Positions 1 to 56,389 of a DNA stretch of 56,389 nucleotides are shown here, one piece after another. Both the position numbers and the translations under genes were made by a program. The stretch comes from Clostridiales bacterium (GTDB taxonomy: Bacteria > Bacillota > Clostridia > Lachnospirales > Lachnospiraceae): the NCBI GenBank assembly GCA_029012085.1, contig JAQXLK010000156.1:1-56389 (forward strand), given 5' to 3'. The notes below the pieces were generated by a model that was not told the DNA's origin, did not search any database, and saw only the letters and a list, made by a program, of their open reading frames with translations. Within the stretch, counting starts at the first letter, position 1, and every line of letters begins with the position of its first letter.

Positions 1-683
1 TTGGTTGGCTTGTCATATAAGTTCTGAGGTGTATCTACCTGCTGGATGATACCATCCTTCATAACTACGATTCTAGTACCAAGTGTCATAGCCTCTGTCT
101 GGTCATGTGTTACATAGATGATAGTTGTCTGTAATCTCTGATGTAACTTAGAAATCTCAACACGCATCTGTACACGTAACTTAGCATCCAAGTTTGATAA
201 AGGCTCATCCATTAAGAATACCTTAGGCTCACGTACAATTGCACGACCCATAGCTACACGCTGTCTCTGACCACCTGATAAAGCCTTTGGCTTTCTGTCA
301 AGCAAATGCTCGATATCAAGAATCTTAGCAGCTTCATGTACCTGCTTATCAATCTTCTCCTTTGGAACCTTTCTTAACTTAAGACCGAATGCCATGTTAT
401 CATAAACTGACATATGTGGATACAAAGCGTAGTTTTGGAATACCATTGCGATATCTCTATCTTTAGGTTCAACATCGTTAACCATCTTGTCGCCAATCCA
501 TAATTCACCTGAGCTGATTTCCTCAAGACCTGCAATCATACGAAGTGTAGTAGACTTACCACATCCTGATGGTCCTACGAAGATAATAAACTCCTTGTCC
601 TCGATTTCAAGATTGAAATCCTTAACAGCATTAAAACCATTAGGATAAATCTTATAAATATTTTTGAGTGATAAACTAGCCAT
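1..683 (-). CDS. Sugar-type ABC transporter ATP-binding protein (MsmK/UgpC/MalK-like); C-terminal part runs off the window
   Basis: Not in the ORF track because it is open to the window edge. Reverse-strand translation from the ATG at 681-683 gives [16 protein letters not shown]. It contains Walker [15 protein letters not shown] (about 545-590), signature [14 protein letters not shown] (about 245-290) and Walker [12 protein letters not shown]. An AGGAGG RBS lies about 9 nt upstream (693-700). Confidence 0.9.
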
Positions 684-1020
684 TTTTTATTTCCTCCTTG
701 AGTTATATATATTCTGCTGACTAAATCATAGTGATATAATACAACATTTCCCCATTAATGAAAATATTACTATTGAACAAAGAATTTAAATTTTCTTTGT
801 TCAAAATGTCAGAATCAAATTTATCCACATCAAAATGCACATCTCTTTTTCTATTTTATTATTCAAAAATACCTATAAGGCTATTTATCCTCATTTTTTC
901 AATTAAAAAATCGACAAATAATCCTCTGATTATTCATTCGCTTTTGTACATTTAGACTTTTTCACCAAATGTTTTTATCTATTTTGTCTATATTCTATTT
1001 CATTTACAGGTTATTGCATT

Positions 1021-1050
1021 GAAAAAGACAGACCACTATAAGTCTGTCTT
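1021..1050 (-). terminator. Intrinsic terminator overlapping the last codons of the 1036..1785 gene
   Basis: Stem agacagac (1026-1033) pairs with gtctgtct (1042-1049). On the minus strand it is followed by TTTTTC. Confidence 0.6.
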
Positions 1051-1785
1051 TTCTGACTTTTCCTCTTTTTTACGCCGGCGTATCTGAAACTTCATTGCAA
1101 GATTCGCCCAAAATGTCTTCATTCGTCCACCGGTCAGGAACCATTTATACAAGTTATCAATCTTTAGCTTCTGAATTGATTCCGGCACTTCCGCTTCCGT
1201 CACAGCTTTATTATACAAAGTGTCGCCTGTAAATAAAATTATACCTGCGTTCATTTGACTGCGATATTCCTGCAATAAAGTTAACTGTTTCTTTTCCTGC
1301 AATGCTACCAGCAAAATATCCGGAGCTACCGAATTAATCTCATTCACTATATGATCTAAAGACTCTTCCTTTTCTGTCAGATATAACCCACTCAGTGTCA
1401 GCACTGGCCGTTTTTCATGAAAGTTCTCCTGTATGGAGATGAACTTCTCCTCATCTTCTGATACCAAAAGCAGCTCATATCCCATTTCAATGGCATAATC
1501 CAAAATCGAGTCTACATAACTTTCCATAAAAAAGGAGTCTCGCCGATGCCCTAAAACCTGATCAATACTTGCATTTACACTGGTTGTTGCCGGCAAAATC
1601 AATTCACTTTCCTCTACAACCGTTTTCCACTCTTGATTCGCCTGTAAAAGAAGCAGCGTCCCGCTATTTACAAAATAAACAACCCGACTGCCTTCTTCTT
1701 CTATATACTGCTTCGTCAAATCGCTGGCTTCTTTGGTAGATAAAATATCTACCGCAATATCCAGCAGTTGAACTCTATCCTTCAT
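1036..1785 (-). CDS. WecG/TagA/CpsF-family glycosyltransferase-like protein (divergent)
   Basis: 249-aa ORF. Its layout resembles TagA/WecG (VYFVN..., PDILLVAL, GIILFTGD, and a C-terminal basic amphipathic tail KWFLTGGRMKTFWANLAMKFQIRRRKK). The usual catalytic-looking motifs are not obvious by eye. Confidence 0.5.
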   Translation of the reverse strand: MKDRVQLLDIAVDILSTKEASDLTKQYIEEEGSRVVYFVNSGTLLLLQANQEWKTVVEESELILPATTSVNASIDQVLGHRRDSFFMESYVDSILDYAIEMGYELLLVSEDEEKFISIQENFHEKRPVLTLSGLYLTEKEESLDHIVNEINSVAPDILLVALQEKKQLTLLQEYRSQMNAGIILFTGDTLYNKAVTEAEVPESIQKLKIDNLYKWFLTGGRMKTFWANLAMKFQIRRRKKEEKSEKTDL

Positions 1786-1797
1786 ATAATACTCCTA

Positions 1798-2370
1798 TTA
1801 CTGAACAGTCGTATCGTTACTTCCTACTACAATATAAACTTCTACACCATCCAATGATACGCCGGATGATGGGGAATAGCTTCCTGAATCCGGTTTGCCA
1901 ACCTTTATCTCAGCATCCGCAAAATATTCAACTAAATCATTGCCCATGCCTTCTTCTGAAACATAAATTACAGTCTTTGTATTTGCACCAGCTGTATAGT
2001 TACCTGTCACAACCGATTCAAATCCTGCGCCACTTAACTTATTTGCCCAGCGTTTTGCCAATCCCGCTATACTTGTACTATTTAAAACAACAATCTTCTT
2101 ATCCGTAGATGAGATTTCTTCCAGCTCTGTCGTAGGTTCCTCCGTTGTAATCTCCTCCGTAGTCGCCTCTGTGGTAGCCTCCGTCGTTGTTACCTCTGTG
2201 GTAGCCTCTGTCGTTGTCGCTTCTGTCGTCACCTGTTCTTTTTCCTTTTTGTCTGCATTCACACGTACAACAAAAAATACAGCAAAACCAATAATTGTAA
2301 TCCCCATCAACACAACAAAGGAACGCAAAAACGCATCACCAAATACTTTAAGCATTGTCTTTTTATCCAT
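1798..2370 (-). CDS. Membrane-anchored LytR_C (cell envelope-related attenuator C-terminal) domain protein
   Basis: It has an N-terminal TM helix (FVVLMGITIIGFAVFFVV) and a Thr/Glu-rich repeat linker (TTEATTE...). The C-terminal pattern IVVLNSTSIAGLAKRWANKLSGAGF...VYIVVGSND is typical of LytR_C. Confidence 0.7.
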   Translation of the reverse strand: MDKKTMLKVFGDAFLRSFVVLMGITIIGFAVFFVVRVNADKKEKEQVTTEATTTEATTEVTTTEATTEATTEEITTEEPTTELEEISSTDKKIVVLNSTSIAGLAKRWANKLSGAGFESVVTGNYTAGANTKTVIYVSEEGMGNDLVEYFADAEIKVGKPDSGSYSPSSGVSLDGVEVYIVVGSNDTTVQ

Positions 2371-2536
2371 TTTATTTCCTCCTAAACTTCCCTATATCAT
2401 CTTTACCTTTATTCTTCCAGAAAGTCATTACGCAAAAATCCCACGTATTCTGTTAGTATAGCAGAAATATATTTGCATTTCAACCTTTTCATAGTATATA
2501 CTATATTCAAAAACCATTCATTACAGAGGAGGCACT

Positions 2537-3265
2537 ATGAATAAAACCGCTATCATTACAGGCGCTTCCAGCGGTATTGGCAGAGCCTGCGCTATTGAAT
2601 TAGCCAAATATTTTGATTATATTGTCATCAATTCTTTTCACAATAAAACAGAATTAGATAACACCTGCACCGCAGTACAACAGCTGGGTGCCACATGCCT
2701 TACATTTACTGGTGACATTGGTGATTTTGATTTCGTACATCAAATGATGACGGATGTATTGGCCCAATGTCCCCCTGTTGAACTACTCATAAATAACGCA
2801 GGAATCTCTTACGTTGGCTTACTATCCGATATGACCATCGAAGATTGGAACAACATTGTCCGTACCAATCTGACATCCGTATTCAACTGCTGCAACCAAA
2901 TTGTTCCTCATATGGTAAATAACAAATCCGGACATATCATTAACATTTCCTCCATGTGGGGATTAAGCGGCGCATCCTGTGAAGTTGCTTATAGTGCCAC
3001 AAAAGGTGGTGTAAATGCATTCACACAGGGATTAGCAAAAGAACTGGCACCCAGTGGAATACGTGTCAATGCCATTGCCTGTGGTGCAATCAATACCAGG
3101 ATGAACGCCTGCTTTGACCCAGCCGAACTGGCATCTTTATGTGAAGACATTCCTGCCTGCCGTCTCGGCACACCGGAAGAGATTGCTCAGGCGGTCGTTC
3201 ATCTATATCAAAGTCCATTTTATCTCACAGGCGAAATCATAAAAATAGACGGTGGCTATCTGTAA
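2537..3265 (+). CDS. SDR-family oxidoreductase (FabG-like)
   Basis: TGASSGIG cofactor motif, NNAG, catalytic YSATKGG (YxxxK); GGAGG RBS upstream. Confidence 0.9.
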   Translation: MNKTAIITGASSGIGRACAIELAKYFDYIVINSFHNKTELDNTCTAVQQLGATCLTFTGDIGDFDFVHQMMTDVLAQCPPVELLINNAGISYVGLLSDMTIEDWNNIVRTNLTSVFNCCNQIVPHMVNNKSGHIINISSMWGLSGASCEVAYSATKGGVNAFTQGLAKELAPSGIRVNAIACGAINTRMNACFDPAELASLCEDIPACRLGTPEEIAQAVVHLYQSPFYLTGEIIKIDGGYL

Positions 3266-3279
3266 AACCACCGTCTTTT
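3246..3279. terminator. Bidirectional intrinsic terminator between convergent genes
   Basis: Stem agacggtgg (3246-3254) pairs with ccaccgtct (3267-3275). It is flanked by an A-run upstream and a T-run downstream, and sits between the + SDR gene and the - NlpC/P60 gene. Confidence 0.6.
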
Positions 3280-3307
3280 TAATTTCTATATTTGTTTTTA
3301 TAGTTCA

Positions 3308-4063
3308 TTACTTAGATATAGCATATCTTGTAGTAGCATCATTCTGACCATCTTCCGGAACGGAATAAGTCTCTGTCTTAAGAACACGACCAGCACCAAG
3401 TGTTTTTCTATATTTGTAATCAGAAATCGTAATACCTGTTATTTCATTTGAAGCATGCACAACCTTCTCATTACCTATATACAGTGCTACGTGAGAACAA
3501 TTTCTCTTACTGCTGCCATAAAATATCAAATCACCCGGCTTTAACTTCTTCATCGAAACTTTCTTTACTGATTTTGAAGTCATCTGGCTTTGTGAATTAT
3601 GTGGCAGATTATATCCAAACTTCTTATATACTGACATTGTAAATCCTGAACAATCTGTTCCCTTTGTAAGACTAGAACCACCATATACGTACTTGTTACC
3701 AACATACTGTAACGCATAACCAACAACAGCCTTTTGTTCATCGGACATTTCAGAATAATCCGCAACTGATACCTTACATATGTATTTCTTACCATTCACT
3801 TTTGCAGTAACCTTCGCCATACCAACGCCTGTCGAAGTAACACCACCATTTTGGTCGACTTCCACAACATCCTCATTGGATGAAGACCACTTCACATTGC
3901 CTGTTGTATTCAAAACCTGAAGCTGTTCCACTTCGTCTAATCCTAAAACAAGCTTTGACTGATTAAGCTTAACTGCTCCCGCAGCGTCCACTTTTGTTGA
4001 AATCCCTGTTGCTAAACATATTACAAATAAGAATGTGAATAGTAATAAATTTCTATGCTTCAT
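3308..4063 (-). CDS. Secreted NlpC/P60 (C40) cell-wall peptidase with N-terminal Big_2-like Ig domain
   Basis: Signal peptide MKHRNLLLFTFLFVICLATG and a Big_2-like segment (LQVLNTTGNVKWSSSNEDVVEVD). The C40 core is GTDCSGFTMSVYKKFGYNLPHNSQSQ...GDLIFY...SHVALYIGNEKVVHA. Confidence 0.9.
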   Translation of the reverse strand: MKHRNLLLFTFLFVICLATGISTKVDAAGAVKLNQSKLVLGLDEVEQLQVLNTTGNVKWSSSNEDVVEVDQNGGVTSTGVGMAKVTAKVNGKKYICKVSVADYSEMSDEQKAVVGYALQYVGNKYVYGGSSLTKGTDCSGFTMSVYKKFGYNLPHNSQSQMTSKSVKKVSMKKLKPGDLIFYGSSKRNCSHVALYIGNEKVVHASNEITGITISDYKYRKTLGAGRVLKTETYSVPEDGQNDATTRYAISK

Positions 4064-4229
4064 AATAATACTTAATTCCTTCCAAGATTTTATTCCTTTT
4101 CAACATTCTCTATTTTAACATATTTTTTACGGATTTCAAGACTTTTTTGCACATTTTGTAACAATTCTGTAACAAACTTTCATTTTTTTACTCTTTTTTC
4201 TTTAGAAATTGTTAAGAAACCTACACATA

Positions 4230-4709
4230 TTATTCCGGATATACCAGTCGTTCTTCTGTAATACCGGTAAGCACCTCATCATAATATTTCTTTGCAACAT
4301 ACTTTGCCATTCCAAGGTTCATATCCAGATAATTACCACAATCACGAGCTGCTGCTCCCGGCACTTCTCCCTCAAAGTCCTTCATAAAAGCATACATCTC
4401 TGTTACCAACGGCACAACATCCTTTGATGTATAATCGCCTGCTAAGACCATGTAAAAACCTGTACGGCAGCCCATCGGTCCAAAATAAATTACTTTATCT
4501 TTATACTCTGCATGATTACGCAAAAAGGTTGCACCCAAATGCTCCAATGTATGAACCTCCGCAGTATTCATAACCGGTTCAAAGTTAGGTCTTGTCATTC
4601 TCAAATCAAAGGTAGTAATCACCTCACTGCCTACAGTATCCTTACGAGATACATAAACTCCCGGTAACAATGTTAAATGATTTACTGTAAAACTTGCAAT
4701 TTTTTCCAT
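4230..4709 (-). CDS. luxS: S-ribosylhomocysteine lyase LuxS
   Basis: 159 aa; metal-binding HTLEHL motif and conserved GPMGCRTGFY; adjacent to the mtnN/pfs gene. Confidence 0.93.
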   Translation of the reverse strand: MEKIASFTVNHLTLLPGVYVSRKDTVGSEVITTFDLRMTRPNFEPVMNTAEVHTLEHLGATFLRNHAEYKDKVIYFGPMGCRTGFYMVLAGDYTSKDVVPLVTEMYAFMKDFEGEVPGAAARDCGNYLDMNLGMAKYVAKKYYDEVLTGITEERLVYPE

Positions 4710-4749
4710 TCGTCGTCTCCTATCAATATATTTCTTATTCTGTTGCCTT

Positions 4750-5442
4750 TCACAGCCGGCTGCACAATTCTAAAAGTAATTTTACGGAATGTTCAATCGC
4801 CTTTGCTTCAAAAGTCGGATAATCCACACTTGCAGAATCATCTGCCTTATCCGAAATGGCACGGATGATAAGAAATGGCACATTATTCAGATATGCTGCA
4901 TGTGCAATTGCTGCCCCTTCCATTTCTGTACAATAGCCTGCAAAATTCTCCACCAGCCACTTTTTTTTCGCTTTGTCTGAAATAAACTGGTCACCACTTA
5001 CGACTCTTCCCTCAAACACCTTTACCTCCGGATTCACCTTTTCGCATGCTGCCTTAGCAACAGCACGAAGTTTAGCATCCGCCTCAAAAGATAACGTATC
5101 CATGCGTGGAATCTGCCCTACCGGATATCCAAAAGCCACTGCATCCATATCATGCTCTAATGTATCCGTCGAAAGTACGATATCTCCAATATCAATAGAA
5201 GCATTTAATGAACCTGCAATACCTGTGTTGATAATGGCATCTACATGGTATTCATCTATCAGAATCTGCGCACACATAGCTGCATTTACCTTACCAATTC
5301 CGGAACGCACTACAACAACAGGTTGTCCACTTAAAGTTCCCTTAAAAAATTCCATGGCAGCCTTTGTCATAACGTCAACGTTTTGCATCTGCTCCTTGAC
5401 CTTTGCCACCTCTTCATCCATTGCACCAATAATTCCTAACAT
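4750..5442 (-). CDS. mtnN: 5'-methylthioadenosine/S-adenosylhomocysteine nucleosidase
   Basis: 230 aa; MLGIIGAMDEEV start, TGIAGS and TEMEGAAIA motifs typical of Pfs/MtnN. Confidence 0.93.
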   Translation of the reverse strand: MLGIIGAMDEEVAKVKEQMQNVDVMTKAAMEFFKGTLSGQPVVVVRSGIGKVNAAMCAQILIDEYHVDAIINTGIAGSLNASIDIGDIVLSTDTLEHDMDAVAFGYPVGQIPRMDTLSFEADAKLRAVAKAACEKVNPEVKVFEGRVVSGDQFISDKAKKKWLVENFAGYCTEMEGAAIAHAAYLNNVPFLIIRAISDKADDSASVDYPTFEAKAIEHSVKLLLELCSRL

Positions 5443-5468
5443 ATTTTTCCCTCGCTATTTTTTTATAT

Positions 5469-6926
5469 TTATTCCATTGGAATCACTAATTTTACTACAA
5501 AATCTCCTTCTGATTCAAACTTTTGAAACTCACCATGATGAAGCCGCATAATCCGCTCACATGTGATTAAACCAATTTTTGTGCTCTCATGAGGTTCTAA
5601 ATTCGTTCTGATTTTATTTCTGATTTTCAGCACCATATATTGCTGTTCCATATTTGCAGAAACTTCTATCGGTTCATCCTTATCCGCATATTTTCCCAGA
5701 TTCGAAATCAGGTTATTCATTACCCGCTGCATATACTTTACATTTATCATACAATTTCCGGCTTCCTCTGAAACATTATTAATTCCTGCAATCTCATACC
5801 CTTCTTCTTCAAGCCCTAAAAACTGATTATGAATTAAATCTTCCACCAGCATGGCAGCTGGTACAGGTTCCACCTCCAGCTTTTTTTCATTCTCTCCATA
5901 TATAAGAAAATATTCAAACAAATCATCCGATAACTGTTTTATTTCCTGGGACTTCGCTAAAGACAGCTCCAGATAATGTCTGCGTTTTTCCTCATCTGTC
6001 ACGTTCCCCATTGTGAGAATTTCTAAATATCCGGTAAGTGTTGTAAGGGGGGTACGCAGATCATGTGACATGGAAGTTACCAGTTCTTTGTTTCCCTGCA
6101 TCATCTGATATTCCTTCTTCATATTATCTATGATAGAAAGCCGCATTTGTTCGATTCCCTGTGCCAGATTTGCCAGTTCATCTTTGCCTTTGATTGTAAT
6201 TGGGTATTCCAGGTTGCCTCCCTCTAAAATCTGCAATTCTTTCGCGATATTATTAATATATCGAATTTTGCGGTTAATCAGTCTGGTTAAAATAATAACA
6301 AATAAAAATATACCTAACATCAATGCCAGTGCAGAAACATAATATTGATACTTCCAATAATCATAACAGAAAATATCTGCCCTTGCTACACTTCCATCTG
6401 CTAAAAAAAGCTTGTAAAGATAATCTGTCTCATCGCTTTCAAACTCACCAAAGTTCTCCTGTCCTTCTGAACCCGCATCATCAGATTCTGCCTCATCCGC
6501 ATCTTCTTCTGTGGCGTTTTGAGCATCCTCTAGCGTATACATCTCCGTTAAAGGTACCACATATGCATAGTCCGAATTAAAGATAATCTGCTGATCCTTA
6601 TATACAGATAAATATACATAACTGTTCTTCTCTGTCCAATTCTTCAATTCCGCTATATTAGCAGCTGAAATTTCATTATCATTGATATATTCCTGTAAAT
6701 CTTCCAGATACCGTATTTGCCAGGTTTTGTTTACTTCCTGATCATCGAAAACATCTTCTACATAATCCGTTCCAAAATAATAGAACACATAACCAATGAC
6801 TCCTGCAATCATACCGGATAACAGAACACATCCCGCCAAATACCAAGTAAGTTTGGATTTAAATGTATCTTTGAAACTAGACAATCCGATATCCCCTTCC
6901 CCATATATTATGCAGATACTTTGCAT
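5469..6926 (-). CDS. Sensor histidine kinase (two TM helices, HAMP-like region, HisKA, HATPase)
   Basis: H-box SHDLRTPLTTL with a C-terminal ATPase region. The ORF-track start at 7025 lies inside the upstream response-regulator gene. Plausible starts are the ATG at 6926, or the TTG at 6884 that overlaps the regulator stop and has a GGGGAAGGGGA RBS. Confidence 0.85.
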   Translation of the reverse strand: MQSICIIYGEGDIGLSSFKDTFKSKLTWYLAGCVLLSGMIAGVIGYVFYYFGTDYVEDVFDDQEVNKTWQIRYLEDLQEYINDNEISAANIAELKNWTEKNSYVYLSVYKDQQIIFNSDYAYVVPLTEMYTLEDAQNATEEDADEAESDDAGSEGQENFGEFESDETDYLYKLFLADGSVARADIFCYDYWKYQYYVSALALMLGIFLFVIILTRLINRKIRYINNIAKELQILEGGNLEYPITIKGKDELANLAQGIEQMRLSIIDNMKKEYQMMQGNKELVTSMSHDLRTPLTTLTGYLEILTMGNVTDEEKRRHYLELSLAKSQEIKQLSDDLFEYFLIYGENEKKLEVEPVPAAMLVEDLIHNQFLGLEEEGYEIAGINNVSEEAGNCMINVKYMQRVMNNLISNLGKYADKDEPIEVSANMEQQYMVLKIRNKIRTNLEPHESTKIGLITCERIMRLHHGEFQKFESEGDFVVKLVIPME

Positions 6927-7572
6927 TCGGTCCTGTATCTCCAAGCTTTTTACGTATATTCCGAATGTGTACCATAACTGTATTCGTGGAATTTGGCATA
7001 TAGGCTTCTTCCCACACAGCTTCATATATTTCTTTCGCCGTGAAAATATGATTGCGTTCTGTAGCCAGCAGCTTTAATATCCGATATTCAATCTCCGTCA
7101 GGGAAATCTCTTCATCCCCTCTTATTACCTGCTGAAGATTCGTATCCAAAATAAGATCCTGTATTATAATTTTACTATTCTCTGCAGACTCCGTACGATC
7201 TGCCATGCGTGGCCGTTTTAATAATGCTTTTACCCGAAGCAACAGCTCCGTACAGGAAAATTGTTTTATAAGATAATCAACTCCGCCTGCCTCAAATCCT
7301 TCCACCATATCTGACTCCGCTGATTTTGCAGTCAAAAACAACACCGGAACCTCCGCTTTTTCCCGAATCTGTGTACAGGCATCAATACCATTACATTTTG
7401 GCATCATAATGTCCAAAATAACGAGATTCACATCTTCATTGAACATCTTAACTGCTTCCTCACCATTACTGGCAAGAACAATATTAAAACCAGCATCCTC
7501 TAACATAATTCGCAGCATCTCACGAATATCTTTTGCGTCATCTGCCACCAATATTGTTGGTTTTTCCGCCAT
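6877..7572 (-). CDS. OmpR-family response regulator
   Basis: Receiver domain (ILVADD...ILDIMMP...LTAK) plus a winged-helix trans_reg_C (YLHNIWGRGYRIV). The ATG at 7572 is preferred over the GTG at 7584 because of the AAGAGGTGAGG RBS. Confidence 0.9.
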   Translation of the reverse strand: MAEKPTILVADDAKDIREMLRIMLEDAGFNIVLASNGEEAVKMFNEDVNLVILDIMMPKCNGIDACTQIREKAEVPVLFLTAKSAESDMVEGFEAGGVDYLIKQFSCTELLLRVKALLKRPRMADRTESAENSKIIIQDLILDTNLQQVIRGDEEISLTEIEYRILKLLATERNHIFTAKEIYEAVWEEAYMPNSTNTVMVHIRNIRKKLGDTGPNAKYLHNIWGRGYRIV

Positions 7573-7685
7573 ATTTTTCCTCACCTCTTTATCCTTCCAA
7601 AATAGTCTTTCTCAACACTTGCTGCTCTCAAGTATAACAAATTGACCACTGAAAGCCTATCTTTTTTTGAAGAATTAAGAATTCT

Positions 7686-8444
7686 TTATTTTTTAGAAAT
7701 GTTCTTCGAATTCTTTTTCGTTTCCTCAAGCAATTCAAATATATCCGTAAGTTCTTCTACAGACATCTTTGTATAATCCGCCAGCTGTTCTATTGTAGGG
7801 TCTTTTCCCATTTCCTCATTCAGAAGCTTCTTTGCAGCATGAACAAGGCTTACTTTTGCAAGCATTGCCTCCTCTGCTTCCATTTCACCATTTATTTCAG
7901 ATGCATATTTCATAATTCCCTCTTCCACAGCACTTCGTAAAACAGCCTCCACATCCTCACATTTTCCACTACCGCATAGCTGCTGCAAGGATATAAATAG
8001 TGCCATATTTCCTTCCTGCACTAAATCTTCTATATTAAGTTTCGGTGTCAAGTACCCCTTAGCCGATTCTAAAACCTTTGAAAGCCAGCAGCCGGAAAGT
8101 TTACCAATTGCGCTTTCATCACCCTGTAACAGGGCATTATACATCTCGATTTCTTCCGTTCGTGTATATTTAGGAAGTCCCTCTAACTCCTCAAGGTACA
8201 TCTTAAAAACCTGTGACTGCTGTTCATTAAGCTCTGGCTCTGCATCCTCCTGTTCCCCTTCACCTTCTGCTTCCTCTTCATGTGGTGTCAGCAAATATTC
8301 CAACACAATGTTTTCCTGCTCTTTTGAAAGTTCCATATCCTTAAAAAAGGACAAAATATCTTCTTTGGACATGGGTGTCTCTGCCACCTTCATAATTTCA
8401 GACACGCTTTTTACTGTTTCCATAAATGTATTCTGATCTACCAT
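7686..8444 (-). CDS. Sigma-70 (SigA)-like protein with region 1.1/1.2/2.1-2.2/3.0-like segments but no region 2.4 aromatic motif and no region 4
   Basis: 252 aa. VFKMYLEELEGLPKYTRTEEIEMYNALLQGDESA resembles region 1.2. LSKVLESAKGYL...IEDLVQEGNMALFISLQQL resembles regions 2.1-2.2. DPTIEQLADYTKMSVEELTDIFELLEE resembles region 3.0. The ORF ends there. Confidence 0.6.
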   Translation of the reverse strand: MVDQNTFMETVKSVSEIMKVAETPMSKEDILSFFKDMELSKEQENIVLEYLLTPHEEEAEGEGEQEDAEPELNEQQSQVFKMYLEELEGLPKYTRTEEIEMYNALLQGDESAIGKLSGCWLSKVLESAKGYLTPKLNIEDLVQEGNMALFISLQQLCGSGKCEDVEAVLRSAVEEGIMKYASEINGEMEAEEAMLAKVSLVHAAKKLLNEEMGKDPTIEQLADYTKMSVEELTDIFELLEETKKNSKNISKK

Positions 8445-8660
8445 CTTTTCACTCCTGACCTTTACATAATTACTATTGTTTGACTACACATAAAGGGTAT
8501 CTAACATAATAAAAAACATTACATCATTTTCCTTAGTGTTGCAAGAAAAAAAAGATATATTTTTCTCGCTTTTATTTAACATAAAGTGGAATTTTTGCTA
8601 TATTTATGATAGAATATTAGTAAGTATTACCATTCTTAACAGACTAAAAGGAGGCTACAT

Positions 8661-10613
8661 ATGAATACAAAAGAATCTTTAGTATTTACCAATGATAACT
8701 GCATCGGCTGTAACAAATGTATTAACTCCTGCAGTTGTATCGGCGCGAATGTTTCATGCGAAAAAGACGGAAAGAACCGAATTGATGTAAGTGGTGACAA
8801 ATGCATCGCCTGCGGTGCGTGTTTTGATGCTTGTGAACACAATGCCAGAGAATTCAGAGATGATACAGAAGAATTCTTTGCTGCATTAAAGAGGGGAGAA
8901 AAAATATCCGTCCTGATTGCACCTGCTTTCAAAGCAAATTATCCAAAGGAATATGAGAAGGTACTCGGTGGTCTGAAAGCTGCCGGTGTGAATCGCTTTA
9001 TCAGTGTATCATTTGGAGCAGATATTACGACCTGGGGCTACTTAAACTACATTGCCCAGAACAACTTTACAGGTGGAATTTCCCAGCCTTGCCCGGCTGT
9101 CGTCGGATATATCGAACGTTATACACCGGAATTAATTCCAAAACTCTTCCCGGTTCAGAGTCCTTTGATGTGTGCGGCTATTTACTGCCGTAAGGTACTG
9201 CATCTCACAGACAAGCTTGCCTTTATCAGTCCTTGTATTGCCAAGAAAATGGAGATTATGGAGCCTGAAAATGAAGGTCTTGTACAGTATAACGTAACCT
9301 TCGACCATTTAATGAAGTACGTAAGAGCAAATCACATTTCCGGTGACTTTTGTACCGATGAGATCGAATATGGTTTAGGCTCGATTTATCCAACTCCAGG
9401 CGGTCTTAAGGAAAATGTATACTGGTTCTTAGGTGAAAGTGTATTCATCCGTCAGATTGAAGGCGAAAAACACATGTATGAATGGCTTTTACATAATAAG
9501 GAACGAATTGAAAAAAGCCAGACACCATTCCTGTTCATTGATGCACTAAACTGTTCGAACGGCTGTATCTGTGGTACTGCAACAGAACCGGAGCTTTCCA
9601 ATACAGACAATGCACTCTATGCACTGCTTGAAATACGGGAACAGTCTAAAAAAGACAACAAAGCCAGTGCCTGGTCAAAGAAACTGACACCAGCTCAGAG
9701 ACTTAAAAAGTTTAACCAACAGTTTAAGGATCTGGATTTAAATGATTATTTAAGAACCTACACGGATATGTCTAATACTTACGTATGTAACAAGCCATCC
9801 AAAAATGAGCTTACATCCATCTACCATGATATGTTAAAGGATACCCCGGCGGAACAGTGTATTAACTGCACCTGCTGTGGATATAATACCTGTGAAGAAA
9901 TGGCTTTGGCCATTCATAATGGTTTTAACCGCAAAGAAAACTGTATCCACTATATCCGTAAACAGGTTGAAATTGAAAAAGAACATGCTCTTTCGCTGGC
10001 AAATGAGAACGAAGCAGAAAAGCACAAAGTACAACAGCAGCAAGAGATTATCATTAACACAGTTGCCCAGTTGAATGAGGAGTTCGATACTTTGCATGCT
10101 GCAATCGAAAACATGGCAGCCGGCAACAGCAATAATGCAACAGAGAGCAACGAAATTGCAGCCAGTGTGAATGAAATAAACACCTTCTGCAACCAGTTAA
10201 ATGAGTCCCTTTCCGGAATTAATAATCTGTTGGAAGAATTAACCGGCAATAATGAACAGGTGGTATCCATTGCTTCCCAAACAAATCTCTTAGCACTAAA
10301 TGCATCCATTGAAGCAGCAAGAGCAGGGGAAGCCGGCAGAGGCTTTGCCATCGTAGCAGACCAGATTAATGTACTTGCTACTGACTCCAGAAATACCGCT
10401 GCCCAAAGCAGTGAAAGCCAGTCAAAGATTTCTGGTTCTGTATCTTCCATTATCGAAGATACCCAGACGCTACTCAATACCATATCTGAAATCAACGAAA
10501 GAATTGAAGGATTTGCTGCTGTTACTGAAGAAATTGCTGCATCAACAGAACAAATTTCAGCAGCTACAGAGAATATGCGGCGCGAACTTTCCGAATTAGC
10601 TGCAATCAACTGA
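8661..10613 (+). CDS. Soluble methyl-accepting chemotaxis protein with N-terminal 2x[4Fe-4S] ferredoxin and [FeFe]-hydrogenase-like H-domain sensor
   Basis: [11 protein letters not shown] and [11 protein letters not shown] ferredoxin motifs. H-cluster-like motifs are [11 protein letters not shown] (L1-like, C144), [11 protein letters not shown] (L2-like, C192) and [13 protein letters not shown] (L3-like, C298/C302). An extra Cys cluster is [12 protein letters not shown]-x16-C (9858-9944). The MCP signalling core is [30 protein letters not shown]. No TM helix is present. Confidence 0.85.
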
Positions 10614-10649
10614 TATATCCTTATCACTACAATACCGATAACCACAAAA

Positions 10650-10690
10650 GGCTGTCCACGAGTTTTACACCTCGTGGGACAGCCTTTTTT
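10650..10690 (+). terminator. Intrinsic terminator of the hydrogenase-like MCP gene
   Basis: Stem ggctgtccacgag pairs with ctcgtgggacagcc (one bulge), followed by TTTTTT. Confidence 0.8.
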
Positions 10691-10697
10691 ACCGAAT

Positions 10698-10744
10698 AGA
10701 ATACTGTATTCTGCATATACTAGTATAGTGAATAATTAATATTC
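10698..10744 (+). promoter_or_regulatory. Three short palindromes upstream of the SOD gene (candidate Fur/PerR-type operators)
   Basis: AGAATAC-T-GTATTCT (10698-10712, 7-1-7 layout), TATACTAGTATA (10716-10727, perfect) and GAATA-ATTAA-TATTC (10730-10744). They lie within 90 nt of the sod start codon. Confidence 0.3.
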
Positions 10745-10782
10745 GCTATACTGGATAACGGTATTATAGAAAGGAGTACATT

Positions 10783-11406
10783 ATGCAGTATCCATTTAAA
10801 GTCGAACCTTTACCTTACGAATATGATGCCTTAGAACCTTATCTTTGCAAAGAAATCTTACATCTTCACCACGATAAACATTATGCAGGATATGTTTTAA
10901 AGCTAAATGAAATTTTAAAAAACTATCCCAACCTTCAAAACATGACATTAGACGAACTTCTAATTAAAACAGATGAGTTACCAAATGAAGCAAAAACTGC
11001 TATTCGTAATCAGGCCGGCGGTGTATATAACCATCAGCTCTATTTTGCCGGTATGAATAATGTAGAATGTGAAATACCCACAGACCGTTTAGCCCTTGCC
11101 ATCAACAGCTCCTTCGGCTCCATTGAGCAGTTTCGGGCAGAGCTTACTGCTGCCGCCGTTAATCAATTTGGTTCCGGCTATGCCTGGCTGATTTTAAGCA
11201 ACGGCAAACTGGAGATTATTGCAACTCCAAACCAGGACACTCCTCTTTCCCTAACCGTTACTCCCCTTTTATGTATTGATGTCTGGGAACATGCCTATTA
11301 TCTGCAATATCAAAACCGCCGTGCAGACTATGTAGAAAACTGGTTTAACCTGATTAACTGGGACTTTGTAGGCTCCCGTTATATGTCACTTATGAAAGAA
11401 AGTTAA
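10783..11406 (+). CDS. Fe/Mn-family superoxide dismutase
   Basis: LPYEYDALEPY, HHDKHH-type motif (LHHDKHY) and DVWEHAYYLQYQNRR; 207 aa. Confidence 0.95.
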   Translation: MQYPFKVEPLPYEYDALEPYLCKEILHLHHDKHYAGYVLKLNEILKNYPNLQNMTLDELLIKTDELPNEAKTAIRNQAGGVYNHQLYFAGMNNVECEIPTDRLALAINSSFGSIEQFRAELTAAAVNQFGSGYAWLILSNGKLEIIATPNQDTPLSLTVTPLLCIDVWEHAYYLQYQNRRADYVENWFNLINWDFVGSRYMSLMKES

Positions 11407-11484
11407 AAATCTGATACAACGCTATGAATCAATTCGTCAAATAAAACTGTCAAAAAATTTTCTTAGCTCCGGCAAATGAGACCG

Positions 11485-12702
11485 TCAAAGAAGTTTTCTT
11501 AAATCCGGCAGCATTTCAATGCTTCGTGCCAGGATTCCATTCATATAGGCAATGGCAATTCCATAATTTGTAAAAGGGATTGCCTGATCCATAGCGCATT
11601 TCATGCGGTAACGTACTTCTCTCTCATTCAGCATACAGGCACCGCAGTGAACCACCAGCTTGTATCCTGACAAATCATCGGGAAATTCCGTGCCCGAGCA
11701 AAATTCAAACTGCACTTCCTTTCCGGTATAGTTACGAATCCAGTTTGGAAGTTTCACAGTTCCAATATCCTCACACTGTCGGTGATGGGTACATCCCTCG
11801 GAAATCAGAATCCTATCTCCGTCCTGCAGCCGGTTCAGTGCCGTCACTCCCTTCACAGCAGTATCTAAATAACCTTTCCATCTTGCCATCAGAATAGAAA
11901 ATGAGGTTAACAAAATATCCTCCGGTACCTCTTTCGATACTCTTGCAAATGCCTGACTGTCCGTAATCACCATATACGGTTTTTCGCCTAATTTTTGAAG
12001 TGTTTCCTTCAATTCCGTATCTTTTACCACAACCGAAACCGCCCCTGCCTCTAAAATATCTCTTATCACCTGCTGCTGTGGCAGGATTAGTCTTCCCTTC
12101 GGTGCAGAAGAATCAATGGGAACTACCAGAACAATCAAATCCATAGGATGAATCAAATCTGCTACAATCTGAAAACGACTATCATCCGTTTTTACGAAAT
12201 GGGCAATCTTTTCCTTTAATTCGTTCACATTTTTCTTATTGATTGCACTGACAAAAATTGTGTTCCCATCCTCATCTTGTGTTTTGGAATAATACTCTTC
12301 CTTTAACCCCAAATCCACTTTATTATATACCACCAGATACGGAACTTCTTTTGCCTCAAATAACTTCATCAATTCCTTATCTTCCTTCCAAACCCCTTCT
12401 GTACCATCCACTACAAGAACAGCTATATCCGTCTTATTCAATACCTGCTTTGTTTTCTTAATTCGAAGTTCGCCCAATTCCCCTTCATCATCAATTCCCG
12501 GTGTATCTATAATCATAACCGGTCCCAGTGGCAAAAGTTCCATCGCTTTATAAACCGGGTCTGTTGTCGTTCCTTTTGTATCTGACACCACAGCAAGTTC
12601 CTGACCAGTAACTGCATTTACAAGGCTGGACTTTCCTGCATTTCTTCTTCCAAAAAATCCGATATGAATCCGATTACCGGATGGTGTATCATTAAAACCC
12701 AT
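11485..12702 (-). CDS. hydF: [FeFe]-hydrogenase H-cluster maturation GTPase HydF
   Basis: G1 GRRNAGKSSL, G3 DTPG and G4 NKVD. The C-terminal cluster-binding pattern is EGCTHHRQ...VVHCGACM (CxH...HCxxC). Confidence 0.9.
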   Translation of the reverse strand: MGFNDTPSGNRIHIGFFGRRNAGKSSLVNAVTGQELAVVSDTKGTTTDPVYKAMELLPLGPVMIIDTPGIDDEGELGELRIKKTKQVLNKTDIAVLVVDGTEGVWKEDKELMKLFEAKEVPYLVVYNKVDLGLKEEYYSKTQDEDGNTIFVSAINKKNVNELKEKIAHFVKTDDSRFQIVADLIHPMDLIVLVVPIDSSAPKGRLILPQQQVIRDILEAGAVSVVVKDTELKETLQKLGEKPYMVITDSQAFARVSKEVPEDILLTSFSILMARWKGYLDTAVKGVTALNRLQDGDRILISEGCTHHRQCEDIGTVKLPNWIRNYTGKEVQFEFCSGTEFPDDLSGYKLVVHCGACMLNEREVRYRMKCAMDQAIPFTNYGIAIAYMNGILARSIEMLPDLRKLL

Positions 12703-12939
12703 ATTGCAAATCCTCCTTTTATGCTTCCACTATACCACAACAAACACCCTGTGGCACAAAACTTTTTTCGTCTTTTTCCCGAATATTTATAATATTTTAA
12801 GATTTTTATTTTCTTTTTGTCACGAATTTATGCTATACTATGAGTACTTAATGAGCGCGAGTCCATGACGAAGCGCGAATTTAGTACGAATGTACACCCG
12901 AGACCTTGATATCATTACATAAAGAAATGAGGTATATAT

Positions 12940-14358
12940 ATGGACGAAAATGAAGAATTTACCGGTGAAGAATTCGGAGAATCTGGATTTTCAGAGTTCG
13001 AATCAATAGAACCTGAATTTTCACAACCAGAATTTACAGGAGGCGCTTTTACTGAATCTTCATTTATAGGAGTGGAAACAACAGAAACAGATTTTACTGC
13101 AACCAATTTTGCAGATGTGGGAGTTACCGGGACTGAATTTACCGCTGCAGAATTCCCAAAAGCTGAATTTACAAAAGATGACTCCTCGCAGGCAGAATTA
13201 ACAGAAGCCGAATTAAGACGGCGACGGGAAATAGCCCGCAGAAGGAAGCTTGCCGCAAGAGAGCGCCGCAGAAAAAGAAGACGACAGGAGGCAATTTTCC
13301 GCTGCAGTATTTTGCTGATTATCGTTATTTTACTAATTGTTGGAATTATCAAAGGAATTTCCGGCATATGTAAACATTTTCATAATAAGAAGGAAAGCGA
13401 CAAGGTATCGGAAAATATAATAGAACCAACATCTACGGAAGCTACAACAGAAGAATTCAAAGTAGATAAGTCTATTCTTGCTTTAGAAATGCCTGCCGAC
13501 CGGGATTCTGCCATTGCTGTAATTAAAGTACGTGCTGCCACTACCAAGGATACCGACCTTGCAAATATTTGTGATAATGCAGCAGTGTACTCAGACCGTG
13601 TACTGATGAACTTAGCAGCGAATCCGGAGTTAAAACAGTTTACGATGGATTATCTGACGAAAGTTAACATTGCCTACGATGGTGAATTTACGATGGATGT
13701 TTCCACTGATGAAGTTCCTTTACTGTTACAATACGATGAACAGTGGGGATATGCAGACTATGGTAACAATTTGCTGGCATATAGCGGATCTGCCCCAACC
13801 TGCCTTGCAATGGCTGCCACCTATCTTAAGAAGGATACTGCTTATAATCCAATTAAGATTGGAGATTTTGCTATGGCAAACAATTATTTAGACGAAAATA
13901 ACAAAACTTCATGGGATCTTATGACAAAAGGAACCGCCAAGCTTGGCCTTAGCTGCAACGAAATGTCTGTAAACGAAGGCAATATCAAGGCAAACTTAGA
14001 TGAAGGACGAGTAATTATATGCTGTATGCAGTCCGGTGATTTTACACAGGATGAACACTATATTGTAATCCGTGGTTACGATGGACATAATTTCCTTATA
14101 AACGACCCTGCCAGTCAGGCACGAAGCGAAATCACCTGGCCATTTGAACGATTGAGCTCTCAGATAAAAAATATGTGGGCAATTGGCAGCGACGGACCTG
14201 CTGTTACTCCAGAAGATAATACAGATAACGGAAATAATGATAACAGCACCACTATCAATACATCTGCCGGTGATTCAAGCAATGCTGACACAGGCAATGA
14301 TACTACTGGTACGAATAACAGCAATAACTCAACAAATAATAACAGTAATCCAAATTAA
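12940..14358 (+). CDS. Single-pass membrane protein with extracellular C39-like cysteine peptidase domain
   Basis: N-terminal acidic (D/E)F(T/S) repeats, an Arg-rich stretch, and a TM helix (ILLIIVILLIVGII). The C39_2-like core is LLLQYDEQWGYADYGNNLLAYSGSAPTCLAMAATYL...DEHYIVIRGYDGHNFLINDP. The tail is Asn/Thr-rich and low-complexity. Confidence 0.7.
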   Translation: MDENEEFTGEEFGESGFSEFESIEPEFSQPEFTGGAFTESSFIGVETTETDFTATNFADVGVTGTEFTAAEFPKAEFTKDDSSQAELTEAELRRRREIARRRKLAARERRRKRRRQEAIFRCSILLIIVILLIVGIIKGISGICKHFHNKKESDKVSENIIEPTSTEATTEEFKVDKSILALEMPADRDSAIAVIKVRAATTKDTDLANICDNAAVYSDRVLMNLAANPELKQFTMDYLTKVNIAYDGEFTMDVSTDEVPLLLQYDEQWGYADYGNNLLAYSGSAPTCLAMAATYLKKDTAYNPIKIGDFAMANNYLDENNKTSWDLMTKGTAKLGLSCNEMSVNEGNIKANLDEGRVIICCMQSGDFTQDEHYIVIRGYDGHNFLINDPASQARSEITWPFERLSSQIKNMWAIGSDGPAVTPEDNTDNGNNDNSTTINTSAGDSSNADTGNDTTGTNNSNNSTNNNSNPN

Positions 14359-14382
14359 AAAATTGCTGTATCACGAAACGAA

Positions 14383-14420
14383 GGGCAGAACCAAATCGGT
14401 TCTGCCCTTCTTGTGTTTCG
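14383..14420. terminator. Bidirectional intrinsic terminator between convergent genes
   Basis: Stem gggcagaacc (14383-14392) pairs with ggttctgccc (14398-14407), followed by a T-rich tail ttcttgtgtttcggtttt. There is an A-rich region on the other side. Confidence 0.7.
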
Positions 14421-14428
14421 GTTTTCTA

Positions 14429-17400
14429 CTATTCAACCGTAACCTTTACTTCCTTTGTATATCCGTTTCTAGCATATACATAGATAATACAACTGCCTTT
14501 TCCGACTGCCTTAATTACACCCTTCTTAGATACCGTTGCAACCTTCTTATTATCCGTTGCAAAACGTAACTCTCTTGCGTGTTTATTATTAAGCGGTTTC
14601 TTCTTTTTGTCAACTAAGACTGTCTTTGCTTTAACTTTAGCAGTTTTACCTACTTTTAATGTGTAGGATTTCTTTTTCAGTGTAATATTCTTGACATTTG
14701 TCTGCTTGAAGTTCTTTCTACCAACAATATGTGCCATAATCGTCTTACCCAGTGTCACCTTCTTACCGTTTACCACCTTGTAAGCGACAACATATACCTT
14801 GTAGTTCTTCTTTAAATCTAATTTCTTACCATTTACTTTCTTAATGGTTATCTTCGTCACTTTTCCACTCTTAACCTGATTCAGTGACTTTGAAGTAAAC
14901 TTCTTTCCACAATACTGTACATAGACGCGATAACCATCCGCACCGGCAACCTCACCCCACTGTACATTGATATTGCTTCCCGTCTGGCTTACCTTCAAGC
15001 CTGCATTCATTGCCAACTCATTCTTTTCCTGTTGCTTCTTGTATGCCGGGTCGGTCACCTTGGTTCTGCTGATTTCGCCCTTACATCCATCTACTACACA
15101 ATAGTACACTTCATCATGAGAGCCATCTGTTGTTTCAGTTGGAGCAACCTGGTTCTCAATAACAGGCTCTCCCTGTAGTTTCTTGTGATCTTCAATCGTT
15201 AAGATTCCAGCTTCCACTGTAATATTATAATTTGGATTAGCACTTTGGTCAACCGTTGCTGTAATCTTGTAGGTTCCGGCTGTCTCGCCCATCTCCCTAC
15301 TAAACGTAATACCCTTTAAATCATCATCCTTTGCCTTCGTACCATTTGTTACACTATAAGTGAACTTTGGATCTGCACTTCCGATATGCTTCGTAGCATT
15401 ATCCGGTTTAATTGTAATTTTTGCCGGATAAATGGTGAATGGTACCTTAGCACTATCCAATATATTACCATTATCATCCGAAACCTTTATATATGCTATA
15501 TATTCTCCGGCATCTTTTGGTGCCTCTGTTGTATAGCTGCTATCAGGCTCTTCCTTTTTCTTGTACTCTATTGTCAGAGTAGCATTGTCCGGTATATCCT
15601 GATAAACAGGTTTCTCTACTGCGTCGCCATCATAGTCTTTTGATAGATCATCAGGAATTACAATATCTGTTCCCTTCGTAATCTTCAATGTTCCCTTTTG
15701 AACGGTAATCTGATAATTCGGGTTCGCATTTTCATTTGCCGTTACTATAATATCATACTCTCCGGCTTCCGAATTCTGCGTTGCACTGCAGCTGCAGCTG
15801 ATTCCCTGCAATTCTTCACCGCTTTCCGGTTTTCCTTCTACCGTATATTCGTATGTTGTCGGAATTGTATCTCCCTTTTTCAGCGTTACATCCTTTGCTT
15901 TGACCGTTACCTGCTTTGGACGAATCGTAAATTCTACAGGAGCAGAAGTTTTATCTGCTTCACCTTCCTGGCCGGCAGGTATGCGTACACGCACTTCATA
16001 TTCTCCGGCATCCTTTGGTGCCTGCTCTGTATAGCTGCTATCCGGATCTCCCTTTTTCTTATACTCTGCTATAGGGGTAGTACCCTGTGGTTCACCGGTA
16101 TACGTTGGGGTTCCAACCGGTTGTCCATCGTAATCCTTTGAAAGATCACCAGTGATTACAATAGCTGCTCCATTTGTAATCTTCAATTTCCCATTTTGAA
16201 CAGTAATTTGATAATTCGGGTTAACATTTTTATTTGCCGTTACTATAATATCATACTCTCCAGCTTCCGAATTCTGCGTTGCACTGCAGCTGCAGCTAAT
16301 TCCCTGCAGCTCTGCACCATTTTCCGGTTTGCCTTCTACTGTATATTCGTATGTTGTCGGAACTGCATCTCCCTTTGTCAGCGTTACATCCTTTGCCTTA
16401 ACCGTAACCTGTGCTTTTTCAATCGTTGCAGTAACATTATCCGGATACATTACCTCATAGTTAGCAGGATTGGTTCCAGACTTTCCGGTTACCTCTGCAT
16501 TCGTTTTGTCAATCGTTACAGGCTTATTTGTTCCTGCATTTGGATTTTCAAATGTTCCTGTTACTCCGGTTATATTAAGTTCTTCTCCCTCAATTCCGGT
16601 AGGAACCCACGCAGTTACTTCTGCATTTTTTGTTCCATCATATGATTTATTTGGTACTGTTATAGTAGCCGTTACCTGCTTTGGACGAATCGTAAAGTCC
16701 ACAGGTTCAGAAGTTTGCGACGTTCCTCCTGCCTGCTCATCAAGTATGCGCACACGCACTTGATACTCTCCGGCATCCTTTGGTGGCTGCTCTGTATAGC
16801 TGCTATCCGGATCTCCCTTTTTCTTATACTCTGCTATAGGAGTAGCACCCTGTGGTTCACCGGTATATGTTGGATTCCCTACCGGTTGTCCATCATAATC
16901 TTTTGATGGAGCATTGGTTATCCTCAAACCTGTATCATCTGCCGGATAAATCTCAAAGTTATCACTTGCTACATAAGCGTTATACAAATCTGTTTCTGGA
17001 AATGTTGCCGTTACTTTATAACTTCCTACTGCTGTCGGCTTTCCCCTTAATTCATTTCCACTGGCATCATAATATACAAGGCTGACATTTTCTGTGCCGT
17101 TTGTTCTACTCGAATACTCAACATTATAAGCCGTACCGAAACGACTATCTGGTGCCTCAACAACCCCAGTACCGTTTCCTTTTTCTACTGTTAACTTTGC
17201 AGTTGCTTCTCCTTTTTTGTAGTCACCTAGTGCTTCTGTACTGACCTTGATGACAAACTCACCAACACTCGTAACTGTTAGTTTGTTACCAGTACCTATG
17301 GTTCCCTCACCTGTTTTCTGTATTATACTATAAGAAGCTACACCTGCATTCCCATCTAATGTAAATAAAGAAGTAATATCAATCGTATTCCCATCATATC

Positions 17401-18907
17401 GTACGGTTTTATTGTTACCTGTATGAGTCACAGTTTTTCCTTCTGTTGCTGGAAACTGATATGCTAATGTAAGAGTTCCATCTTCATTCTTTGTTACAGT
17501 AGCAGATTGTCCATTCACAGTTCCTGTAACAGTACCGGCAAATTCATAACTTGTCGGGTCGTTAACTTTCACCTTTACTTTAACATTATATGGTTTATTA
17601 TAATCTGCATTCGGAGTGGTTACCACCGCATCACCATCATAATACTTCACTTCTACAACCGATACTTGCGCCTGACTTACACTCGCTTCTGTATCGAAAG
17701 CCACACCACCCTGCGGAGCAGTGATGTCTGTAACATCTACTTTTGATATGATGTCACGTGGAGCTGGAATATCCGCCTGGACTTCAACATCACTTACAGT
17801 TGTCGGATCAATATCGCTGTTGCCCTCTGTTTTATCTCCATACTCTACAAAATATCCGACTGCTCCATATGTATCCCGATATTGGGGTTCAGTCTGATTT
17901 TGGTATGAAATATCATTCCATGAATAAGCAAGTGAAGAACCCGTTCCTGCACCTTGACCAATTGTCAATGTAGTCAGACATTCTTCAGAATGTCCGCCAT
18001 AAGTTACTGTATTATTTGGTTCCTTTGTATTATCCTCATTACTCAAATTCCAGTTATTGTACTTATCATTAGCGCCATTACTCTCATCATACTTTGCTGT
18101 ATTATAGAATACCGTTCCTGCTTCCGGTCCACATGCCCAATACCATTCTTTGGCTGCGCTCAAATTCTGTCGCGATTCATCCGTAATGTTAAATTTGTCT
18201 GACTTTGCAGTAGAAGCCTTTAAATCTCCTTTAGCACTGCAATAAGTCTCCATACGGGTTCCACCGAGCCACCCAACCACATTCGCAGTATGATAAATAA
18301 ACAAATCTTCTTCCTTAGAAGTTACCGTCGCCAGATAACCCTGACGTCCCATAAACGTCTTCTCTTTTGCCCAATCATAAGCTTGTGTCCATGTTCTGTC
18401 ATCTGAGCTGCCATATGGTACATACTGATAATAATGCTTGTTTTCCTCCCAGTAAAAAGTACGATATTTTACATTTTCCTCAAATAACATGATACTGACT
18501 CTCTGACCCAAAGCACCGCCATTAAATTTAACCTTACTAAGATAAGTCTCAGCAATCTCCTTCGCAGTCTTACCAGTTGTCAGATTAATAACTTCTGACT
18601 TATTGGCAGTACTGAGTGAAGTCTCATATGTATATCCGGTTACGTCTGGAAGTGTGATTGTACCTCCGTTATCTGTTGTATAGGAAATAACGATTCCTTT
18701 ATAAGGTTTACTGTCATTTCCGGTTGCGTTTGCAAACGAACCACTTTCTCTTGATTCCCTGAAAAAACTTCCCAAATCCAAACTTCCCTTGTCTGTTGAA
18801 GCAGCAGAGACCGTCAAAGTCCCAACGTCCGTTAAGCCCAAGACAAGCACCGCAGCCAAAAACAACGACACGAGACGCTTCGCTTTCTTGTTCCATACTT
18901 GTTTCAT
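14429..18907 (-). CDS. Giant secreted surface protein: C-type-lectin-like domain, many YDG-type (MBG-like) Ig-fold repeats, Fn3-like and Big_2 C-terminal domains
   Basis: Signal peptide (LVSLFLAAVLVLGL...VSAAS). The CTLD-like pattern is WTQAYDWA...GYLATVTSKEEDLFIY...VGWLGG...WYWACG...YNNW...EPNN...EECL...YSWNDISY (about 17887-18457). There are repeated SKDYDGQPVG...AGEY modules. The C-terminus has GADGYRVYVQY (Fn3-like) and ATDNKKVATVSKKGVIKAVGKGSCIIYV (Big_2). No LPXTG motif is visible. Confidence 0.85.
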   Translation of the reverse strand: MKQVWNKKAKRLVSLFLAAVLVLGLTDVGTLTVSAASTDKGSLDLGSFFRESRESGSFANATGNDSKPYKGIVISYTTDNGGTITLPDVTGYTYETSLSTANKSEVINLTTGKTAKEIAETYLSKVKFNGGALGQRVSIMLFEENVKYRTFYWEENKHYYQYVPYGSSDDRTWTQAYDWAKEKTFMGRQGYLATVTSKEEDLFIYHTANVVGWLGGTRMETYCSAKGDLKASTAKSDKFNITDESRQNLSAAKEWYWACGPEAGTVFYNTAKYDESNGANDKYNNWNLSNEDNTKEPNNTVTYGGHSEECLTTLTIGQGAGTGSSLAYSWNDISYQNQTEPQYRDTYGAVGYFVEYGDKTEGNSDIDPTTVSDVEVQADIPAPRDIISKVDVTDITAPQGGVAFDTEASVSQAQVSVVEVKYYDGDAVVTTPNADYNKPYNVKVKVKVNDPTSYEFAGTVTGTVNGQSATVTKNEDGTLTLAYQFPATEGKTVTHTGNNKTVRYDGNTIDITSLFTLDGNAGVASYSIIQKTGEGTIGTGNKLTVTSVGEFVIKVSTEALGDYKKGEATAKLTVEKGNGTGVVEAPDSRFGTAYNVEYSSRTNGTENVSLVYYDASGNELRGKPTAVGSYKVTATFPETDLYNAYVASDNFEIYPADDTGLRITNAPSKDYDGQPVGNPTYTGEPQGATPIAEYKKKGDPDSSYTEQPPKDAGEYQVRVRILDEQAGGTSQTSEPVDFTIRPKQVTATITVPNKSYDGTKNAEVTAWVPTGIEGEELNITGVTGTFENPNAGTNKPVTIDKTNAEVTGKSGTNPANYEVMYPDNVTATIEKAQVTVKAKDVTLTKGDAVPTTYEYTVEGKPENGAELQGISCSCSATQNSEAGEYDIIVTANKNVNPNYQITVQNGKLKITNGAAIVITGDLSKDYDGQPVGTPTYTGEPQGTTPIAEYKKKGDPDSSYTEQAPKDAGEYEVRVRIPAGQEGEADKTSAPVEFTIRPKQVTVKAKDVTLKKGDTIPTTYEYTVEGKPESGEELQGISCSCSATQNSEAGEYDIIVTANENANPNYQITVQKGTLKITKGTDIVIPDDLSKDYDGDAVEKPVYQDIPDNATLTIEYKKKEEPDSSYTTEAPKDAGEYIAYIKVSDDNGNILDSAKVPFTIYPAKITIKPDNATKHIGSADPKFTYSVTNGTKAKDDDLKGITFSREMGETAGTYKITATVDQSANPNYNITVEAGILTIEDHKKLQGEPVIENQVAPTETTDGSHDEVYYCVVDGCKGEISRTKVTDPAYKKQQEKNELAMNAGLKVSQTGSNINVQWGEVAGADGYRVYVQYCGKKFTSKSLNQVKSGKVTKITIKKVNGKKLDLKKNYKVYVVAYKVVNGKKVTLGKTIMAHIVGRKNFKQTNVKNITLKKKSYTLKVGKTAKVKAKTVLVDKKKKPLNNKHARELRFATDNKKVATVSKKGVIKAVGKGSCIIYVYARNGYTKEVKVTVE
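15677..16906 (-). repeat. Recently duplicated coding modules inside the giant surface protein gene
   Basis: Module A1 (16670-16906) matches A2 (15905-16141). Module B1 (16172-16411) matches B2 (15677-15913). By eye the copies are about 80-90 percent identical at the protein level. More diverged A3/B3 copies follow downstream. Confidence 0.85.
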
Positions 18908-18960
18908 ACTAAATTAACTCCTTTTTTACTTATACTTCTCCATCACTCTTACGTTACATT

Positions 18961-19045
18961 CCACCAAAACCACTATATCCTGTTACTGTTGCGGATATCA
19001 GACTCCGGCAAAATCACTTTGGTGAATGGGAAATGACCCATCCTT
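18961..19045 (-). other. Structured 5' leader upstream of the giant surface protein gene (candidate cis-regulatory RNA)
   Basis: On the minus-strand RNA, the closing helix caccaaa/tttggtg (19015-19026 with 18961-18970) encloses the hairpin atatcc-gcaacagtaaca-ggatat. An adjacent hairpin atggg-tcattt-cccat lies at about 19026-19045. Confidence 0.3.
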
Positions 19046-19130
19046 ACCGTTCCACCTCCTTATCAAGTCCTTTTTCCATATATATATCACTTTATTTTCT
19101 TTTTATCAAGGATAATCTTTTTATAATAAA

Positions 19131-19189
19131 AGGTAGGACTATAACCATATTGAATCATGTTAAATTCAAGAACAGATTTAGTCCTACCT
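19131..19189 (-). terminator. Possible terminator of the 19218..21836 gene (large-loop hairpin)
   Basis: aggtaggact (19131-19140) pairs with agtcctacct (19180-19189). On the minus strand it is followed by TTTATTAT. The loop is unusually long (39 nt). Confidence 0.4.
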
Positions 19190-19217
19190 AATTGTACCCA
19201 TATTTAGTTATAATTAT

Positions 19218-21836
19218 CTATTTTTTTATTTTTACTGACTTCTTACTGCTCCATTTGCCAAAGTATATACTGTTACCTATATGCTTGTAAGTTCTCACTC
19301 GCACATAATACTTTTGGTTTTTTTTCAATTTTGTAAGAGTAATAGAATTCTTGGTTGTCGTCTTTATTTTTGATGACTTAAAATTACTCTTTGTACTATA
19401 CTGAACTTGATAACCGTTACATCCTGAAAGACCACTCAATGTTAACTTTATTTTTTTTCCTTTAACATTTGCTGCACTTTTTATCTTCGCTTTTGTAGAT
19501 GCAACTTTTTTAATCTGATCCGTATTGTTAGATACTGTATTTCCTTGATTGTCAGAAGCAGTCTTTACCTGAATACTCACAGTTTTTACAACAGATGCAT
19601 TATAATTCTCTGTTTCCGGTACACTTACACTGATGACAGCAGTTCCCTCCTTTAATGGTGTTACCTGCCCTGCTTCATTCACAGTAACAACCTCCACTCC
19701 TTGTGTTACCACATATTGAATTACTCCATCGCTATTAGTTGAAATCCCCTCCAATGTAAATGTGGCTTCTCCAACTGTCTTTATATATGTAAGATAATTT
19801 GCATTTACGGAAACCACTGCATTTGCTTTTTTGATACTCCACGGTATTGTAACAACCTCCTCGGAGTAATCATCTTCCCACTTGCAATTATTTGTATCCA
19901 GTGAATAAGATGCTACATAATTTCCAGCCTTCACCTGTGTATCGTTTTCTGCAACCAGATATTGGAAATCACCAGAACTCAATATTACCTGCTTTACTGA
20001 CCCATCATATATAAATTCACTTTGTTTTACTACCGGAACTGGTATTTCCCGTTTTTGAATAGTAAATTCCGCAGTCTGCGCACCGACACTAACATCCTCC
20101 ACCGGAATTAGCGTCACAGATGCTGTACCTGCAGAAACATTATTACTATATGCCACTATATAATCTTTATTTTCTTTCAAGACTTTCCCATTATAAGTTA
20201 CTGAAAGTTCAGGCACAATTGCCTTTCCGTTATATATCTGGTCATCGATTGGCATAATCTCTGCTTTTGACAAATCTAGAGTTTCTTCATAGTGAATAGT
20301 AAGGTTTGCTGTTGAATTTGAACCATAATAGTTACCTGTATACTTTATAATATAGTTTCCTGATGTTAATCGCACCGTTTCTGTTGATAAACTACTGACT
20401 TTCCAACCAAAGACACTCGCTTTTATCATCTCTATTTCATTTTCATCTTCATCTATTTCATATAACGTAATTTCATCATTCTCTGCTAAACTTGTATCTC
20501 CATCCGAAGGTCTCAATTCCAGCACCACTTCTCCTTGCTTCGGTATAGAGAAAAGATAGCGCCCCTCCTTTTTGCTAATCAGAGTTGTGCTGTTTACCGC
20601 AAGAGGAATCCCAGCTTCTCCTTCTACATCCTTCGGTACATCTGGCACTGTTATCTCCTCTTCCACTATTGTCTGTTCTACCATAATTATATAATCATTC
20701 TTATCCTCTGGATTTCCATTGTTATTCTTAACACATAAAATATATATACCACTTGGTACTTTTACTTCATTCCCCTTACTTACTCTGTTGCCAGAAGTGT
20801 TAAATCTATCATACATCATCAGTGTTCCATCTTCAGTTTTACGATACAGTGTCAGATTATATAATCCATTCGTAACATTATCATTCTCCTGTTTTACATT
20901 AATCAGAAGCTTAGACGCTTCTTCCAAAGAAAAGGAAAAATAATCCTTATCATCATTTGTAGAAATATTTGCTTTATATTCCCTATTTGTTTCTATTTCA
21001 TTCGCAGTGTCAACCGTATTATTATATTCAATCTCACTGTCTACACTACTTTCTGCCACATAGGTTGTTCCAATTTTATAATCGTTTGAACTGTACCCCG
21101 TACCTTTTGAAATCTTAATATAATAAGTTCCTTTCGGTAGACGGTACCTGGTAAATTTTGAATTTTTATTCGTTGTATTCTCCCATGAAGAAATCAGTTT
21201 TCTATTCAAATTCTCATCCTCCACGTATAATGAAGTCTTCCAACAGTCACTAGTTCCAATATTCCGCAGATTCAAATAAAAACTCCCCGCCTGTTTCAAT
21301 TGAATCTTATAGATATCAATATCATCGACGGATTGCAAATTTCCTTTATATTCCTTATTTAACTCTATATAATTAGCCGTACTCCATTCATTATTTTTCT
21401 CGCTTTCAAACTCTCCAGCATTCTCTTCTTCATATTGGATAGTAAGGTTAGCAGTCGCACCAGCCCCACCTGTATACTTTATGATATATTTTCCCGGCGA
21501 TAACCGCACTGGCGTTGTTGACAAACTATAGGCACCATTATTATTAGGCCATGCACTTATTATTTTTACTTCATTTTCATCTTCATCTATTTCATATAAT
21601 GTAATTGCCTCATAACCGCCTATCATTGTATTTCCATCCGAAGGTGTTAATTCCAGCACCACTTTTCCCTGTCTCTCAAGAGTAAACTGATAGTCTTTCT
21701 GCGCTGTTGTTACTTGTATTGGCATATTAACTGCAATATCCTGTATTGCTGCTTTTGCAGTATCAGAAACAAATATTACTGTCAACAATACCACCAAGCC
21801 AAATAAATACATTCTCAAATTTGTTAATTTTCTCAT
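19218..21836 (-). CDS. Large secreted surface protein: duplicated N-terminal beta modules, two PPC (pre-peptidase C-terminal)-like domains, YDG/MBG-like repeats, Big_2-like and basic Fn3-like C-terminus
   Basis: The start is moved to the ATG at 21836 (MRKLTNLRMYLFGLVVLL signal peptide, GGAGG RBS 9 nt upstream). PPC-like segments are ESEKNNEWSTANYIELNKEYKGNLQSVDDIDIYKIQL and EIEYNNTVDTANEIETNREYKANISTNDDKDYFSFSL. The C-terminus is SGCNGYQVQYSTKSNFK...KYYVRVRTYK. Confidence 0.85.
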   Translation of the reverse strand: MRKLTNLRMYLFGLVVLLTVIFVSDTAKAAIQDIAVNMPIQVTTAQKDYQFTLERQGKVVLELTPSDGNTMIGGYEAITLYEIDEDENEVKIISAWPNNNGAYSLSTTPVRLSPGKYIIKYTGGAGATANLTIQYEEENAGEFESEKNNEWSTANYIELNKEYKGNLQSVDDIDIYKIQLKQAGSFYLNLRNIGTSDCWKTSLYVEDENLNRKLISSWENTTNKNSKFTRYRLPKGTYYIKISKGTGYSSNDYKIGTTYVAESSVDSEIEYNNTVDTANEIETNREYKANISTNDDKDYFSFSLEEASKLLINVKQENDNVTNGLYNLTLYRKTEDGTLMMYDRFNTSGNRVSKGNEVKVPSGIYILCVKNNNGNPEDKNDYIIMVEQTIVEEEITVPDVPKDVEGEAGIPLAVNSTTLISKKEGRYLFSIPKQGEVVLELRPSDGDTSLAENDEITLYEIDEDENEIEMIKASVFGWKVSSLSTETVRLTSGNYIIKYTGNYYGSNSTANLTIHYEETLDLSKAEIMPIDDQIYNGKAIVPELSVTYNGKVLKENKDYIVAYSNNVSAGTASVTLIPVEDVSVGAQTAEFTIQKREIPVPVVKQSEFIYDGSVKQVILSSGDFQYLVAENDTQVKAGNYVASYSLDTNNCKWEDDYSEEVVTIPWSIKKANAVVSVNANYLTYIKTVGEATFTLEGISTNSDGVIQYVVTQGVEVVTVNEAGQVTPLKEGTAVISVSVPETENYNASVVKTVSIQVKTASDNQGNTVSNNTDQIKKVASTKAKIKSAANVKGKKIKLTLSGLSGCNGYQVQYSTKSNFKSSKIKTTTKNSITLTKLKKNQKYYVRVRTYKHIGNSIYFGKWSSKKSVKIKK

Positions 21837-22336
21837 ACATCTTATCCTCCTCTGTATCCTATATTCACACATGTTTTCAGAAAATCTCTCTTCATAATAA
21901 CCCGCTTAAACATGCATTCATTTTTTTCTATAAAACTAACTCACGATTCCCTCTCAAACATACAATCAGCACCATGCCCTCCACATCCATCTCACTCCTT
22001 TTCTCTTTTTACAACGTACATTCTTCATCTCTTCTTCTCCTCTCTGCTTCCCATTCCTCATTCATCCCGAAATCGAATATTTTCTAAAATCTTTAATTTA
22101 TTCTATCTGTAACCTCATACTCCCCTCCATTCCCGCATTTATGAGCATATATACCTAATATTTTTATTCCGACTTGATATACTAATCCTTAAACTTTGCT
22201 CTATAGTAAAATTATATCATTATCATCCTTTAAAGTAAACCTTATTGATACTATTTTTGATATTAAGTAGACCTTTTAGGTTATTAATGCAATAATTCCT
22301 TTCTTTTATACTGTAACTAACAGGAGGTTTCTATCT

Positions 22337-22678
22337 ATGAACGAAGAACAAAACAAAGAAATAGGACTAAGAATTGCAGATTTACGCAGAGCTCATAAAA
22401 TGACACAGGAAAACCTTGCTGAAAAACTTGATGTTTCCACCAAACATATCAGCCATGTAGAACGAGGCTGTGCCAGTCTTTCCTTAAATGCCCTTATCGA
22501 AACATGTCGCATTTTTGACTGTACACTTGACTATATTATATTCGGAAGAGACGTTGATCCTGTATTATCTCTGTTACCTAAAACAATATGTGATATTCTG
22601 CACTCTGATAACTCCGATGATATCTCTATGTTGATTAGATATTTACAAATTTATTCTGAACTTTATAATAATAAGTAA
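22337..22678 (+). CDS. XRE-family helix-turn-helix transcriptional regulator
   Basis: The HTH_3 pattern is IGLRIADLRRAHKMTQENLAEKLDVSTKHISHVERG. An AGGAGG RBS is present. The gene is divergent from the surface protein gene. Confidence 0.85.
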   Translation: MNEEQNKEIGLRIADLRRAHKMTQENLAEKLDVSTKHISHVERGCASLSLNALIETCRIFDCTLDYIIFGRDVDPVLSLLPKTICDILHSDNSDDISMLIRYLQIYSELYNNK

Positions 22679-22899
22679 ACGAATTAAGCCAACTATGCTA
22701 AAAAACTGATTTTGGACTCTGAGTATCTCTCCTATACACTTCGAATCCACTATCTTCATCATAACCTCCATACATTCCCATTTTGTATAATTCATCAATG
22801 TATTCATAAATTTAGTCTTCCGGCTAATATAACGAAGTTCTTTCAAAATTAAGCTGTTTTATACGCAGCAAAACAAGAGAAAAAGTTCTAAAATATACT

Positions 22900-22947
22900 A
22901 AAAGGCTACCGCCCCATGATTAATAATCATGAAAGCGGCAGCCTTTT
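22900..22947 (-). terminator. Intrinsic terminator downstream of the SulP gene (possibly bidirectional)
   Basis: aaaaggctaccgc (22900-22912) pairs with gcggcagcctttt (22935-22947). The single mismatch becomes a G-U pair only in the minus-strand RNA. Runs of T follow on both strands. Confidence 0.7.
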
Positions 22948-22974
22948 AAAAAATATATCCACACAAAAACTTCC

Positions 22975-24642
22975 TTACTCTTGGAGCTTTGCCGCACGCT
23001 CCAACGCATCATCAATATGAACACAAATATTTTCTTCCTTAATCTTCTCGTATAATCCAGACTTGCGAAGAACACGCTCCGGCTGTTCATTTACATGGGA
23101 TAACACAAGGGTAATTCCACGTTTTTCACACTTCTCATAGAGCTGCTCAATGGAATGTACTGCGGTGGCATCAATGGCATTTACACTACGCATACGAAGA
23201 ATTAAGCAGTTCTGCTTCTTGTCAATAGAAATAGCAAGCAGTTTGTCTGCTGCTCCGAAAAACAACGGACCACTAATTTCATATACCAATGTATTGTCCG
23301 GTACTACTTTAAGGTCAATGGCATCTGGATCATCTTCATCCTCAATGTACTTCCAGCTTTCCACATTTGTTACATCGCTCATACGCTTCATAAACAAAAT
23401 GCATGCTAAAACCATACCAAATTCAATTGCAACAACTAAATCAAATACAACAGTCAGAACAAATGTCAGTACCATAACTGTAATATCACTCTTTGGAGAA
23501 GTCTTTACCACATGGACGCAGGTTCTCCAGCCACTCATATTATAGGCTACCATAAAAAGGATTGCTGCAATAGTTGGCATCGGAATCAGCGCCGCATACG
23601 GCATAAGCAGCACAAGCACTAAAACAAGCACAATGGCATGTACCATTCCTGCAACCGGCGTACGCCCACCATTTTTAATGTTTGCAGCAGTTCTTGCAAT
23701 GGCTCCCGTTGCCGGAATACCGCCAAACAAAGCAGAACCGATATTACCAATTCCCTGTGCCACAAGCTCCATATTCGAATTATGCTTGGAATGTATAATA
23801 CTATCTGCAACTACGCAGGAAAGCAGCGATTCAATGGCTGCCAGCACTGCGATTGTGGCGGCATCCGGTAAAACAGCCCGAATGGCTCCTAACGAAATTG
23901 CCGGTAACGTAAGACTTGGAAGCTTATTACTGATAGTATATAAATCTCCAATTGTATTTACTTCCATTTCCAAGCCACTTACCATAGCAATACCAACAAT
24001 GACTGCAATCAACGAACCAGGAATTACCTTGTTAATATATGGCCAGATAATCAATACCACCAGACATACAGCACCTACGATGAGTGCCTGTACATTTAGG
24101 GTACCAAAATTAGCTGATATAGCCTCAAGCTTCTCTATGGTTTCCACAGGAGCTTCCCCATTCAGGTAGGTAATACCAAAGAAGTCCTTTAACTGACCAA
24201 TCAAAATTGTCACCGCAATACCTGCTGTAAATCCGGTAGTTATCGTATATGGAATAAACCGAATCAAATTCCCCAAACGGAAAATTCCCATCAAAATCAA
24301 AAAGATACCGGCTAAAATGGTGGCAAGTACCAGACCTTCCATTCCCTGCTTTGCCACAATACCTGCAACAATCGTTGCAAATGCAGCAGTAGGACCTGCA
24401 ATCTGTACCCGGCTTCCACCAAACAGAGAAATCAAAAAACCTGCAATAATTGCAGTATAAATACCCTGTTCTGGACCCACACCGGAGGCTAGTGCCAACG
24501 CAATCGATAACGGTAATGCAATGATTGCAACAATAATACCGGCAACCACATCTTTCGCAAACTGTTTTGCTGTGTACTCCTTCATTGTCTTGCAGATTTT
24601 CGGCTGCAATTTTTCTTTCTTTTGTTCCATTTCCTTTTCCAT
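22975..24642 (-). CDS. SulP-family inorganic anion transporter with C-terminal STAS domain
   Basis: 555 aa with about 11 hydrophobic segments and the typical SulP motifs (AIIALPLSIALALASG, GIGNIGSALFGGIPATGAIARTAANI). The STAS-like C-terminus is LILRMRSVNAIDATAVHSIEQL. Confidence 0.92.
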   Translation of the reverse strand: MEKEMEQKKEKLQPKICKTMKEYTAKQFAKDVVAGIIVAIIALPLSIALALASGVGPEQGIYTAIIAGFLISLFGGSRVQIAGPTAAFATIVAGIVAKQGMEGLVLATILAGIFLILMGIFRLGNLIRFIPYTITTGFTAGIAVTILIGQLKDFFGITYLNGEAPVETIEKLEAISANFGTLNVQALIVGAVCLVVLIIWPYINKVIPGSLIAVIVGIAMVSGLEMEVNTIGDLYTISNKLPSLTLPAISLGAIRAVLPDAATIAVLAAIESLLSCVVADSIIHSKHNSNMELVAQGIGNIGSALFGGIPATGAIARTAANIKNGGRTPVAGMVHAIVLVLVLVLLMPYAALIPMPTIAAILFMVAYNMSGWRTCVHVVKTSPKSDITVMVLTFVLTVVFDLVVAIEFGMVLACILFMKRMSDVTNVESWKYIEDEDDPDAIDLKVVPDNTLVYEISGPLFFGAADKLLAISIDKKQNCLILRMRSVNAIDATAVHSIEQLYEKCEKRGITLVLSHVNEQPERVLRKSGLYEKIKEENICVHIDDALERAAKLQE

Positions 24643-24822
24643 CCCTCTTATTATAATCTATAACAACCTTGTAATTGTATTCCACCGTCATATGTTTGTC
24701 AATGAAAAACCATAATAATCCCCAATTATATCTTGTCACAAACCGCAATGCTTGTTACAATAGGACTAGCGTGATGTGTCAGCGACACCCACATAACAAT
24801 TTATAAAAAAGAGGAGAATAAA

Positions 24823-26232
24823 ATGGGCGGATTTTTTGGAGTTGCAGCAAAAGATGACTGCATGTTTGACTTATTCTTTGGAACCGATTACCATTCCCAC
24901 TTAGGCACCAGACGCGGTGGTATTGCAGTGTATGGAGAGAATGGTTTTGATCGTTCCATCCACAATATTGAAAATGCACCATTTCGTACCAAATTTGACA
25001 AAGATGTACAGGAAATGAAGGGCTACTATGGCATCGGTTGTATTTCTGATTATGAACCACAGCCACTGATTGTACGTTCTCACCATGGCACCTTTGCCAT
25101 TACAACTGTCAGTAAAATCAACAACACGGATGAGATTGTAGAAAAGATTTTTTCCAATAATAATTCCCACTTTTTAGAGATGAGTGGGGGAGATATCAAC
25201 CCTACTGAGCTTGTAGCGGCAATCATCAACCAGAAAGAGAATTTAATTGAGGGTATCCGATATGCCTTAGAGCTGATTGATGGCTCTTTGTCCCTAATGG
25301 TTCTGACACCGAAGGGCATCTATGCAGCCCGGGACAAATACGGCAGAACTCCTGTAGTTATCGGTAAAAAAGAAGATGCTTTCTGTATTACTTTTGAGGA
25401 TTTTGCATATCGTAATCTTGGCTATGAAGACTATAAAGAATTAGGTCCTGGTGAAATTGATGTTGTAACCGCAGAGGACTGTAAAGTATTGGTCGCTCCT
25501 GGAAAGGATATGAAGATTTGTACATTCCTCTGGGTATATTATGGCTATCCATCCAGTTCCTATGAAGGCATCAGCGTGGAGCAGATGCGTTATAACTGTG
25601 GAGAAGCAATGGCAAAGAGAGACAATGTCAAGCCTGATATCGTAGCCGGTGTACCGGATTCCGGAACTGCTCATGCAGTTGGCTATTCCAACGCATCCGG
25701 TATTCCCTTTTCACGACCATTTATTAAATATACACCTACCTGGCCACGTTCTTTTATGCCAACGATTCAGAGCAAGCGTAATCTGATAGCAAAAATGAAA
25801 CTGATTGCAGTTCACGATTTAATTAAAGACAAGAGTCTGCTGCTGATTGATGACTCCATTGTACGTGGTACGCAGCTTAGGGAAACTACAGAATTTTTAT
25901 ATGACAGTGGTGCAAAGGAAGTGCATATCCGGCCAGCCTGTCCACCATTAATATACGGATGTAAATATTTGAATTTCTCCCGTTCTTCATCCGAAATGGA
26001 TTTGATTACACGACGGGTAATTGCTCAGTTAGAGGGCACTGAAGACGTTTCTGATGAGATTTTACAGCAATATGCAGATCCGGATTCACCTAAATATGAA
26101 GCAATGGTTGAGGAGATTCGTAAAGAACTGAACTTCACAACTCTTCGCTTTAACCGCTTAGACGACATGTTAGATTCAGTTGGAATTCCGGCAGAGAATC
26201 TTTGTACCTACTGTTGGAATGGAAAGGAGTAA
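24823..26232 (+). CDS. Amidophosphoribosyltransferase (PurF)-like protein lacking the N-terminal catalytic cysteine
   Basis: The PRTase motif LLLIDDSIVRGTQL is intact. The N-terminus is MGGFFGV, where PurF has (M)CG(I/V)xG. Confidence 0.8.
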   Translation: MGGFFGVAAKDDCMFDLFFGTDYHSHLGTRRGGIAVYGENGFDRSIHNIENAPFRTKFDKDVQEMKGYYGIGCISDYEPQPLIVRSHHGTFAITTVSKINNTDEIVEKIFSNNNSHFLEMSGGDINPTELVAAIINQKENLIEGIRYALELIDGSLSLMVLTPKGIYAARDKYGRTPVVIGKKEDAFCITFEDFAYRNLGYEDYKELGPGEIDVVTAEDCKVLVAPGKDMKICTFLWVYYGYPSSSYEGISVEQMRYNCGEAMAKRDNVKPDIVAGVPDSGTAHAVGYSNASGIPFSRPFIKYTPTWPRSFMPTIQSKRNLIAKMKLIAVHDLIKDKSLLLIDDSIVRGTQLRETTEFLYDSGAKEVHIRPACPPLIYGCKYLNFSRSSSEMDLITRRVIAQLEGTEDVSDEILQQYADPDSPKYEAMVEEIRKELNFTTLRFNRLDDMLDSVGIPAENLCTYCWNGKE

Positions 26233-26234
26233 AT

Positions 26235-27089
26235 ATGAAAAACACAAAACAACTTATCAAATTTTTATTATTAACCTCATTCGCTTTCACTTTATGCGGA
26301 TGTACCCAGATTCAGCAGACCTTCACTATGGGTGATTCTACTATGTCAGTTTATCAGAAAACTGCCTATAATAAAGAAAAGACGGACGCATATAACAACG
26401 GTGAGGGAAATACCACTCAAAATTCAAATGATGTGCGTATTGAAAAAATTGATGGTCAGGATTACTATGTACAAGAACAAACGGAAAACATGAGTTATAG
26501 TGACGCCATGAAAACAGAGCCTTCCTATATACTGAGCAGTGACACCTATTTTTATAAAGCGGATGCTGTATATGACGAATCCTCTAAAACTGCTGAGCAG
26601 CAGGATATACCTGTTGAGGAATTATTTGAAAAAATAACAATTACCGTTACCTTTCCTCGTCCAATCCAGTCAACGAACGGAACTTTAAGTGCAGACGGCT
26701 GTTCTGCCACATGGGAATATGACAAAAATGCCATTGCAAACTCCACTTCCGTTCTTCGTTATGCTTATACCGGTACAGGAAACATAGAAGCAGATACTGC
26801 TACAGTAAATGAAAGATTAAAGATTGTAAGAGATAAGAAAAAGCCTGTCATAAAAGGAGTTAAGAATAAACAATCATATACAAAAAAATCCTTAACCTTC
26901 TATGTAAAAGACAATGTTGGCATTAAAACCATTAAACTGAACGGTAAAAAAGTAAAACTTAACAAGGTAAAATCCGGTAAATATAAGAATTACTATAAAG
27001 TAACCACCAAAAAGAAGGGACAAAATACAGTAACTGTTACGGACTTAAACGGAAATAAGAAAACACTTAAGTTCACACTTAAGAAATAA
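26235..27089 (+). CDS. Lipoprotein of unknown function with basic Ig-like C-terminal domain
   Basis: The start is moved to the ATG at 26235 (MKNTKQLIKFLLLTSFAFTLCGC, lipobox-like LCGC). The C-terminus is Lys-rich and beta-strand-like (KSLTFYVKDNVGIKTIKLNGKKVKL...TVTVTDLNGNKKTLKFTLKK). Confidence 0.75.
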   Translation: MKNTKQLIKFLLLTSFAFTLCGCTQIQQTFTMGDSTMSVYQKTAYNKEKTDAYNNGEGNTTQNSNDVRIEKIDGQDYYVQEQTENMSYSDAMKTEPSYILSSDTYFYKADAVYDESSKTAEQQDIPVEELFEKITITVTFPRPIQSTNGTLSADGCSATWEYDKNAIANSTSVLRYAYTGTGNIEADTATVNERLKIVRDKKKPVIKGVKNKQSYTKKSLTFYVKDNVGIKTIKLNGKKVKLNKVKSGKYKNYYKVTTKKKGQNTVTVTDLNGNKKTLKFTLKK

Positions 27090-27139
27090 TCCGAACTGTA
27101 TACTTGCTTATAACAAGAACGTATAAACTTTCTATAAGT

Positions 27140-27186
27140 AAAACGGAATTGTGTTCTGCTTACCATACAGAACACAATTCCGTTTT
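27140..27186. terminator. Bidirectional intrinsic terminator (19-bp perfect stem)
   Basis: aaaacggaattgtgttctg (27140-27158) pairs with cagaacacaattccgtttt (27168-27186). It lies between the convergent lipoprotein (+) and RsmH-like (-) genes. Confidence 0.8.
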
Positions 27187-27224
27187 TACTATATACAGCA
27201 TTTTCCAAAGAAAATATGCACAAA

Positions 27225-28280
27225 TTAATCAAGCCCATTTTTTACCGCCCACCGCATCTTTGTGGACCGCGCTCTCGGATTGCGGTTACACTCTTCCGCT
27301 GAAGGTCTGATTACCTCCTCCGCAATCTCACTATAGATTCCCTGCTTCTTTCCCTGTTTAAATGCTTTCTTTACTAAACGATCCTCCCCGGAATGAAATG
27401 TGAGAATCGCAACCCTTCCTCCCGGTGCTAACGCGTCCGGTAGTTTATCAAGAAAACTATAAAGCACCTCAAACTCACTATTTACATCAATACGCAAAGC
27501 CTGAAAACAGCGTTGACAGGATTTCTTCATCATTTCCTTTCTCTCCTTCTCAGGAAGAAATGATAATGCAGTCTCAATGGCATCCTTAAAATCCGTAGTA
27601 GTCTTAATCGGATTCTTAATACGTTTTCGTTTCATCACTTCTGCTGCAATCTCCACCGCATAAGGCTCATCCGAATTTTCTTCTAACATTCCAATTAATT
27701 CTTCTTCCGTAACCGAATTCAGCCGTTCTGCCGCCGACTCCCCCTTTTTCGGATTCAAACGCAAATCCAAAGGACCTTCAAACTTATAAGTAAAACCACG
27801 TTCCGGATTATCAATCTGCATAGAGGATACTCCCAAATCTGCCAGCACAAAATCAAAGGCTCCCGTCTCACTGACAAGTTCATCAATATTTGCAAAATTC
27901 ATATGCCGGATTGTGAGAATATCCTCGCCAAAGCCCTTCTCTTCTAACCGTTTCTTTGTTTTCACGCTTTCAATGGGATCTACATCTAATGCGTATATGT
28001 GCCCTTGTCCCTTCAAACATTCCAGCATTGCCTTCGTATGCCCACCATAACCAAGGGTTGCATCCAGCCCTTTTTGCCCTGGTTGAATCTGTAAAAAATC
28101 CAGAATTTCATTTACACAGATAGAAATATGCATACCTGCCGGTGTACTTCCCTTTGCAATCACCTTCTCTATGGTATCTCCATATTTCTCCGGGTTATGT
28201 TCCTTATACTTTTCCTCATATCGTTTTGGATGTGTACCACTGTATCGGACACGGCGTTTATGCACCTTTTGTTCTTCCAT
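27225..28280 (-). CDS. RsmH/MraW-family SAM-dependent (16S rRNA m4C1402-type) methyltransferase paralog with basic N-terminal extension
   Basis: The start is moved to the ATG at 28280 (RBS AAAGGAGAG). The ORF-track start would overlap the upstream MCP gene. Motifs: HISICVNEILDFL, DATLGYGGHT, DLGVSSMQID, FHSGEDRLVK. There is no mraZ or dcw context. Confidence 0.85.
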   Translation of the reverse strand: MEEQKVHKRRVRYSGTHPKRYEEKYKEHNPEKYGDTIEKVIAKGSTPAGMHISICVNEILDFLQIQPGQKGLDATLGYGGHTKAMLECLKGQGHIYALDVDPIESVKTKKRLEEKGFGEDILTIRHMNFANIDELVSETGAFDFVLADLGVSSMQIDNPERGFTYKFEGPLDLRLNPKKGESAAERLNSVTEEELIGMLEENSDEPYAVEIAAEVMKRKRIKNPIKTTTDFKDAIETALSFLPEKERKEMMKKSCQRCFQALRIDVNSEFEVLYSFLDKLPDALAPGGRVAILTFHSGEDRLVKKAFKQGKKQGIYSEIAEEVIRPSAEECNRNPRARSTKMRWAVKNGLD

Positions 28281-28293
28281 TCCTGCTCTCCTT

Positions 28294-30030
28294 TTATAAT
28301 CTTGTAAAGACTGCAGTCTCCTTCTGAAGATCGGATGCAATCTCCTGGTTCTCGTCCATACGATCGCTGATACGCTCCATATCCGTAACAAGCATCTGGG
28401 TGCTCTCTGCTGCACCGGTTACGCCCTCAACACCATCTTCAATGGCAAGAGTAATTGTGTTGATTGAGTTCGCAATCTGGTCAACCTCAATCTTCAAGTC
28501 GTCTGTCTGAGCCTTAAACTCATTCATAACATTCTCCACATAAGTAGCTGCATTCTTATACTGAACACCACTATCTACAAAGTTACGGAAACCTGGCAAA
28601 ATAGATTCGTTCATATAGTCTGCCATATCCGCTGAACTTCCTGAAAGATTATGAACTGCCTGAATAACCACTTCATTAATCTCCTGAATCCGGTTCGCGG
28701 TCTCACGGCTGGAATCTGCCAGCTGACGAATCTCGTCTGCAACGACCGCAAATCCTTTACCAGCTTCACCGGCTCTTGCTGCCTCAATTGATGCATTTAA
28801 TGCAAGTAAATTTGTCTGTGCAGAAATATTTAAGATATCATTTGTCAAATCATTAACCTGATCCACACTCTTTGAATCATTAATTGCCTGCTCTAATACG
28901 AGCATCATCTCATTCACACGCTTTGCAGTCTCTTCCATGTTATTACGTGCTTCATTCTCTAACTGGTCAGCCTGCTGCTTCATCTCCATAGAATACTCAT
29001 TCATAGAAGATGACTTATCTGCAATACGATTCACTTCTTCCCTTACCGCCTCTGCGTTCTGATTAATAATACCGGTTGAATTTGCAACCTCTGTCATTGT
29101 TGCAGAAAGCTCCTCGGTAAGAGCAGACAAATCAGATACATTATCATTAGAGGTCTTAACACTGTCCATAACTTCTCCAACCACCTGATCCATTTTCTGG
29201 GAGTTGCTGGTAATAAGCTTCAGAATCTCCTGTAATTTCTCCATAAATGTATTGATACCAGTACCTAGAGATGCAATCTCTGTATTCCTTGGAATACTTA
29301 CACGCTGAGTCAAATCACCCTCACGCATATCAATTCCATCAATGATATTCTTAATCTCTTTCTGTGTTTTCGAAAGTGGATGAATGACTAAAGCAACCAC
29401 ACTAAGTGCTGCAAGCGCTAATGCTGCCACACTGAGAATAATGGTAATTACACTAGATGCAATAGATGACTTATACACCTTTGCAAGTGTCTTCTTTGCT
29501 GCATCTGCATTCTCATTCACATCTGCCTGAATCGCATCAATTGCCGCCTGCATGGAATTCGAATACTCTGTAATGGCTCCATTCGCCAAAGCATAGGCTT
29601 CTTCATTCTTTCCTCCGGCACTGTATGCCATTAAATTTGCTATCTCGTATTTCAATCCTTCGTAATTCTCTACTAACTGGCTATAGCTCTCCTTATTCTC
29701 TTCCGTCACATAAGATGTTTCAAAATTGTCTAATGCTTCCTCTAAAATGACTTCCTCCGCACGAATGCTATCTACCAGGCTTAACATGGTATCGAAATCA
29801 GTAGCCACAATATGAGAAAGCGCTAACTGATGAATCAGCAACGTTTCCTTCTGAACATCACCTAAATCAGCTACACAATTCATATAGCCATTTGCTATCC
29901 GTGTTGCATTCTTATTCACCTTTCTGATATTACTCACTGCACCAAGGCTTGACAGAATACATACGATTCCAAGAATAACTACCGGAATCAAAATAACCAG
30001 TTTGGAACTAAAACTTCTTTTATTCTTCAT
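28294..30030 (-). CDS. Transmembrane methyl-accepting chemotaxis protein (helical-bundle periplasmic sensor, HAMP, signalling domain)
   Basis: The start is at the ATG at 30030 ([31 protein letters not shown]). A second TM helix is at [26 protein letters not shown]. The signalling core is [37 protein letters not shown]. Confidence 0.92.
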
Positions 30031-30043
30031 CTGTCTGCCCTCC

Positions 30044-31348
30044 CTATTGTACAGTTGATGCGGTAATATCCGCAACTAACTCATCCATCAATTCCTGCAA
30101 ATCTTTCTTGTCCGGATTGCCTTCTGCCATCTTAATACCAAATGCTTCACTCGGTGCCCAATAATTATTCCCCACACGTTGAAGCACACCATATTCTGCC
30201 TGATCAATAACCGCCTGTAAGGCAGGAACATTCTTCATCTCCTCTGACTCTGCAGCCTTGATATTGGATGGTCCCTGACTTCTCTCTATAAGGCGCAGCT
30301 TCTGATTCTCCTCGTTAGTGAGCCAATCAGCAAGTTTCAACGCCCAATCTTTATGTGCTGAATAGTAATTCACACCCAGCATCTTATATCCGGTAAAGGA
30401 TGCCATCTGTACCTGCTGGTCTGCAACCGTATAAGTTGGAAGTTTTACCGCTCCATAGTCATCTCCCCATACCTTCCGAATCTCTACTTCATTCCATACA
30501 CCACTGATGCAGGCAACCACTTCTCCACTCTTAATCTTTTCAATCACCTCACCGTCCATTGTGCTAGTAAAGCCTTTCCTTTTTGAAATATCTAAAAGTG
30601 CCTGTGCAACATCCACACCCTTAATGCTTCCATCTGTTGCATTCCATGTACAGTAATTCGTAACACCGTCTTCATTCAAGCCAAATTCAAGCCCTGTATT
30701 ACCAAAGAAGGAATACAAAAACCAGCCGGAAGCCCATTGCATGCTAAACTTTTTATTTGCCTTCTCTGCAACATCTAAAATCCCATCTAAGGTCTTCACA
30801 TCCTCTTCCGATAAATACTCCTTATTATAATAGAGGAAATATCCATTGTCTGCTGTCATTGGATATGCATAAATGGTACCATTAACAGACGCAGCATCGA
30901 CAGCACCCTCTAAGTTAGCAGCTCTTACCTCATCCTGATTATCTACGGGTGCCAACGCACCACCAGCTACCATCGCCGCCAGCTGATCATCCGCAAACGA
31001 AAATACATCTGCACCACCGTGGATATCTCCCAACAGTTTATCCCTCGTTACATCATCTGTATTCTCAACCAATGTAATCTCAAATTCCGCTTCATCCTTG
31101 TACTCTTCCTTAAAGCTCTCAATCATCTTATTCAGCAAATCATAGCTTGCAGTATCTGCCCAGATAGAAAGTTCAATTACACCTTCTTCCTTCTGAGAGT
31201 CCTCTTCAGCTGTCTCATCTCCCGTCGTCTCCTCTGCAGCCGCCTCTTCTCCAGCAGGCTCCGCTGTCTTGTTTCCTTTACCACAGCCAATTACTGTTGC
31301 ACCAAGTGCAACCGCAAGTAAAAACCCCACAAGATATTTTTTCCTCAT
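30044..31348 (-). CDS. Family-1 extracellular solute-binding lipoprotein (MalE/sugar-binding-like), no cognate permease genes adjacent
   Basis: The start is at the ATG at 31348 ([25 protein letters not shown], lipobox VIGC; GAGG RBS 8 nt upstream). An acidic linker follows, then SBP_bac_1-like patterns ([23 protein letters not shown]). Confidence 0.85.
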
Positions 31349-31523
31349 TTGCAATACCTCTTTTCTTTCGTTGTATGCATGAAATCTCTACTACCGGCAC
31401 GCTTCCGGTCATCCGTTCCATCCTTTGTATATCATAAAAAAATAAGTAACCACCTCATTGATTTGTCTGATATTCCATCTGCGTCAATGAGGCAGGTACT
31501 TAATCTACGATATACCAGTACAA

Positions 31524-31653
31524 CGTTTTTTTACTCTATAGGAAAGTTCGTCCTATAGAGTAAAAACGCTCCGCGTGGATCGCACTGTGGCGGATAGGAA
31601 GATGTCGCTTTTTGCGACCCGCCACAGGCGGGGAGTTTCGCAAGCGAAACTCC
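31524..31653. other. Cluster of strong hairpins in a 430-nt intergenic region
   Basis: There are three elements. (1) An extended palindrome cgttttttt-actctatagga ... tcctatagagt-aaaaacg (31524-31568, perfect core 31533-31543 with 31551-31561). (2) ctgtggcgg (31585-31593) pairs with ccgccacag (31619-31627), enclosing gtcgc-ttttt-gcgac. (3) ggagtttcg-caag-cgaaactcc (31632-31653), followed by TTCTTGTT on the + strand. Confidence 0.3.
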
Positions 31654-31786
31654 TTCTTGTTAAGAAAACGTTGCACCAGACAAGAAAAATCCTCCTGCCT
31701 ATAACTTATTTTATTATCTCATATTATGCAAAAAGTGACAAGCAAAAAATGCCAAAAAGCACTTGAAAATCCTGCCAATTACACAG

Positions 31787-32560
31787 TCATTTTTCAAACT
31801 CTACATCTTTCGGTCTGCTATCTAAAAATCCCAGTAAAATCAATGCTGCTATCATCAAAATAAATGCCAAAATCATTACAATACTGATTCCATAATGAAA
31901 ACAATCGACAATACCTCTGTGAATCCATAATTCCTGTATCATATAATAACTTTCTAAATAGCTAAAAGCATTCAATACAAGCAACACAACATAGTCCAAA
32001 ATTTTCTTCTTATATAAAATATTCCCCTTCTTTTTCAATTTTTTCCCCCGCAGGCACTGAACCCCCAAAGAAAGCACCACGCAAAGTCCAAACAGAAATT
32101 CCTCATTTAATCTGACAATCTTTTCCGGATTCTTTATACACAAGAAAAGAATCAGCAGAAAAAGTAATACATTAAACAATCCAAATATCCAATTGCCCCA
32201 TACAATCCGCAGTTGTGCCTCCCGCTTTTTCCGGATAACATTCTCCAAGTCAAACTCTTTTTTCAGCATATCCCGTAGTTTCTGATTATGTGATTCCATC
32301 TCCTGAATAAGGGATTCATTTTGAGCAATCTTTTCTTTTATCACCTCCTCTTCTCTTCCATCTACATAGTCCTTAATCTCCTGTATGGTAAAATCCAAAA
32401 GCCGAAGTTTCTTTATCTGCAATAAAAGCTCAATATCACTCTCCTGATAATCTTTATATCCATTCTCTTTTTTAGGCGGAGTAAAAAATCCACACTCCTC
32501 ATAATAGCGGATTGCTTTTTTGGTCAAACCCGTTTTCTCTGTCACGTCTTTAATCTGCAT
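31787..32560 (-). CDS. MerR-family transcriptional regulator fused to a C-terminal multi-pass membrane domain
   Basis: The N-terminal MerR HTH is MQIKDVTEKTGLTKKAIRYYEECGFF. A coiled-coil segment follows, then about four hydrophobic helices (WIFGLFNVLLFLLILFLCI, FLFGLCVVLSLGVQCL, YVVLLVLNAFSYL, ISIVMILAFILMIAALILLGFL). Confidence 0.8.
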   Translation of the reverse strand: MQIKDVTEKTGLTKKAIRYYEECGFFTPPKKENGYKDYQESDIELLLQIKKLRLLDFTIQEIKDYVDGREEEVIKEKIAQNESLIQEMESHNQKLRDMLKKEFDLENVIRKKREAQLRIVWGNWIFGLFNVLLFLLILFLCIKNPEKIVRLNEEFLFGLCVVLSLGVQCLRGKKLKKKGNILYKKKILDYVVLLVLNAFSYLESYYMIQELWIHRGIVDCFHYGISIVMILAFILMIAALILLGFLDSRPKDVEFEK

Positions 32561-32656
32561 ATCTGCCTCTCCTTTCCCCTTACTTATACACCGTTCCCCA
32601 GGGGTACAGTCAAGGTTTTTTGCATATTTTTCGTTATTTTATAGTGTTGCACTCTT

Positions 32657-33697
32657 TTAGCGCAGTGTTATCTCTTTTCCATTAACGGTTACACTCTGTA
32701 TTTTTTCCAAATCAATGCTTTGCTCGAAAAGATTTAAATTATGATAAAAGGTATTATTTGTACATCCATGATTAGAGGCTTCCTGACAGGCAACTGTCGT
32801 ACCATCCTGCAGTGTAACAGACTCTACGGTCAAATAATCATGCTCTTGTGACGGCAAACCAACTGCCTCTAAATGAATGGATATTGGTGATAATTCCGTC
32901 TTATAAATCAGCAGATTATCTACCACAGCATAAGGATGTTTTGTGATTGTGTTTGCCGCATAATAATTTTTCCACTCAAACTCCCACAATCCTTCACTCA
33001 GTAAAATACCGCCTTCCAGATATTCATTTTCATACTGTTTTAACCTTCCCAAACTGATATGCATATTAGCCCGGTTTATTTTCTCATACCCACTGACATC
33101 CAGCATAAATGACACATATCCATTATTATCATAACTATATAATCCCGCTCCATAACCTATATTCTTTCCACTTTTTGTAGTAATATCAATACTCATATCT
33201 TCAAATACATAGTAGCCCTCTTCGCCTGTTTCCCAAGGAACATTGGTATCAAACTGAATCCACTGGCAATTCTGGCTCCCAATCGACTGCACTGCAGTTA
33301 TAGTGATGTCATTTTGGGTAACAGACTTATCAATCCGTACATATCCTCCCTCTAGATTCTCCATTGCACTGGGAAAACCGATTCTTTCCGCCATTTCAAT
33401 ATCCCAATCATTTTCTTTTGCAACGGCCGCAATTCCCAGCAGCATAACCAATACGGCAGCAAGAAGAACCATACGTCGTCTACCAAATAAAGAAACTCTT
33501 GATATGCGCTCTTCCTTCATTTGACCATTTATCTTGTCCATTGTTAAACTTTTCATTTTCTTCCACTCTTTCTTTTCCTTTCTTCCCAAACATCCGAAGA
33601 AGGATTTTTCTTCTCCTGCCACCAGGCTGTCTAACATTTCTGCTTCTTCCACTGTTACCTCATCCATAATTTCATATAAAAACTCATCTTTCTTCAT
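32657..33697 (-). CDS. Single-pass anti-sigma factor-like protein (DUF4179-type) with large extracytoplasmic domain
   Basis: It overlaps the ECF sigma gene by 14 nt. It has a short cytoplasmic N-terminus, a TM helix (MVLLAAVLVMLLGIAAVA) and a beta-rich C-terminal domain. Confidence 0.7.
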   Translation of the reverse strand: MKKDEFLYEIMDEVTVEEAEMLDSLVAGEEKSFFGCLGRKEKKEWKKMKSLTMDKINGQMKEERISRVSLFGRRRMVLLAAVLVMLLGIAAVAKENDWDIEMAERIGFPSAMENLEGGYVRIDKSVTQNDITITAVQSIGSQNCQWIQFDTNVPWETGEEGYYVFEDMSIDITTKSGKNIGYGAGLYSYDNNGYVSFMLDVSGYEKINRANMHISLGRLKQYENEYLEGGILLSEGLWEFEWKNYYAANTITKHPYAVVDNLLIYKTELSPISIHLEAVGLPSQEHDYLTVESVTLQDGTTVACQEASNHGCTNNTFYHNLNLFEQSIDLEKIQSVTVNGKEITLR

Positions 33698-34253
33698 AAC
33701 AGGTCATTCCCCTTTCTTTCAGCAACTCTTTTAATTTTGCCTTTCCTCTGTATAATATGTTTTCTGTCTTTTTCTCTGATATCTGTAATTTCGCTGCAAT
33801 CTCCTTATTTTTCATAAACAGGAAATACTTGCAAAGAAATACCTGATGATCCGGCTCCCCAAGAAGTTCAATGACTTCATGTAACAGCCTCTTTGCTTCT
33901 CTTTTCTGAATCTCTGTTTCTATGGAAATGTCTGAAACCGGCTCTGTCTCCATTTCATCATCTAAAGAAACGAAAACACCTCCATTTTTCCTCCGGATAT
34001 CTACCGCAGTATTTCTGGCTATAGAGTACAGCCAGCTCTTTAATGATGTCCCTTTTTCGGTGGAAAACTGCCGGCTATTCTTCCAGAGTTTGAAAAAGGT
34101 GTCTGATACCGCCTCCTCCACCAATCCCTGTTCATACCTCTGTAGAACAGAACGGCAGATTGTATCAACTGCCTTCCCATATAACTGCATGGCTTTTTGG
34201 ATTCCCTTATCCGGATTTTTCTCAATTAATTGTATTAGTTTTTTGTCTTCCAT
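33684..34253 (-). CDS. ECF-type RNA polymerase sigma-70 family factor
   Basis: 189 aa. Region 2 (VSDTFFKLWKNSRQF...SLKSWLYSIARNTAVDIRRK) and region 4 (FLCKYFLFMKNKEIAAKLQISEKKTENILYRGKAKL). Confidence 0.88.
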   Translation of the reverse strand: MEDKKLIQLIEKNPDKGIQKAMQLYGKAVDTICRSVLQRYEQGLVEEAVSDTFFKLWKNSRQFSTEKGTSLKSWLYSIARNTAVDIRRKNGGVFVSLDDEMETEPVSDISIETEIQKREAKRLLHEVIELLGEPDHQVFLCKYFLFMKNKEIAAKLQISEKKTENILYRGKAKLKELLKERGMTCYEER

Positions 34254-34351
34254 ATTTTTATCCTTTTTCGTATTGATATATATATCTATTATACTATACG
34301 TGAGTTTTTCTCAAAATCACTCCAAAAAAGTTTTACTTGCGAAATTCTCTG

Positions 34352-34395
34352 TAACAAAAAAATTCCATTCCTACGATAACATAAGAATGGAATTT
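34352..34395 (-). terminator. Intrinsic terminator after the two small membrane protein genes
   Basis: aaattccattc (34360-34370) pairs with gaatggaattt (34385-34395). On the minus strand it is followed by TTTTTGTT. Confidence 0.7.
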
Positions 34396-34424
34396 CATAT
34401 TATGAAGATTTTATAAAAAATAAT

Positions 34425-34709
34425 CTATCTTTTTAATAAAACTTTTTTCGGATCCTTAAAAAGAACCATTGCAATCCATGCAAGCACTCCACAAAGAACA
34501 ACAACGACTCCTAACAACGCATCATTCATGGATAAATCCAGAAAACTTTCGCCTTCAGCCACACAGAAGAATCCATCCACGCACCACATCAAAGCTGCGC
34601 CCCAGTACATCAGTGCCAGCCGGCCAAGCAGATATTCACTCTGTGGCATTTTAAAATACCAGACCGCAGTGGTTATCACTGCCGCAAAAGTGGTAATCAC
34701 TAAACACAT
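34425..34709 (-). CDS. Small three-helix membrane protein, unknown function (paralog of the upstream gene)
   Basis: 94 aa with three hydrophobic segments. The central motif LMYWGAALMWCVDGFFCVAEGE parallels NMLWGGSFLLAIEHIWHGE in the neighbouring protein. Only 2 nt separate the two ORFs. Confidence 0.55.
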   Translation of the reverse strand: MCLVITTFAAVITTAVWYFKMPQSEYLLGRLALMYWGAALMWCVDGFFCVAEGESFLDLSMNDALLGVVVVLCGVLAWIAMVLFKDPKKVLLKR

Positions 34710-34711
34710 AT

Positions 34712-35140
34712 TTACCCCTCCACTTCGACTGAAATATCCTGTTCCTTCTTTGTTTCAAAAGCATGAACTACCGCAAGCATCACTCCCCAGACTGCAGTAA
34801 TCAACAACGCCATTGCAGTTCCCACAGAAGCAATCTCCTGAAGCATGGCTATGGTATCTTCTGTACTGTTCATCGCCGTTAAAAATGGTGCCCATGGTAC
34901 AATCTCACCATGCCAGATATGCTCGATGGCAAGCAGAAAACTTCCGCCCCAGAGCATATTCGAAAGCCATCCTAACTTTCTGGAAAATGGAATTTTTCCT
35001 TCTACGCTTACAGTTGGTATCACTTCTGCCTGCTCCTCATGACCTTCTAAATGCAATGCCGTCTCTTCCTTTTTCTTCTGTTGTCTCTTTACAATGCTGA
35101 CAACAGCTCCCTCAACCATTGGTGCTATAAAACATGCCAT
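34712..35140 (-). CDS. Small membrane protein, unknown function (paralog of the downstream gene, with an inserted charged loop)
   Basis: 142 aa; AGGAGG RBS. It has an N-terminal hydrophobic segment, a Lys/Glu-rich loop and two more TM helices. Confidence 0.55.
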   Translation of the reverse strand: MACFIAPMVEGAVVSIVKRQQKKKEETALHLEGHEEQAEVIPTVSVEGKIPFSRKLGWLSNMLWGGSFLLAIEHIWHGEIVPWAPFLTAMNSTEDTIAMLQEIASVGTAMALLITAVWGVMLAVVHAFETKKEQDISVEVEG

Positions 35141-35194
35141 AATATACTCCTCCTATTTTCTTTTTTTCACTTATTTCCAATCACTCTTCGAGTA

Positions 35195-36226
35195 TCAGTA
35201 ATGTATTAATACATACTGCTCAAACTCTGGTAAAGTGAAATGTACAAAACCACGTTCCTCCGTATCAATCAATCCTCTTTTTTTCAATCGATCCCTATAC
35301 GGATTAAATTCATTCGTTTTCAATGATAACACATTGCGAATTTCTTTTATTTTTCCATCAGAAGACTTTGCGATACCATAACAGATTTTCCTGTCCTTAT
35401 TCGATAACTCAGACCAAATCTTATCATACACATACTCGCTTAAATATTGCCTATATTCATTCATAACACTCTTGTAATCACCATTTTTCTGCCAAGTCAA
35501 ATATCCTAAAACCTGAAATGCAAATGGATAGCCCTTTGTCAAATCGGCCATTTCTAACGATTTTTCGTCATCCAATGAAAATATCTCCTGATACTTTGCT
35601 TTCACTGCGCCTTTATCCAAAGGATTTAATTTCACTTTCGGTGCTCTGTATAAAAATGTTAAATTTTTCTCATTCTGTAATGCATCGATATTTTCAAAAA
35701 GCCCTGTCATCAATAAAAACAGCGGAAATTCTCTCCGAACAAAGAGTTGAAACGAACTGGCAAAAACTTTCATTGATACATTACTTGTTGCTTCATCAAT
35801 GGTAACCAACACCCGTTTATTTTTCTTCTTAACAATCTCCAGCATAGCTTCGATTGCATTTTCAATATCAAAAAATGGTTCCGCCTTTTCTATTGAAACT
35901 CCAATCCCCAAAACAGACAAGTCAATCTTTGCTTTCATAAACAAATCCTTCATATCTTTGTAATCATAAAGTTTTGCTGCAAAGCTTTCTAAAAGGTTAC
36001 GATCCGGATTCAATTCTAACACAATCCATTCTTTTTCTGCCGAAAAATATCTTGCAATATCATTAAGCATTACCGTCTTTCCTGTTCCACGGACACCTGT
36101 AATCATATAAATCTGCTGATTCATCATTTCAGCGGAAAAAGAATCGATAATCTCATTCGTCTGAGCCAACCTGGCTATAGATTCAAATGGACTTTTTCCG
36201 AAAACCAATGTAAATGGATTCTGCAT
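35195..36226 (-). CDS. AAA-type ATP-binding protein (Arch_ATPase/ORC-like NTPase) with C-terminal winged-helix-like domain
   Basis: The start is at the ATG at 36226 (GGGAG RBS 9 nt upstream). Walker A is ITGVRGTGKTVMLNDI and Walker B is RVLVTIDEAT. The C-terminus SELSNKDRKICYGIAKSSDGKIKEIRNVLSLKTNEFNPYRDRLKKRGLI looks like a wHTH. Confidence 0.8.
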   Translation of the reverse strand: MQNPFTLVFGKSPFESIARLAQTNEIIDSFSAEMMNQQIYMITGVRGTGKTVMLNDIARYFSAEKEWIVLELNPDRNLLESFAAKLYDYKDMKDLFMKAKIDLSVLGIGVSIEKAEPFFDIENAIEAMLEIVKKKNKRVLVTIDEATSNVSMKVFASSFQLFVRREFPLFLLMTGLFENIDALQNEKNLTFLYRAPKVKLNPLDKGAVKAKYQEIFSLDDEKSLEMADLTKGYPFAFQVLGYLTWQKNGDYKSVMNEYRQYLSEYVYDKIWSELSNKDRKICYGIAKSSDGKIKEIRNVLSLKTNEFNPYRDRLKKRGLIDTEERGFVHFTLPEFEQYVLIHY

Positions 36227-36340
36227 AACCACCATCTCCCTTTACTGTTTTACTCTTTCTATATATTTTTACTGTTCTTTACTCTTTTTAATAGTTTTAC
36301 TCTTTTTTACTCTTTTTGTCAAGAAAATTCCCATTAACTT

Positions 36341-37687
36341 TTATGTGTTTTTTGTATACAGTTTATTGTGATAATTTCTAATATAGTAAACAGCACCCAC
36401 AGCATCTGCAAAAAACCATCCAATCGGAATGGATACCCAGATTCCTGTCACTCCAATTACCGGAATTGCAGAAAGCACATAGGCTAACACCACCCTTGTT
36501 CCCAAGGAACAGATTGTCAGCACCAATGACATTCCCGGCTTTTCAACAGCACGGTAATATCCATACAACATAAATAACAGACCGATTCCAAAATAAAATA
36601 CTGCTTCAATTCTCAAATATCCCACACCCACTTCAATAACCTGCTGTTGTTCCTGGGGAATAAAGATACCCATAAGCGGTCTGGCAAACAGACATACCAA
36701 AAGACTTGTCCCGCAGCAGAAAATAAACACACAGACCACGGAGCTTTTGATTCCTTTTCGAATCCGTTCCATTTCCCCTGCACCAAAATTTTGTGCCACA
36801 AAAGTAGAACATGCATTTACAAAATCCTGGACCGGCATATACGCAACCGTATCAATCTTTACTGCTGCCGCAAAGGCTGCCATTACTACCGTTCCAAAGC
36901 TGTTCACCAGTCCTTGCACCATCAAGATACCAAAATTCATTACCGACTGCTGCAAGCAGGTCAAAAATGACAGACTTATAATACTGCGCAAAATGTTCCC
37001 ATCCCAATGCATATATTTCCGTTCCACCCGAAGCTCCCTACAGCCAAAATGATAATATAAAAACAGACCAATTCCCGCTGCATATTGCGCAATTACCGTA
37101 GCAACTGCCGTTCCCTTAACTCCCCACTGGAACTTCATCACAAAAACAAGGTCTAATACCACATTCAAAACAACGGAAACCCCAAGAAACAATAATGGAA
37201 TAACGGAATTTCCCACCGCTCTCAACAGGTTAGCAAAATAATTGTACAAAAAAGTCGCCATAATTCCTATAAAAACATATACCAGATATTCCCGCATCAG
37301 TCCCTGTATTTCTTCCGGCACCTGTAATACTTTGATAATCCAGTCTACATTTATAAATACAAATAGGTTTAAGACAATGGCAATTCCACCAATCAGCAAA
37401 AAGGAAAGAAAGATTCCCTTCTGTAAGCTGGAAAAATCTTTCTTTCCATATTGAATTGCAAAATAGGCACTACTTCCCATGCAAAGTCCCAAAAGAATAG
37501 ATGTTAGAAATGTCATCAGGGTATAAGAGGAGCCTACTGCCGCCAGGGCATCGGCTCCTATAAATTTTCCTACAACCCAGGTGTCCACAAGATTATAAAA
37601 TTGCTGTAGCACATTGCCTGCCATAAGGGGCAGAGCAAATAAAAATAATTTACCGGTTATCTTTCCTGTTGTTAAATCCCGTTTCAT
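36341..37687 (-). CDS. MATE-family efflux transporter
   Basis: The start is at the ATG at 37687 (AGGAG RBS). It has 12 hydrophobic segments and a typical N-terminus, GKITGKLFLFALPLMAGNVLQQFYNLVDTWVVGKFIG. Confidence 0.92.
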   Translation of the reverse strand: MKRDLTTGKITGKLFLFALPLMAGNVLQQFYNLVDTWVVGKFIGADALAAVGSSYTLMTFLTSILLGLCMGSSAYFAIQYGKKDFSSLQKGIFLSFLLIGGIAIVLNLFVFINVDWIIKVLQVPEEIQGLMREYLVYVFIGIMATFLYNYFANLLRAVGNSVIPLLFLGVSVVLNVVLDLVFVMKFQWGVKGTAVATVIAQYAAGIGLFLYYHFGCRELRVERKYMHWDGNILRSIISLSFLTCLQQSVMNFGILMVQGLVNSFGTVVMAAFAAAVKIDTVAYMPVQDFVNACSTFVAQNFGAGEMERIRKGIKSSVVCVFIFCCGTSLLVCLFARPLMGIFIPQEQQQVIEVGVGYLRIEAVFYFGIGLLFMLYGYYRAVEKPGMSLVLTICSLGTRVVLAYVLSAIPVIGVTGIWVSIPIGWFFADAVGAVYYIRNYHNKLYTKNT

Positions 37688-37745
37688 GAAATAACTCCTT
37701 ACGGTCAATACTGTCCGTTTATGAATTTAAAACATAATATATACT

Positions 37746-38771
37746 TTAGTGGCAGCCCTTCTTGTTACAAAGTTTCCGGCTGGCAGGGTCTGTCGGATCC
37801 CACGTATGCCAAGACGGAATTTTCTCTAACTTTGGTTTTCCAAAGGGTCCTGCATTTTCGCTCTTATAGATAACGACCTTAGTGCCACGTTTACAGTGCT
37901 CATATATCCACTTGACGCCAACACATTGCATACGTACACAGCCATGGGAGGCACAGGTTCCCATTTTGTTATATTCTTTTACATCCAGTGACTTTCTGTT
38001 CATGGATTTCGTATATGGTGACGTATGAAACAAAATATTATCATGAATTTGTACTGACCACTGGCTGTAAGAATTATAAAATAATGTTCGATAACGATGT
38101 GACTCCCCTGTATAGAAGGTTCCACTTCTGGTATATGCACTCGGTGCACATAAGAAGGATTTCACCGGAATCGTATACCCCTTCTTACCATCCTTTGCAT
38201 AGGCTGTCACAACACACCGCAAAGTATTCACTTTCAATACATAGGAATTCTGTTTTCCAATAATGCCTTCTACATCTTTGATTAATTTGCCATCTGCATC
38301 ATAATATAGTTTTAATCCATTCTTATACTTGGAATGAAACGCCAGTTTTTTAGTGGTTCCTTCTCCTGTTGGAATATTATATATCTTCTTCCCTTGTTTG
38401 ATTTGATATGGTACTACGCTATATGTATAAGTCCCTTTATAGTTCAAACCTTTATCCGTATAAATCGTCTTCTGTCCACCGTTACATTTCCCTATTTTCT
38501 TCCACTCATCCTCTTCGTTCTTACGATAAATAAAATATCCATCCGCCTTCTTGTTTCTCTCCCATGTAATCTTCATGGATTGTTTAGAAACAATCGTAAT
38601 GGATGATATTTTAACTGCAGGTAATTTGGCATCATCAGTAGAATCCGGTGCTGTTGCACACACCGAACCTGTATACACAAGCATAAACACTCCAACCATA
38701 CATAAGAATGCAAACACCTGAAGCCATGTCATCTGTTTTTTCTCTTTAAATATTTTATACATTTTCTTCAT
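37746..38771 (-). CDS. Secreted L,D-transpeptidase (YkuD) with N-terminal Fn3-like domain
   Basis: Signal/TM segment LQVFAFLCMVGVFMLVY and Fn3-like MKITWERNKKADGYFIYRK. The YkuD catalytic motif is HTSPY...GTCASHGCVRM. Confidence 0.85.
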   Translation of the reverse strand: MKKMYKIFKEKKQMTWLQVFAFLCMVGVFMLVYTGSVCATAPDSTDDAKLPAVKISSITIVSKQSMKITWERNKKADGYFIYRKNEEDEWKKIGKCNGGQKTIYTDKGLNYKGTYTYSVVPYQIKQGKKIYNIPTGEGTTKKLAFHSKYKNGLKLYYDADGKLIKDVEGIIGKQNSYVLKVNTLRCVVTAYAKDGKKGYTIPVKSFLCAPSAYTRSGTFYTGESHRYRTLFYNSYSQWSVQIHDNILFHTSPYTKSMNRKSLDVKEYNKMGTCASHGCVRMQCVGVKWIYEHCKRGTKVVIYKSENAGPFGKPKLEKIPSWHTWDPTDPASRKLCNKKGCH

Positions 38772-38891
38772 CGTTCCTTTGCTCTTTCTCTAACTATAAT
38801 TGTATCAAATCATATAAAGTTGTCAATGAAGGTTATTATTGGAAACTCATGTACTTAAAACGGCAACTCGCGTTGTATACTATTGTTTAAA

Positions 38892-38914
38892 AGACTATTT
38901 GTGATAGACTATTT
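38892..38914 (+). promoter_or_regulatory. 9-nt direct repeat immediately upstream of the LytTR gene RBS (candidate LytTR operator)
   Basis: AGACTATTT occurs at 38892-38900 and again at 38906-38914. Confidence 0.25.
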
Positions 38915-38931
38915 CAAAGGAGGTGTCTGCC

Positions 38932-39372
38932 TTGAAAATAACAGTAGATATTAATGAAAAATTAGATGATACCGAAATTAGCATTCATTGTAAACAAATA
39001 ACACCAAATATCGAAAATATAATTGCAATGTTGCAAATGATGAATCAGCAGCTGGTTGTTACAAAAAATAATGAGAATTATCTTTTGGATGTAAGTAAAA
39101 TTTTGTACATAGAAGCGCTGGAACGAAAAACATTTGTATATGCCAATGACGATATCTATGAATCCAAATTAAAGCTATACGAAATGGAAGAACGACTGTG
39201 CCATAGCGGATTTCTCAGAGTCAGTAAATCCTGCCTGGTTCATTTGAAGTTTATTAAGTCTATAAAAAATGATGTGGAAAGAAAGCTGCGTCTGACTTTG
39301 GAAAACGGAGAACAGCTTATGGTATCAAGGCAATATGCTGAAGAAATAAAAAAGAGAATGGGGGTTATATAG
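38932..39372 (+). CDS. LytTR-family DNA-binding protein (no receiver domain)
   Basis: The LytTR core is ILYIEALERKTFVYANDDIYESKLKLYEMEERL...GFLRVSKSCLVHLKFIKSI. The TTG at 38932, 8 nt after AGGAGG, is preferred over the ORF-track GTG at 38923. Confidence 0.8.
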   Translation: MKITVDINEKLDDTEISIHCKQITPNIENIIAMLQMMNQQLVVTKNNENYLLDVSKILYIEALERKTFVYANDDIYESKLKLYEMEERLCHSGFLRVSKSCLVHLKFIKSIKNDVERKLRLTLENGEQLMVSRQYAEEIKKRMGVI

Positions 39373-39846
39373 ATGATAAACAGACATACAATATTTGATT
39401 ACTTTACACAAATTATGATTATTTGGGGAATCTCCGTTTTAAGTCTTTGCTTTTTTTGTATTTTGTTTGGTGATGCCGCAAATGGATATTCTTCTATTTT
39501 CCAATTAGGCAGTGCAGGAATTTCTATTTTTACCTTAATACAATTTTTCGCATTGGCAGTCATCATTACTAGCTTAAAATTTCTGTTTTTTACAGATATG
39601 TTAATAAAAAATCTAAGTACCGTCATGAGAAGTGTCATGATGTTTGCATGCATTATTTTGTCAATTGCTTTATTCGCTGCTGTTTTTCAGTGGTTTCCTG
39701 TAAATCAGATAAAGCCATGGCTTATGTTTTTTATCTGTTTTTTTGTATGTGCATCCGTCAGTGTTCTCGTATCTGTACTGAAAGAAAAAAGTGATAATCG
39801 AAAAATGCAGGAAGCATTGGAACGTCTGAAAGAAGAGGAATTGTAA
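39373..39846 (+). CDS. DUF3021-like four-helix membrane protein (LytTR partner)
   Basis: 157 aa with four hydrophobic helices. Its start abuts the LytTR stop codon, matching the second cassette. Confidence 0.65.
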   Translation: MINRHTIFDYFTQIMIIWGISVLSLCFFCILFGDAANGYSSIFQLGSAGISIFTLIQFFALAVIITSLKFLFFTDMLIKNLSTVMRSVMMFACIILSIALFAAVFQWFPVNQIKPWLMFFICFFVCASVSVLVSVLKEKSDNRKMQEALERLKEEEL

Positions 39847-40697
39847 ATGAATAACGTAATTGAAATAAAAGATTTGAAACATTGCTTTGCTGACAAAATC
39901 GTTTTAGATAATATAAGTTTTAGCGTAGGAAAAGGGGAAATCTTTGGACTTTTAGGTCCATCAGGAGCCGGGAAAACAACCTTAATTCATATTCTGACAG
40001 GTCAGTTAAAAGCAACCGGTGGAAGCAGTTCTATTTTAGGAGTGCCGTCAGAAAATATGACAGGCGAACATTATAAACAAATTGGAATTATGATGGATAA
40101 TCTGGGACTATATGAAAGAATGAATTGTTATGATAATCTGAAGTTTTATCAAATGCTCGATAACAATACAGATAAAAACATCGACGCTTTATTAGATAAC
40201 GTGGGATTATCCGATGCGAAAAAACGTTAGTTATGAATTTATCGAATGGTATGACAAACCGTTTAGCCTTTGCACGGGCGTTATTAAGAACTCCTGCTGT
40301 TTTATTCCTTGATGAGCCCACCAGTGGATTGGATCCAACGACTGTTGAAGCAATCCATAACATGATTCTGGCTGAAAAAGAACGTGGAACCACAATTTTT
40401 CTAACCACACATAATATGTATGAAGCCGAAAAGCTTTGTGATCATATCGCTCTTTTAAATGCCGGAAAAATTGTTGAATTTGGAGCACCGGATGATATTT
40501 GCAGACGATATAACCACCAGAAAAAAATCAATATCCACTTAAAGAACGGTCAGGATATTGTTTTAGAACACAACAAGGAATGCGGTGAAAAAATTAAATC
40601 TTATTTCTTGAATGAAGAAATCCAAACCATACATTCAACAGAACCTAATTTGGAAACCATTTTTATGGAATTAACAGGAAGGAAGTTTGAAATATGA
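39847..40697 (+). pseudogene. ABC transporter ATP-binding protein interrupted by a -1 frameshift in an A6 run
   Basis: ORF 39847..40230 carries Walker A (GPSGAGKTTL). ORF 40233..40697 carries the signature LSNGMTNRL, Walker B LFLDEPTSGLD and the H-loop TTHN, and is offset by 2 nt. Adding one A to the A6 run at 40219-40224 gives the continuous sequence ...LSDAKKTLVMNLSNGMTNRLAFARALL... Confidence 0.8.
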
Positions 40698-41392
40698 TAA
40701 ATCACATCAAAGCAGTCCTTTGGAAACAGCAAAAGGACACAATAAAAAATAAAACCATTCTGATTCAGTTTTTGATGTTTCCTTTTATGACCATCGTTAT
40801 GGAAAATGCGATAAGTATTCAAGATATGCCGGAACATTTTTTTACGAATCTCTTTTCAATTATGTATGTGGGAATGGCTCCTCTCACCAGTGCAGCTGCA
40901 ATCATTTCAGAGGAGAAAGAAAAGAATACCTTACGCGTATTGCAGCTGTGTAATGTGAGAGCTTTTGAATACTTAATCGCAAATGCAATTTACATTGTTT
41001 CTATCTGTATGATAGGTTCTTTTGTCATCGGAGCGGCCGGTGGATATGCAGGAATGAATTTAATCAAATTTATGCTTATTATGCTTGTTGGACATAGTTG
41101 TTCTTTTCTTTTAGGTGCGACAATAGGTGTGGCAAGTAAAAATCAGATGGTTGCTACATCCATCAATGTCCCGGTAATGATGGTACTTTCATTTTTACCT
41201 ATGCTCTCCATGTTTAATAATACAATCAGATCTTTTTCTAAATACATATTTTCTGAGCAGTTATATCTTCTTGTAAACAACTTAGAAAACATAAAAATTT
41301 CTGCAGAAACAGGAGTGATAATGCTATGTAATATACTTTTAATTTTAATTTTATTTTTGTCAGTTTATAAAGACGCGTTTAGAACTAAATAA
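40694..41392 (+). CDS. ABC-2-type transporter permease
   Basis: 232 aa with six hydrophobic segments. It overlaps the ATPase stop codon by 4 nt. Confidence 0.75.
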   Translation: MINHIKAVLWKQQKDTIKNKTILIQFLMFPFMTIVMENAISIQDMPEHFFTNLFSIMYVGMAPLTSAAAIISEEKEKNTLRVLQLCNVRAFEYLIANAIYIVSICMIGSFVIGAAGGYAGMNLIKFMLIMLVGHSCSFLLGATIGVASKNQMVATSINVPVMMVLSFLPMLSMFNNTIRSFSKYIFSEQLYLLVNNLENIKISAETGVIMLCNILLILILFLSVYKDAFRTK

Positions 41393-41444
41393 CATCATAT
41401 GTTATCGACACTGTCTCCTCTGCTATCTGTTATTTAAAATGTGA

Positions 41445-41474
41445 CAAAAAAACCACCGAATTTCTCCGATGGTT
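41445..41474 (-). terminator. Intrinsic terminator of the minus-strand LytTR-ABC cassette
   Basis: In the minus-strand RNA, accatcgg-agaaat-tcggtggt pairs with two G-U pairs, followed by TTTTTTTT. It lies just downstream of the stop codon at 41490. Confidence 0.65.
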
Positions 41475-41489
41475 TCAAATCTACAATTT

Positions 41490-42290
41490 CTATAAAGACA
41501 AATCCCTCTTGGTAAACCAGATTCCTCCCGCTGCCGAAAGCACAACACTAATCAAAAGCAAGATCACACAAGGAAGCACCGCCTCACTGTTTCCTGCAAT
41601 AAGCTTATCCGCCGGAAGCAGGGAATAAATCGTGGTGTACTTTAAAAACTCCAAATCCTCTCCCATGTTTCCCAACATGTTAAGGAAGAAAAACAAAATT
41701 GGAATGCCGGCACCAAAGAAGTAATAATACTTGGCATCACTGAAAATGCAAGCTGCAAGGAAGGTAATACCTGCCACTGCAAACCAAAGCATAAGGGTTC
41801 CGGCATTTAAACAAAGATATTTTTCAACATCCAGCTCATCCGGAAACATGGCATTTGCTGACACAAGCCCCACAGCAGTTACACATGCCATCAAGATAAA
41901 AAGCCACATATATAGGGACAATAGCTGTGTTACTATAATCTTCCCTCTGGAATTTGGTGTTGCCAAAATTCCCGCCAGCGAACCGTTATCAATAAATCCC
42001 ATAACAAGCTTATTTACAGCAATAATAATGAAAATCAATGGAAAAAGCAGCATAATAAAACCATACAAATACACCTTTATCCACTCTAACAAAGAGGACG
42101 CCATCCCTTCCATTCCCATTGCTGCCATCATTTCCGGCATCATTTCCCGGTATGCGTCAAACATTTTCGCAATCTCCGGATCATACATGTAGATGATAAC
42201 CGAGGTGTACATCACCAAAAACAGTAAAATGATAATAAATGGTACCAAACAAGCTTTCAAATTATGTTTCAACATTGGAATACTAAGCAT
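41490..42290 (-). CDS. ABC-2-type transporter permease
   Basis: The start is moved to the ATG at 42290 (MLSIPMLKHNLKA...), overlapping the ATPase stop by 8 nt. There are six hydrophobic segments. Confidence 0.75.
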   Translation of the reverse strand: MLSIPMLKHNLKACLVPFIIILLFLVMYTSVIIYMYDPEIAKMFDAYREMMPEMMAAMGMEGMASSLLEWIKVYLYGFIMLLFPLIFIIIAVNKLVMGFIDNGSLAGILATPNSRGKIIVTQLLSLYMWLFILMACVTAVGLVSANAMFPDELDVEKYLCLNAGTLMLWFAVAGITFLAACIFSDAKYYYFFGAGIPILFFFLNMLGNMGEDLEFLKYTTIYSLLPADKLIAGNSEAVLPCVILLLISVVLSAAGGIWFTKRDLSL

Positions 42291-43182
42291 GCTTCTCCTC
42301 CTCCTTTCCATAATAATGCAAAAATACATCTTCTAAACTCTGAGTAGCAATCTGCAAATCCACCGGCTCATATTCTGCCAGAACTTTCAAACTGCCCGCA
42401 ACATTACTATTTACTAAAAGCTTCACAACAGCACCATTTCTTGACTGTACAGTAATCTCCGGCTGCTGAGATAACCGGACTGCCTGTTCCTCATTTTGAA
42501 GCGTCACTGTATACACCTGATTGCGTATTTTAGAAAGTGCCGCCATATCCACTGTATCCACAATTTTCCCCTGACGAATAATGGCTGTACGGTCACAGGT
42601 ACGTTCCACCTCCTCAAAAATGTGAGAGGACATCAAAATCGTTGTCCCTTTTTTCTTTTCCTCTAAAATCAAATCCACAAACCGGTTCTGCATCAGTGGG
42701 TCCAATCCACTGGTAGGCTCATCTAAAATGATGACTCTCGGCGAATCCATAAACGCTGTCACCAGCGCAATCTTCTGCTTCATTCCTTTTGACATTTTCC
42801 GGATTTTCCCCGTTGGATTTAGCTCAAACATATCAATCAGCTCTTTCATCCGGGTATCATCCTTCATTCCTCTTAGCTGTGCAATGAACTGGATATACTC
42901 CATTCCCTTCATGTTCTCCACAAAAGCAATCTCTCCTGCCAGATAACCAATCTGCTTATGAATCTCTGCCGCCTGCCGGAAACAGTCCATTCCCAGCATC
43001 TGAAGAGAACCCTTTTGTGGTTTCACAAATCCCAACAACTGACGTATGGTGGTACTCTTTCCTGCCCCATTTGGACCAAGATACCCAAACACTTCTCCTT
43101 CTTTCACAGAAAAACTGATGTCAAACACACCTTTTCCCTGACCAAAATCCTTTGTTACGTTTTGAATCTCAATCGGCTGCAT
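42283..43182 (-). CDS. ABC transporter ATP-binding protein
   Basis: Walker A GPNGAGKSTT, signature MSKGMKQKIALV, Walker B VIILDEPTSGLDP, H-loop SSH. Confidence 0.92.
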   Translation of the reverse strand: MQPIEIQNVTKDFGQGKGVFDISFSVKEGEVFGYLGPNGAGKSTTIRQLLGFVKPQKGSLQMLGMDCFRQAAEIHKQIGYLAGEIAFVENMKGMEYIQFIAQLRGMKDDTRMKELIDMFELNPTGKIRKMSKGMKQKIALVTAFMDSPRVIILDEPTSGLDPLMQNRFVDLILEEKKKGTTILMSSHIFEEVERTCDRTAIIRQGKIVDTVDMAALSKIRNQVYTVTLQNEEQAVRLSQQPEITVQSRNGAVVKLLVNSNVAGSLKVLAEYEPVDLQIATQSLEDVFLHYYGKEEEKHA

Positions 43183-43690
43183 AATCCTTCTCCCCTTCCT
43201 TAAACTGCTCTAACATGTCATTCAGATTCCTGGTATCAATATCTCGTTTGATCTTGTTAATCAGATACACACACCAATAGGCAAAGATAAAAAATGCCAG
43301 AAATAACACCGTTACCAGTAACTTTCTATCAAACCAGCCAAACAGATAAGACACACCTGTATAAATGCTGCTGCAAAGCAGGGTTTTCAAAAACTCTAAT
43401 ACACCAAAGCTCTCTGCCTCGTCAAAATTATTAAGACAATAAATTTGCAGATATCCCATCAGATATGCGGTTGCAATCATTTCACACATATAAAGCACAC
43501 TCGCCTGAAACACACCCTTATATGCAAGATAGATACAATAAAAAACGAGAATACTGTAAAAATACAGACATGCCTTATATTCAATGGCAATCTCCTTACT
43601 CAGATAGGAATTCCAGTTTTTCTTGTAATTTTCAATAAAGCTGCTTTTCTTTTTATTCGCATTTACAGAACTTTTCACTTTCCTACTCAT
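43169..43690 (-). CDS. DUF3021-like membrane protein (LytTR partner)
   Basis: 173 aa with four hydrophobic helices. It overlaps both neighbouring genes. Confidence 0.65.
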   Translation of the reverse strand: MSRKVKSSVNANKKKSSFIENYKKNWNSYLSKEIAIEYKACLYFYSILVFYCIYLAYKGVFQASVLYMCEMIATAYLMGYLQIYCLNNFDEAESFGVLEFLKTLLCSSIYTGVSYLFGWFDRKLLVTVLFLAFFIFAYWCVYLINKIKRDIDTRNLNDMLEQFKEGEKDYAAD

Positions 43691-44132
43691 CTTCTCTGCC
43701 TCCCTTCAATATCTGTCGTAAAATCCTTGCATATCGTCTGGAAATCATAACCTGCTCATCATTTTCCATGGTGGCACAAATCCGGTTTCCCGGTTCACTT
43801 TTCAGATAGGATATTTTGTAAATATTGATTACCATAGACTTGGAACAACGAAACATCCCCCTATCCTCGTAACGGATTGCCAGCCGTTCCAGACTGTCAT
43901 TTACCTTACACACCATATCCTTTAGATAAGCATAGGTTGTACCATCCACACTTTCAAAATAATAGATTTGCTCCGGAAGCAGAAAAAGCTGTCTGCCATC
44001 TTCATACCCTTCGATTCGTTTCCCGGATGACTGTACAATAGAAGCAATCGCTTCCACCTCGTCATTCATCTGCCGGTAGCGGATGATTACCTCATCCTCG
44101 CCCTCTGTAATTTGTTTCATGGTAAGCTTCAT
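43683..44132 (-). CDS. LytTR-family DNA-binding protein (no receiver domain)
   Basis: The LytTR core is IYYFESVDGTTYAYLKDMVCKVNDSLERLAIRYEDRGMFRCSKSMVINIYKISYL. Confidence 0.8.
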   Translation of the reverse strand: MKLTMKQITEGEDEVIIRYRQMNDEVEAIASIVQSSGKRIEGYEDGRQLFLLPEQIYYFESVDGTTYAYLKDMVCKVNDSLERLAIRYEDRGMFRCSKSMVINIYKISYLKSEPGNRICATMENDEQVMISRRYARILRQILKGGREDE

Positions 44133-44167
44133 AAATCTTCCCCTTACTTGTCTTCGTTCGCATGACT

Positions 44168-44295
44168 ACGTATAAGCGCTCACCTCGTAACCTCCGGTTA
44201 CTCGGTGTTCGTTGCACTCACATAACTTTCGATGAAACCGCTTGCCTGCAAGCAGCCATCGGTTTCATTCGAAAGTTGCGTTCGCGCTTATACGT
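44168..44295 (-). other. 128-nt nested-hairpin element: candidate structured 5' leader RNA of the LytTR operon
   Basis: The outer 12-bp stem is acgtataagcgc (44168-44179) with gcgcttatacgt (44284-44295). Two inner hairpins sit inside it. One is a 12-bp stem whose 2x2 internal loop is tandem G-A only in the minus-strand RNA. The other is a 17-bp stem with one bulged nucleotide, capped by a small gcttg-cctg-caagc hairpin. Confidence 0.4.
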
Positions 44296-44297
44296 TC

Positions 44298-44325
44298 ATT
44301 ATACAAAAAATAACGGTCCCCGCAA
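44298..44325 (-). promoter_or_regulatory. Candidate sigma-A promoter for the LytTR operon
   Basis: On the minus strand: TTGCGG (44325-44320), a 16-nt spacer, then TATAAT (44303-44298). This would place the transcription start at the edge of the nested hairpin. Confidence 0.3.
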
Positions 44326-44339
44326 TAGAGGAACCGTTA
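44304..44339 (-). terminator. Intrinsic terminator after the HipA-like gene (inside 61-nt repeat copy A, 44306-44366)
   Basis: In the minus-strand RNA, uaacgguuc pairs with ggaccguua (9 bp including one G-U that would be a C-A mismatch on the + strand), followed by UUUUUUG. Confidence 0.8.
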
Positions 44340-44371
44340 TGTTGCAGTTTTTATGCTTTAAGATGCAGTAT

Positions 44372-45187
44372 TTATTCTTTTACGAACAAATATTGATACT
44401 TTTCCATCTGCGCATAAATAATATTCTCTACTCTCGTTCTTATCTCTGCCGAATAAATATCCGCAGCATCCAGCAAATTTCTTACATCCTTTTTCGTAAA
44501 ATAAAATTTAAGATTTCCCTTATACAAGGCTTCTGAAATGTCAAGCTGCTCATCAAAATCGTCACAGATTGTTTTAGCCTTGACACTACTCATATGCTCA
44601 TAAATATCTCCTTCAAGCGGATAATCCATTGTAGTATCTGACAAAACACCCGCACCATTATCAAATATTGGACAAACCATAAATTCTCCATTTTCATTCA
44701 TCAGTACTGCAATATTATGCGTATGTCTGTCTTCATTAAAAAAGAAGGCGTCCACCGTAAAAAGCTTGTTCATGTATATGCCAAAGTCTTTCAGACCTGT
44801 AATCCGTTCTGCCTGATTCACCAAAAACAACAATCTCTCTCTATAATCCTTAATTTTATATATAGATGCATACAAACTCTCATCAAAAAAATTTTGAAAT
44901 AAGCGCTCTAACGTGATAATCTGCCAACCTTTCTTTAAAAAATTGCAGCTTTTCACACCGTTGTATATTATTTTCTTATATCTAATTTGCTCTAAATCAT
45001 AAAGAACATATTCTTCTTCCAATAGTGTTGATTTTGTAAGAAGGTGAGAGATTACATATTCAGCCAGGCCCTCATAACCTGTATAGTCTGCCTTATACCA
45101 AATACCGTTTGTTTCCCACTTCAATTGATTTCCTTTAGAGGACTGTCGGTCATTTGTTTTCACATCCTGTTCAAATAGTGTAATCAT
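44372..45187 (-). CDS. HipA-family serine/threonine kinase toxin, short (HipT-like, lacks the HipA N-terminal subdomain)
   Basis: 271 aa. The Gly-rich loop-like segment is DRQSSKGNQLKW. The catalytic motif NEDRHTHNIAVL matches D-x-H-x-x-N. The Mg-binding-like segment is CPIFDNGAG. Confidence 0.75.
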   Translation of the reverse strand: MITLFEQDVKTNDRQSSKGNQLKWETNGIWYKADYTGYEGLAEYVISHLLTKSTLLEEEYVLYDLEQIRYKKIIYNGVKSCNFLKKGWQIITLERLFQNFFDESLYASIYKIKDYRERLLFLVNQAERITGLKDFGIYMNKLFTVDAFFFNEDRHTHNIAVLMNENGEFMVCPIFDNGAGVLSDTTMDYPLEGDIYEHMSSVKAKTICDDFDEQLDISEALYKGNLKFYFTKKDVRNLLDAADIYSAEIRTRVENIIYAQMEKYQYLFVKE

Positions 45188-45191
45188 TGCA

Positions 45192-45740
45192 TCACCTCTC
45201 TATTCGAATCCAAAAATCATCCTCTGCCATTCTCCCTTCTGTCTTTTCGATAATCATAAAAGGGTCATAAAACGGCAAATCCAAATCCTTCAATATAAGT
45301 TTCATCTTGTCTCTGCTTTTGGGAAAACATCTCGACTCTAAAAAATCTGTGTACATTTTATAATCCGGATGCTCCTCTTTGCCAAATGCACGAAACATTA
45401 CATTATCTGTGTAATTTTTTATAATAACCTGCTGATTTACCTCATCTACGTCAATCACGGTACACACTGTTTGATTATGCATATACCATAACCTGAGAGG
45501 ATAGTTTTTTTCCGGTACCTTGAGCTTATTCACAAATTCAGGTTCTCTTTCCAACAATTTTAACAATAGTACAATTGGTCCCACAATGGGTTCACTACTC
45601 GTCTCCCATCTCTCCACAGTTGACTTAGAACAGTTAACCAGCAGGGCAAACTCCTTCTGCGTAAGTCCCAATTGCTTTCTAATATTCTTTATTTCATTTG
45701 CTGTTATATATTCTGGTGTCACAAAGAGTTTTTTTAGCAA
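45192..45740 (-). CDS. XRE-type HTH fused to a HipA-N-terminal (HipS-like) domain; putative antitoxin
   Basis: TTG start 5 nt after GGAGGTG. The HTH is IKNIRKQLGLTQKEFALLVNCSKSTVERWE. The C-terminal half (LWYMHNQTVCTVIDVD...FLESRCFPKSRDKMKLILKDLDL...MIIEKTEGRMAEDDFWIRI) follows the pattern of the HipA N-terminal domain. Confidence 0.75.
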   Translation of the reverse strand: MLKKLFVTPEYITANEIKNIRKQLGLTQKEFALLVNCSKSTVERWETSSEPIVGPIVLLLKLLEREPEFVNKLKVPEKNYPLRLWYMHNQTVCTVIDVDEVNQQVIIKNYTDNVMFRAFGKEEHPDYKMYTDFLESRCFPKSRDKMKLILKDLDLPFYDPFMIIEKTEGRMAEDDFWIRIER

Positions 45741-45757
45741 AAAAACACCTCCATTAC

Positions 45758-45813
45758 AAAACCTTTATTTTAATGGTTTTTCTTTTTGCAAAAACCTTTA
45801 TTTTGATGGTTTT
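45758..45813 (-). promoter_or_regulatory. Two copies of an AAAACC-N11-GGTTTT inverted repeat (candidate operators of the HTH antitoxin)
   Basis: Copy 1 is at 45758-45780 and copy 2 at 45791-45813. The surrounding 24 nt are nearly identical, and the centres are 33 nt apart. They lie between the candidate -10 box and the RBS. Confidence 0.45.
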
Positions 45814-45816
45814 TTT

Positions 45817-45845
45817 ATTATACCTCAAAAACAAGAAAATATCAC
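45817..45845 (-). promoter_or_regulatory. Candidate sigma-A promoter of the toxin-antitoxin operon
   Basis: On the minus strand: GTGATA (45845-45840), a 17-nt spacer, then TATAAT (45822-45817). Confidence 0.35.
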
Positions 45846-45907
45846 TATTTTTTTGAAAAGTTTTTTTGCAGAACTTCAGTGTTGATTCGGAATGACATAT
45901 ATGTACT

Positions 45908-45943
45908 AGAAAAATAACGGCTCACGCAATAGCGGAACCGTTA
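45908..45943 (-). terminator. Intrinsic terminator after the 46004..46663 gene (inside 61-nt repeat copy B, 45910-45970)
   Basis: In the minus-strand RNA, uaacgguuc pairs with gagccguua (9 bp, one G-U), followed by UUUUUC. Confidence 0.8.
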
Positions 45944-46003
45944 AGTTGCAGTTTTCACCCTATAAGATGCTTTTTTTATTAAATAACTGTAAATCAGCAG
46001 GAA

Positions 46004-46663
46004 TCAGAGATTTTTATCCAGCCTCACACGAAAGAACTGAATCAGCGGCCCGTTAAACAGACAATTTAAAACAGTCCCCAAACCCACCACTGTCCAAATA
46101 GAGTTTCCGGCAATCAGAGAAAATATCACTCCAACAACCATCACTGTTACATCCGAACCGATTCGTCCTGCTTTAAAGGATACTTTATCTTTCGTCAGCT
46201 TCATAACGATAAATGCCACACTGTCGTAAGGAGCAATTCCCATATCTGCCGCCATATACATGGCAGCTCCCACTGTAAGAAGCAGCATAGCAACTGCAAG
46301 CAGACAGAACCTTAATGGCAATACCACAGATATAGAAAGCTGCTCCTGTACAATCCAGCACACAAAATCTGCAATATATCCTACAAATACCATATTAATT
46401 ACCGTTCCCATACCAATGCAATGACGCACGGTAAAGAAAACAACAATCAATACAGCAATATTCATAATGAGCTGCCAGTTACCAAAGCTCATTCCCAAAT
46501 ACTTACTGATTGCCAGATTCATGCAAGTAAATGGATCCACTCCAAAACCTGCTATACGATATGCTCCCACAGCAATTCCGATAAGGAAAATGCCGAACAG
46601 CATATAAAATACTCTCTTTCCTTGTATCTTCATCTTTTTCTTTGTATTTTCATCTTTTACCAC
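46004..46663 (-). CDS. YczE/YitT-like multi-pass membrane protein
   Basis: 219 aa with about six hydrophobic helices and a pattern (GIAVGAYRIAGFGVDPF) like the YczE/YyaS family. The start is uncertain: GTG at 46663 or ATG at 46633. Confidence 0.6.
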   Translation of the reverse strand: MVKDENTKKKMKIQGKRVFYMLFGIFLIGIAVGAYRIAGFGVDPFTCMNLAISKYLGMSFGNWQLIMNIAVLIVVFFTVRHCIGMGTVINMVFVGYIADFVCWIVQEQLSISVVLPLRFCLLAVAMLLLTVGAAMYMAADMGIAPYDSVAFIVMKLTKDKVSFKAGRIGSDVTVMVVGVIFSLIAGNSIWTVVGLGTVLNCLFNGPLIQFFRVRLDKNL

Positions 46664-47457
46664 GTACGGGAATTCAACTCTCTAAACTGGGCAACGGTTG
46701 AAACATGAGAATTCAGACCGCCGTCCACATTAACAATCTGTCCGCTCACATAAGCACTCTCATCGGATGCAAGATATACACACATATGTCCGATATCCTC
46801 TGGGCAACCGTAGCGGTTCACCATAATATTGCTAAGGAAGACATCCTTAAGTGCCTGAGGAACATGTGCCTCGTTCTGCGGTGTAACAATCAATCCCGGA
46901 CGCACACAGTTACAACGAATATTCTGCTTACCATACTGCAAAGCGGTAGACTGGGTCAGCATATCCACACCGGCCTTTGCACAGGCATAAGCTGTAGAAC
47001 CAAGGTCTCCTCCACAGGAAGCCATAGAACCAATATTGATGATAGAGCCGCCTTCATTCTTCTGCATATATGGAAGAACACACTTGGTAGCATAAAATTT
47101 TCCACGCATATCACTCTGGAATACAGCATCCCACATTTCCAGAGTCAATTCATCCACACGACCATCTTTCAAACCTACATTAGCAGCATTATTTACAAGA
47201 ATATCAATCTTTCCATATTTCTCAGCAGTATCCGCAAAAAGCTTATCCACACTTTCCATAACTGTCATATCCATAAAATGATACCAGGCTTCTCCGCCGT
47301 CTTTTGCAATGCTGTCCACAACAGCCTGCCCCTTCTCCTCACGACGTCCACAGATGACTACCTTTGCGCCCTCAGCAGCAAACAATCTGGCAATACCAAC
47401 ACCAATTCCACTGGTAGAACCCGTAACAATCGCAACTTTGTCTTTCAATCTGTCCAT
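46657..47457 (-). CDS. SDR-family oxidoreductase
   Basis: TGSTSGIG, NNAA, YACAKAG (YxxxK), 266 aa. Confidence 0.9.
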   Translation of the reverse strand: MDRLKDKVAIVTGSTSGIGVGIARLFAAEGAKVVICGRREEKGQAVVDSIAKDGGEAWYHFMDMTVMESVDKLFADTAEKYGKIDILVNNAANVGLKDGRVDELTLEMWDAVFQSDMRGKFYATKCVLPYMQKNEGGSIINIGSMASCGGDLGSTAYACAKAGVDMLTQSTALQYGKQNIRCNCVRPGLIVTPQNEAHVPQALKDVFLSNIMVNRYGCPEDIGHMCVYLASDESAYVSGQIVNVDGGLNSHVSTVAQFRELNSRTW

Positions 47458-47599
47458 AGTAAAACCCTCCTTGATTGCTTATTTATTACTGCTCATCAAA
47501 CTTTAAAGATGAGACAGTATGGTATTATTCACTCTGATATGGTATCGAGTGTATAAATCCTAACATCTTAAATATATCGCAATTACACTAAGAACGCAA

Positions 47600-49060
47600 T
47601 TATTTCGAAGCAAAAATGCTTTTTCCTTCTTTTATTAACTGCTCTACAACTTTGGATACATCATCCAGAATTCTTATGAGTTCAACTGAGGATGACTTGA
47701 TTTCCTCCATGTATTCCCTTGCCTTTTCCTCGTTACCATTCTGAATTGCAGATATAATAAAGTGACCTTTTTCATGGAATTCTGCATGAAGCTTCTCTAT
47801 TTTGCCCCACTCATCTGCAATAATAGGGTTTTTGATAGGAACTGCATAATAATAATGTCCAAATGCACACTTGCGCGAATTCAGCTGTAATGGACTGACC
47901 TTCATGTCATTAACCATCTGTTCTGCTGTTTCTATCCACTTTACATGTGCATTTTTTGCCTTTTCAATAATACCAATAAACTCCTCATTGGAAATCATTA
48001 CAATTCCATCACCCATTCCCTTATACAATTCGGTTGTCACATCTGATATTTTATCATCAATATCTGCGATTTTGCTTGCATAGGTAACACTATCATCTGC
48101 CGACCGCTTGATTATATGTGTAAGATCGGTAAGGTGTTCTGCATCATTACTGCACTGTTCCATTGCCGCATTAATTTCATCGGCAGCAGAACGGATTGCC
48201 TGCATGCTGTCATTGATTTCATTCACGCTGCTAATTACCTTGTTCAGCATTCCAATATTTTCCCCAACTGTTTTACCAACCTGATCGATTTTTCCACTCA
48301 TCTGATCAACCGATTCCACGGCACGTTCCATGCTATCTTTTCCCTGTTCAGATGCTTCTAGTATTTTTCCAACAAATTCTTTCATATTCGTAAGTTCATA
48401 CTTCGTACTATCCGCCAACTGCCGTACTTCTTCTGCTACTACAGCAAATCCTCTTCCATGCTCTCCTGCCCTTGCAGCTTCAATCGATGCATTTAATGCA
48501 AGAAGATTTGTCTGTCCGGCAATACCGCCCACACTTTCTACAATGTCCTCAATTCCTTTTACAAGTTCGACCAGCTGTGACATTTTTTCTTTCAGCACAT
48601 TGGTATCCTGATACAAATTATCCTTAAGAATACCGACTTCATTTAAAAGGTCATTACTCTCATTATTTTTCTTTTCCAAATAATGAGATTCCTCGGCCAG
48701 CAGGCTTAATGTTTGTGTAGTCTGCCCGATATTATCATTCACTTGACTCATCGTTGCATTGGTTTCCTCAACTACTGCCAAATTCGATTCACTAACATCT
48801 GCCATTTCTACCGAAAAATCTTTTAATCCATTTGAAATATGCGCAAGACCCACATCAAATGTTGATAACGAGCTTGCTGTTTCCATAAGATTCATGGAAG
48901 AAACTGCCATACGCCCGCTGTTTTCAAGCAAAATCTCTATTACTGCTTCCAACTCAGCAGCTTCAGAGGTTCCCATAACAGGTCTTTCCGGTTCCTTTCC
49001 GGACAGGTAATCCTGCAAATATTCAGTTAAATTATGTATATCCTTTTTTATTCCAGCCAT
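47600..49060 (-). CDS. Soluble methyl-accepting chemotaxis protein with C-terminal CZB (chemoreceptor zinc-binding) domain
   Basis: No TM helix is present. The signalling core is [37 protein letters not shown]. The C-terminal HVKW...CAFGHYYY...HAEFHEKGH fits the CZB H-x3-W...C-x-F-G...H-x3-H pattern. Confidence 0.9.
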
Positions 49061-49178
49061 ATAACTACCTCCAAACAGTTTTATTTAAACATCCATTCCT
49101 GTCTATAATTGTATCACAAATTTGTGATTGCAGGATACTCTTTTCTATTTTTTTAGTCCATTCTACTATTGTGTCAGA

Positions 49179-51191
49179 TTATTTTATTCTGATTGCTACA
49201 CTTGCTTTTTTATTGCTTCCATCAGTAGAAACGGCAGTAATGGTAACCGTCTTTCCTTTGCCGGCTTTTCTGGCAGTTACCTTCCCCTTCTTGCTTACAG
49301 TGGCTAAATGAGGATTAGAACTTTTCCATTTTAATGTCTTATTGACATTCTTTCCGGTGGTTTTGACTTTGGTCTTTAGAATCATGCTCCTTCCCACCTT
49401 TAAGGTATTTTTCGATGTTGTAACATGAATACCCCTTACGGCATCCTTCATAATCTTAATCTTTATAGATGCCTTCTTTCCGCTGCCGTCCACAGCCGTG
49501 GCTGTAACGGTCACAGTCTTTCCAGCTCCGGCCTTTTTCAATGAAACCCATCCCTTTTCATTTACCGTTGCATACTTATTGTTGCTGGTTTTCCATTGAA
49601 CCGCCGCATTGGATGCATGTTCCGGAAAAACATCGGCGATAAACTTCACCTTCTTTCCAGCTGCCAGTTTTTTAGATGGTGCAATAACCGTAATTTTCTC
49701 TACTTTTGCCGGTTGACTGTTTTCATTGCCATCCTGTTGATTTGAAGAATCCCCTTTTGTTTCCTGCGTATCATTTCCCGGCTGTTTTTGCGAATCGTTC
49801 TCCGTTCCCGGTGTATCCTTTTCCGGCTGTTTGGGAGTCTCCTCCGTTGTCTTGGTGGAATCCTCCTCTTCATTTTCATCCATATAGTCTAATATTTTTT
49901 CAATTTCCGAACTTAGCTGCACTCCCAGAAAACGGTATCCCTCTACGGATGGATGATAATTATCGCTGTCTACATAAATATCTGCGTTACCATTTTCCTT
50001 TTTATCTGCAACATTACCATTTCCTGTAATATAAAATTTACCATCCGGATTGCTGACATATCCTTCCGTTAAAATGGTTCCATCCCCTGCAATGGTATCA
50101 CCTGTCAATAAATCAATATACGGCAAACCATATTTTAATGCTACTGCTCTTAATTTCTGATCTAAATCCACATGTTTTTGCGGCAGATACTCATAACCGG
50201 TATGATGATACAGACCTATAATAATTACCTTTGTATCCGGAGCCTTTTCCTTCAAGTATGCATGACACCGCTCTGCTTCTGCTGCGATATCATCATTACT
50301 ATACCGGTCCACATCATTCGGTCCTCCCTCGATAAACAGGATGTCCGGCTTCACCTCTTCCACAGCATATACCAGCCGGTCATAAAATGTTGTAGCACTG
50401 CCAGCTGTTAAATACCCCGTCCCGCCAATTCCATTATTCATACATTCAAATCCCAGTATATGGGAAACAGTATTTGGATAACCCAGAATAGAATTCGCCT
50501 GTTTTGAATATTTATAGATGCACTGCGTAATACTGGTTCCTATAAAGTAAGCTTTGGGATTGCTTTCCCTTTCCAATTTCGATATGGTATCGGTCTCCCG
50601 CAGATAAACGCCCCAAAATGGAAGCATTAATTCAATCTTTATATTCCTCTTTTTCTTCTCTGAAAATTCCACCTTAAAATTCAGCCACTTATAAGGTTCG
50701 TCTGTAAACCCTTCATAGGACACTAGTTCATATCCATTGCCTTCATCTACCGAGATTCTAAAAAATGCAGAAGAATGAAATACAAAATCCTGACAGTCTG
50801 TCGTAAATTCAATTGCATAGGAATCGAGCCCTTTGGGTTCACCATTTACAAATCCACTTACACCGCTCATATTGTTAATGTTACTGACAAGTATAGAGTT
50901 ATAGGAAGTGTATATCGGATTTGTTTCTCCATTGATTTGTACAGGATGCAGCTTGTATGGACTATTCGCTATTGACTCTCTATAAATCGTCACTTCTGGT
51001 GGATTTTTCATTATTTTTAACTCTTTTTCTGCACTGTTTTCTTCCACTGTATCCACTTGTGCTGCCATGACAACATTATTTCCTATCACAATTGAAGTGC
51101 TGACTCCTAAAAGAATAGCCGTAATAACGGTCATAAGACTTGTTATGATAAGTGGCTCATGTCTTTTATTTGCAAATAACAGATTCTTCAT
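49179..51191 (-). CDS. Secreted SGNH/GDSL-family hydrolase with two C-terminal Big_2 domains
   Basis: An N-terminal signal anchor is present. The SGNH blocks are FIGTSITQ, GGPNDV and DNYHPS. A Glu/Thr/Pro-rich linker follows. The two Big_2-like repeats are AVQWKTSNNKYATVNEKGWVSLKKAGAGKTVTVTATA and LKWKSSNPHLATVSKKGKVTARKAGKGKTVTITAVS. Confidence 0.8.
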   Translation of the reverse strand: MKNLLFANKRHEPLIITSLMTVITAILLGVSTSIVIGNNVVMAAQVDTVEENSAEKELKIMKNPPEVTIYRESIANSPYKLHPVQINGETNPIYTSYNSILVSNINNMSGVSGFVNGEPKGLDSYAIEFTTDCQDFVFHSSAFFRISVDEGNGYELVSYEGFTDEPYKWLNFKVEFSEKKKRNIKIELMLPFWGVYLRETDTISKLERESNPKAYFIGTSITQCIYKYSKQANSILGYPNTVSHILGFECMNNGIGGTGYLTAGSATTFYDRLVYAVEEVKPDILFIEGGPNDVDRYSNDDIAAEAERCHAYLKEKAPDTKVIIIGLYHHTGYEYLPQKHVDLDQKLRAVALKYGLPYIDLLTGDTIAGDGTILTEGYVSNPDGKFYITGNGNVADKKENGNADIYVDSDNYHPSVEGYRFLGVQLSSEIEKILDYMDENEEEDSTKTTEETPKQPEKDTPGTENDSQKQPGNDTQETKGDSSNQQDGNENSQPAKVEKITVIAPSKKLAAGKKVKFIADVFPEHASNAAVQWKTSNNKYATVNEKGWVSLKKAGAGKTVTVTATAVDGSGKKASIKIKIMKDAVRGIHVTTSKNTLKVGRSMILKTKVKTTGKNVNKTLKWKSSNPHLATVSKKGKVTARKAGKGKTVTITAVSTDGSNKKASVAIRIK

Positions 51192-51278
51192 CTATTCCCC
51201 CCTTTTGCTAGCACTCTAACCTACTCATCCATAATATATCTCCTATAAATATTATACTATAATCTCTACAATTTTTCC

Positions 51279-51318
51279 AAAAAACTTTCCCCGAAAGCAC
51301 AATGCTTTCGGAGAAAGT
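51279..51318 (-). terminator. Intrinsic terminator closing the restriction-modification/OLD gene block
   Basis: actttccccgaaagc (51284-51298) pairs with gctttcggagaaagt (51304-51318). On the minus strand it is followed by TTTTTTGG. Confidence 0.7.
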
Positions 51319-51429
51319 TGTTGTTCTTAAATCTTGTATTGAATTATCTCTTTGTTAACATTTTGATAGCTTGAAAAGCCTTGGAATAATGGATCGGATG
51401 AGGATTAGTGTTCATAGTTTCATTGATAA

Positions 51430-53253
51430 TTAATTCATACCACTAAAAGAACACAAGTCCCGTAAATTACTTTCCACTTCTGGATACTTTTGACTGCACA
51501 ATTCTATTAGTTCTAATATCCTTATATTGGCTTGTATATTAAAAGAATTAGCTAGGCTATCTTTAAATCTGTTTGTACTTTCCCCTGATGATGTAAATGA
51601 AATCTTTCCTCCATCTTCCGGATTTCTCTCGTTTTTATCATGCTCACATAAAGCAAGTATTCCTTTTGTACTAAACGATTTATGGGCTATATTCTTGCAT
51701 ACTTTTTTTTCGTTTATTTTTTTCAATTGCATTCTCGGTAAAACTAAATTAATCAAATAACAAATCAATTCCGGATACATAAAATCTTCAATCTCATTAT
51801 TGGTTGAATTTCCACTCAAAGCAACATTCGAATTTCCAATAAAATTCTGTATCAATTGACACTGTACAATTATTGCATGATAATTTTTCTTCTTTGCTTC
51901 AATCCTCGCAAAAACCTCCCTACCTTTTGCATCATTATCCAAAACAATCTTAATATTAGGTTTCACATCCACATTAAGTGAAAAATAGTATGCATTATAA
52001 AAATCCAGATATTTTATTGCATTATCAGCACCTTCTATAGAAATAATATTCGGAAATTCAATACTAAAATATTTACACAACTCCTCAATATATTTCTTAT
52101 CACACTTCCCCTCAACCAAAATATTATTTTTTTCTAAAGGTTCTTGCACAACTTCTTCAATTCCCAAGTGATCACATATTTTTTTATACCCACTTTCATC
52201 TTTTATATTTTCTAAAACTGTTTCAACAACATTTACATCTCTCTTTTTTCTTGCAGAATACTGAACATAATTCTTAGCCGAAAGCAAAAAAACATTTTTC
52301 ATACTATATGGATTAATAAAAATCTTTGAATGTGTTGTTAAAAAAAGTTGCATTCCTATAGATTTCTCATCAAAAAATCTTTTAAGTTTCTTTTGTAATC
52401 CTTCGTGTAAATACACATCTGGTTCATCGATACAAACTATAATTTGCTTCCTATTATGTAATCTAGATAGCATTTCAAATTGAAGTAAAATTGTTGCAAG
52501 TCTTTGTAAGCCAGCCCCCTTGTCTTCTACTCCAACACTGCCACAATCATCCAACTGAAGCTTAATATCATCAGAAATTAATTGTCTAAATGTATCTGAA
52601 TTTTTTGGAATATCAAATTTAACGCTCCAGTCCTCTCTAAAACTCTTAAATGTTTCAGAAATATCCCCAGCAAATGCACTCATTATATCATTAAGTCCAT
52701 CTATATATGCATCGTATGACTCCTTAAGCTTTCTTTTTGTTTCAGAAAAGCGAGCCTTATCATATTGAACATCAATCACTTCTGCTGTTAATTTTTCTAC
52801 CAATTCCGGCATCAACACATTAATAGATTCTATGTATGCAAATTCAATTTTCCCTAAAAACTGTTCAATCTCTGTTTCCAATAAATTCATTTTATTTACT
52901 TTTCTTTTATTTTCTTGAACATATTGAAACCCAGTTAATCCACTATCTACTTCTGTATATTTAGAAAAATTTCTCGTTATACAATAAAATTTTTCTGACT
53001 TATCGTCATAAAATGTTATTGTTAATTTAGGATGAATTGCCGAACCTCCTGTAGCATTTTTAATTCTTGGCATATCTATTTCCCTATCATATTGTTCTGG
53101 GTTAAAAAATATATTTAGTGCTCGAAGTGTGTTAGTTTTACCAACATTATTTTGTCCGCACAAAGCAATTATATTATTATCTAAACTCACTTCATAGTTC
53201 ATTTTTATAATAGACCTAAATCTTTCGATTATCATTTCCTTAATTCGTATCAT
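51430..53253 (-). CDS. OLD-family nuclease-like protein: ABC-type ATPase fused to a C-terminal TOPRIM-like domain
   Basis: Walker A is LCGQNNVGKTNTLRAL. Walker B and the D-loop are IIVCIDEPDVYLHEGL, followed by LTTHS. The C-terminus NILVEGKCDKKYIEEL...KIVLDNDAKGREVF fits TOPRIM (E...DxD). The start is uncertain: ATG at 53253 is preferred, with GTG at 53295 and ATG at 53235 as alternatives. Confidence 0.8.
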   Translation of the reverse strand: MIRIKEMIIERFRSIIKMNYEVSLDNNIIALCGQNNVGKTNTLRALNIFFNPEQYDREIDMPRIKNATGGSAIHPKLTITFYDDKSEKFYCITRNFSKYTEVDSGLTGFQYVQENKRKVNKMNLLETEIEQFLGKIEFAYIESINVLMPELVEKLTAEVIDVQYDKARFSETKRKLKESYDAYIDGLNDIMSAFAGDISETFKSFREDWSVKFDIPKNSDTFRQLISDDIKLQLDDCGSVGVEDKGAGLQRLATILLQFEMLSRLHNRKQIIVCIDEPDVYLHEGLQKKLKRFFDEKSIGMQLFLTTHSKIFINPYSMKNVFLLSAKNYVQYSARKKRDVNVVETVLENIKDESGYKKICDHLGIEEVVQEPLEKNNILVEGKCDKKYIEELCKYFSIEFPNIISIEGADNAIKYLDFYNAYYFSLNVDVKPNIKIVLDNDAKGREVFARIEAKKKNYHAIIVQCQLIQNFIGNSNVALSGNSTNNEIEDFMYPELICYLINLVLPRMQLKKINEKKVCKNIAHKSFSTKGILALCEHDKNERNPEDGGKISFTSSGESTNRFKDSLANSFNIQANIRILELIELCSQKYPEVESNLRDLCSFSGMN

Positions 53254-53373
53254 CTGTATGCTCACACTTCCTAAATCATTTAATTTTCTATACACCTAGT
53301 CTTCTCAATTTTTATAAACCGCAAAAAATCATTCTTTTTATTCTTATAGCAATTCCTATGCAGTACAACCAAA

Positions 53374-54321
53374 CTAGGCACAGAATTCAGTTCTTATTGC
53401 TTCCTCAAGCATTCCTGCTTTTGCAAGATTATAATTCATTAAATACTTGATACCGTCAAGTCCGACTTTCAATTGATTAGTAGTTCCCTTCCAACACTTT
53501 CCATCGGTAAGTAAACAAAATGAAATTCCCACGTCAGACAATGCGCCTTGTCTTTGAATATATGAATTAATTATTTCTTCCGGCTTTGATCCTCCATCAT
53601 TAAAAAAATTAACTTCTATATTCATACATTTAGATTTATCCTCACTTAATAATATAAAATCAGCTTTTCTGTTTGCAATCACATCATTTACTGCAATTCC
53701 ATACACCTTCTCTATGTATTTAAATTGCTTTTGCGTTAATACTTCAATATTATATTTTTCGCATACTTCCCTAATCAATGGCTCACATGCTAATTCAAAA
53801 GCTGAACCACCTCTATTTTTCCTTCCATTCGAATCAAGCCCAACTAACACTCCTACTATATAGTCCTGAACACTTTTTTCTAATAAATTCTGGAACAAGT
53901 CTTTCAATCCCATATCAATAAAGAATTTATAATATTTTTCAATTGCCTCTTCGTTCATAGCATCTGCCAATTTTTTTCCATTAAAATTAAAAGCATCATA
54001 ATCTTCACTATCTATCTCTATTCCTATAACTTTTAACTCTGCATCTTTTACTACTATATCTCTTTCTTTTTTTGATAACGCAAACAGAAAAGGAAACAGC
54101 TCTATTACACAAGGTAATTTCTTTAATAATTTTTTGAATTCATCATAAAAATTATCTTCTCTACAATTAATTAAAACATCTAATGCATGAATCTCTACTG
54201 AATATTTACTATATCCAGTTACATTACTCCAATCCACATAATAATTATACCCTCGATTTGTATCTAAAAGCTTTTCTTCAAATTGTACCGCCAACTGATT
54301 TTTATCCATTTCTATATACAT
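53374..54321 (-). CDS. DpnII/MboI-family type II restriction endonuclease (GATC-specific family)
   Basis: DYIVGVLVGLDSNGRKNRGGSAFE, IEVNFFNDGGSKPEE and LLTDGKCW match the conserved DpnII blocks as I recall them (DYVTGVEVGMDTNGRKNRTG, IEVNFYSGSGSK, WITDGQGW). A GGAGAAGG RBS is present, and the gene overlaps the methylase stop. Confidence 0.85.
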   Translation of the reverse strand: MYIEMDKNQLAVQFEEKLLDTNRGYNYYVDWSNVTGYSKYSVEIHALDVLINCREDNFYDEFKKLLKKLPCVIELFPFLFALSKKERDIVVKDAELKVIGIEIDSEDYDAFNFNGKKLADAMNEEAIEKYYKFFIDMGLKDLFQNLLEKSVQDYIVGVLVGLDSNGRKNRGGSAFELACEPLIREVCEKYNIEVLTQKQFKYIEKVYGIAVNDVIANRKADFILLSEDKSKCMNIEVNFFNDGGSKPEEIINSYIQRQGALSDVGISFCLLTDGKCWKGTTNQLKVGLDGIKYLMNYNLAKAGMLEEAIRTEFCA

Positions 54322-55114
54322 TCTGTACCTTCTCCAATCTTCTTTTTGTTATCTGTAAATACTTTTCGCAATTATCAATTCCAATAAAAATTCTTCCCAT
54401 CCTGTTAGCCACAATCCCTGTGGTTCCTGAACCGCAAAACGGATCCAAAATAACTTGCCCCTCCTCTGTAGATGCAAGTACAATCCTTTCCAACAAATAT
54501 TCCGGTTTCTGTGTTGGATGCTTACCCTCTGTTTTTTCCGAGGGTTTTGTTAATGTTCCTGTCCACACATCCTTCATCTGTTTTCCGCCATTCATTTCTT
54601 TCATTTTCTGATAATCAAAAAAATGCCGAGACTTCTTTTCATTCTTCTTCGCCCATAAAATGGTTTCCGTAGAATGTGTGAAGCATCGACATGCTAAGTT
54701 TGGTGGTGGATTTGTTTTCTGCCATGTAATGTTGTTGATGATCTTGAAGCCTTCCTGCTCCAATGCCATCCCAATCGAATATATATTGTGTAACGTTCCT
54801 GATATCCAAATTGTGCCGTTCGGCTTTAATACTTTTTTACATAATCTAATCCACTTTCTATTAAACCTGTGTTTTTCTTCGACGCTGCTTCCACTTTCCG
54901 AAAGCTTATCCCATGAGCCTTTATTTACTGAAACCATCTTTCCGCCCTGACAGGTAATACCGTCATTACTTAAAAAATAAGGCGGATCTGCAAATATCAT
55001 ATCCACAGATTCTAGTTGCATCTTTGTTATAATTTTAAAAGAATCACCTAATATCAATTGTGATTCTTCCGTCTCAAAATATAATGGCACTTTCTTCGTA
55101 AATAAGTTCTCCAT
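54302..55114 (-). CDS. Beta-class N6-adenine/N4-cytosine DNA methyltransferase (DpnA-like second methylase)
   Basis: Motif IV IFADPPYFLSNDG precedes motif I DPFCGSGTTG; 270 aa. Confidence 0.88.
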   Translation of the reverse strand: MENLFTKKVPLYFETEESQLILGDSFKIITKMQLESVDMIFADPPYFLSNDGITCQGGKMVSVNKGSWDKLSESGSSVEEKHRFNRKWIRLCKKVLKPNGTIWISGTLHNIYSIGMALEQEGFKIINNITWQKTNPPPNLACRCFTHSTETILWAKKNEKKSRHFFDYQKMKEMNGGKQMKDVWTGTLTKPSEKTEGKHPTQKPEYLLERIVLASTEEGQVILDPFCGSGTTGIVANRMGRIFIGIDNCEKYLQITKRRLEKVQNVYRNG

Positions 55115-55127
55115 TATCTCGACTCCT

Positions 55128-55961
55128 CTAATAATTGCATATAATTACTTCTTCACCAACTCTGTTGGATGCATCCGAATTAATCATACGCTTTACACTT
55201 ACAACATCTATCTTATAGCCTTTGTTACCATACAACTCATTTATCAACTCTGTATTGTGATTTGTGAGCATACAATAGCAACCTCTAGCGGTCAATTCAT
55301 CATAAAGCTTTGCCAATCTCTTGTGACTTTCTATGTCAAATCCCTCTTTTGTGTATGACTCAAAAGAGGTAGGATTCAATGGAGCATATGGACTGTCCAA
55401 AAATATAAAATCTCCCATCTTTGCATTCTTACAAGCCGCTTCGAAATCTCCTTCTATAATGGTTACATCTTGTAAATATTTTGAAGTAGCCATAATAGCC
55501 TCTTTATCAACAGATACCCTACGGCTATTATTATACGGAACATTGAAAAGACCTTTCCCATTTACCCGATACAAGCCATTAAAGCAGTGCTTATTAATAA
55601 ATACAAATAATGCAGCTAACTCCTCATCATATTCTGCCTTCATCAACTTATCATTATAATGCTCTCTAAGAGAATAATAATACTCCTTACCATCTTCCCA
55701 CATTTCTTCATCAAGTCTATTTACTGCTTTCAGAAATGCTTCCGGTGCATTACATATCTGCTTATATGTATTTATAAGTGCCTTGTTGATATCATTTATC
55801 AGAGCATTTGTAGGTAGCAATTCAAATATTACCGCACCGCCACCTACAAATGGCTCATAATAATTATTATACTGTTTAGGCATTCTTTCCTTTATCTGCG
55901 GAAGCAACTGACGCTTACCACCAGCCCATTTCACAAATGGAGCTACATTCGAATTACGCAT
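55128..55961 (-). CDS. Dam/DpnM-family site-specific DNA adenine-N6 methyltransferase
   Basis: The start is at the ATG at 55961 (AGAGGAA RBS). Motifs: FVKWAGGKRQLLPQI, YYEPFVGGGAV, FIFLDSPYAP (DPPY variant). Confidence 0.9.
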   Translation of the reverse strand: MRNSNVAPFVKWAGGKRQLLPQIKERMPKQYNNYYEPFVGGGAVIFELLPTNALINDINKALINTYKQICNAPEAFLKAVNRLDEEMWEDGKEYYYSLREHYNDKLMKAEYDEELAALFVFINKHCFNGLYRVNGKGLFNVPYNNSRRVSVDKEAIMATSKYLQDVTIIEGDFEAACKNAKMGDFIFLDSPYAPLNPTSFESYTKEGFDIESHKRLAKLYDELTARGCYCMLTNHNTELINELYGNKGYKIDVVSVKRMINSDASNRVGEEVIICNY

Positions 55962-56065
55962 TCTGGTTCCTCTTCTCTGTCCACAAAAGGACAATCTTGT
56001 ACCTATTCATTATACTTGCAAACATATGAAATAACAACCAAAACTTTCGCACTTTGTGAATTAAT

Positions 56066-56389
56066 TCACTTCCGAAACACAAATATGTACTCATGTGCCA
56101 GAAGAAGGAAATTATTGTTCTGCTTCTCCCAATAATCTGTCGAAAGACAATTATGCTGTTCTTTAATAATAATCTCCTTATTCACAAAACCTGCCTTCAA
56201 AAAGCATTCCATCATACGAAAACCTAACGGAATGACCTTTTGTAAATGGTATAATTCTTAAGTGAAGTATCATATTCAGAGCAAACAAAAAGAGCAGTTC
56301 TGAATAACGTGGACTGCTCTGAATGTGATTCTTCATAATTGTACCAAGGCGCGGACGTGTAGCCGGTATGTATGGGGATTGAATCCTTC
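56066..56389 (-). pseudogene. Decayed DNA methyltransferase gene fragment (frameshifted; 5' end outside window)
   Basis: One reverse frame, open from the window edge, reads ...IHTGYTSAPWYNYEES... (a degenerate TSPPYxN motif IV) and stops at about 56228. A second frame gives LQKVIPLGFRMMECFLKAGFVNKEIIIKEQHNC...LLLAHEYIFVFRK*, ending at 56066. That is a typical methylase C-terminal block (hEYilvfrK). Confidence 0.4.

Follow-up and report, generated by a model that had tools for sequence, protein, structure and literature searches.

Positions 8661-10613 on the plus strand of the window (the whole stretch of DNA that was analysed, 56,389 nt) hold an open reading frame with exactly the bounds given in the initial annotation. 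The predicted protein of 650 aa has, in order, two ferredoxin-type four-cysteine motifs, an [FeFe]-hydrogenase H-domain, a Cx2Cx4Cx16C cluster motif and a short hairpin of the methyl-accepting chemotaxis protein (MCP) type. All of the motifs named in the initial annotation (the cysteine motifs, SQPCP, SPCIAKK and NCSNGC) lie where it had placed them. The features of the locus are as follows.

8576..8604, plus strand: promoter-like site, TTAACA, 17-nt spacer, TATATT, with an extended TG (consensus match 10/12).
8647..8654, plus strand: ribosome-binding site AAAGGAGG, 6 nt before the ATG at 8661, read from the sequence.
8661..10613, plus strand: whole gene for a 650-aa fusion of a HydS-type [FeFe]-hydrogenase sensor with an MCP signalling domain, predicted to be soluble (ORF, Pfam, NCBIfam, hhalign).
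8682..8849, plus strand: 2x[4Fe-4S] ferredoxin-like domain, aa 8-63 (Pfam, hhalign, conservation).
8901..9575, plus strand: H-domain, aa 81-305, Pfam Fe_hyd_lg_C (PF02906), E 3e-28.
9081..9095, plus strand: L1 motif, S141-Q-P143-C144-P145.
9228..9254, plus strand: L2 motif, S190-P-C192-I-A-K195-K-M-E198.
9540..9575, plus strand: L3 motif, D294-A-L296-N-C298-S-N-G-C302-I-C-G305.
9861..9947, plus strand: [4Fe-4S]-type motif C403-x2-C406-x4-C411-x16-C428, aa 401-429, PF04060-like, the last element common to all output classes.
9945..10067, plus strand: junction or linker helix, aa 429-469.
10068..10604, plus strand: short-class MCP signalling hairpin, aa 470-648 (Pfam, profile alignment, Foldseek).
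10311-10346, plus strand: MCP tip motif, aa 551-562, core residues invariant in the family.
10646..10690, plus strand: intrinsic terminator, a 16-pair hairpin with one bulge and then a U6 run, 33 nt past the stop (-26.6 kcal/mol, z = -7.3).
10783-11406: Fe/Mn superoxide dismutase gene, immediately downstream of the receptor gene (Pfam).
11485..12702, minus strand: hydF, H-cluster maturation GTPase (TIGR03918, 585 bits against a cut-off of 326; Pfam).

The receptor gene is its own transcription unit. Its promoter-like site is a consensus match only, in a region without an excess of such sites over shuffles, while the terminator was found by folding, a simple terminator scan having missed the bulged stem. 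The hydF gene, which lies 870 bp downstream, is convergent and not co-transcribed. A conserved operon was considered and rejected, since the neighbours are completely different at 67% identity; only the closest relatives (L001, L006 and L036) have in common the genes upstream, which are sigma-like, response-regulator and kinase genes. Two further MCP genes are present in the 56-kb window, in which we found no che, fla, hydE or hydG genes, no Rfam families or tRNAs and no second hydrogenase-like gene.

Profile searches with Fe_hyd_lg_C, Fer4 and MCPsignal, which the initial annotation had proposed, gave significant matches for the first and the last. PF02906 scored 99 bits against a cut-off of 22 and a TIGR04105 match spans aa 20-308. 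Several Fer4 dicluster models fell over residues 8-63, most of them under their curated cut-offs and only PF00037 above its own. Alignment by hhalign to the hydrogenase CpI (reference sequence identical to PDB 1c4a_A) gave a probability of 99% and an E-value of 7e-18 over 325 columns, query 5-330 against CpI 137-529, with C14/17/20/24 and C48/51/54/58 on the F-cluster ligands C147/150/153/157 and C190/193/196/200. An AF2 model built from a 63-sequence alignment had a mean pLDDT of 67, which fell under 50 at the N-terminus (residues 1-64) and around L3 (294-315), and served for the assignment of fold and secondary structure only, not of pocket geometry; its best Foldseek matches in the PDB were all [FeFe] hydrogenases (E 4e-11). 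All 16 cysteines are invariant in 63 close homologues, and among 127 representatives obtained by clustering at 50% identity each is kept in 126 or more. Judged from the sequence, the alignment to CpI and the 16 conserved cysteines place the predicted hydrogenase-chemoreceptor architecture far beyond chance. The protein was described as having neither a transmembrane helix nor a PAS domain, and both statements hold: the maximum Kyte-Doolittle hydropathy over 19 residues is 1.24 and no PAS model in Pfam matched at E<=0.01.

The four cysteines assigned as H-cluster ligands, C144, C192, C298 and C302, align by hhalign on CpI C300, C355, C499 and C503, the last being the bridging cysteine, and K195 and E198 correspond to K358 and E361. 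The L3 part of this mapping is supported also by alignment to 8a6t. The proton-relay cysteine of TSCCP was said to be replaced, and Pro143 indeed stands at the position of Cys299; of 127 relatives, 99 have Pro there and none has Cys. The remaining proton path is altered as well (E279 to Y127, E282 to Y130, S319 to F163, and a gap at R286). In this alignment the H-domain lacks the group A proton-transfer chain but keeps the counterparts of K358 and E361 and all four cysteines of the H-cluster. The protein thus lacks the TSCCP relay cysteine and the proton pathway of catalytic group A, and the NCBIfam models for groups A and B1 scored far below their cut-offs. Conserved acidic residues (E251, E267 and D294) lie near the region of the alternative proton path that has been proposed for the sensory hydrogenase TamHydS (E252, E289, S249 and D265).

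Further changes relative to CpI affect the pocket, in which S190 replaces M353, L296 replaces M497, Q325 is Leu, G418 is Pro and the GGG after L3 is GTA; Y243 stands at the position of F417. The leucine at the M497 position is the residue present in the CpI M497L variant. A pocket as heavily altered as this, with C299P added to the other changes, would suit a degenerate Nar1-like protein, in which the H-domain carries only a [4Fe-4S] cluster without a [2Fe] subsite and serves as a scaffold or a sensor of Fe-S status, and the CpI M497L variant, as cited in PMC10055695, fails to integrate [2Fe] properly and loses it. We regard such a protein as improbable. The bridging cysteine and the cyanide-anchoring lysine are conserved, maturase genes are linked to the receptor gene, and two characterised relatives with similarly altered pockets incorporate [2Fe] (PMC8163306, PMC10055695); one of these, TamHydS, naturally has Leu at the M497 position yet binds the cofactor (PMC8163306). 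A Nar1-like fold had been named in the initial annotation as the result that would speak against its reading, and the family gives this no support, as the K358 equivalent is present in 120 of 127 relatives and that of E361 in 124 of 127. Membership among the Nar1/NARF-like proteins was likewise rejected, with K195, E198 and the bridging C302 conserved, hydF adjoining the gene and hydEFG adjoining orthologues.

The additional cluster C403-x2-C406-x4-C411-x16-C428 was found as the initial annotation had it, in a spacing typical of HydS-type sensors (PMC8163306). PF04060, a 'putative Fe-S cluster' family, matches residues 401-429 weakly and below its cut-off (E 0.0025), and matched 30 of 60 relatives, while the four cysteines of the motif are present in 127 of 127. 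An extra Cys405 inside the motif is nearly invariant in close relatives only. In the AF2 model a helix begins at residue 429, directly at this last cluster ligand (C428), and runs into the MCP bundle.

With this cluster the protein has four Fe-S sites, two of them ferredoxin clusters of the surface type, homologous to those through which electrons enter CpI, and the C-terminal domain is related to PF04060 of the RnfB/CFeSP type. These features could be those of a redox or energy-taxis sensor, in which the ferredoxin-like clusters would track the pool of reduced ferredoxin and cluster redox state would set the output; H2 would then matter indirectly at most, or the H-cluster would serve to vent electrons. 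In TamHydS the C-terminal cluster is not reduced by H2, which the authors say appears to refute signalling through its reduction (PMC13104023), so this cluster might read something else. A redox sensor needs no complete H-cluster site, yet the equivalents of C503, K358 and E361 are conserved family-wide, and maturase genes adjoin the gene (hydF here, hydEFG at orthologues in two other lineages). We consider a redox sensor unlikely, if the foremost of the alternatives.

The MCP part was said to be complete and fused directly. The coiled coil does start right after C428, and completeness holds at the signalling tip, while the domain as a whole belongs to a short length class. MCPsignal (PF00015) matched residues 534-647 with an E-value of 1e-20 (75 bits against a cut-off of 35). 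About 93 residues (~13 heptads) follow the tip residue Glu557, compared to 156 in a transmembrane MCP of the same window. Profile alignment to the soluble receptor Tm14 ran over 184 residues with no gaps, and Foldseek gave a TM-score of 0.76 on the target (3g67). Two consensus-like methylation-type sites, at 619 and 626 (E622/E623 and E630/Q631), are found in the C-terminal arm only. The tip motif is canonical for CheA/CheW binding.

A bundle this short, compared with the 44H-like membrane MCP in the window, might instead feed a non-flagellar chemosensory pathway, such as one that controls adhesion, pili or development. The 56-kb window has neither che nor flagellar genes near the receptor gene, and sister sensors control c-di-GMP enzymes. 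Against this stand the canonical tip and the distribution of the gene, whose carriers among the relatives include Roseburia, Agathobacter, Lachnospira and Butyrivibrio (the Roseburia and Butyrivibrio matches being MAGs), all of them flagellated genera. Lachnospiraceae bacterium A4, YSD2013 and Bacterium D16-51 carry the gene as well. An output other than swimming is, in our estimate, rather improbable.

More than 6,600 homologues were found, and the Fe_hyd_lg_C plus MCPsignal architecture was present in 120 of 120 among the matches listed, in which the named homologues are Lachnospiraceae or Clostridium MAGs. All 79 of 79 related genome loci came from gut or rumen genomes of the Lachnospiraceae type, in keeping with the gut anaerobe suggested at the outset. 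The sensor is also joined to other outputs. Among the best 150 sensor cluster representatives, 42 carried an MCP, ~43 a histidine kinase, 38 a GGDEF or GGDEF-EAL and 2 an HD-GYP domain, and stand-alone relatives (P0184 and P0240, for example) belong to the same sensor family. All outputs are attached at one common point just past C428, and between output classes homology stops ~8 residues beyond that cysteine. On the sensor tree the output class changed at least 42 times, compared to 66 for shuffled labels, with the outputs heavily interleaved. That relatives join the same module to histidine kinases, c-di-GMP enzymes and HD-GYP argues that the sensor module is a generic signal-input domain.

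Of 84 related loci, just 3 show the adjacency of hydF. In two other lineages hydE-hydG-hydF adjoin the orthologue, lying directly downstream of it in one locus (L065) and 5 kb upstream in another (L066). The superoxide dismutase gene immediately downstream (10783-11406), together with the fast reaction of TamHydS with O2 to a defined product (PMC8163306), might point to a sensor of oxygen or oxidants, in which damage to the H-cluster or the Fe-S clusters would give a repellent signal by which a strict anaerobe leaves oxic zones. A gradient sensor must adapt, however, and irreversible cluster damage would serve it poorly. The dismutase adjacency was rejected as functional because it is specific to this lineage, with its 95% relative, and accounts for 1 of 84 related loci. 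Sensing of O2 has, we think, little likelihood.

The reading that we favor, at a probability of roughly 55%, is that the protein is a cytoplasmic chemoreceptor of a gut or rumen Lachnospiraceae bacterium with a HydS-like [FeFe]-hydrogenase input that biases swimming with respect to H2. We infer H2, rather than redox state or O2, as the signal and flagellar behaviour as the output. HydE, HydF and HydG would install the [2Fe] subcluster, and H2 would bind at the detuned site with slow turnover, as in TmHydS and TamHydS. A conformational change of the H-cluster and protein would then travel by way of the C-terminal Fe-S domain to the junction helix, and altered control of the CheA kinase at the hairpin tip would bias swimming. 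[quoted passage not shown] Counting against the explanation as a whole are the leucine at the M497 position, which TamHydS nevertheless shares, the lack of che, fla, hydE and hydG genes in the window, the unconserved neighbourhood and the shortness of the hairpin relative to a membrane MCP.

A broader proposal, more speculative and to our minds somewhat short of even odds, is that the HydS module with the Pro/Ser/Leu pocket is a portable H2-input domain, which Lachnospiraceae have repeatedly re-plugged into all the major bacterial outputs (chemotaxis, two-component phosphorelays, the making and breaking down of c-di-GMP, HD-GYP), always at one fixed junction past the last cluster cysteine. The partial pressure of H2 would then act as a master cue for the behaviour of fermenters in gut and rumen, and the protein described here a true H2 chemoreceptor, the first with an organometallic hydrogenase cofactor as its ligand-binding site. 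Fermentation in the gut and the rumen has H2 as its central currency. Genomes and transcriptomes from the rumen are rich in sensory group C hydrogenases (PMC6776011). If such receptors do guide motile butyrate producers along H2 gradients, this would affect views on how syntrophic partnerships with methanogens and acetogens assemble. The MCP fusion, which has its output in the same polypeptide and simple readouts (CheA kinase activity or swimming bias), is a convenient system for studies of how sensory [FeFe] hydrogenases relay their signal.

The interpretation is supported but the idea is not new, the class having been catalogued since 2016 and being very common. HydDB lists [FeFe] group C2 as 'Chemotactic (putative)', acting via methyl-accepting chemotaxis proteins (Sondergaard, Pedersen & Greening 2016, Table 1; PMC5037454), and the protein matches this description, the assignment being by that match and not from the HydDB classifier. 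Both combine a putative sensory [FeFe]-hydrogenase with an MCP and the proposed passage from H2 sensing to chemotaxis, here within one polypeptide, and no feature is known that sets the protein apart from the group; on our sensor tree the MCP-linked members do not make up one clade but are interleaved with kinase- and GGDEF-linked ones. The subgroup was called predicted and uncharacterised in the initial annotation, which agrees with HydDB and with the literature searched, where we found no biochemical study of or experiment on any MCP-linked member. Also in the literature searched, c-di-GMP- and HD-GYP-linked [FeFe] variants were not among the HydDB [FeFe] subgroups; HydDB has a diguanylate-cyclase-linked class for [NiFe] hydrogenases only. 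The window adds a typical and clean case in which a maturase gene adjoins the receptor gene, and the analysis adds the hydF/hydEFG linkage and the fusion of the same module to kinases, GGDEF/EAL and HD-GYP right past the last cluster cysteine.

Among sensory hydrogenases, the protein has the three features by which HydS (groups C and D) is defined (PMC8163306), namely a pair of [4Fe-4S] motifs at the N-terminus, an H-domain from which the group A proton path is missing, and Cx2Cx4Cx16C. Even without C299, HydS enzymes bind the H-cluster and show slow turnover of H2 (PMC8163306, PMC10055695), and sensory sequences have Pro at the C299 position in ~10% and Ser at M353 in ~32% (PMC10055695). TmHydS and TamHydS were compared via residue identities quoted in the papers rather than by sequence alignment. 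TmHydS of Thermotoga maritima (group C, M2f; PMC10055695) shares the two N-terminal [4Fe-4S] clusters, the C-terminal four-cysteine cluster, the loss of the C299 relay and group A proton path, and Tyr at F417 (Y223 in TmHydS, Y243 here). Its pocket differs, with A131 at the relay, Gly at M353 and Ser at M497 where the present protein has Pro, Ser and Leu, and it continues into a PAS domain whereas ours continues into the MCP hairpin; the PAS domain that follows the C-terminal cluster in the M2f type is thus absent here. TamHydS of Thermoanaerobacter mathranii (group D, M2e; PMC8163306, PMC10407848, PMC13104023) has the same three accessory cluster motifs, no PAS domain and the same M353 to Ser and M497 to Leu pair. 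It has Ala137 at the relay and keeps equivalents of E282 and R286 (E122 and K126), in contrast to Pro143, Tyr130 and no aligned counterpart of R286 here, and it stops after the C-terminal cluster with no output domain. The Ser190/Leu296 pocket therefore matches the stand-alone M2e type with Ser at M353, but the MCP output does not.

CpI of Clostridium pasteurianum (group A1; PDB 3C8Y/4XDC) is homologous from FS4A/FS4B through the whole H-domain, and all 12 of its Cys ligands, K358, E361, P231 and P324 are conserved. Its N-terminal [2Fe-2S] and FS4C domains are absent here and both pocket methionines and the proton pathway (C299, E279, E282, S319, R286) are lost, whereas the C-terminal cluster and the signalling domain are added. 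On the output side, Tm14 of T. maritima (TM0014; PDB 3G67/3G6B) is likewise a soluble receptor with a short hairpin, with a sequence identity of just 24-25% by Foldseek. The 213-residue chain of Tm14 corresponds approximately to the hairpin alone, while in the present protein a metallo-sensor of ~430 residues precedes it.

The sensor gene encodes HydS-MCP, a HydS-type [FeFe]-hydrogenase sensor joined to an MCP signalling domain. On the best-supported reading this protein is a cytoplasmic chemoreceptor that binds its ligand at a detuned H-cluster, and we give the full chain to a flagellar CheA a probability of roughly 0.55. The narrower domain-level statement, a chemoreceptor with an H-domain as its sensor, is nearly certain. 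The gene and the domains of its product are as follows.

8576-8604: promoter-like site upstream of the sensor gene
8661..10613 (+): sensor gene, single long ORF, 650 aa
Residues 8-63: ferredoxin dicluster models (Pfam, most under curated cut-offs)
Residues 81-305: Fe_hyd_lg_C (Pfam, E 3e-28)
Residues 401-429: PF04060, 'putative Fe-S cluster' (Pfam, weak match under its cut-off)
Residues 534-647: MCPsignal (Pfam, E 1e-20)

The protein scored far under the cut-offs of the NCBIfam catalytic hydrogenase models. No PAS domain was detected in the Pfam search and, since the top 19-residue hydropathy window scored just 1.24, there is no membrane segment, as the initial annotation had said on both counts; the motifs it listed were likewise all found at the residues it named. 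A strong ribosome-binding site (AAAGGAGG) lies 6 nt 5' of the ATG and a stable hairpin with a U6 run (-26.6 kcal/mol, z = -7.3) lies 33 nt past the stop codon, so that, together with the promoter-like site, the sensor gene looks like its own single-gene transcription unit. Upstream, a divergent gene (7686-8444, - strand) encodes a 252-aa protein with an acidic N-terminal half and weak sigma-70 region 2/3 similarity alone.

A profile of 63 homologues aligned at 99% probability with CpI, the catalytic [FeFe] hydrogenase of Clostridium pasteurianum (query residues 5-330 on CpI 137-529); the CpI reference sequence was identical over 574/574 residues to PDB 1c4a_A/3c8y.

CpI residues and their counterparts in HydS-MCP
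CpI C147/150/153/157 and C190/193/196/200: C14/17/20/24 and C48/51/54/58, F-cluster ligands
CpI C300/C355/C499/C503: C144/C192/C298/C302, H-cluster ligands
CpI K358, E361, P231, P324: K195, E198, P88, P168, pocket residues, conserved
CpI C299: P143, proton-relay Cys, replaced
CpI E279, E282, S319: Y127, Y130, F163, remainder of the group A proton path, replaced
CpI R286: gap, remainder of the group A proton path, lost
CpI M353, M497: S190, L296, pocket methionines, replaced
CpI F417: Y243, pocket residue, replaced

For each of the three motifs, independent HMMER alignments with HydA of T. maritima and HydA1 of T. kivui fell in this register too. These alignments agree with the earlier placement of four cysteines at the H-cluster ligand positions, and P143, aligned to C299, bears out the reported absence of the relay cysteine. 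All 16 cysteines (16/16) were invariant among 63 close homologues, and each was kept in at least 126 of 127 sensors representing 50%-identity clusters. In the same set the relay position was Pro in 99/127 and Cys in 0/127, the M353 position was Ser in 107/127 and the M497 position Leu in 116/127. The pocket residues K195 (120/127) and E198 (124/127) are kept as well. The AlphaFold2 model is only fair (mean pLDDT 67), yet each of its best PDB matches is an [FeFe] hydrogenase (E down to 4e-11). As less likely rivals to the detuned H-cluster reading, HydS-MCP may be a ferredoxin-pool or redox sensor, or a Nar1-like protein without [2Fe].

At the output end the signalling tip (residues 551-562) is canonical, with core residues invariant across the family. 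The MCP domain had been called complete, which holds for the tip; the hairpin is of a short class, spanning just positions 42-148 of Pfam's 172-position MCPsignal model. After tip Glu557 there are 93 residues, compared with 156 in the 4HB-HAMP MCP of the window, and the C-terminal arm carries two putative methylation-like sites. Tm14, a soluble T. maritima chemoreceptor, gave a gap-free profile alignment over 184 of its residues, and the AlphaFold2-model tail of HydS-MCP matches it with a TM-score of 0.76. The window holds two other chemoreceptor genes, both differing from HydS-MCP in bundle length.

28294-30075 (-): 4HB-HAMP transmembrane-type MCP, long arm
47600-49060 (-): MCP with a C-terminal CZB zinc-binding domain

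Apart from these two MCP genes, no che or flagellar genes were found within the window. A further rival, of lower probability, is that HydS-MCP feeds a non-flagellar chemosensory output.

Residues 1-440, used as the query of an exhaustive HMMER search, matched 3,072 clusters at E<=1e-3, 681 of them at E<=1e-30. Among the best 150 cluster representatives (34-76% identity to the query sensor), the sensor was followed by an MCP hairpin in 42, by HisKA/HATPase in about 43 (often with receiver and Hpt domains), by GGDEF or GGDEF-EAL in 38 and by HD-GYP in 2; the other 24 had no output or were fragments. Fusions to hybrid histidine kinases, GGDEF(-EAL) or HD-GYP are as frequent in this set (P0121-P0270) as fusions to MCPs, and the HydDB [FeFe] table is without any c-di-GMP-linked class (PMC5037454). 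The representatives nearest the query sensor (64-67% identity over ~435 residues) were GGDEF proteins and hybrid kinases rather than MCPs. A neighbour-joining tree of the 127 sensors required at least 42 output-class changes (shuffled labels: mean 66, minimum 56); rough as the tree is, the output classes are clearly interleaved on it. Similarity between classes spans the fourth cluster motif and ends about 8 residues past its last Cys ('NCIxYxK'), where class-specific sequence starts (common junction at window 9945-9970); in kinase relatives the H-box lies about 38 residues further on. The HydS module is portable and behaves as a signal-input domain, and the swapping of outputs at a common junction places the putative coupling point at the C-terminal Fe-S domain together with its outgoing helix.

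Two genes follow the sensor gene.

10783-11406 (+): Fe/Mn superoxide dismutase
11485-12702 (-): hydF, convergent to the sensor gene and 870 bp beyond it (TIGR03918, 585 bits vs cut-off 326)

HydS-MCP may, though less probably, be an O2-damage sensor. The order with the dismutase gene between sensor gene and hydF was seen only in the window and in the 95% relative L001. hydE and hydG were not found within the window. A hydF gene lay within 10 kb of the sensor gene in just 3/84 related loci, against about 0.6 expected (estimated roughly for a gene present once per ~3 Mb genome), and two of the three have the full maturase set adjoining the orthologue.

L065 12391-16289: hydE-hydG-hydF, same strand as the orthologue, start 480 bp downstream
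L066 1122-4969: hydE-hydG-hydF, 5 kb upstream of the orthologue

A word-indexed search with HydS-MCP gave more than 6,600 matches. Among the 120 matches listed, all 120 carried Fe_hyd_lg_C and MCPsignal in ~650 aa; those named were Lachnospiraceae or Clostridium MAGs, with labels varying among 'methyl-accepting chemotaxis protein', 'transcriptional regulator' and '4Fe-4S binding protein'. In GTDB representative genomes, 79/79 related loci came from gut or rumen Lachnospiraceae-type organisms (Lachnospira, Butyrivibrio, Pseudobutyrivibrio, Agathobacter, Roseburia, Acetatifactor), the closest being 'Clostridium sp.' MAGs at 87-88% identity. No conserved neighbourhood of the sensor gene was found, and relatives at ~67% identity have wholly different genes on either side. 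The upstream sigma-like gene is kept in the closest relatives only (L001, L006 and L036), which alone also share the response-regulator and kinase genes upstream. In L036, the 88% relative, a MraW gene directly follows the sensor gene, which makes all of the 10.7-27 kb stretch variable. The otherwise syntenic 95% relative L001 lacks about 8.5 kb (14429-22678), which carry a small HTH gene and the genes of two very large putative surface proteins, one of 1492 aa with MBG_2/YDG domains and one of 884 aa with fn3.

Elsewhere the window holds the following.

4230-5442 (-): LuxS and MTA/SAH nucleosidase genes side by side, kept in the three closest relatives
38923-41392 (+) and 41490-44132 (-): two modules lying back to back, both composed of a small DNA-binding protein of LytTR type, a small ORF with no annotation and genes of an ABC transporter
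39847-40697 (+): ABC-transporter ATPase split into two ORFs in different frames
51430-55994 (-): low-GC (0.30-0.35) defence islet with a DpnII-type endonuclease, two DNA methyltransferases (N6_N4 and D12 class) and an adjoining AAA_15/AAA_21 ATPase with a weak DUF3226 match

LuxS and MTA/SAH nucleosidase form the autoinducer-2/activated methyl cycle pair. In the split ATPase the frame could plausibly slip at an A6 run that ends at ~40224, just 5' of the stop codon of the first ORF; the split reflects either a pseudogene with a frameshift or a sequencing error in the homopolymer.

For HydS-MCP as a detuned H-cluster chemoreceptor, anatomy, conservation, modularity and maturase linkage are direct observations; beyond these, the cofactor would be inserted into the H-domain, H2 would be the physiological signal, the C428 helix would transmit it and flagellar CheA would be controlled. 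The initial annotation was right in its overall observation and reasonable in its interpretation. It had also described a chemotaxis-linked subgroup as predicted and uncharacterised: HydDB lists C2, 'Chemotactic (putative)... via methyl-accepting chemotaxis proteins', beside histidine-kinase-linked C1 and phosphatase-linked C3 (PMC5037454), and the literature searched yielded no experimental work on members linked to an MCP, on chemoreceptors for H2 or on chemoreceptors with hydrogenase domains. HydS-MCP fits C2 by match to this description and belongs to a known predicted class, still uncharacterised; it is not a surprise, being of a kind catalogued since 2016 and extremely common in gut and rumen Lachnospiraceae. 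Its value is as a built-in-output model for how HydS proteins signal. It has the hallmarks of M2f (group C) and M2e (group D), namely two N-terminal clusters, no proton path and Cx2Cx4Cx16C (PMC8163306), the last a trait that the annotation had named. The pocket is a known variant, because ~10% of sensory enzymes carry Pro in place of C299 and ~32% carry Ser in place of M353 (PMC10055695). TamHydS shares the Ser/Leu pair (PMC8163306) but has A137 and E122 where HydS-MCP has the relay Pro and Tyr130 (PMC10407848). Reduction of the TamHydS C-terminal cluster as the central signalling step appears refuted, and that cluster may be structural (PMC13104023). TmHydS and TamHydS, the two characterised sensors, lack Cys299 and nevertheless hold an H-cluster and show slow H2 turnover (PMC8163306, PMC10055695).

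Follow-up and report, generated by a model that had tools for sequence, protein, structure and literature searches.

Two adjacent genes on the minus strand of a Lachnospiraceae contig (JAQXLK010000156.1; the whole stretch of 56,389 nt that was analyzed is called the window here) encode a 271-aa core kinase of the HipA/CtkA superfamily and, directly upstream of it, a 182-aa protein in which an XRE-type HTH domain is followed by a probably HipS-like domain. We think it reasonably probable that the pair is an autoregulated, bipartite HipBST-like toxin-antitoxin or defence module with a compacted layout. HipA-type kinases are the founding persistence toxins and, to our knowledge, the diversity of Hip kinases is known almost entirely from Proteobacteria and Actinobacteria. 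The layout described here is not among the ten published Hip organizations (PMC8262856): in none of them does a HipS-like domain with an N-terminally fused HTH precede the kinase, and a literature search found no account of an HTH-HipS fusion.

The upstream gene (45192..45740, minus strand, including the stop codon) starts with TTG and encodes the 182-aa protein, a putative repressor and kinase partner. We refer to the C-terminal ~100 aa of this protein as X, and to the whole protein as HTH-X. The downstream gene (44372..45187, minus strand, including the stop codon) encodes the kinase, the putative toxin. Only 4 nt separate the TGA of the HTH-X gene from the ATG of the kinase gene, and the ribosome-binding site of the kinase gene, AGAGGTG, lies inside the 3' end of the HTH-X gene, which has its own ribosome-binding site, GGAGGTG, at 45746-45752, 5 nt before the TTG. 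The two genes are small, adjacent, co-directional and translationally coupled, with a conserved junction, which is the gene layout of type II toxin-antitoxin systems. An intrinsic terminator with a 12-bp stem and a T-run (44310..44340, minus strand; −20.7 kcal/mol, z = −3.1) is found 3' of the kinase gene, and an Rfam scan of the locus gave no match. Direct repeats of 71 nt around the module were considered as mobile-element ends, but this was rejected as a feature of the module in general: the repeats prove to be two related intrinsic terminators, their spacing in the nearest genome (L001) differs from that in the window, and no related locus other than L001 carries them.

A codon-by-codon reading of the downstream gene verified the three kinase core motifs picked out by the first-pass annotation, namely the Gly-rich (P-) loop SSKGNQLK (aa 16-23; 45119..45142, minus strand), the catalytic loop NEDRHTHN (aa 151-158; 44714..44737, minus strand) and the Mg-binding motif PIFDNG (aa 173-178; 44654..44671, minus strand). 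In a set of 78 diverse kinase representatives, which share only 29-63% identity with the window protein, conservation reaches at least 90% at residues G19, Q21, K23, D153, R154, H155, N158, P173 and D176, and G178 does not vary at all. The motifs GxQxK in the P-loop, DRHxxN in the catalytic loop and FD in the Mg-binding motif are kept across the family. The catalytic loop aligns with NFDRHNGN of CtkA, NEDMHLKN of HipT(Lp) and TDGHAKN of HipA, and the Mg-binding motif with PIFDCG of CtkA and PFYD of HipA. Ser16 and Ser17 occupy the position of the autophosphorylation serines Ser150 of HipA and Ser57 of HipT, and residues 1-20 have low pLDDT in the AF2 model, consistent with a mobile loop.

The AF2 model of the kinase (pLDDT 82.6, pTM 0.84) adopts the PI3/4-kinase-like fold of HipA-type kinases. 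CtkA was its best Foldseek match in the PDB (E = 9e-8, TM 0.63), followed by HipA (E = 1.2e-4) and HipT (E = 1.3e-4), with a probability of 1.00 for all three. A diverse family profile (alignment A3) searched against the PDB matched CtkA at E = 1.9e-8 over residues 44-259 and HipT(Lp) at E = 0.007; PDB sequence searches with the single kinase or with the narrow alignment A1 found no kinase. The HMM check proposed at first pass gave a divided result. The window kinase scored 13.6 bits against Pfam HipA_C (PF07804; E = 0.054), below the gathering cut-off of 30.5, and it had no match in NCBIfam. At the level of the family, however, 65 of the 78 relatives matched HipA_C at E < 0.1 (best 3.4e-6), and a relative on a Bacillaceae plasmid, which aligns to 81% of the query at 39% identity (E = 7e-25), reached the cut-off with 30.6 bits. 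Membership of the HipA superfamily is therefore drawn from the family-level profile, the relatives and the predicted fold, and not from the window protein's own Pfam score. The downstream gene is a HipA/CtkA-superfamily core kinase without HipA N-subdomain-1, and the absence of that subdomain from a 271-aa protein was as first proposed.

The accompanying label 'HipT-like' is imprecise, because the kinase is nearer to CtkA, by both profile and fold, and to the PADLOC model PDC-M03A than to HipT. CtkA (JHP0940, the H. pylori tfs3-ICE Ser/Thr kinase; PDB 3AKJ/3AKK/3AKL) is the nearest solved structure and sequence, and the two kinases have the catalytic loop DRHxxN and the Mg-binding motif PIFDxG in common. 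However, CtkA is longer (325 aa), is only about 15% identical to the kinase described here, and has been described as a secreted pro-inflammatory effector rather than a toxin-antitoxin toxin, with no HTH-X partner known. PDC-M03A was matched by the window protein at E = 1.4e-7 and by 76 of the 78 relatives (best 1.5e-18). PDC-M03 is a phage-defence candidate only, of which our literature search gave a bare mention in one paper, and its B models have no HTH match, unlike HTH-X.

That the upstream protein begins with an XRE-type HTH was confirmed. The domain (aa 14-73; 45522..45701, minus strand) matched Pfam HTH_3 (E = 2.8e-8) and MqsA_antitoxin (E = 8e-8), TIGR03830 (E = 7.6e-15) and, in the PDB, HigA2 (E = 3e-6), and Foldseek placed its model with HigA2/MqsA (TMt about 0.8). 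It belongs to the MqsA/HigA2 antitoxin subtype. HTH-X homologues have a uniform length of 182 aa, and the C-terminal end of the window protein reads as quoted, ...FLESRCFPKSRDKMKLILKDLDLPFYDPFMIIEKTEGRMAEDDFWIRIER.

Domain X (aa 82-182; 45195..45497, minus strand) is a probable HipS-like kinase-binding domain, as judged from its AF2 model, Foldseek and standalone homologues. The HipS-type fold is an alpha/beta fold of ~100 aa with five strands and three helices. In the AF2 model X runs beta-beta-beta-(bridge)-alpha-alpha-alpha-beta, and X and HipS are alike in size, at about 100 aa, and apparently in strand/helix order. When the whole two-domain HTH-X model was used as the query, the top non-HTH Foldseek match was 7VKB_B, which is Legionella HipS(Lp) according to the structure paper, with a probability of 0.97, TMt of 0.57, E of 0.064, rmsd of 4.4 Å and 9% identity; the same model searched against BFVD gave HTH matches only.

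Sequence comparisons were less forthcoming. In the window protein, X drew no Pfam or NCBIfam match. Among 23 family members X had no match to Pfam Couple_hipA (PF13657) at E ≤ 10, and hmmsearch of X profiles against the PDB returned no HipS or HipA chain and no significant match to any PDB chain. Comparisons by hhalign with E. coli HipA(1-111), with 10 plasmid HipA N-domains and with 17 HipA N-domains that included sequences from part of Table S1 (PMC8262856) were not significant, with a probability below 1% in all three sets. The HipA N-terminal pattern that had been read into the C-terminus of the upstream protein fared in between: the top-scoring register, at a best P of only 0.078, is the one expected from structure, pairing FLESRCFP with FFxxLLPD and GRMAEDD with GxDCxGA. 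As none of the HipA N-domain profile comparisons reached significance, the homology of X to HipS and to the HipA N-domain is likely rather than proven, and what links X to HipS is a single moderate Foldseek match together with context.

These same results could be explained if X were unrelated to HipS, that is, an independently evolved small alpha/beta partner whose Foldseek match reflects convergence; the locus would then still combine a kinase with a partner, without being a split or fused form of HipA. The failure of every sequence-profile test against HipA N-domains, the lack of Couple_hipA matches and the modest statistics of the Foldseek match all agree with this reading. Against it, X has the size and apparently the strand/helix order of HipS and sits beside a HipA-type kinase that lacks the N-subdomain, and the best hhalign register, though insignificant, falls where structure predicts. 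A transitive link comes from PADLOC PDC-M03B (PDLC04349), which X and E. coli HipA 12-94 match at overlapping positions (E = 0.002 and 0.0008, respectively); 6 of 14 X sequences match this model at E = 0.002-0.03, covering just positions 47-114 of 232. Furthermore, HipS-like domains of clade XI are already known to form a branch separate from HipS and the HipA N-domain (Gerdes 2021, PMC8262856). We therefore regard an unrelated X as unlikely. Based on structure, gene context, the fusion variants of sister clades and the weak transitive PADLOC link, X is probably HipS-like.

Relatives of the locus indicate that X is a module of its own. In six distant loci X is encoded by a gene of its own (101-116 aa) directly upstream of the kinase gene, which it touches or overlaps, and these homologues begin exactly at the position matching aa 83. 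Among sister clades, such a standalone X lacking an HTH is the layout seen most often. Two clusters (P0367 and P0391) instead have X fused N-terminally to the kinase, giving a 374-aa protein with the domain order of HipA, a plasmid relative has the reversed order of kinase then X (hhalign 97.8%), and on viral contigs X is joined to an unrelated resolvase-type HTH_7 domain. X thus occurs beside, or N-terminally fused to, a HipA-type core kinase without that subdomain. X behaves like a separate HipS-type partner module, and an HTH-partner fusion upstream of the kinase is the best reading of the window. The HipB-HipS fusion suggested at first pass is upheld to this extent, by the layout of relatives and the HipS(Lp) match, while the HipA N-domain profiles give it no significant support.

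The fusion variants also raise the question of what X does to the kinase. In HipA, N-subdomain-1 belongs integrally to the toxin in its active form (Gerdes, Baerentsen & Brodersen 2021, PMC8262856). Because of this, and because of the natural X-kinase fusion, X could be a structural or activating subunit, i.e. the missing N-subdomain that completes, stabilizes or activates the kinase rather than inhibiting it. Control would then come from the HTH, which, like HipB in HipBA, would tether the holo-kinase to operator DNA or occlude it within a higher-order complex, or from autophosphorylation at Ser16/Ser17, which lie at the positions of the HipA and HipT autophosphorylation serines. A purely inhibitory domain in cis would need further regulation, and HipL kinases likewise carry a HipS-like domain in cis. 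However, the separate HipS is the antitoxin in both split systems that have been studied, those of E. coli O127 and L. pneumophila HipBST (PMC8262856), the X-kinase fusion is a rarity, seen in 2 of 43 relatives of that subfamily, and where X stands alone, as it most often does in sister clades, it is the sole candidate antidote. Taken together, a subunit role for X in place of an antitoxin role appears quite improbable to us, and we retain the reading of X as an antidote.

Upstream of the HTH-X gene is a promoter-like site (45817..45845, minus strand) with a −35 element GTGATA, a 17-nt spacer and a −10 element TATAAT; it agrees with 10 of 12 consensus positions and is identified from this consensus match only. 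Two conserved palindromes follow as candidate operators. The first, AACCATCAAAATAAAGGTT (45793..45811, minus strand), lies just 3' of the −10 element and the second, AACCATTAAAATAAAGGTT (45760..45778, minus strand), lies 33 nt from the first. Both have the 19-nt form AACCAT-N7-ATGGTT. This palindrome is present in 59 of 73 upstream regions compared to 1 of 385 control windows, which were random windows taken from the same loci. Pairs of palindromes 31-33 nt apart are found in 28 of 73 loci (32-33 nt in 27 of the 28) and in none of the 385 control windows, and a copy of the palindrome often fills the spacer between the −35 and −10 elements. We infer that the HTH-X protein is the ligand of these candidate operators. 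Their location at the pair's own promoter and near absence from control windows is typical of autoregulation.

The pairing itself is conserved. Of 80 sampled species genomes, 79 have HTH-X upstream of the kinase with the tight 4-nt junction, and the pair is present in at least 583 species of gut Lachnospiraceae at 60-80% identity, including the cultured type strain Lachnospira eligens ATCC 27750 (EUBELI_RS13140 and EUBELI_RS13135). The families of the two proteins exceed 3,000 and 2,100 database clusters, respectively, and the wider family, at 50% identity, comprises at least 1,895 clusters from Firmicutes, plasmids and phage contigs. Its members are annotated as 'hypothetical protein' or 'HTH domain-containing protein' and score under the Pfam and NCBIfam thresholds.

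Such breadth could point in a different direction. Instead of serving toxin-antitoxin or defence functions, the two proteins could form a conserved signalling pair: the kinase would phosphorylate its cognate transcription factor, or act together with it, and so regulate other genes of Lachnospiraceae physiology. The number of species and the level of identity would suit such a pair, CtkA as the nearest solved relative is not known as a toxin-antitoxin toxin, and in the window the module is surrounded by ordinary chromosomal genes, with no mobile-element or defence genes in the neighborhood. On the other hand, the operators lie at the pair's own promoter and are all but confined to it, and the module behaves as a non-syntenic cassette, as the window's neighbor genes are not conserved beside it in other loci. 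One MAG carries paralogous copies (L057 and L068), relatives occur on plasmids, on phage contigs and near helicase, HEPN and Fic genes, and relatives match PADLOC PDC-M03A. We consider a signalling pair very unlikely in light of these features, and we continue with the autoregulated toxin-antitoxin or defence module. It should be mentioned that the 60-80% identity over at least 583 species would also fit a housekeeping regulatory role.

The module most closely resembles HipBST of E. coli O127:H6 and L. pneumophila (Lpg2368-2370). Both have a core HipA-type kinase without N-subdomain-1, a ~100-aa partner directly upstream of the kinase (here with HipS(Lp) as its best structural match) and an XRE-type HTH component within the operon, and both share the order HTH, partner, kinase. 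However, HipBST consists of three genes, whereas here there are two, with HTH and partner in one 182-aa polypeptide, as they also are in 79 of 80 related loci; the tricistronic hipB-hipS-hipT arrangement that goes with HipT (Hip Tree clade III) is absent. The kinase here is also shorter (271 aa compared to 312-342 aa) and closer to CtkA than to HipT, X does not significantly resemble HipS or Couple_hipA in sequence, and the HTH differs in belonging to the MqsA/HigA2 subtype. The hosts differ as well, being Firmicutes (Lachnospiraceae) here and Gammaproteobacteria in the case of HipBST.

Clade XI Hip kinases (hipJS, hipIN and hipL; PMC8262856) offer a second comparison. Their core is likewise short, at 279-321 aa, and has the Gly-rich loop close to the N-terminus, and their HipS-like domains may be linked to a DNA-binding domain, as in HipN (HIRAN), or to the kinase itself, as in HipL. 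The kinase-then-partner order of hipJS recurs in a plasmid relative found here. In contrast to the window, the published clade XI partner genes lie downstream of the kinase, and hipJS and hipIN were rare in the 2021 survey (2 and 14 modules, PMC8262856) compared to the at least 1,895 clusters found here. Finally, HipH/YjjJ also has an HTH built into a Hip-type module in place of a separate HipB, but as a monocistronic HTH-kinase fusion, whereas here the HTH is fused to the partner and the kinase is separate.

From these comparisons we can propose how the module may work. Gene 2 would supply a minimal HipA/CtkA-superfamily Ser/Thr kinase, reduced to the core, and gene 1 a single polypeptide performing the jobs that HipBST divides between HipB and HipS. 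Its N-terminal XRE-type HTH would dimerize and bind the two 19-bp palindromic operators, repressing the module's own promoter, while X would inhibit the kinase by docking at the N-subdomain-1/HipS site, so that the Gly-rich loop is held unable to bind ATP. If the partner were lost, degraded or titrated, for example during phage infection or stress, the kinase would be freed and could act as a toxin, phosphorylating an essential target and arresting growth. By analogy with HipA and with HipT, for which TrpS is the substrate, this target would most likely be a translation factor, e.g. an aminoacyl-tRNA synthetase.

A more far-reaching interpretation is that the relatives represent a large unnamed system, of at least 1,895 clusters, in which a CtkA-like minimal kinase always comes with a portable ~100-aa partner that was invented independently and has repeatedly been joined to an XRE HTH, an HTH_7 domain or the kinase. 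The Lachnospiraceae pair would then be an abortive-infection or persistence switch, widespread among human gut commensals, with a target and trigger unlike those of HipA and HipT. We regard this interpretation as doubtful.

If the module works as proposed, it would be an eleventh gene organization in the Hip scheme. X alone, X with an XRE HTH, X with a resolvase HTH and X with the kinase form a natural fusion series, which could help explain how the N-subdomain/HipS unit switches between toxin part and antidote. The family is invisible to current annotation and thereby leaves a gap in the known HipA-type kinases, and the Lachnospiraceae pair is a concrete candidate for a growth-arrest or phage-defence switch in dominant human gut commensals.

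The module is encoded on the minus strand by two open reading frames, the HTH-X gene (45192..45740; 182 aa, TTG start) and, 4 nt after it, the kinase gene (44372..45187; 271 aa), where X denotes the C-terminal part of the first protein (aa 82–182). A sigma-70-like promoter (GTGATA, 17 nt, TATAAT) lies 5' of the operon, GGAGGTG stands 5 nt upstream of the TTG start, and an intrinsic terminator with a 12-bp stem is found 3' of the kinase gene. The ribosome-binding site of the kinase, AGAGGTG, falls inside the last codons of the HTH-X gene, which suggests that translation of the two genes would be coupled.

The three kinase motifs quoted in the first-pass annotation were located by a codon-by-codon check: SSKGNQLK at aa 16–23, NEDRHTHN at aa 151–158 and PIFDNG at aa 173–178. 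Individually, the window kinase scores below the Pfam HipA_C cut-off (13.6 versus 30.5 bits; E 0.054, residues 142–180 only), has no match in an NCBIfam scan, and PDB sequence searches found no kinase when it or a narrow alignment was the query. At 90% identity the family forms more than 3,000 clusters, every one either unnamed or labeled ‘hypothetical protein’ and derived from Lachnospiraceae and Ruminococcus MAGs; at 50% identity it has at least 1,895 representatives (E ≤ 0.001). A diverse profile of 78 representatives, 29–63% identical to the window kinase, matched H. pylori CtkA over residues 44–259 (E 1.9e-8) and Legionella HipT (E 0.007). HipA_C is matched individually by 65 of these 78, and its gathering score is attained by a relative on a Bacillaceae plasmid (E 7e-25; 39% identity across 81% of the query). 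The AlphaFold2 model of the window kinase (pLDDT 82.6, pTM 0.84) is structurally most similar to CtkA (E 9e-8, TM 0.63), followed by E. coli HipA and HipT (E ~1e-4, probability 1.00). By fold, family profile and motifs, the kinase is a true member of the HipA/CtkA superfamily, and it is closer to CtkA than to the HipT of the earlier description.

Residues G19, Q21, K23, D153, R154, H155, N158 and D176 are at least 90% conserved across the 78 representatives, and the window kinase is most likely catalytically competent. Residues 1–20, including part of the Gly-rich loop, are modeled with low confidence, which fits the mobile loop known from HipA and HipT. The kinase core begins at residue 14–16 and therefore leaves no space for the ~110-aa N-subdomain-1 of HipA, the absence of which had been correctly noted. 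Some family members (P0268, P0315, P0337, P0384 and P0415) carry an additional C-terminal extension of ~80–120 aa with a recurring ‘...IPF(I/V/A)...’ segment and no Pfam match.

The upstream protein begins, as previously proposed, with an XRE-type HTH (aa 14–73) of the same subtype as the HTHs of antitoxins MqsA and HigA2; X has no Pfam match. In the predicted structure of the protein (pLDDT 80.5), X consists of three strands, a short bridge, three helices and a last strand. The top non-HTH Foldseek match of the whole two-domain model is Legionella HipS, HipS(Lp) (7VKB chain B; probability 0.97, TM 0.57 on the target), across 107 columns at 9% identity and E 0.064. Profiles of X retrieved neither HipS nor HipA chains from the PDB, while E. 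coli HipA(1-111), used as a comparison query, retrieved HipS(Lp) at 1.6e-7 and HipS(O127) at 1.3e-4. Against one, ten and seventeen HipA N-domains, hhalign probabilities for X profiles were always ≤1%. The HipA N-terminal pattern that the first-pass annotation had read into X does correspond to the best local register (with seventeen N-domains, FLESRCFP pairs with FFxxLLPD and GRMAEDD with GxDCxGA), but at P = 0.078 only. The PADLOC model PDC-M03B (PDLC04349) is matched by both X (E 0.002) and E. coli HipA residues 12–94 (E 0.0008), at overlapping profile positions and in mutually consistent registers, a weak positive signal. Six of 14 X sequences matched PDC-M03B models, and the only other match among the 14 was to one Type I restriction-enzyme model. 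Clade XI HipS-like domains form a branch apart from HipS and the HipA N-domain (Gerdes et al., PMC8262856), which would account for the poor sequence signal of X.

Gene arrangements in related loci support the reading of X as a dedicated kinase partner. Of 80 species genomes with a close kinase homologue, 79 have the gene for the 182-aa HTH-X protein directly upstream of the kinase gene. In more distant clades the upstream gene encodes X alone (101–116 aa); its start coincides exactly with that of X in the window protein, and it abuts or overlaps the kinase gene. Plasmid pBpOF4-02 of Alkalihalophilus pseudofirmus OF4 has the opposite order, with the kinase gene first and X after it (hhalign 97.8%, E 7e-13), and X is joined to an unrelated HTH_7 domain of the resolvase type (Pfam 5e-12) on 14 viral contigs from IMG/VR. 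Two clusters have a single 374-aa protein with X at the N-terminal side of the kinase, which is the domain order of HipA. These arrangements mark X as a portable and constant companion of this kinase family; X has become linked in independent events to two types of DNA-binding domain as well as to the kinase. X may either inhibit the kinase in the manner of HipS or complete it in the manner of the HipA N-subdomain.

Individual loci differ in detail. The X-kinase fusion (L082 1790-2914; P0391, P0367) is represented by nine member sequences on short contigs and may be a frameshift artefact; in its closest relative, L083, the two genes are separate and overlapping. The pBpOF4-02 locus (L113 2483-3670) encodes a 261-aa kinase at the HipA_C cut-off and then a 129-aa X homologue beside xerS, both annotated ‘hypothetical protein’. 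In the viral contigs (L098-L111), a 200-aa HTH_7-X protein replaces the XRE HTH form and precedes a 275-aa kinase; in L102 (HTH_7-X 5338-5940, kinase 5953-6780) a TnpB-like ORF (3968-5110, minus) adjoins the module.

A 19-bp palindrome, consensus AACCATTAAAATAATGGTT, was found upstream of the HTH-X gene in 59 of 73 loci when up to 4 mismatches were allowed, compared to just 1 of 385 windows drawn at random from those loci. Two copies 31–33 nt apart, or about three helical turns, occur in 28 loci and are absent from all 385 control windows. In many loci one copy occupies the spacer between a TTTACA −35 and a TTTAAT −10; the two candidate operators of the window, at 45793-45811 and 45760-45778, are both just downstream of the −10 element. 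Such a pattern is characteristic of autorepression by the HTH protein, whose binding we infer.

Direct 71-nt repeats (44306-44376 and 45910-45980), 83% identical and 1604 nt apart, bracket the module, and each folds as a minus-strand intrinsic terminator, one 3' of a YitT-like gene and the other 3' of the kinase gene. The arrangement suggests that a terminator was duplicated as the cassette inserted. The nearest genome (L001) has a similar element at 4849-4883 and 8243-8285 with other spacing, and therefore the repeats are not a general feature of the module. The window neighbors are ordinary (LytTR regulator, ABC-2 transporter, YitT-like membrane protein, SDR, MCP), and flanking genes show no conservation across loci. 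Directly downstream of the module, four overlapping or nearly abutting minus-strand ORFs (41490-44132) form a cluster that encodes a 149-aa LytTR DNA-binding protein, a membrane protein of 173 aa for which Pfam gives no match, an ABC ATPase and an ABC-2 permease; an inverted repeat of 14 bp (44232-44268) precedes the LytTR gene. In one MAG (L026), an SDR (2448-3248) 92% identical to that of the window (46657-47457) lies directly upstream of the module with no YitT-like gene between, while the module itself is only 70–77% identical; the two may be different cassette alleles in a similar chromosomal region.

On the best-supported reading, the two genes form a bipartite module that resembles HipBST and controls its own expression. 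Unlike HipBST, in which HipB and HipS are distinct, a single HTH-X protein would bind the operator, as HipB does, and would also bind and inhibit the kinase, as HipS does, and the minimal kinase would be the putative growth-arresting effector. The module is a variant; with its kinase superfamily, the principle of a split kinase and autoregulation by an HTH antitoxin all established already, it is not categorically new. The layout is absent from the ten Hip organisations of Gerdes et al., our literature search found no later description of it, and neither Pfam, NCBIfam nor RefSeq naming captures the family.

Kinase relatives are encoded in at least 583 species genomes of GTDB, most of them from Lachnospiraceae (tblastn E ≤ 1e-3); the best 80 of these loci are 61–75% identical, and one MAG holds two module copies (L057, L068). 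Further relatives are found on Bacillaceae and Streptococcus plasmids and phage contigs, and distant loci adjoin Fic, HEPN, helicase and DUF2130 genes. Of the 78 kinase representatives, 76 match PDC-M03A, a phage-defence candidate in PADLOC (best E 1.5e-18). The megaplasmid of Lachnospira eligens ATCC 27750 also carries relatives, annotated ‘HTH domain-containing’ and ‘hypothetical’. This HTH-X and kinase pair, EUBELI_RS13140 and EUBELI_RS13135 (L112 2447-3810, NC_012780.1; kinase 62% identical), lies on a 627-kb replicon of a cultured type strain, and L. eligens ATCC 27750 would be a convenient experimental host.
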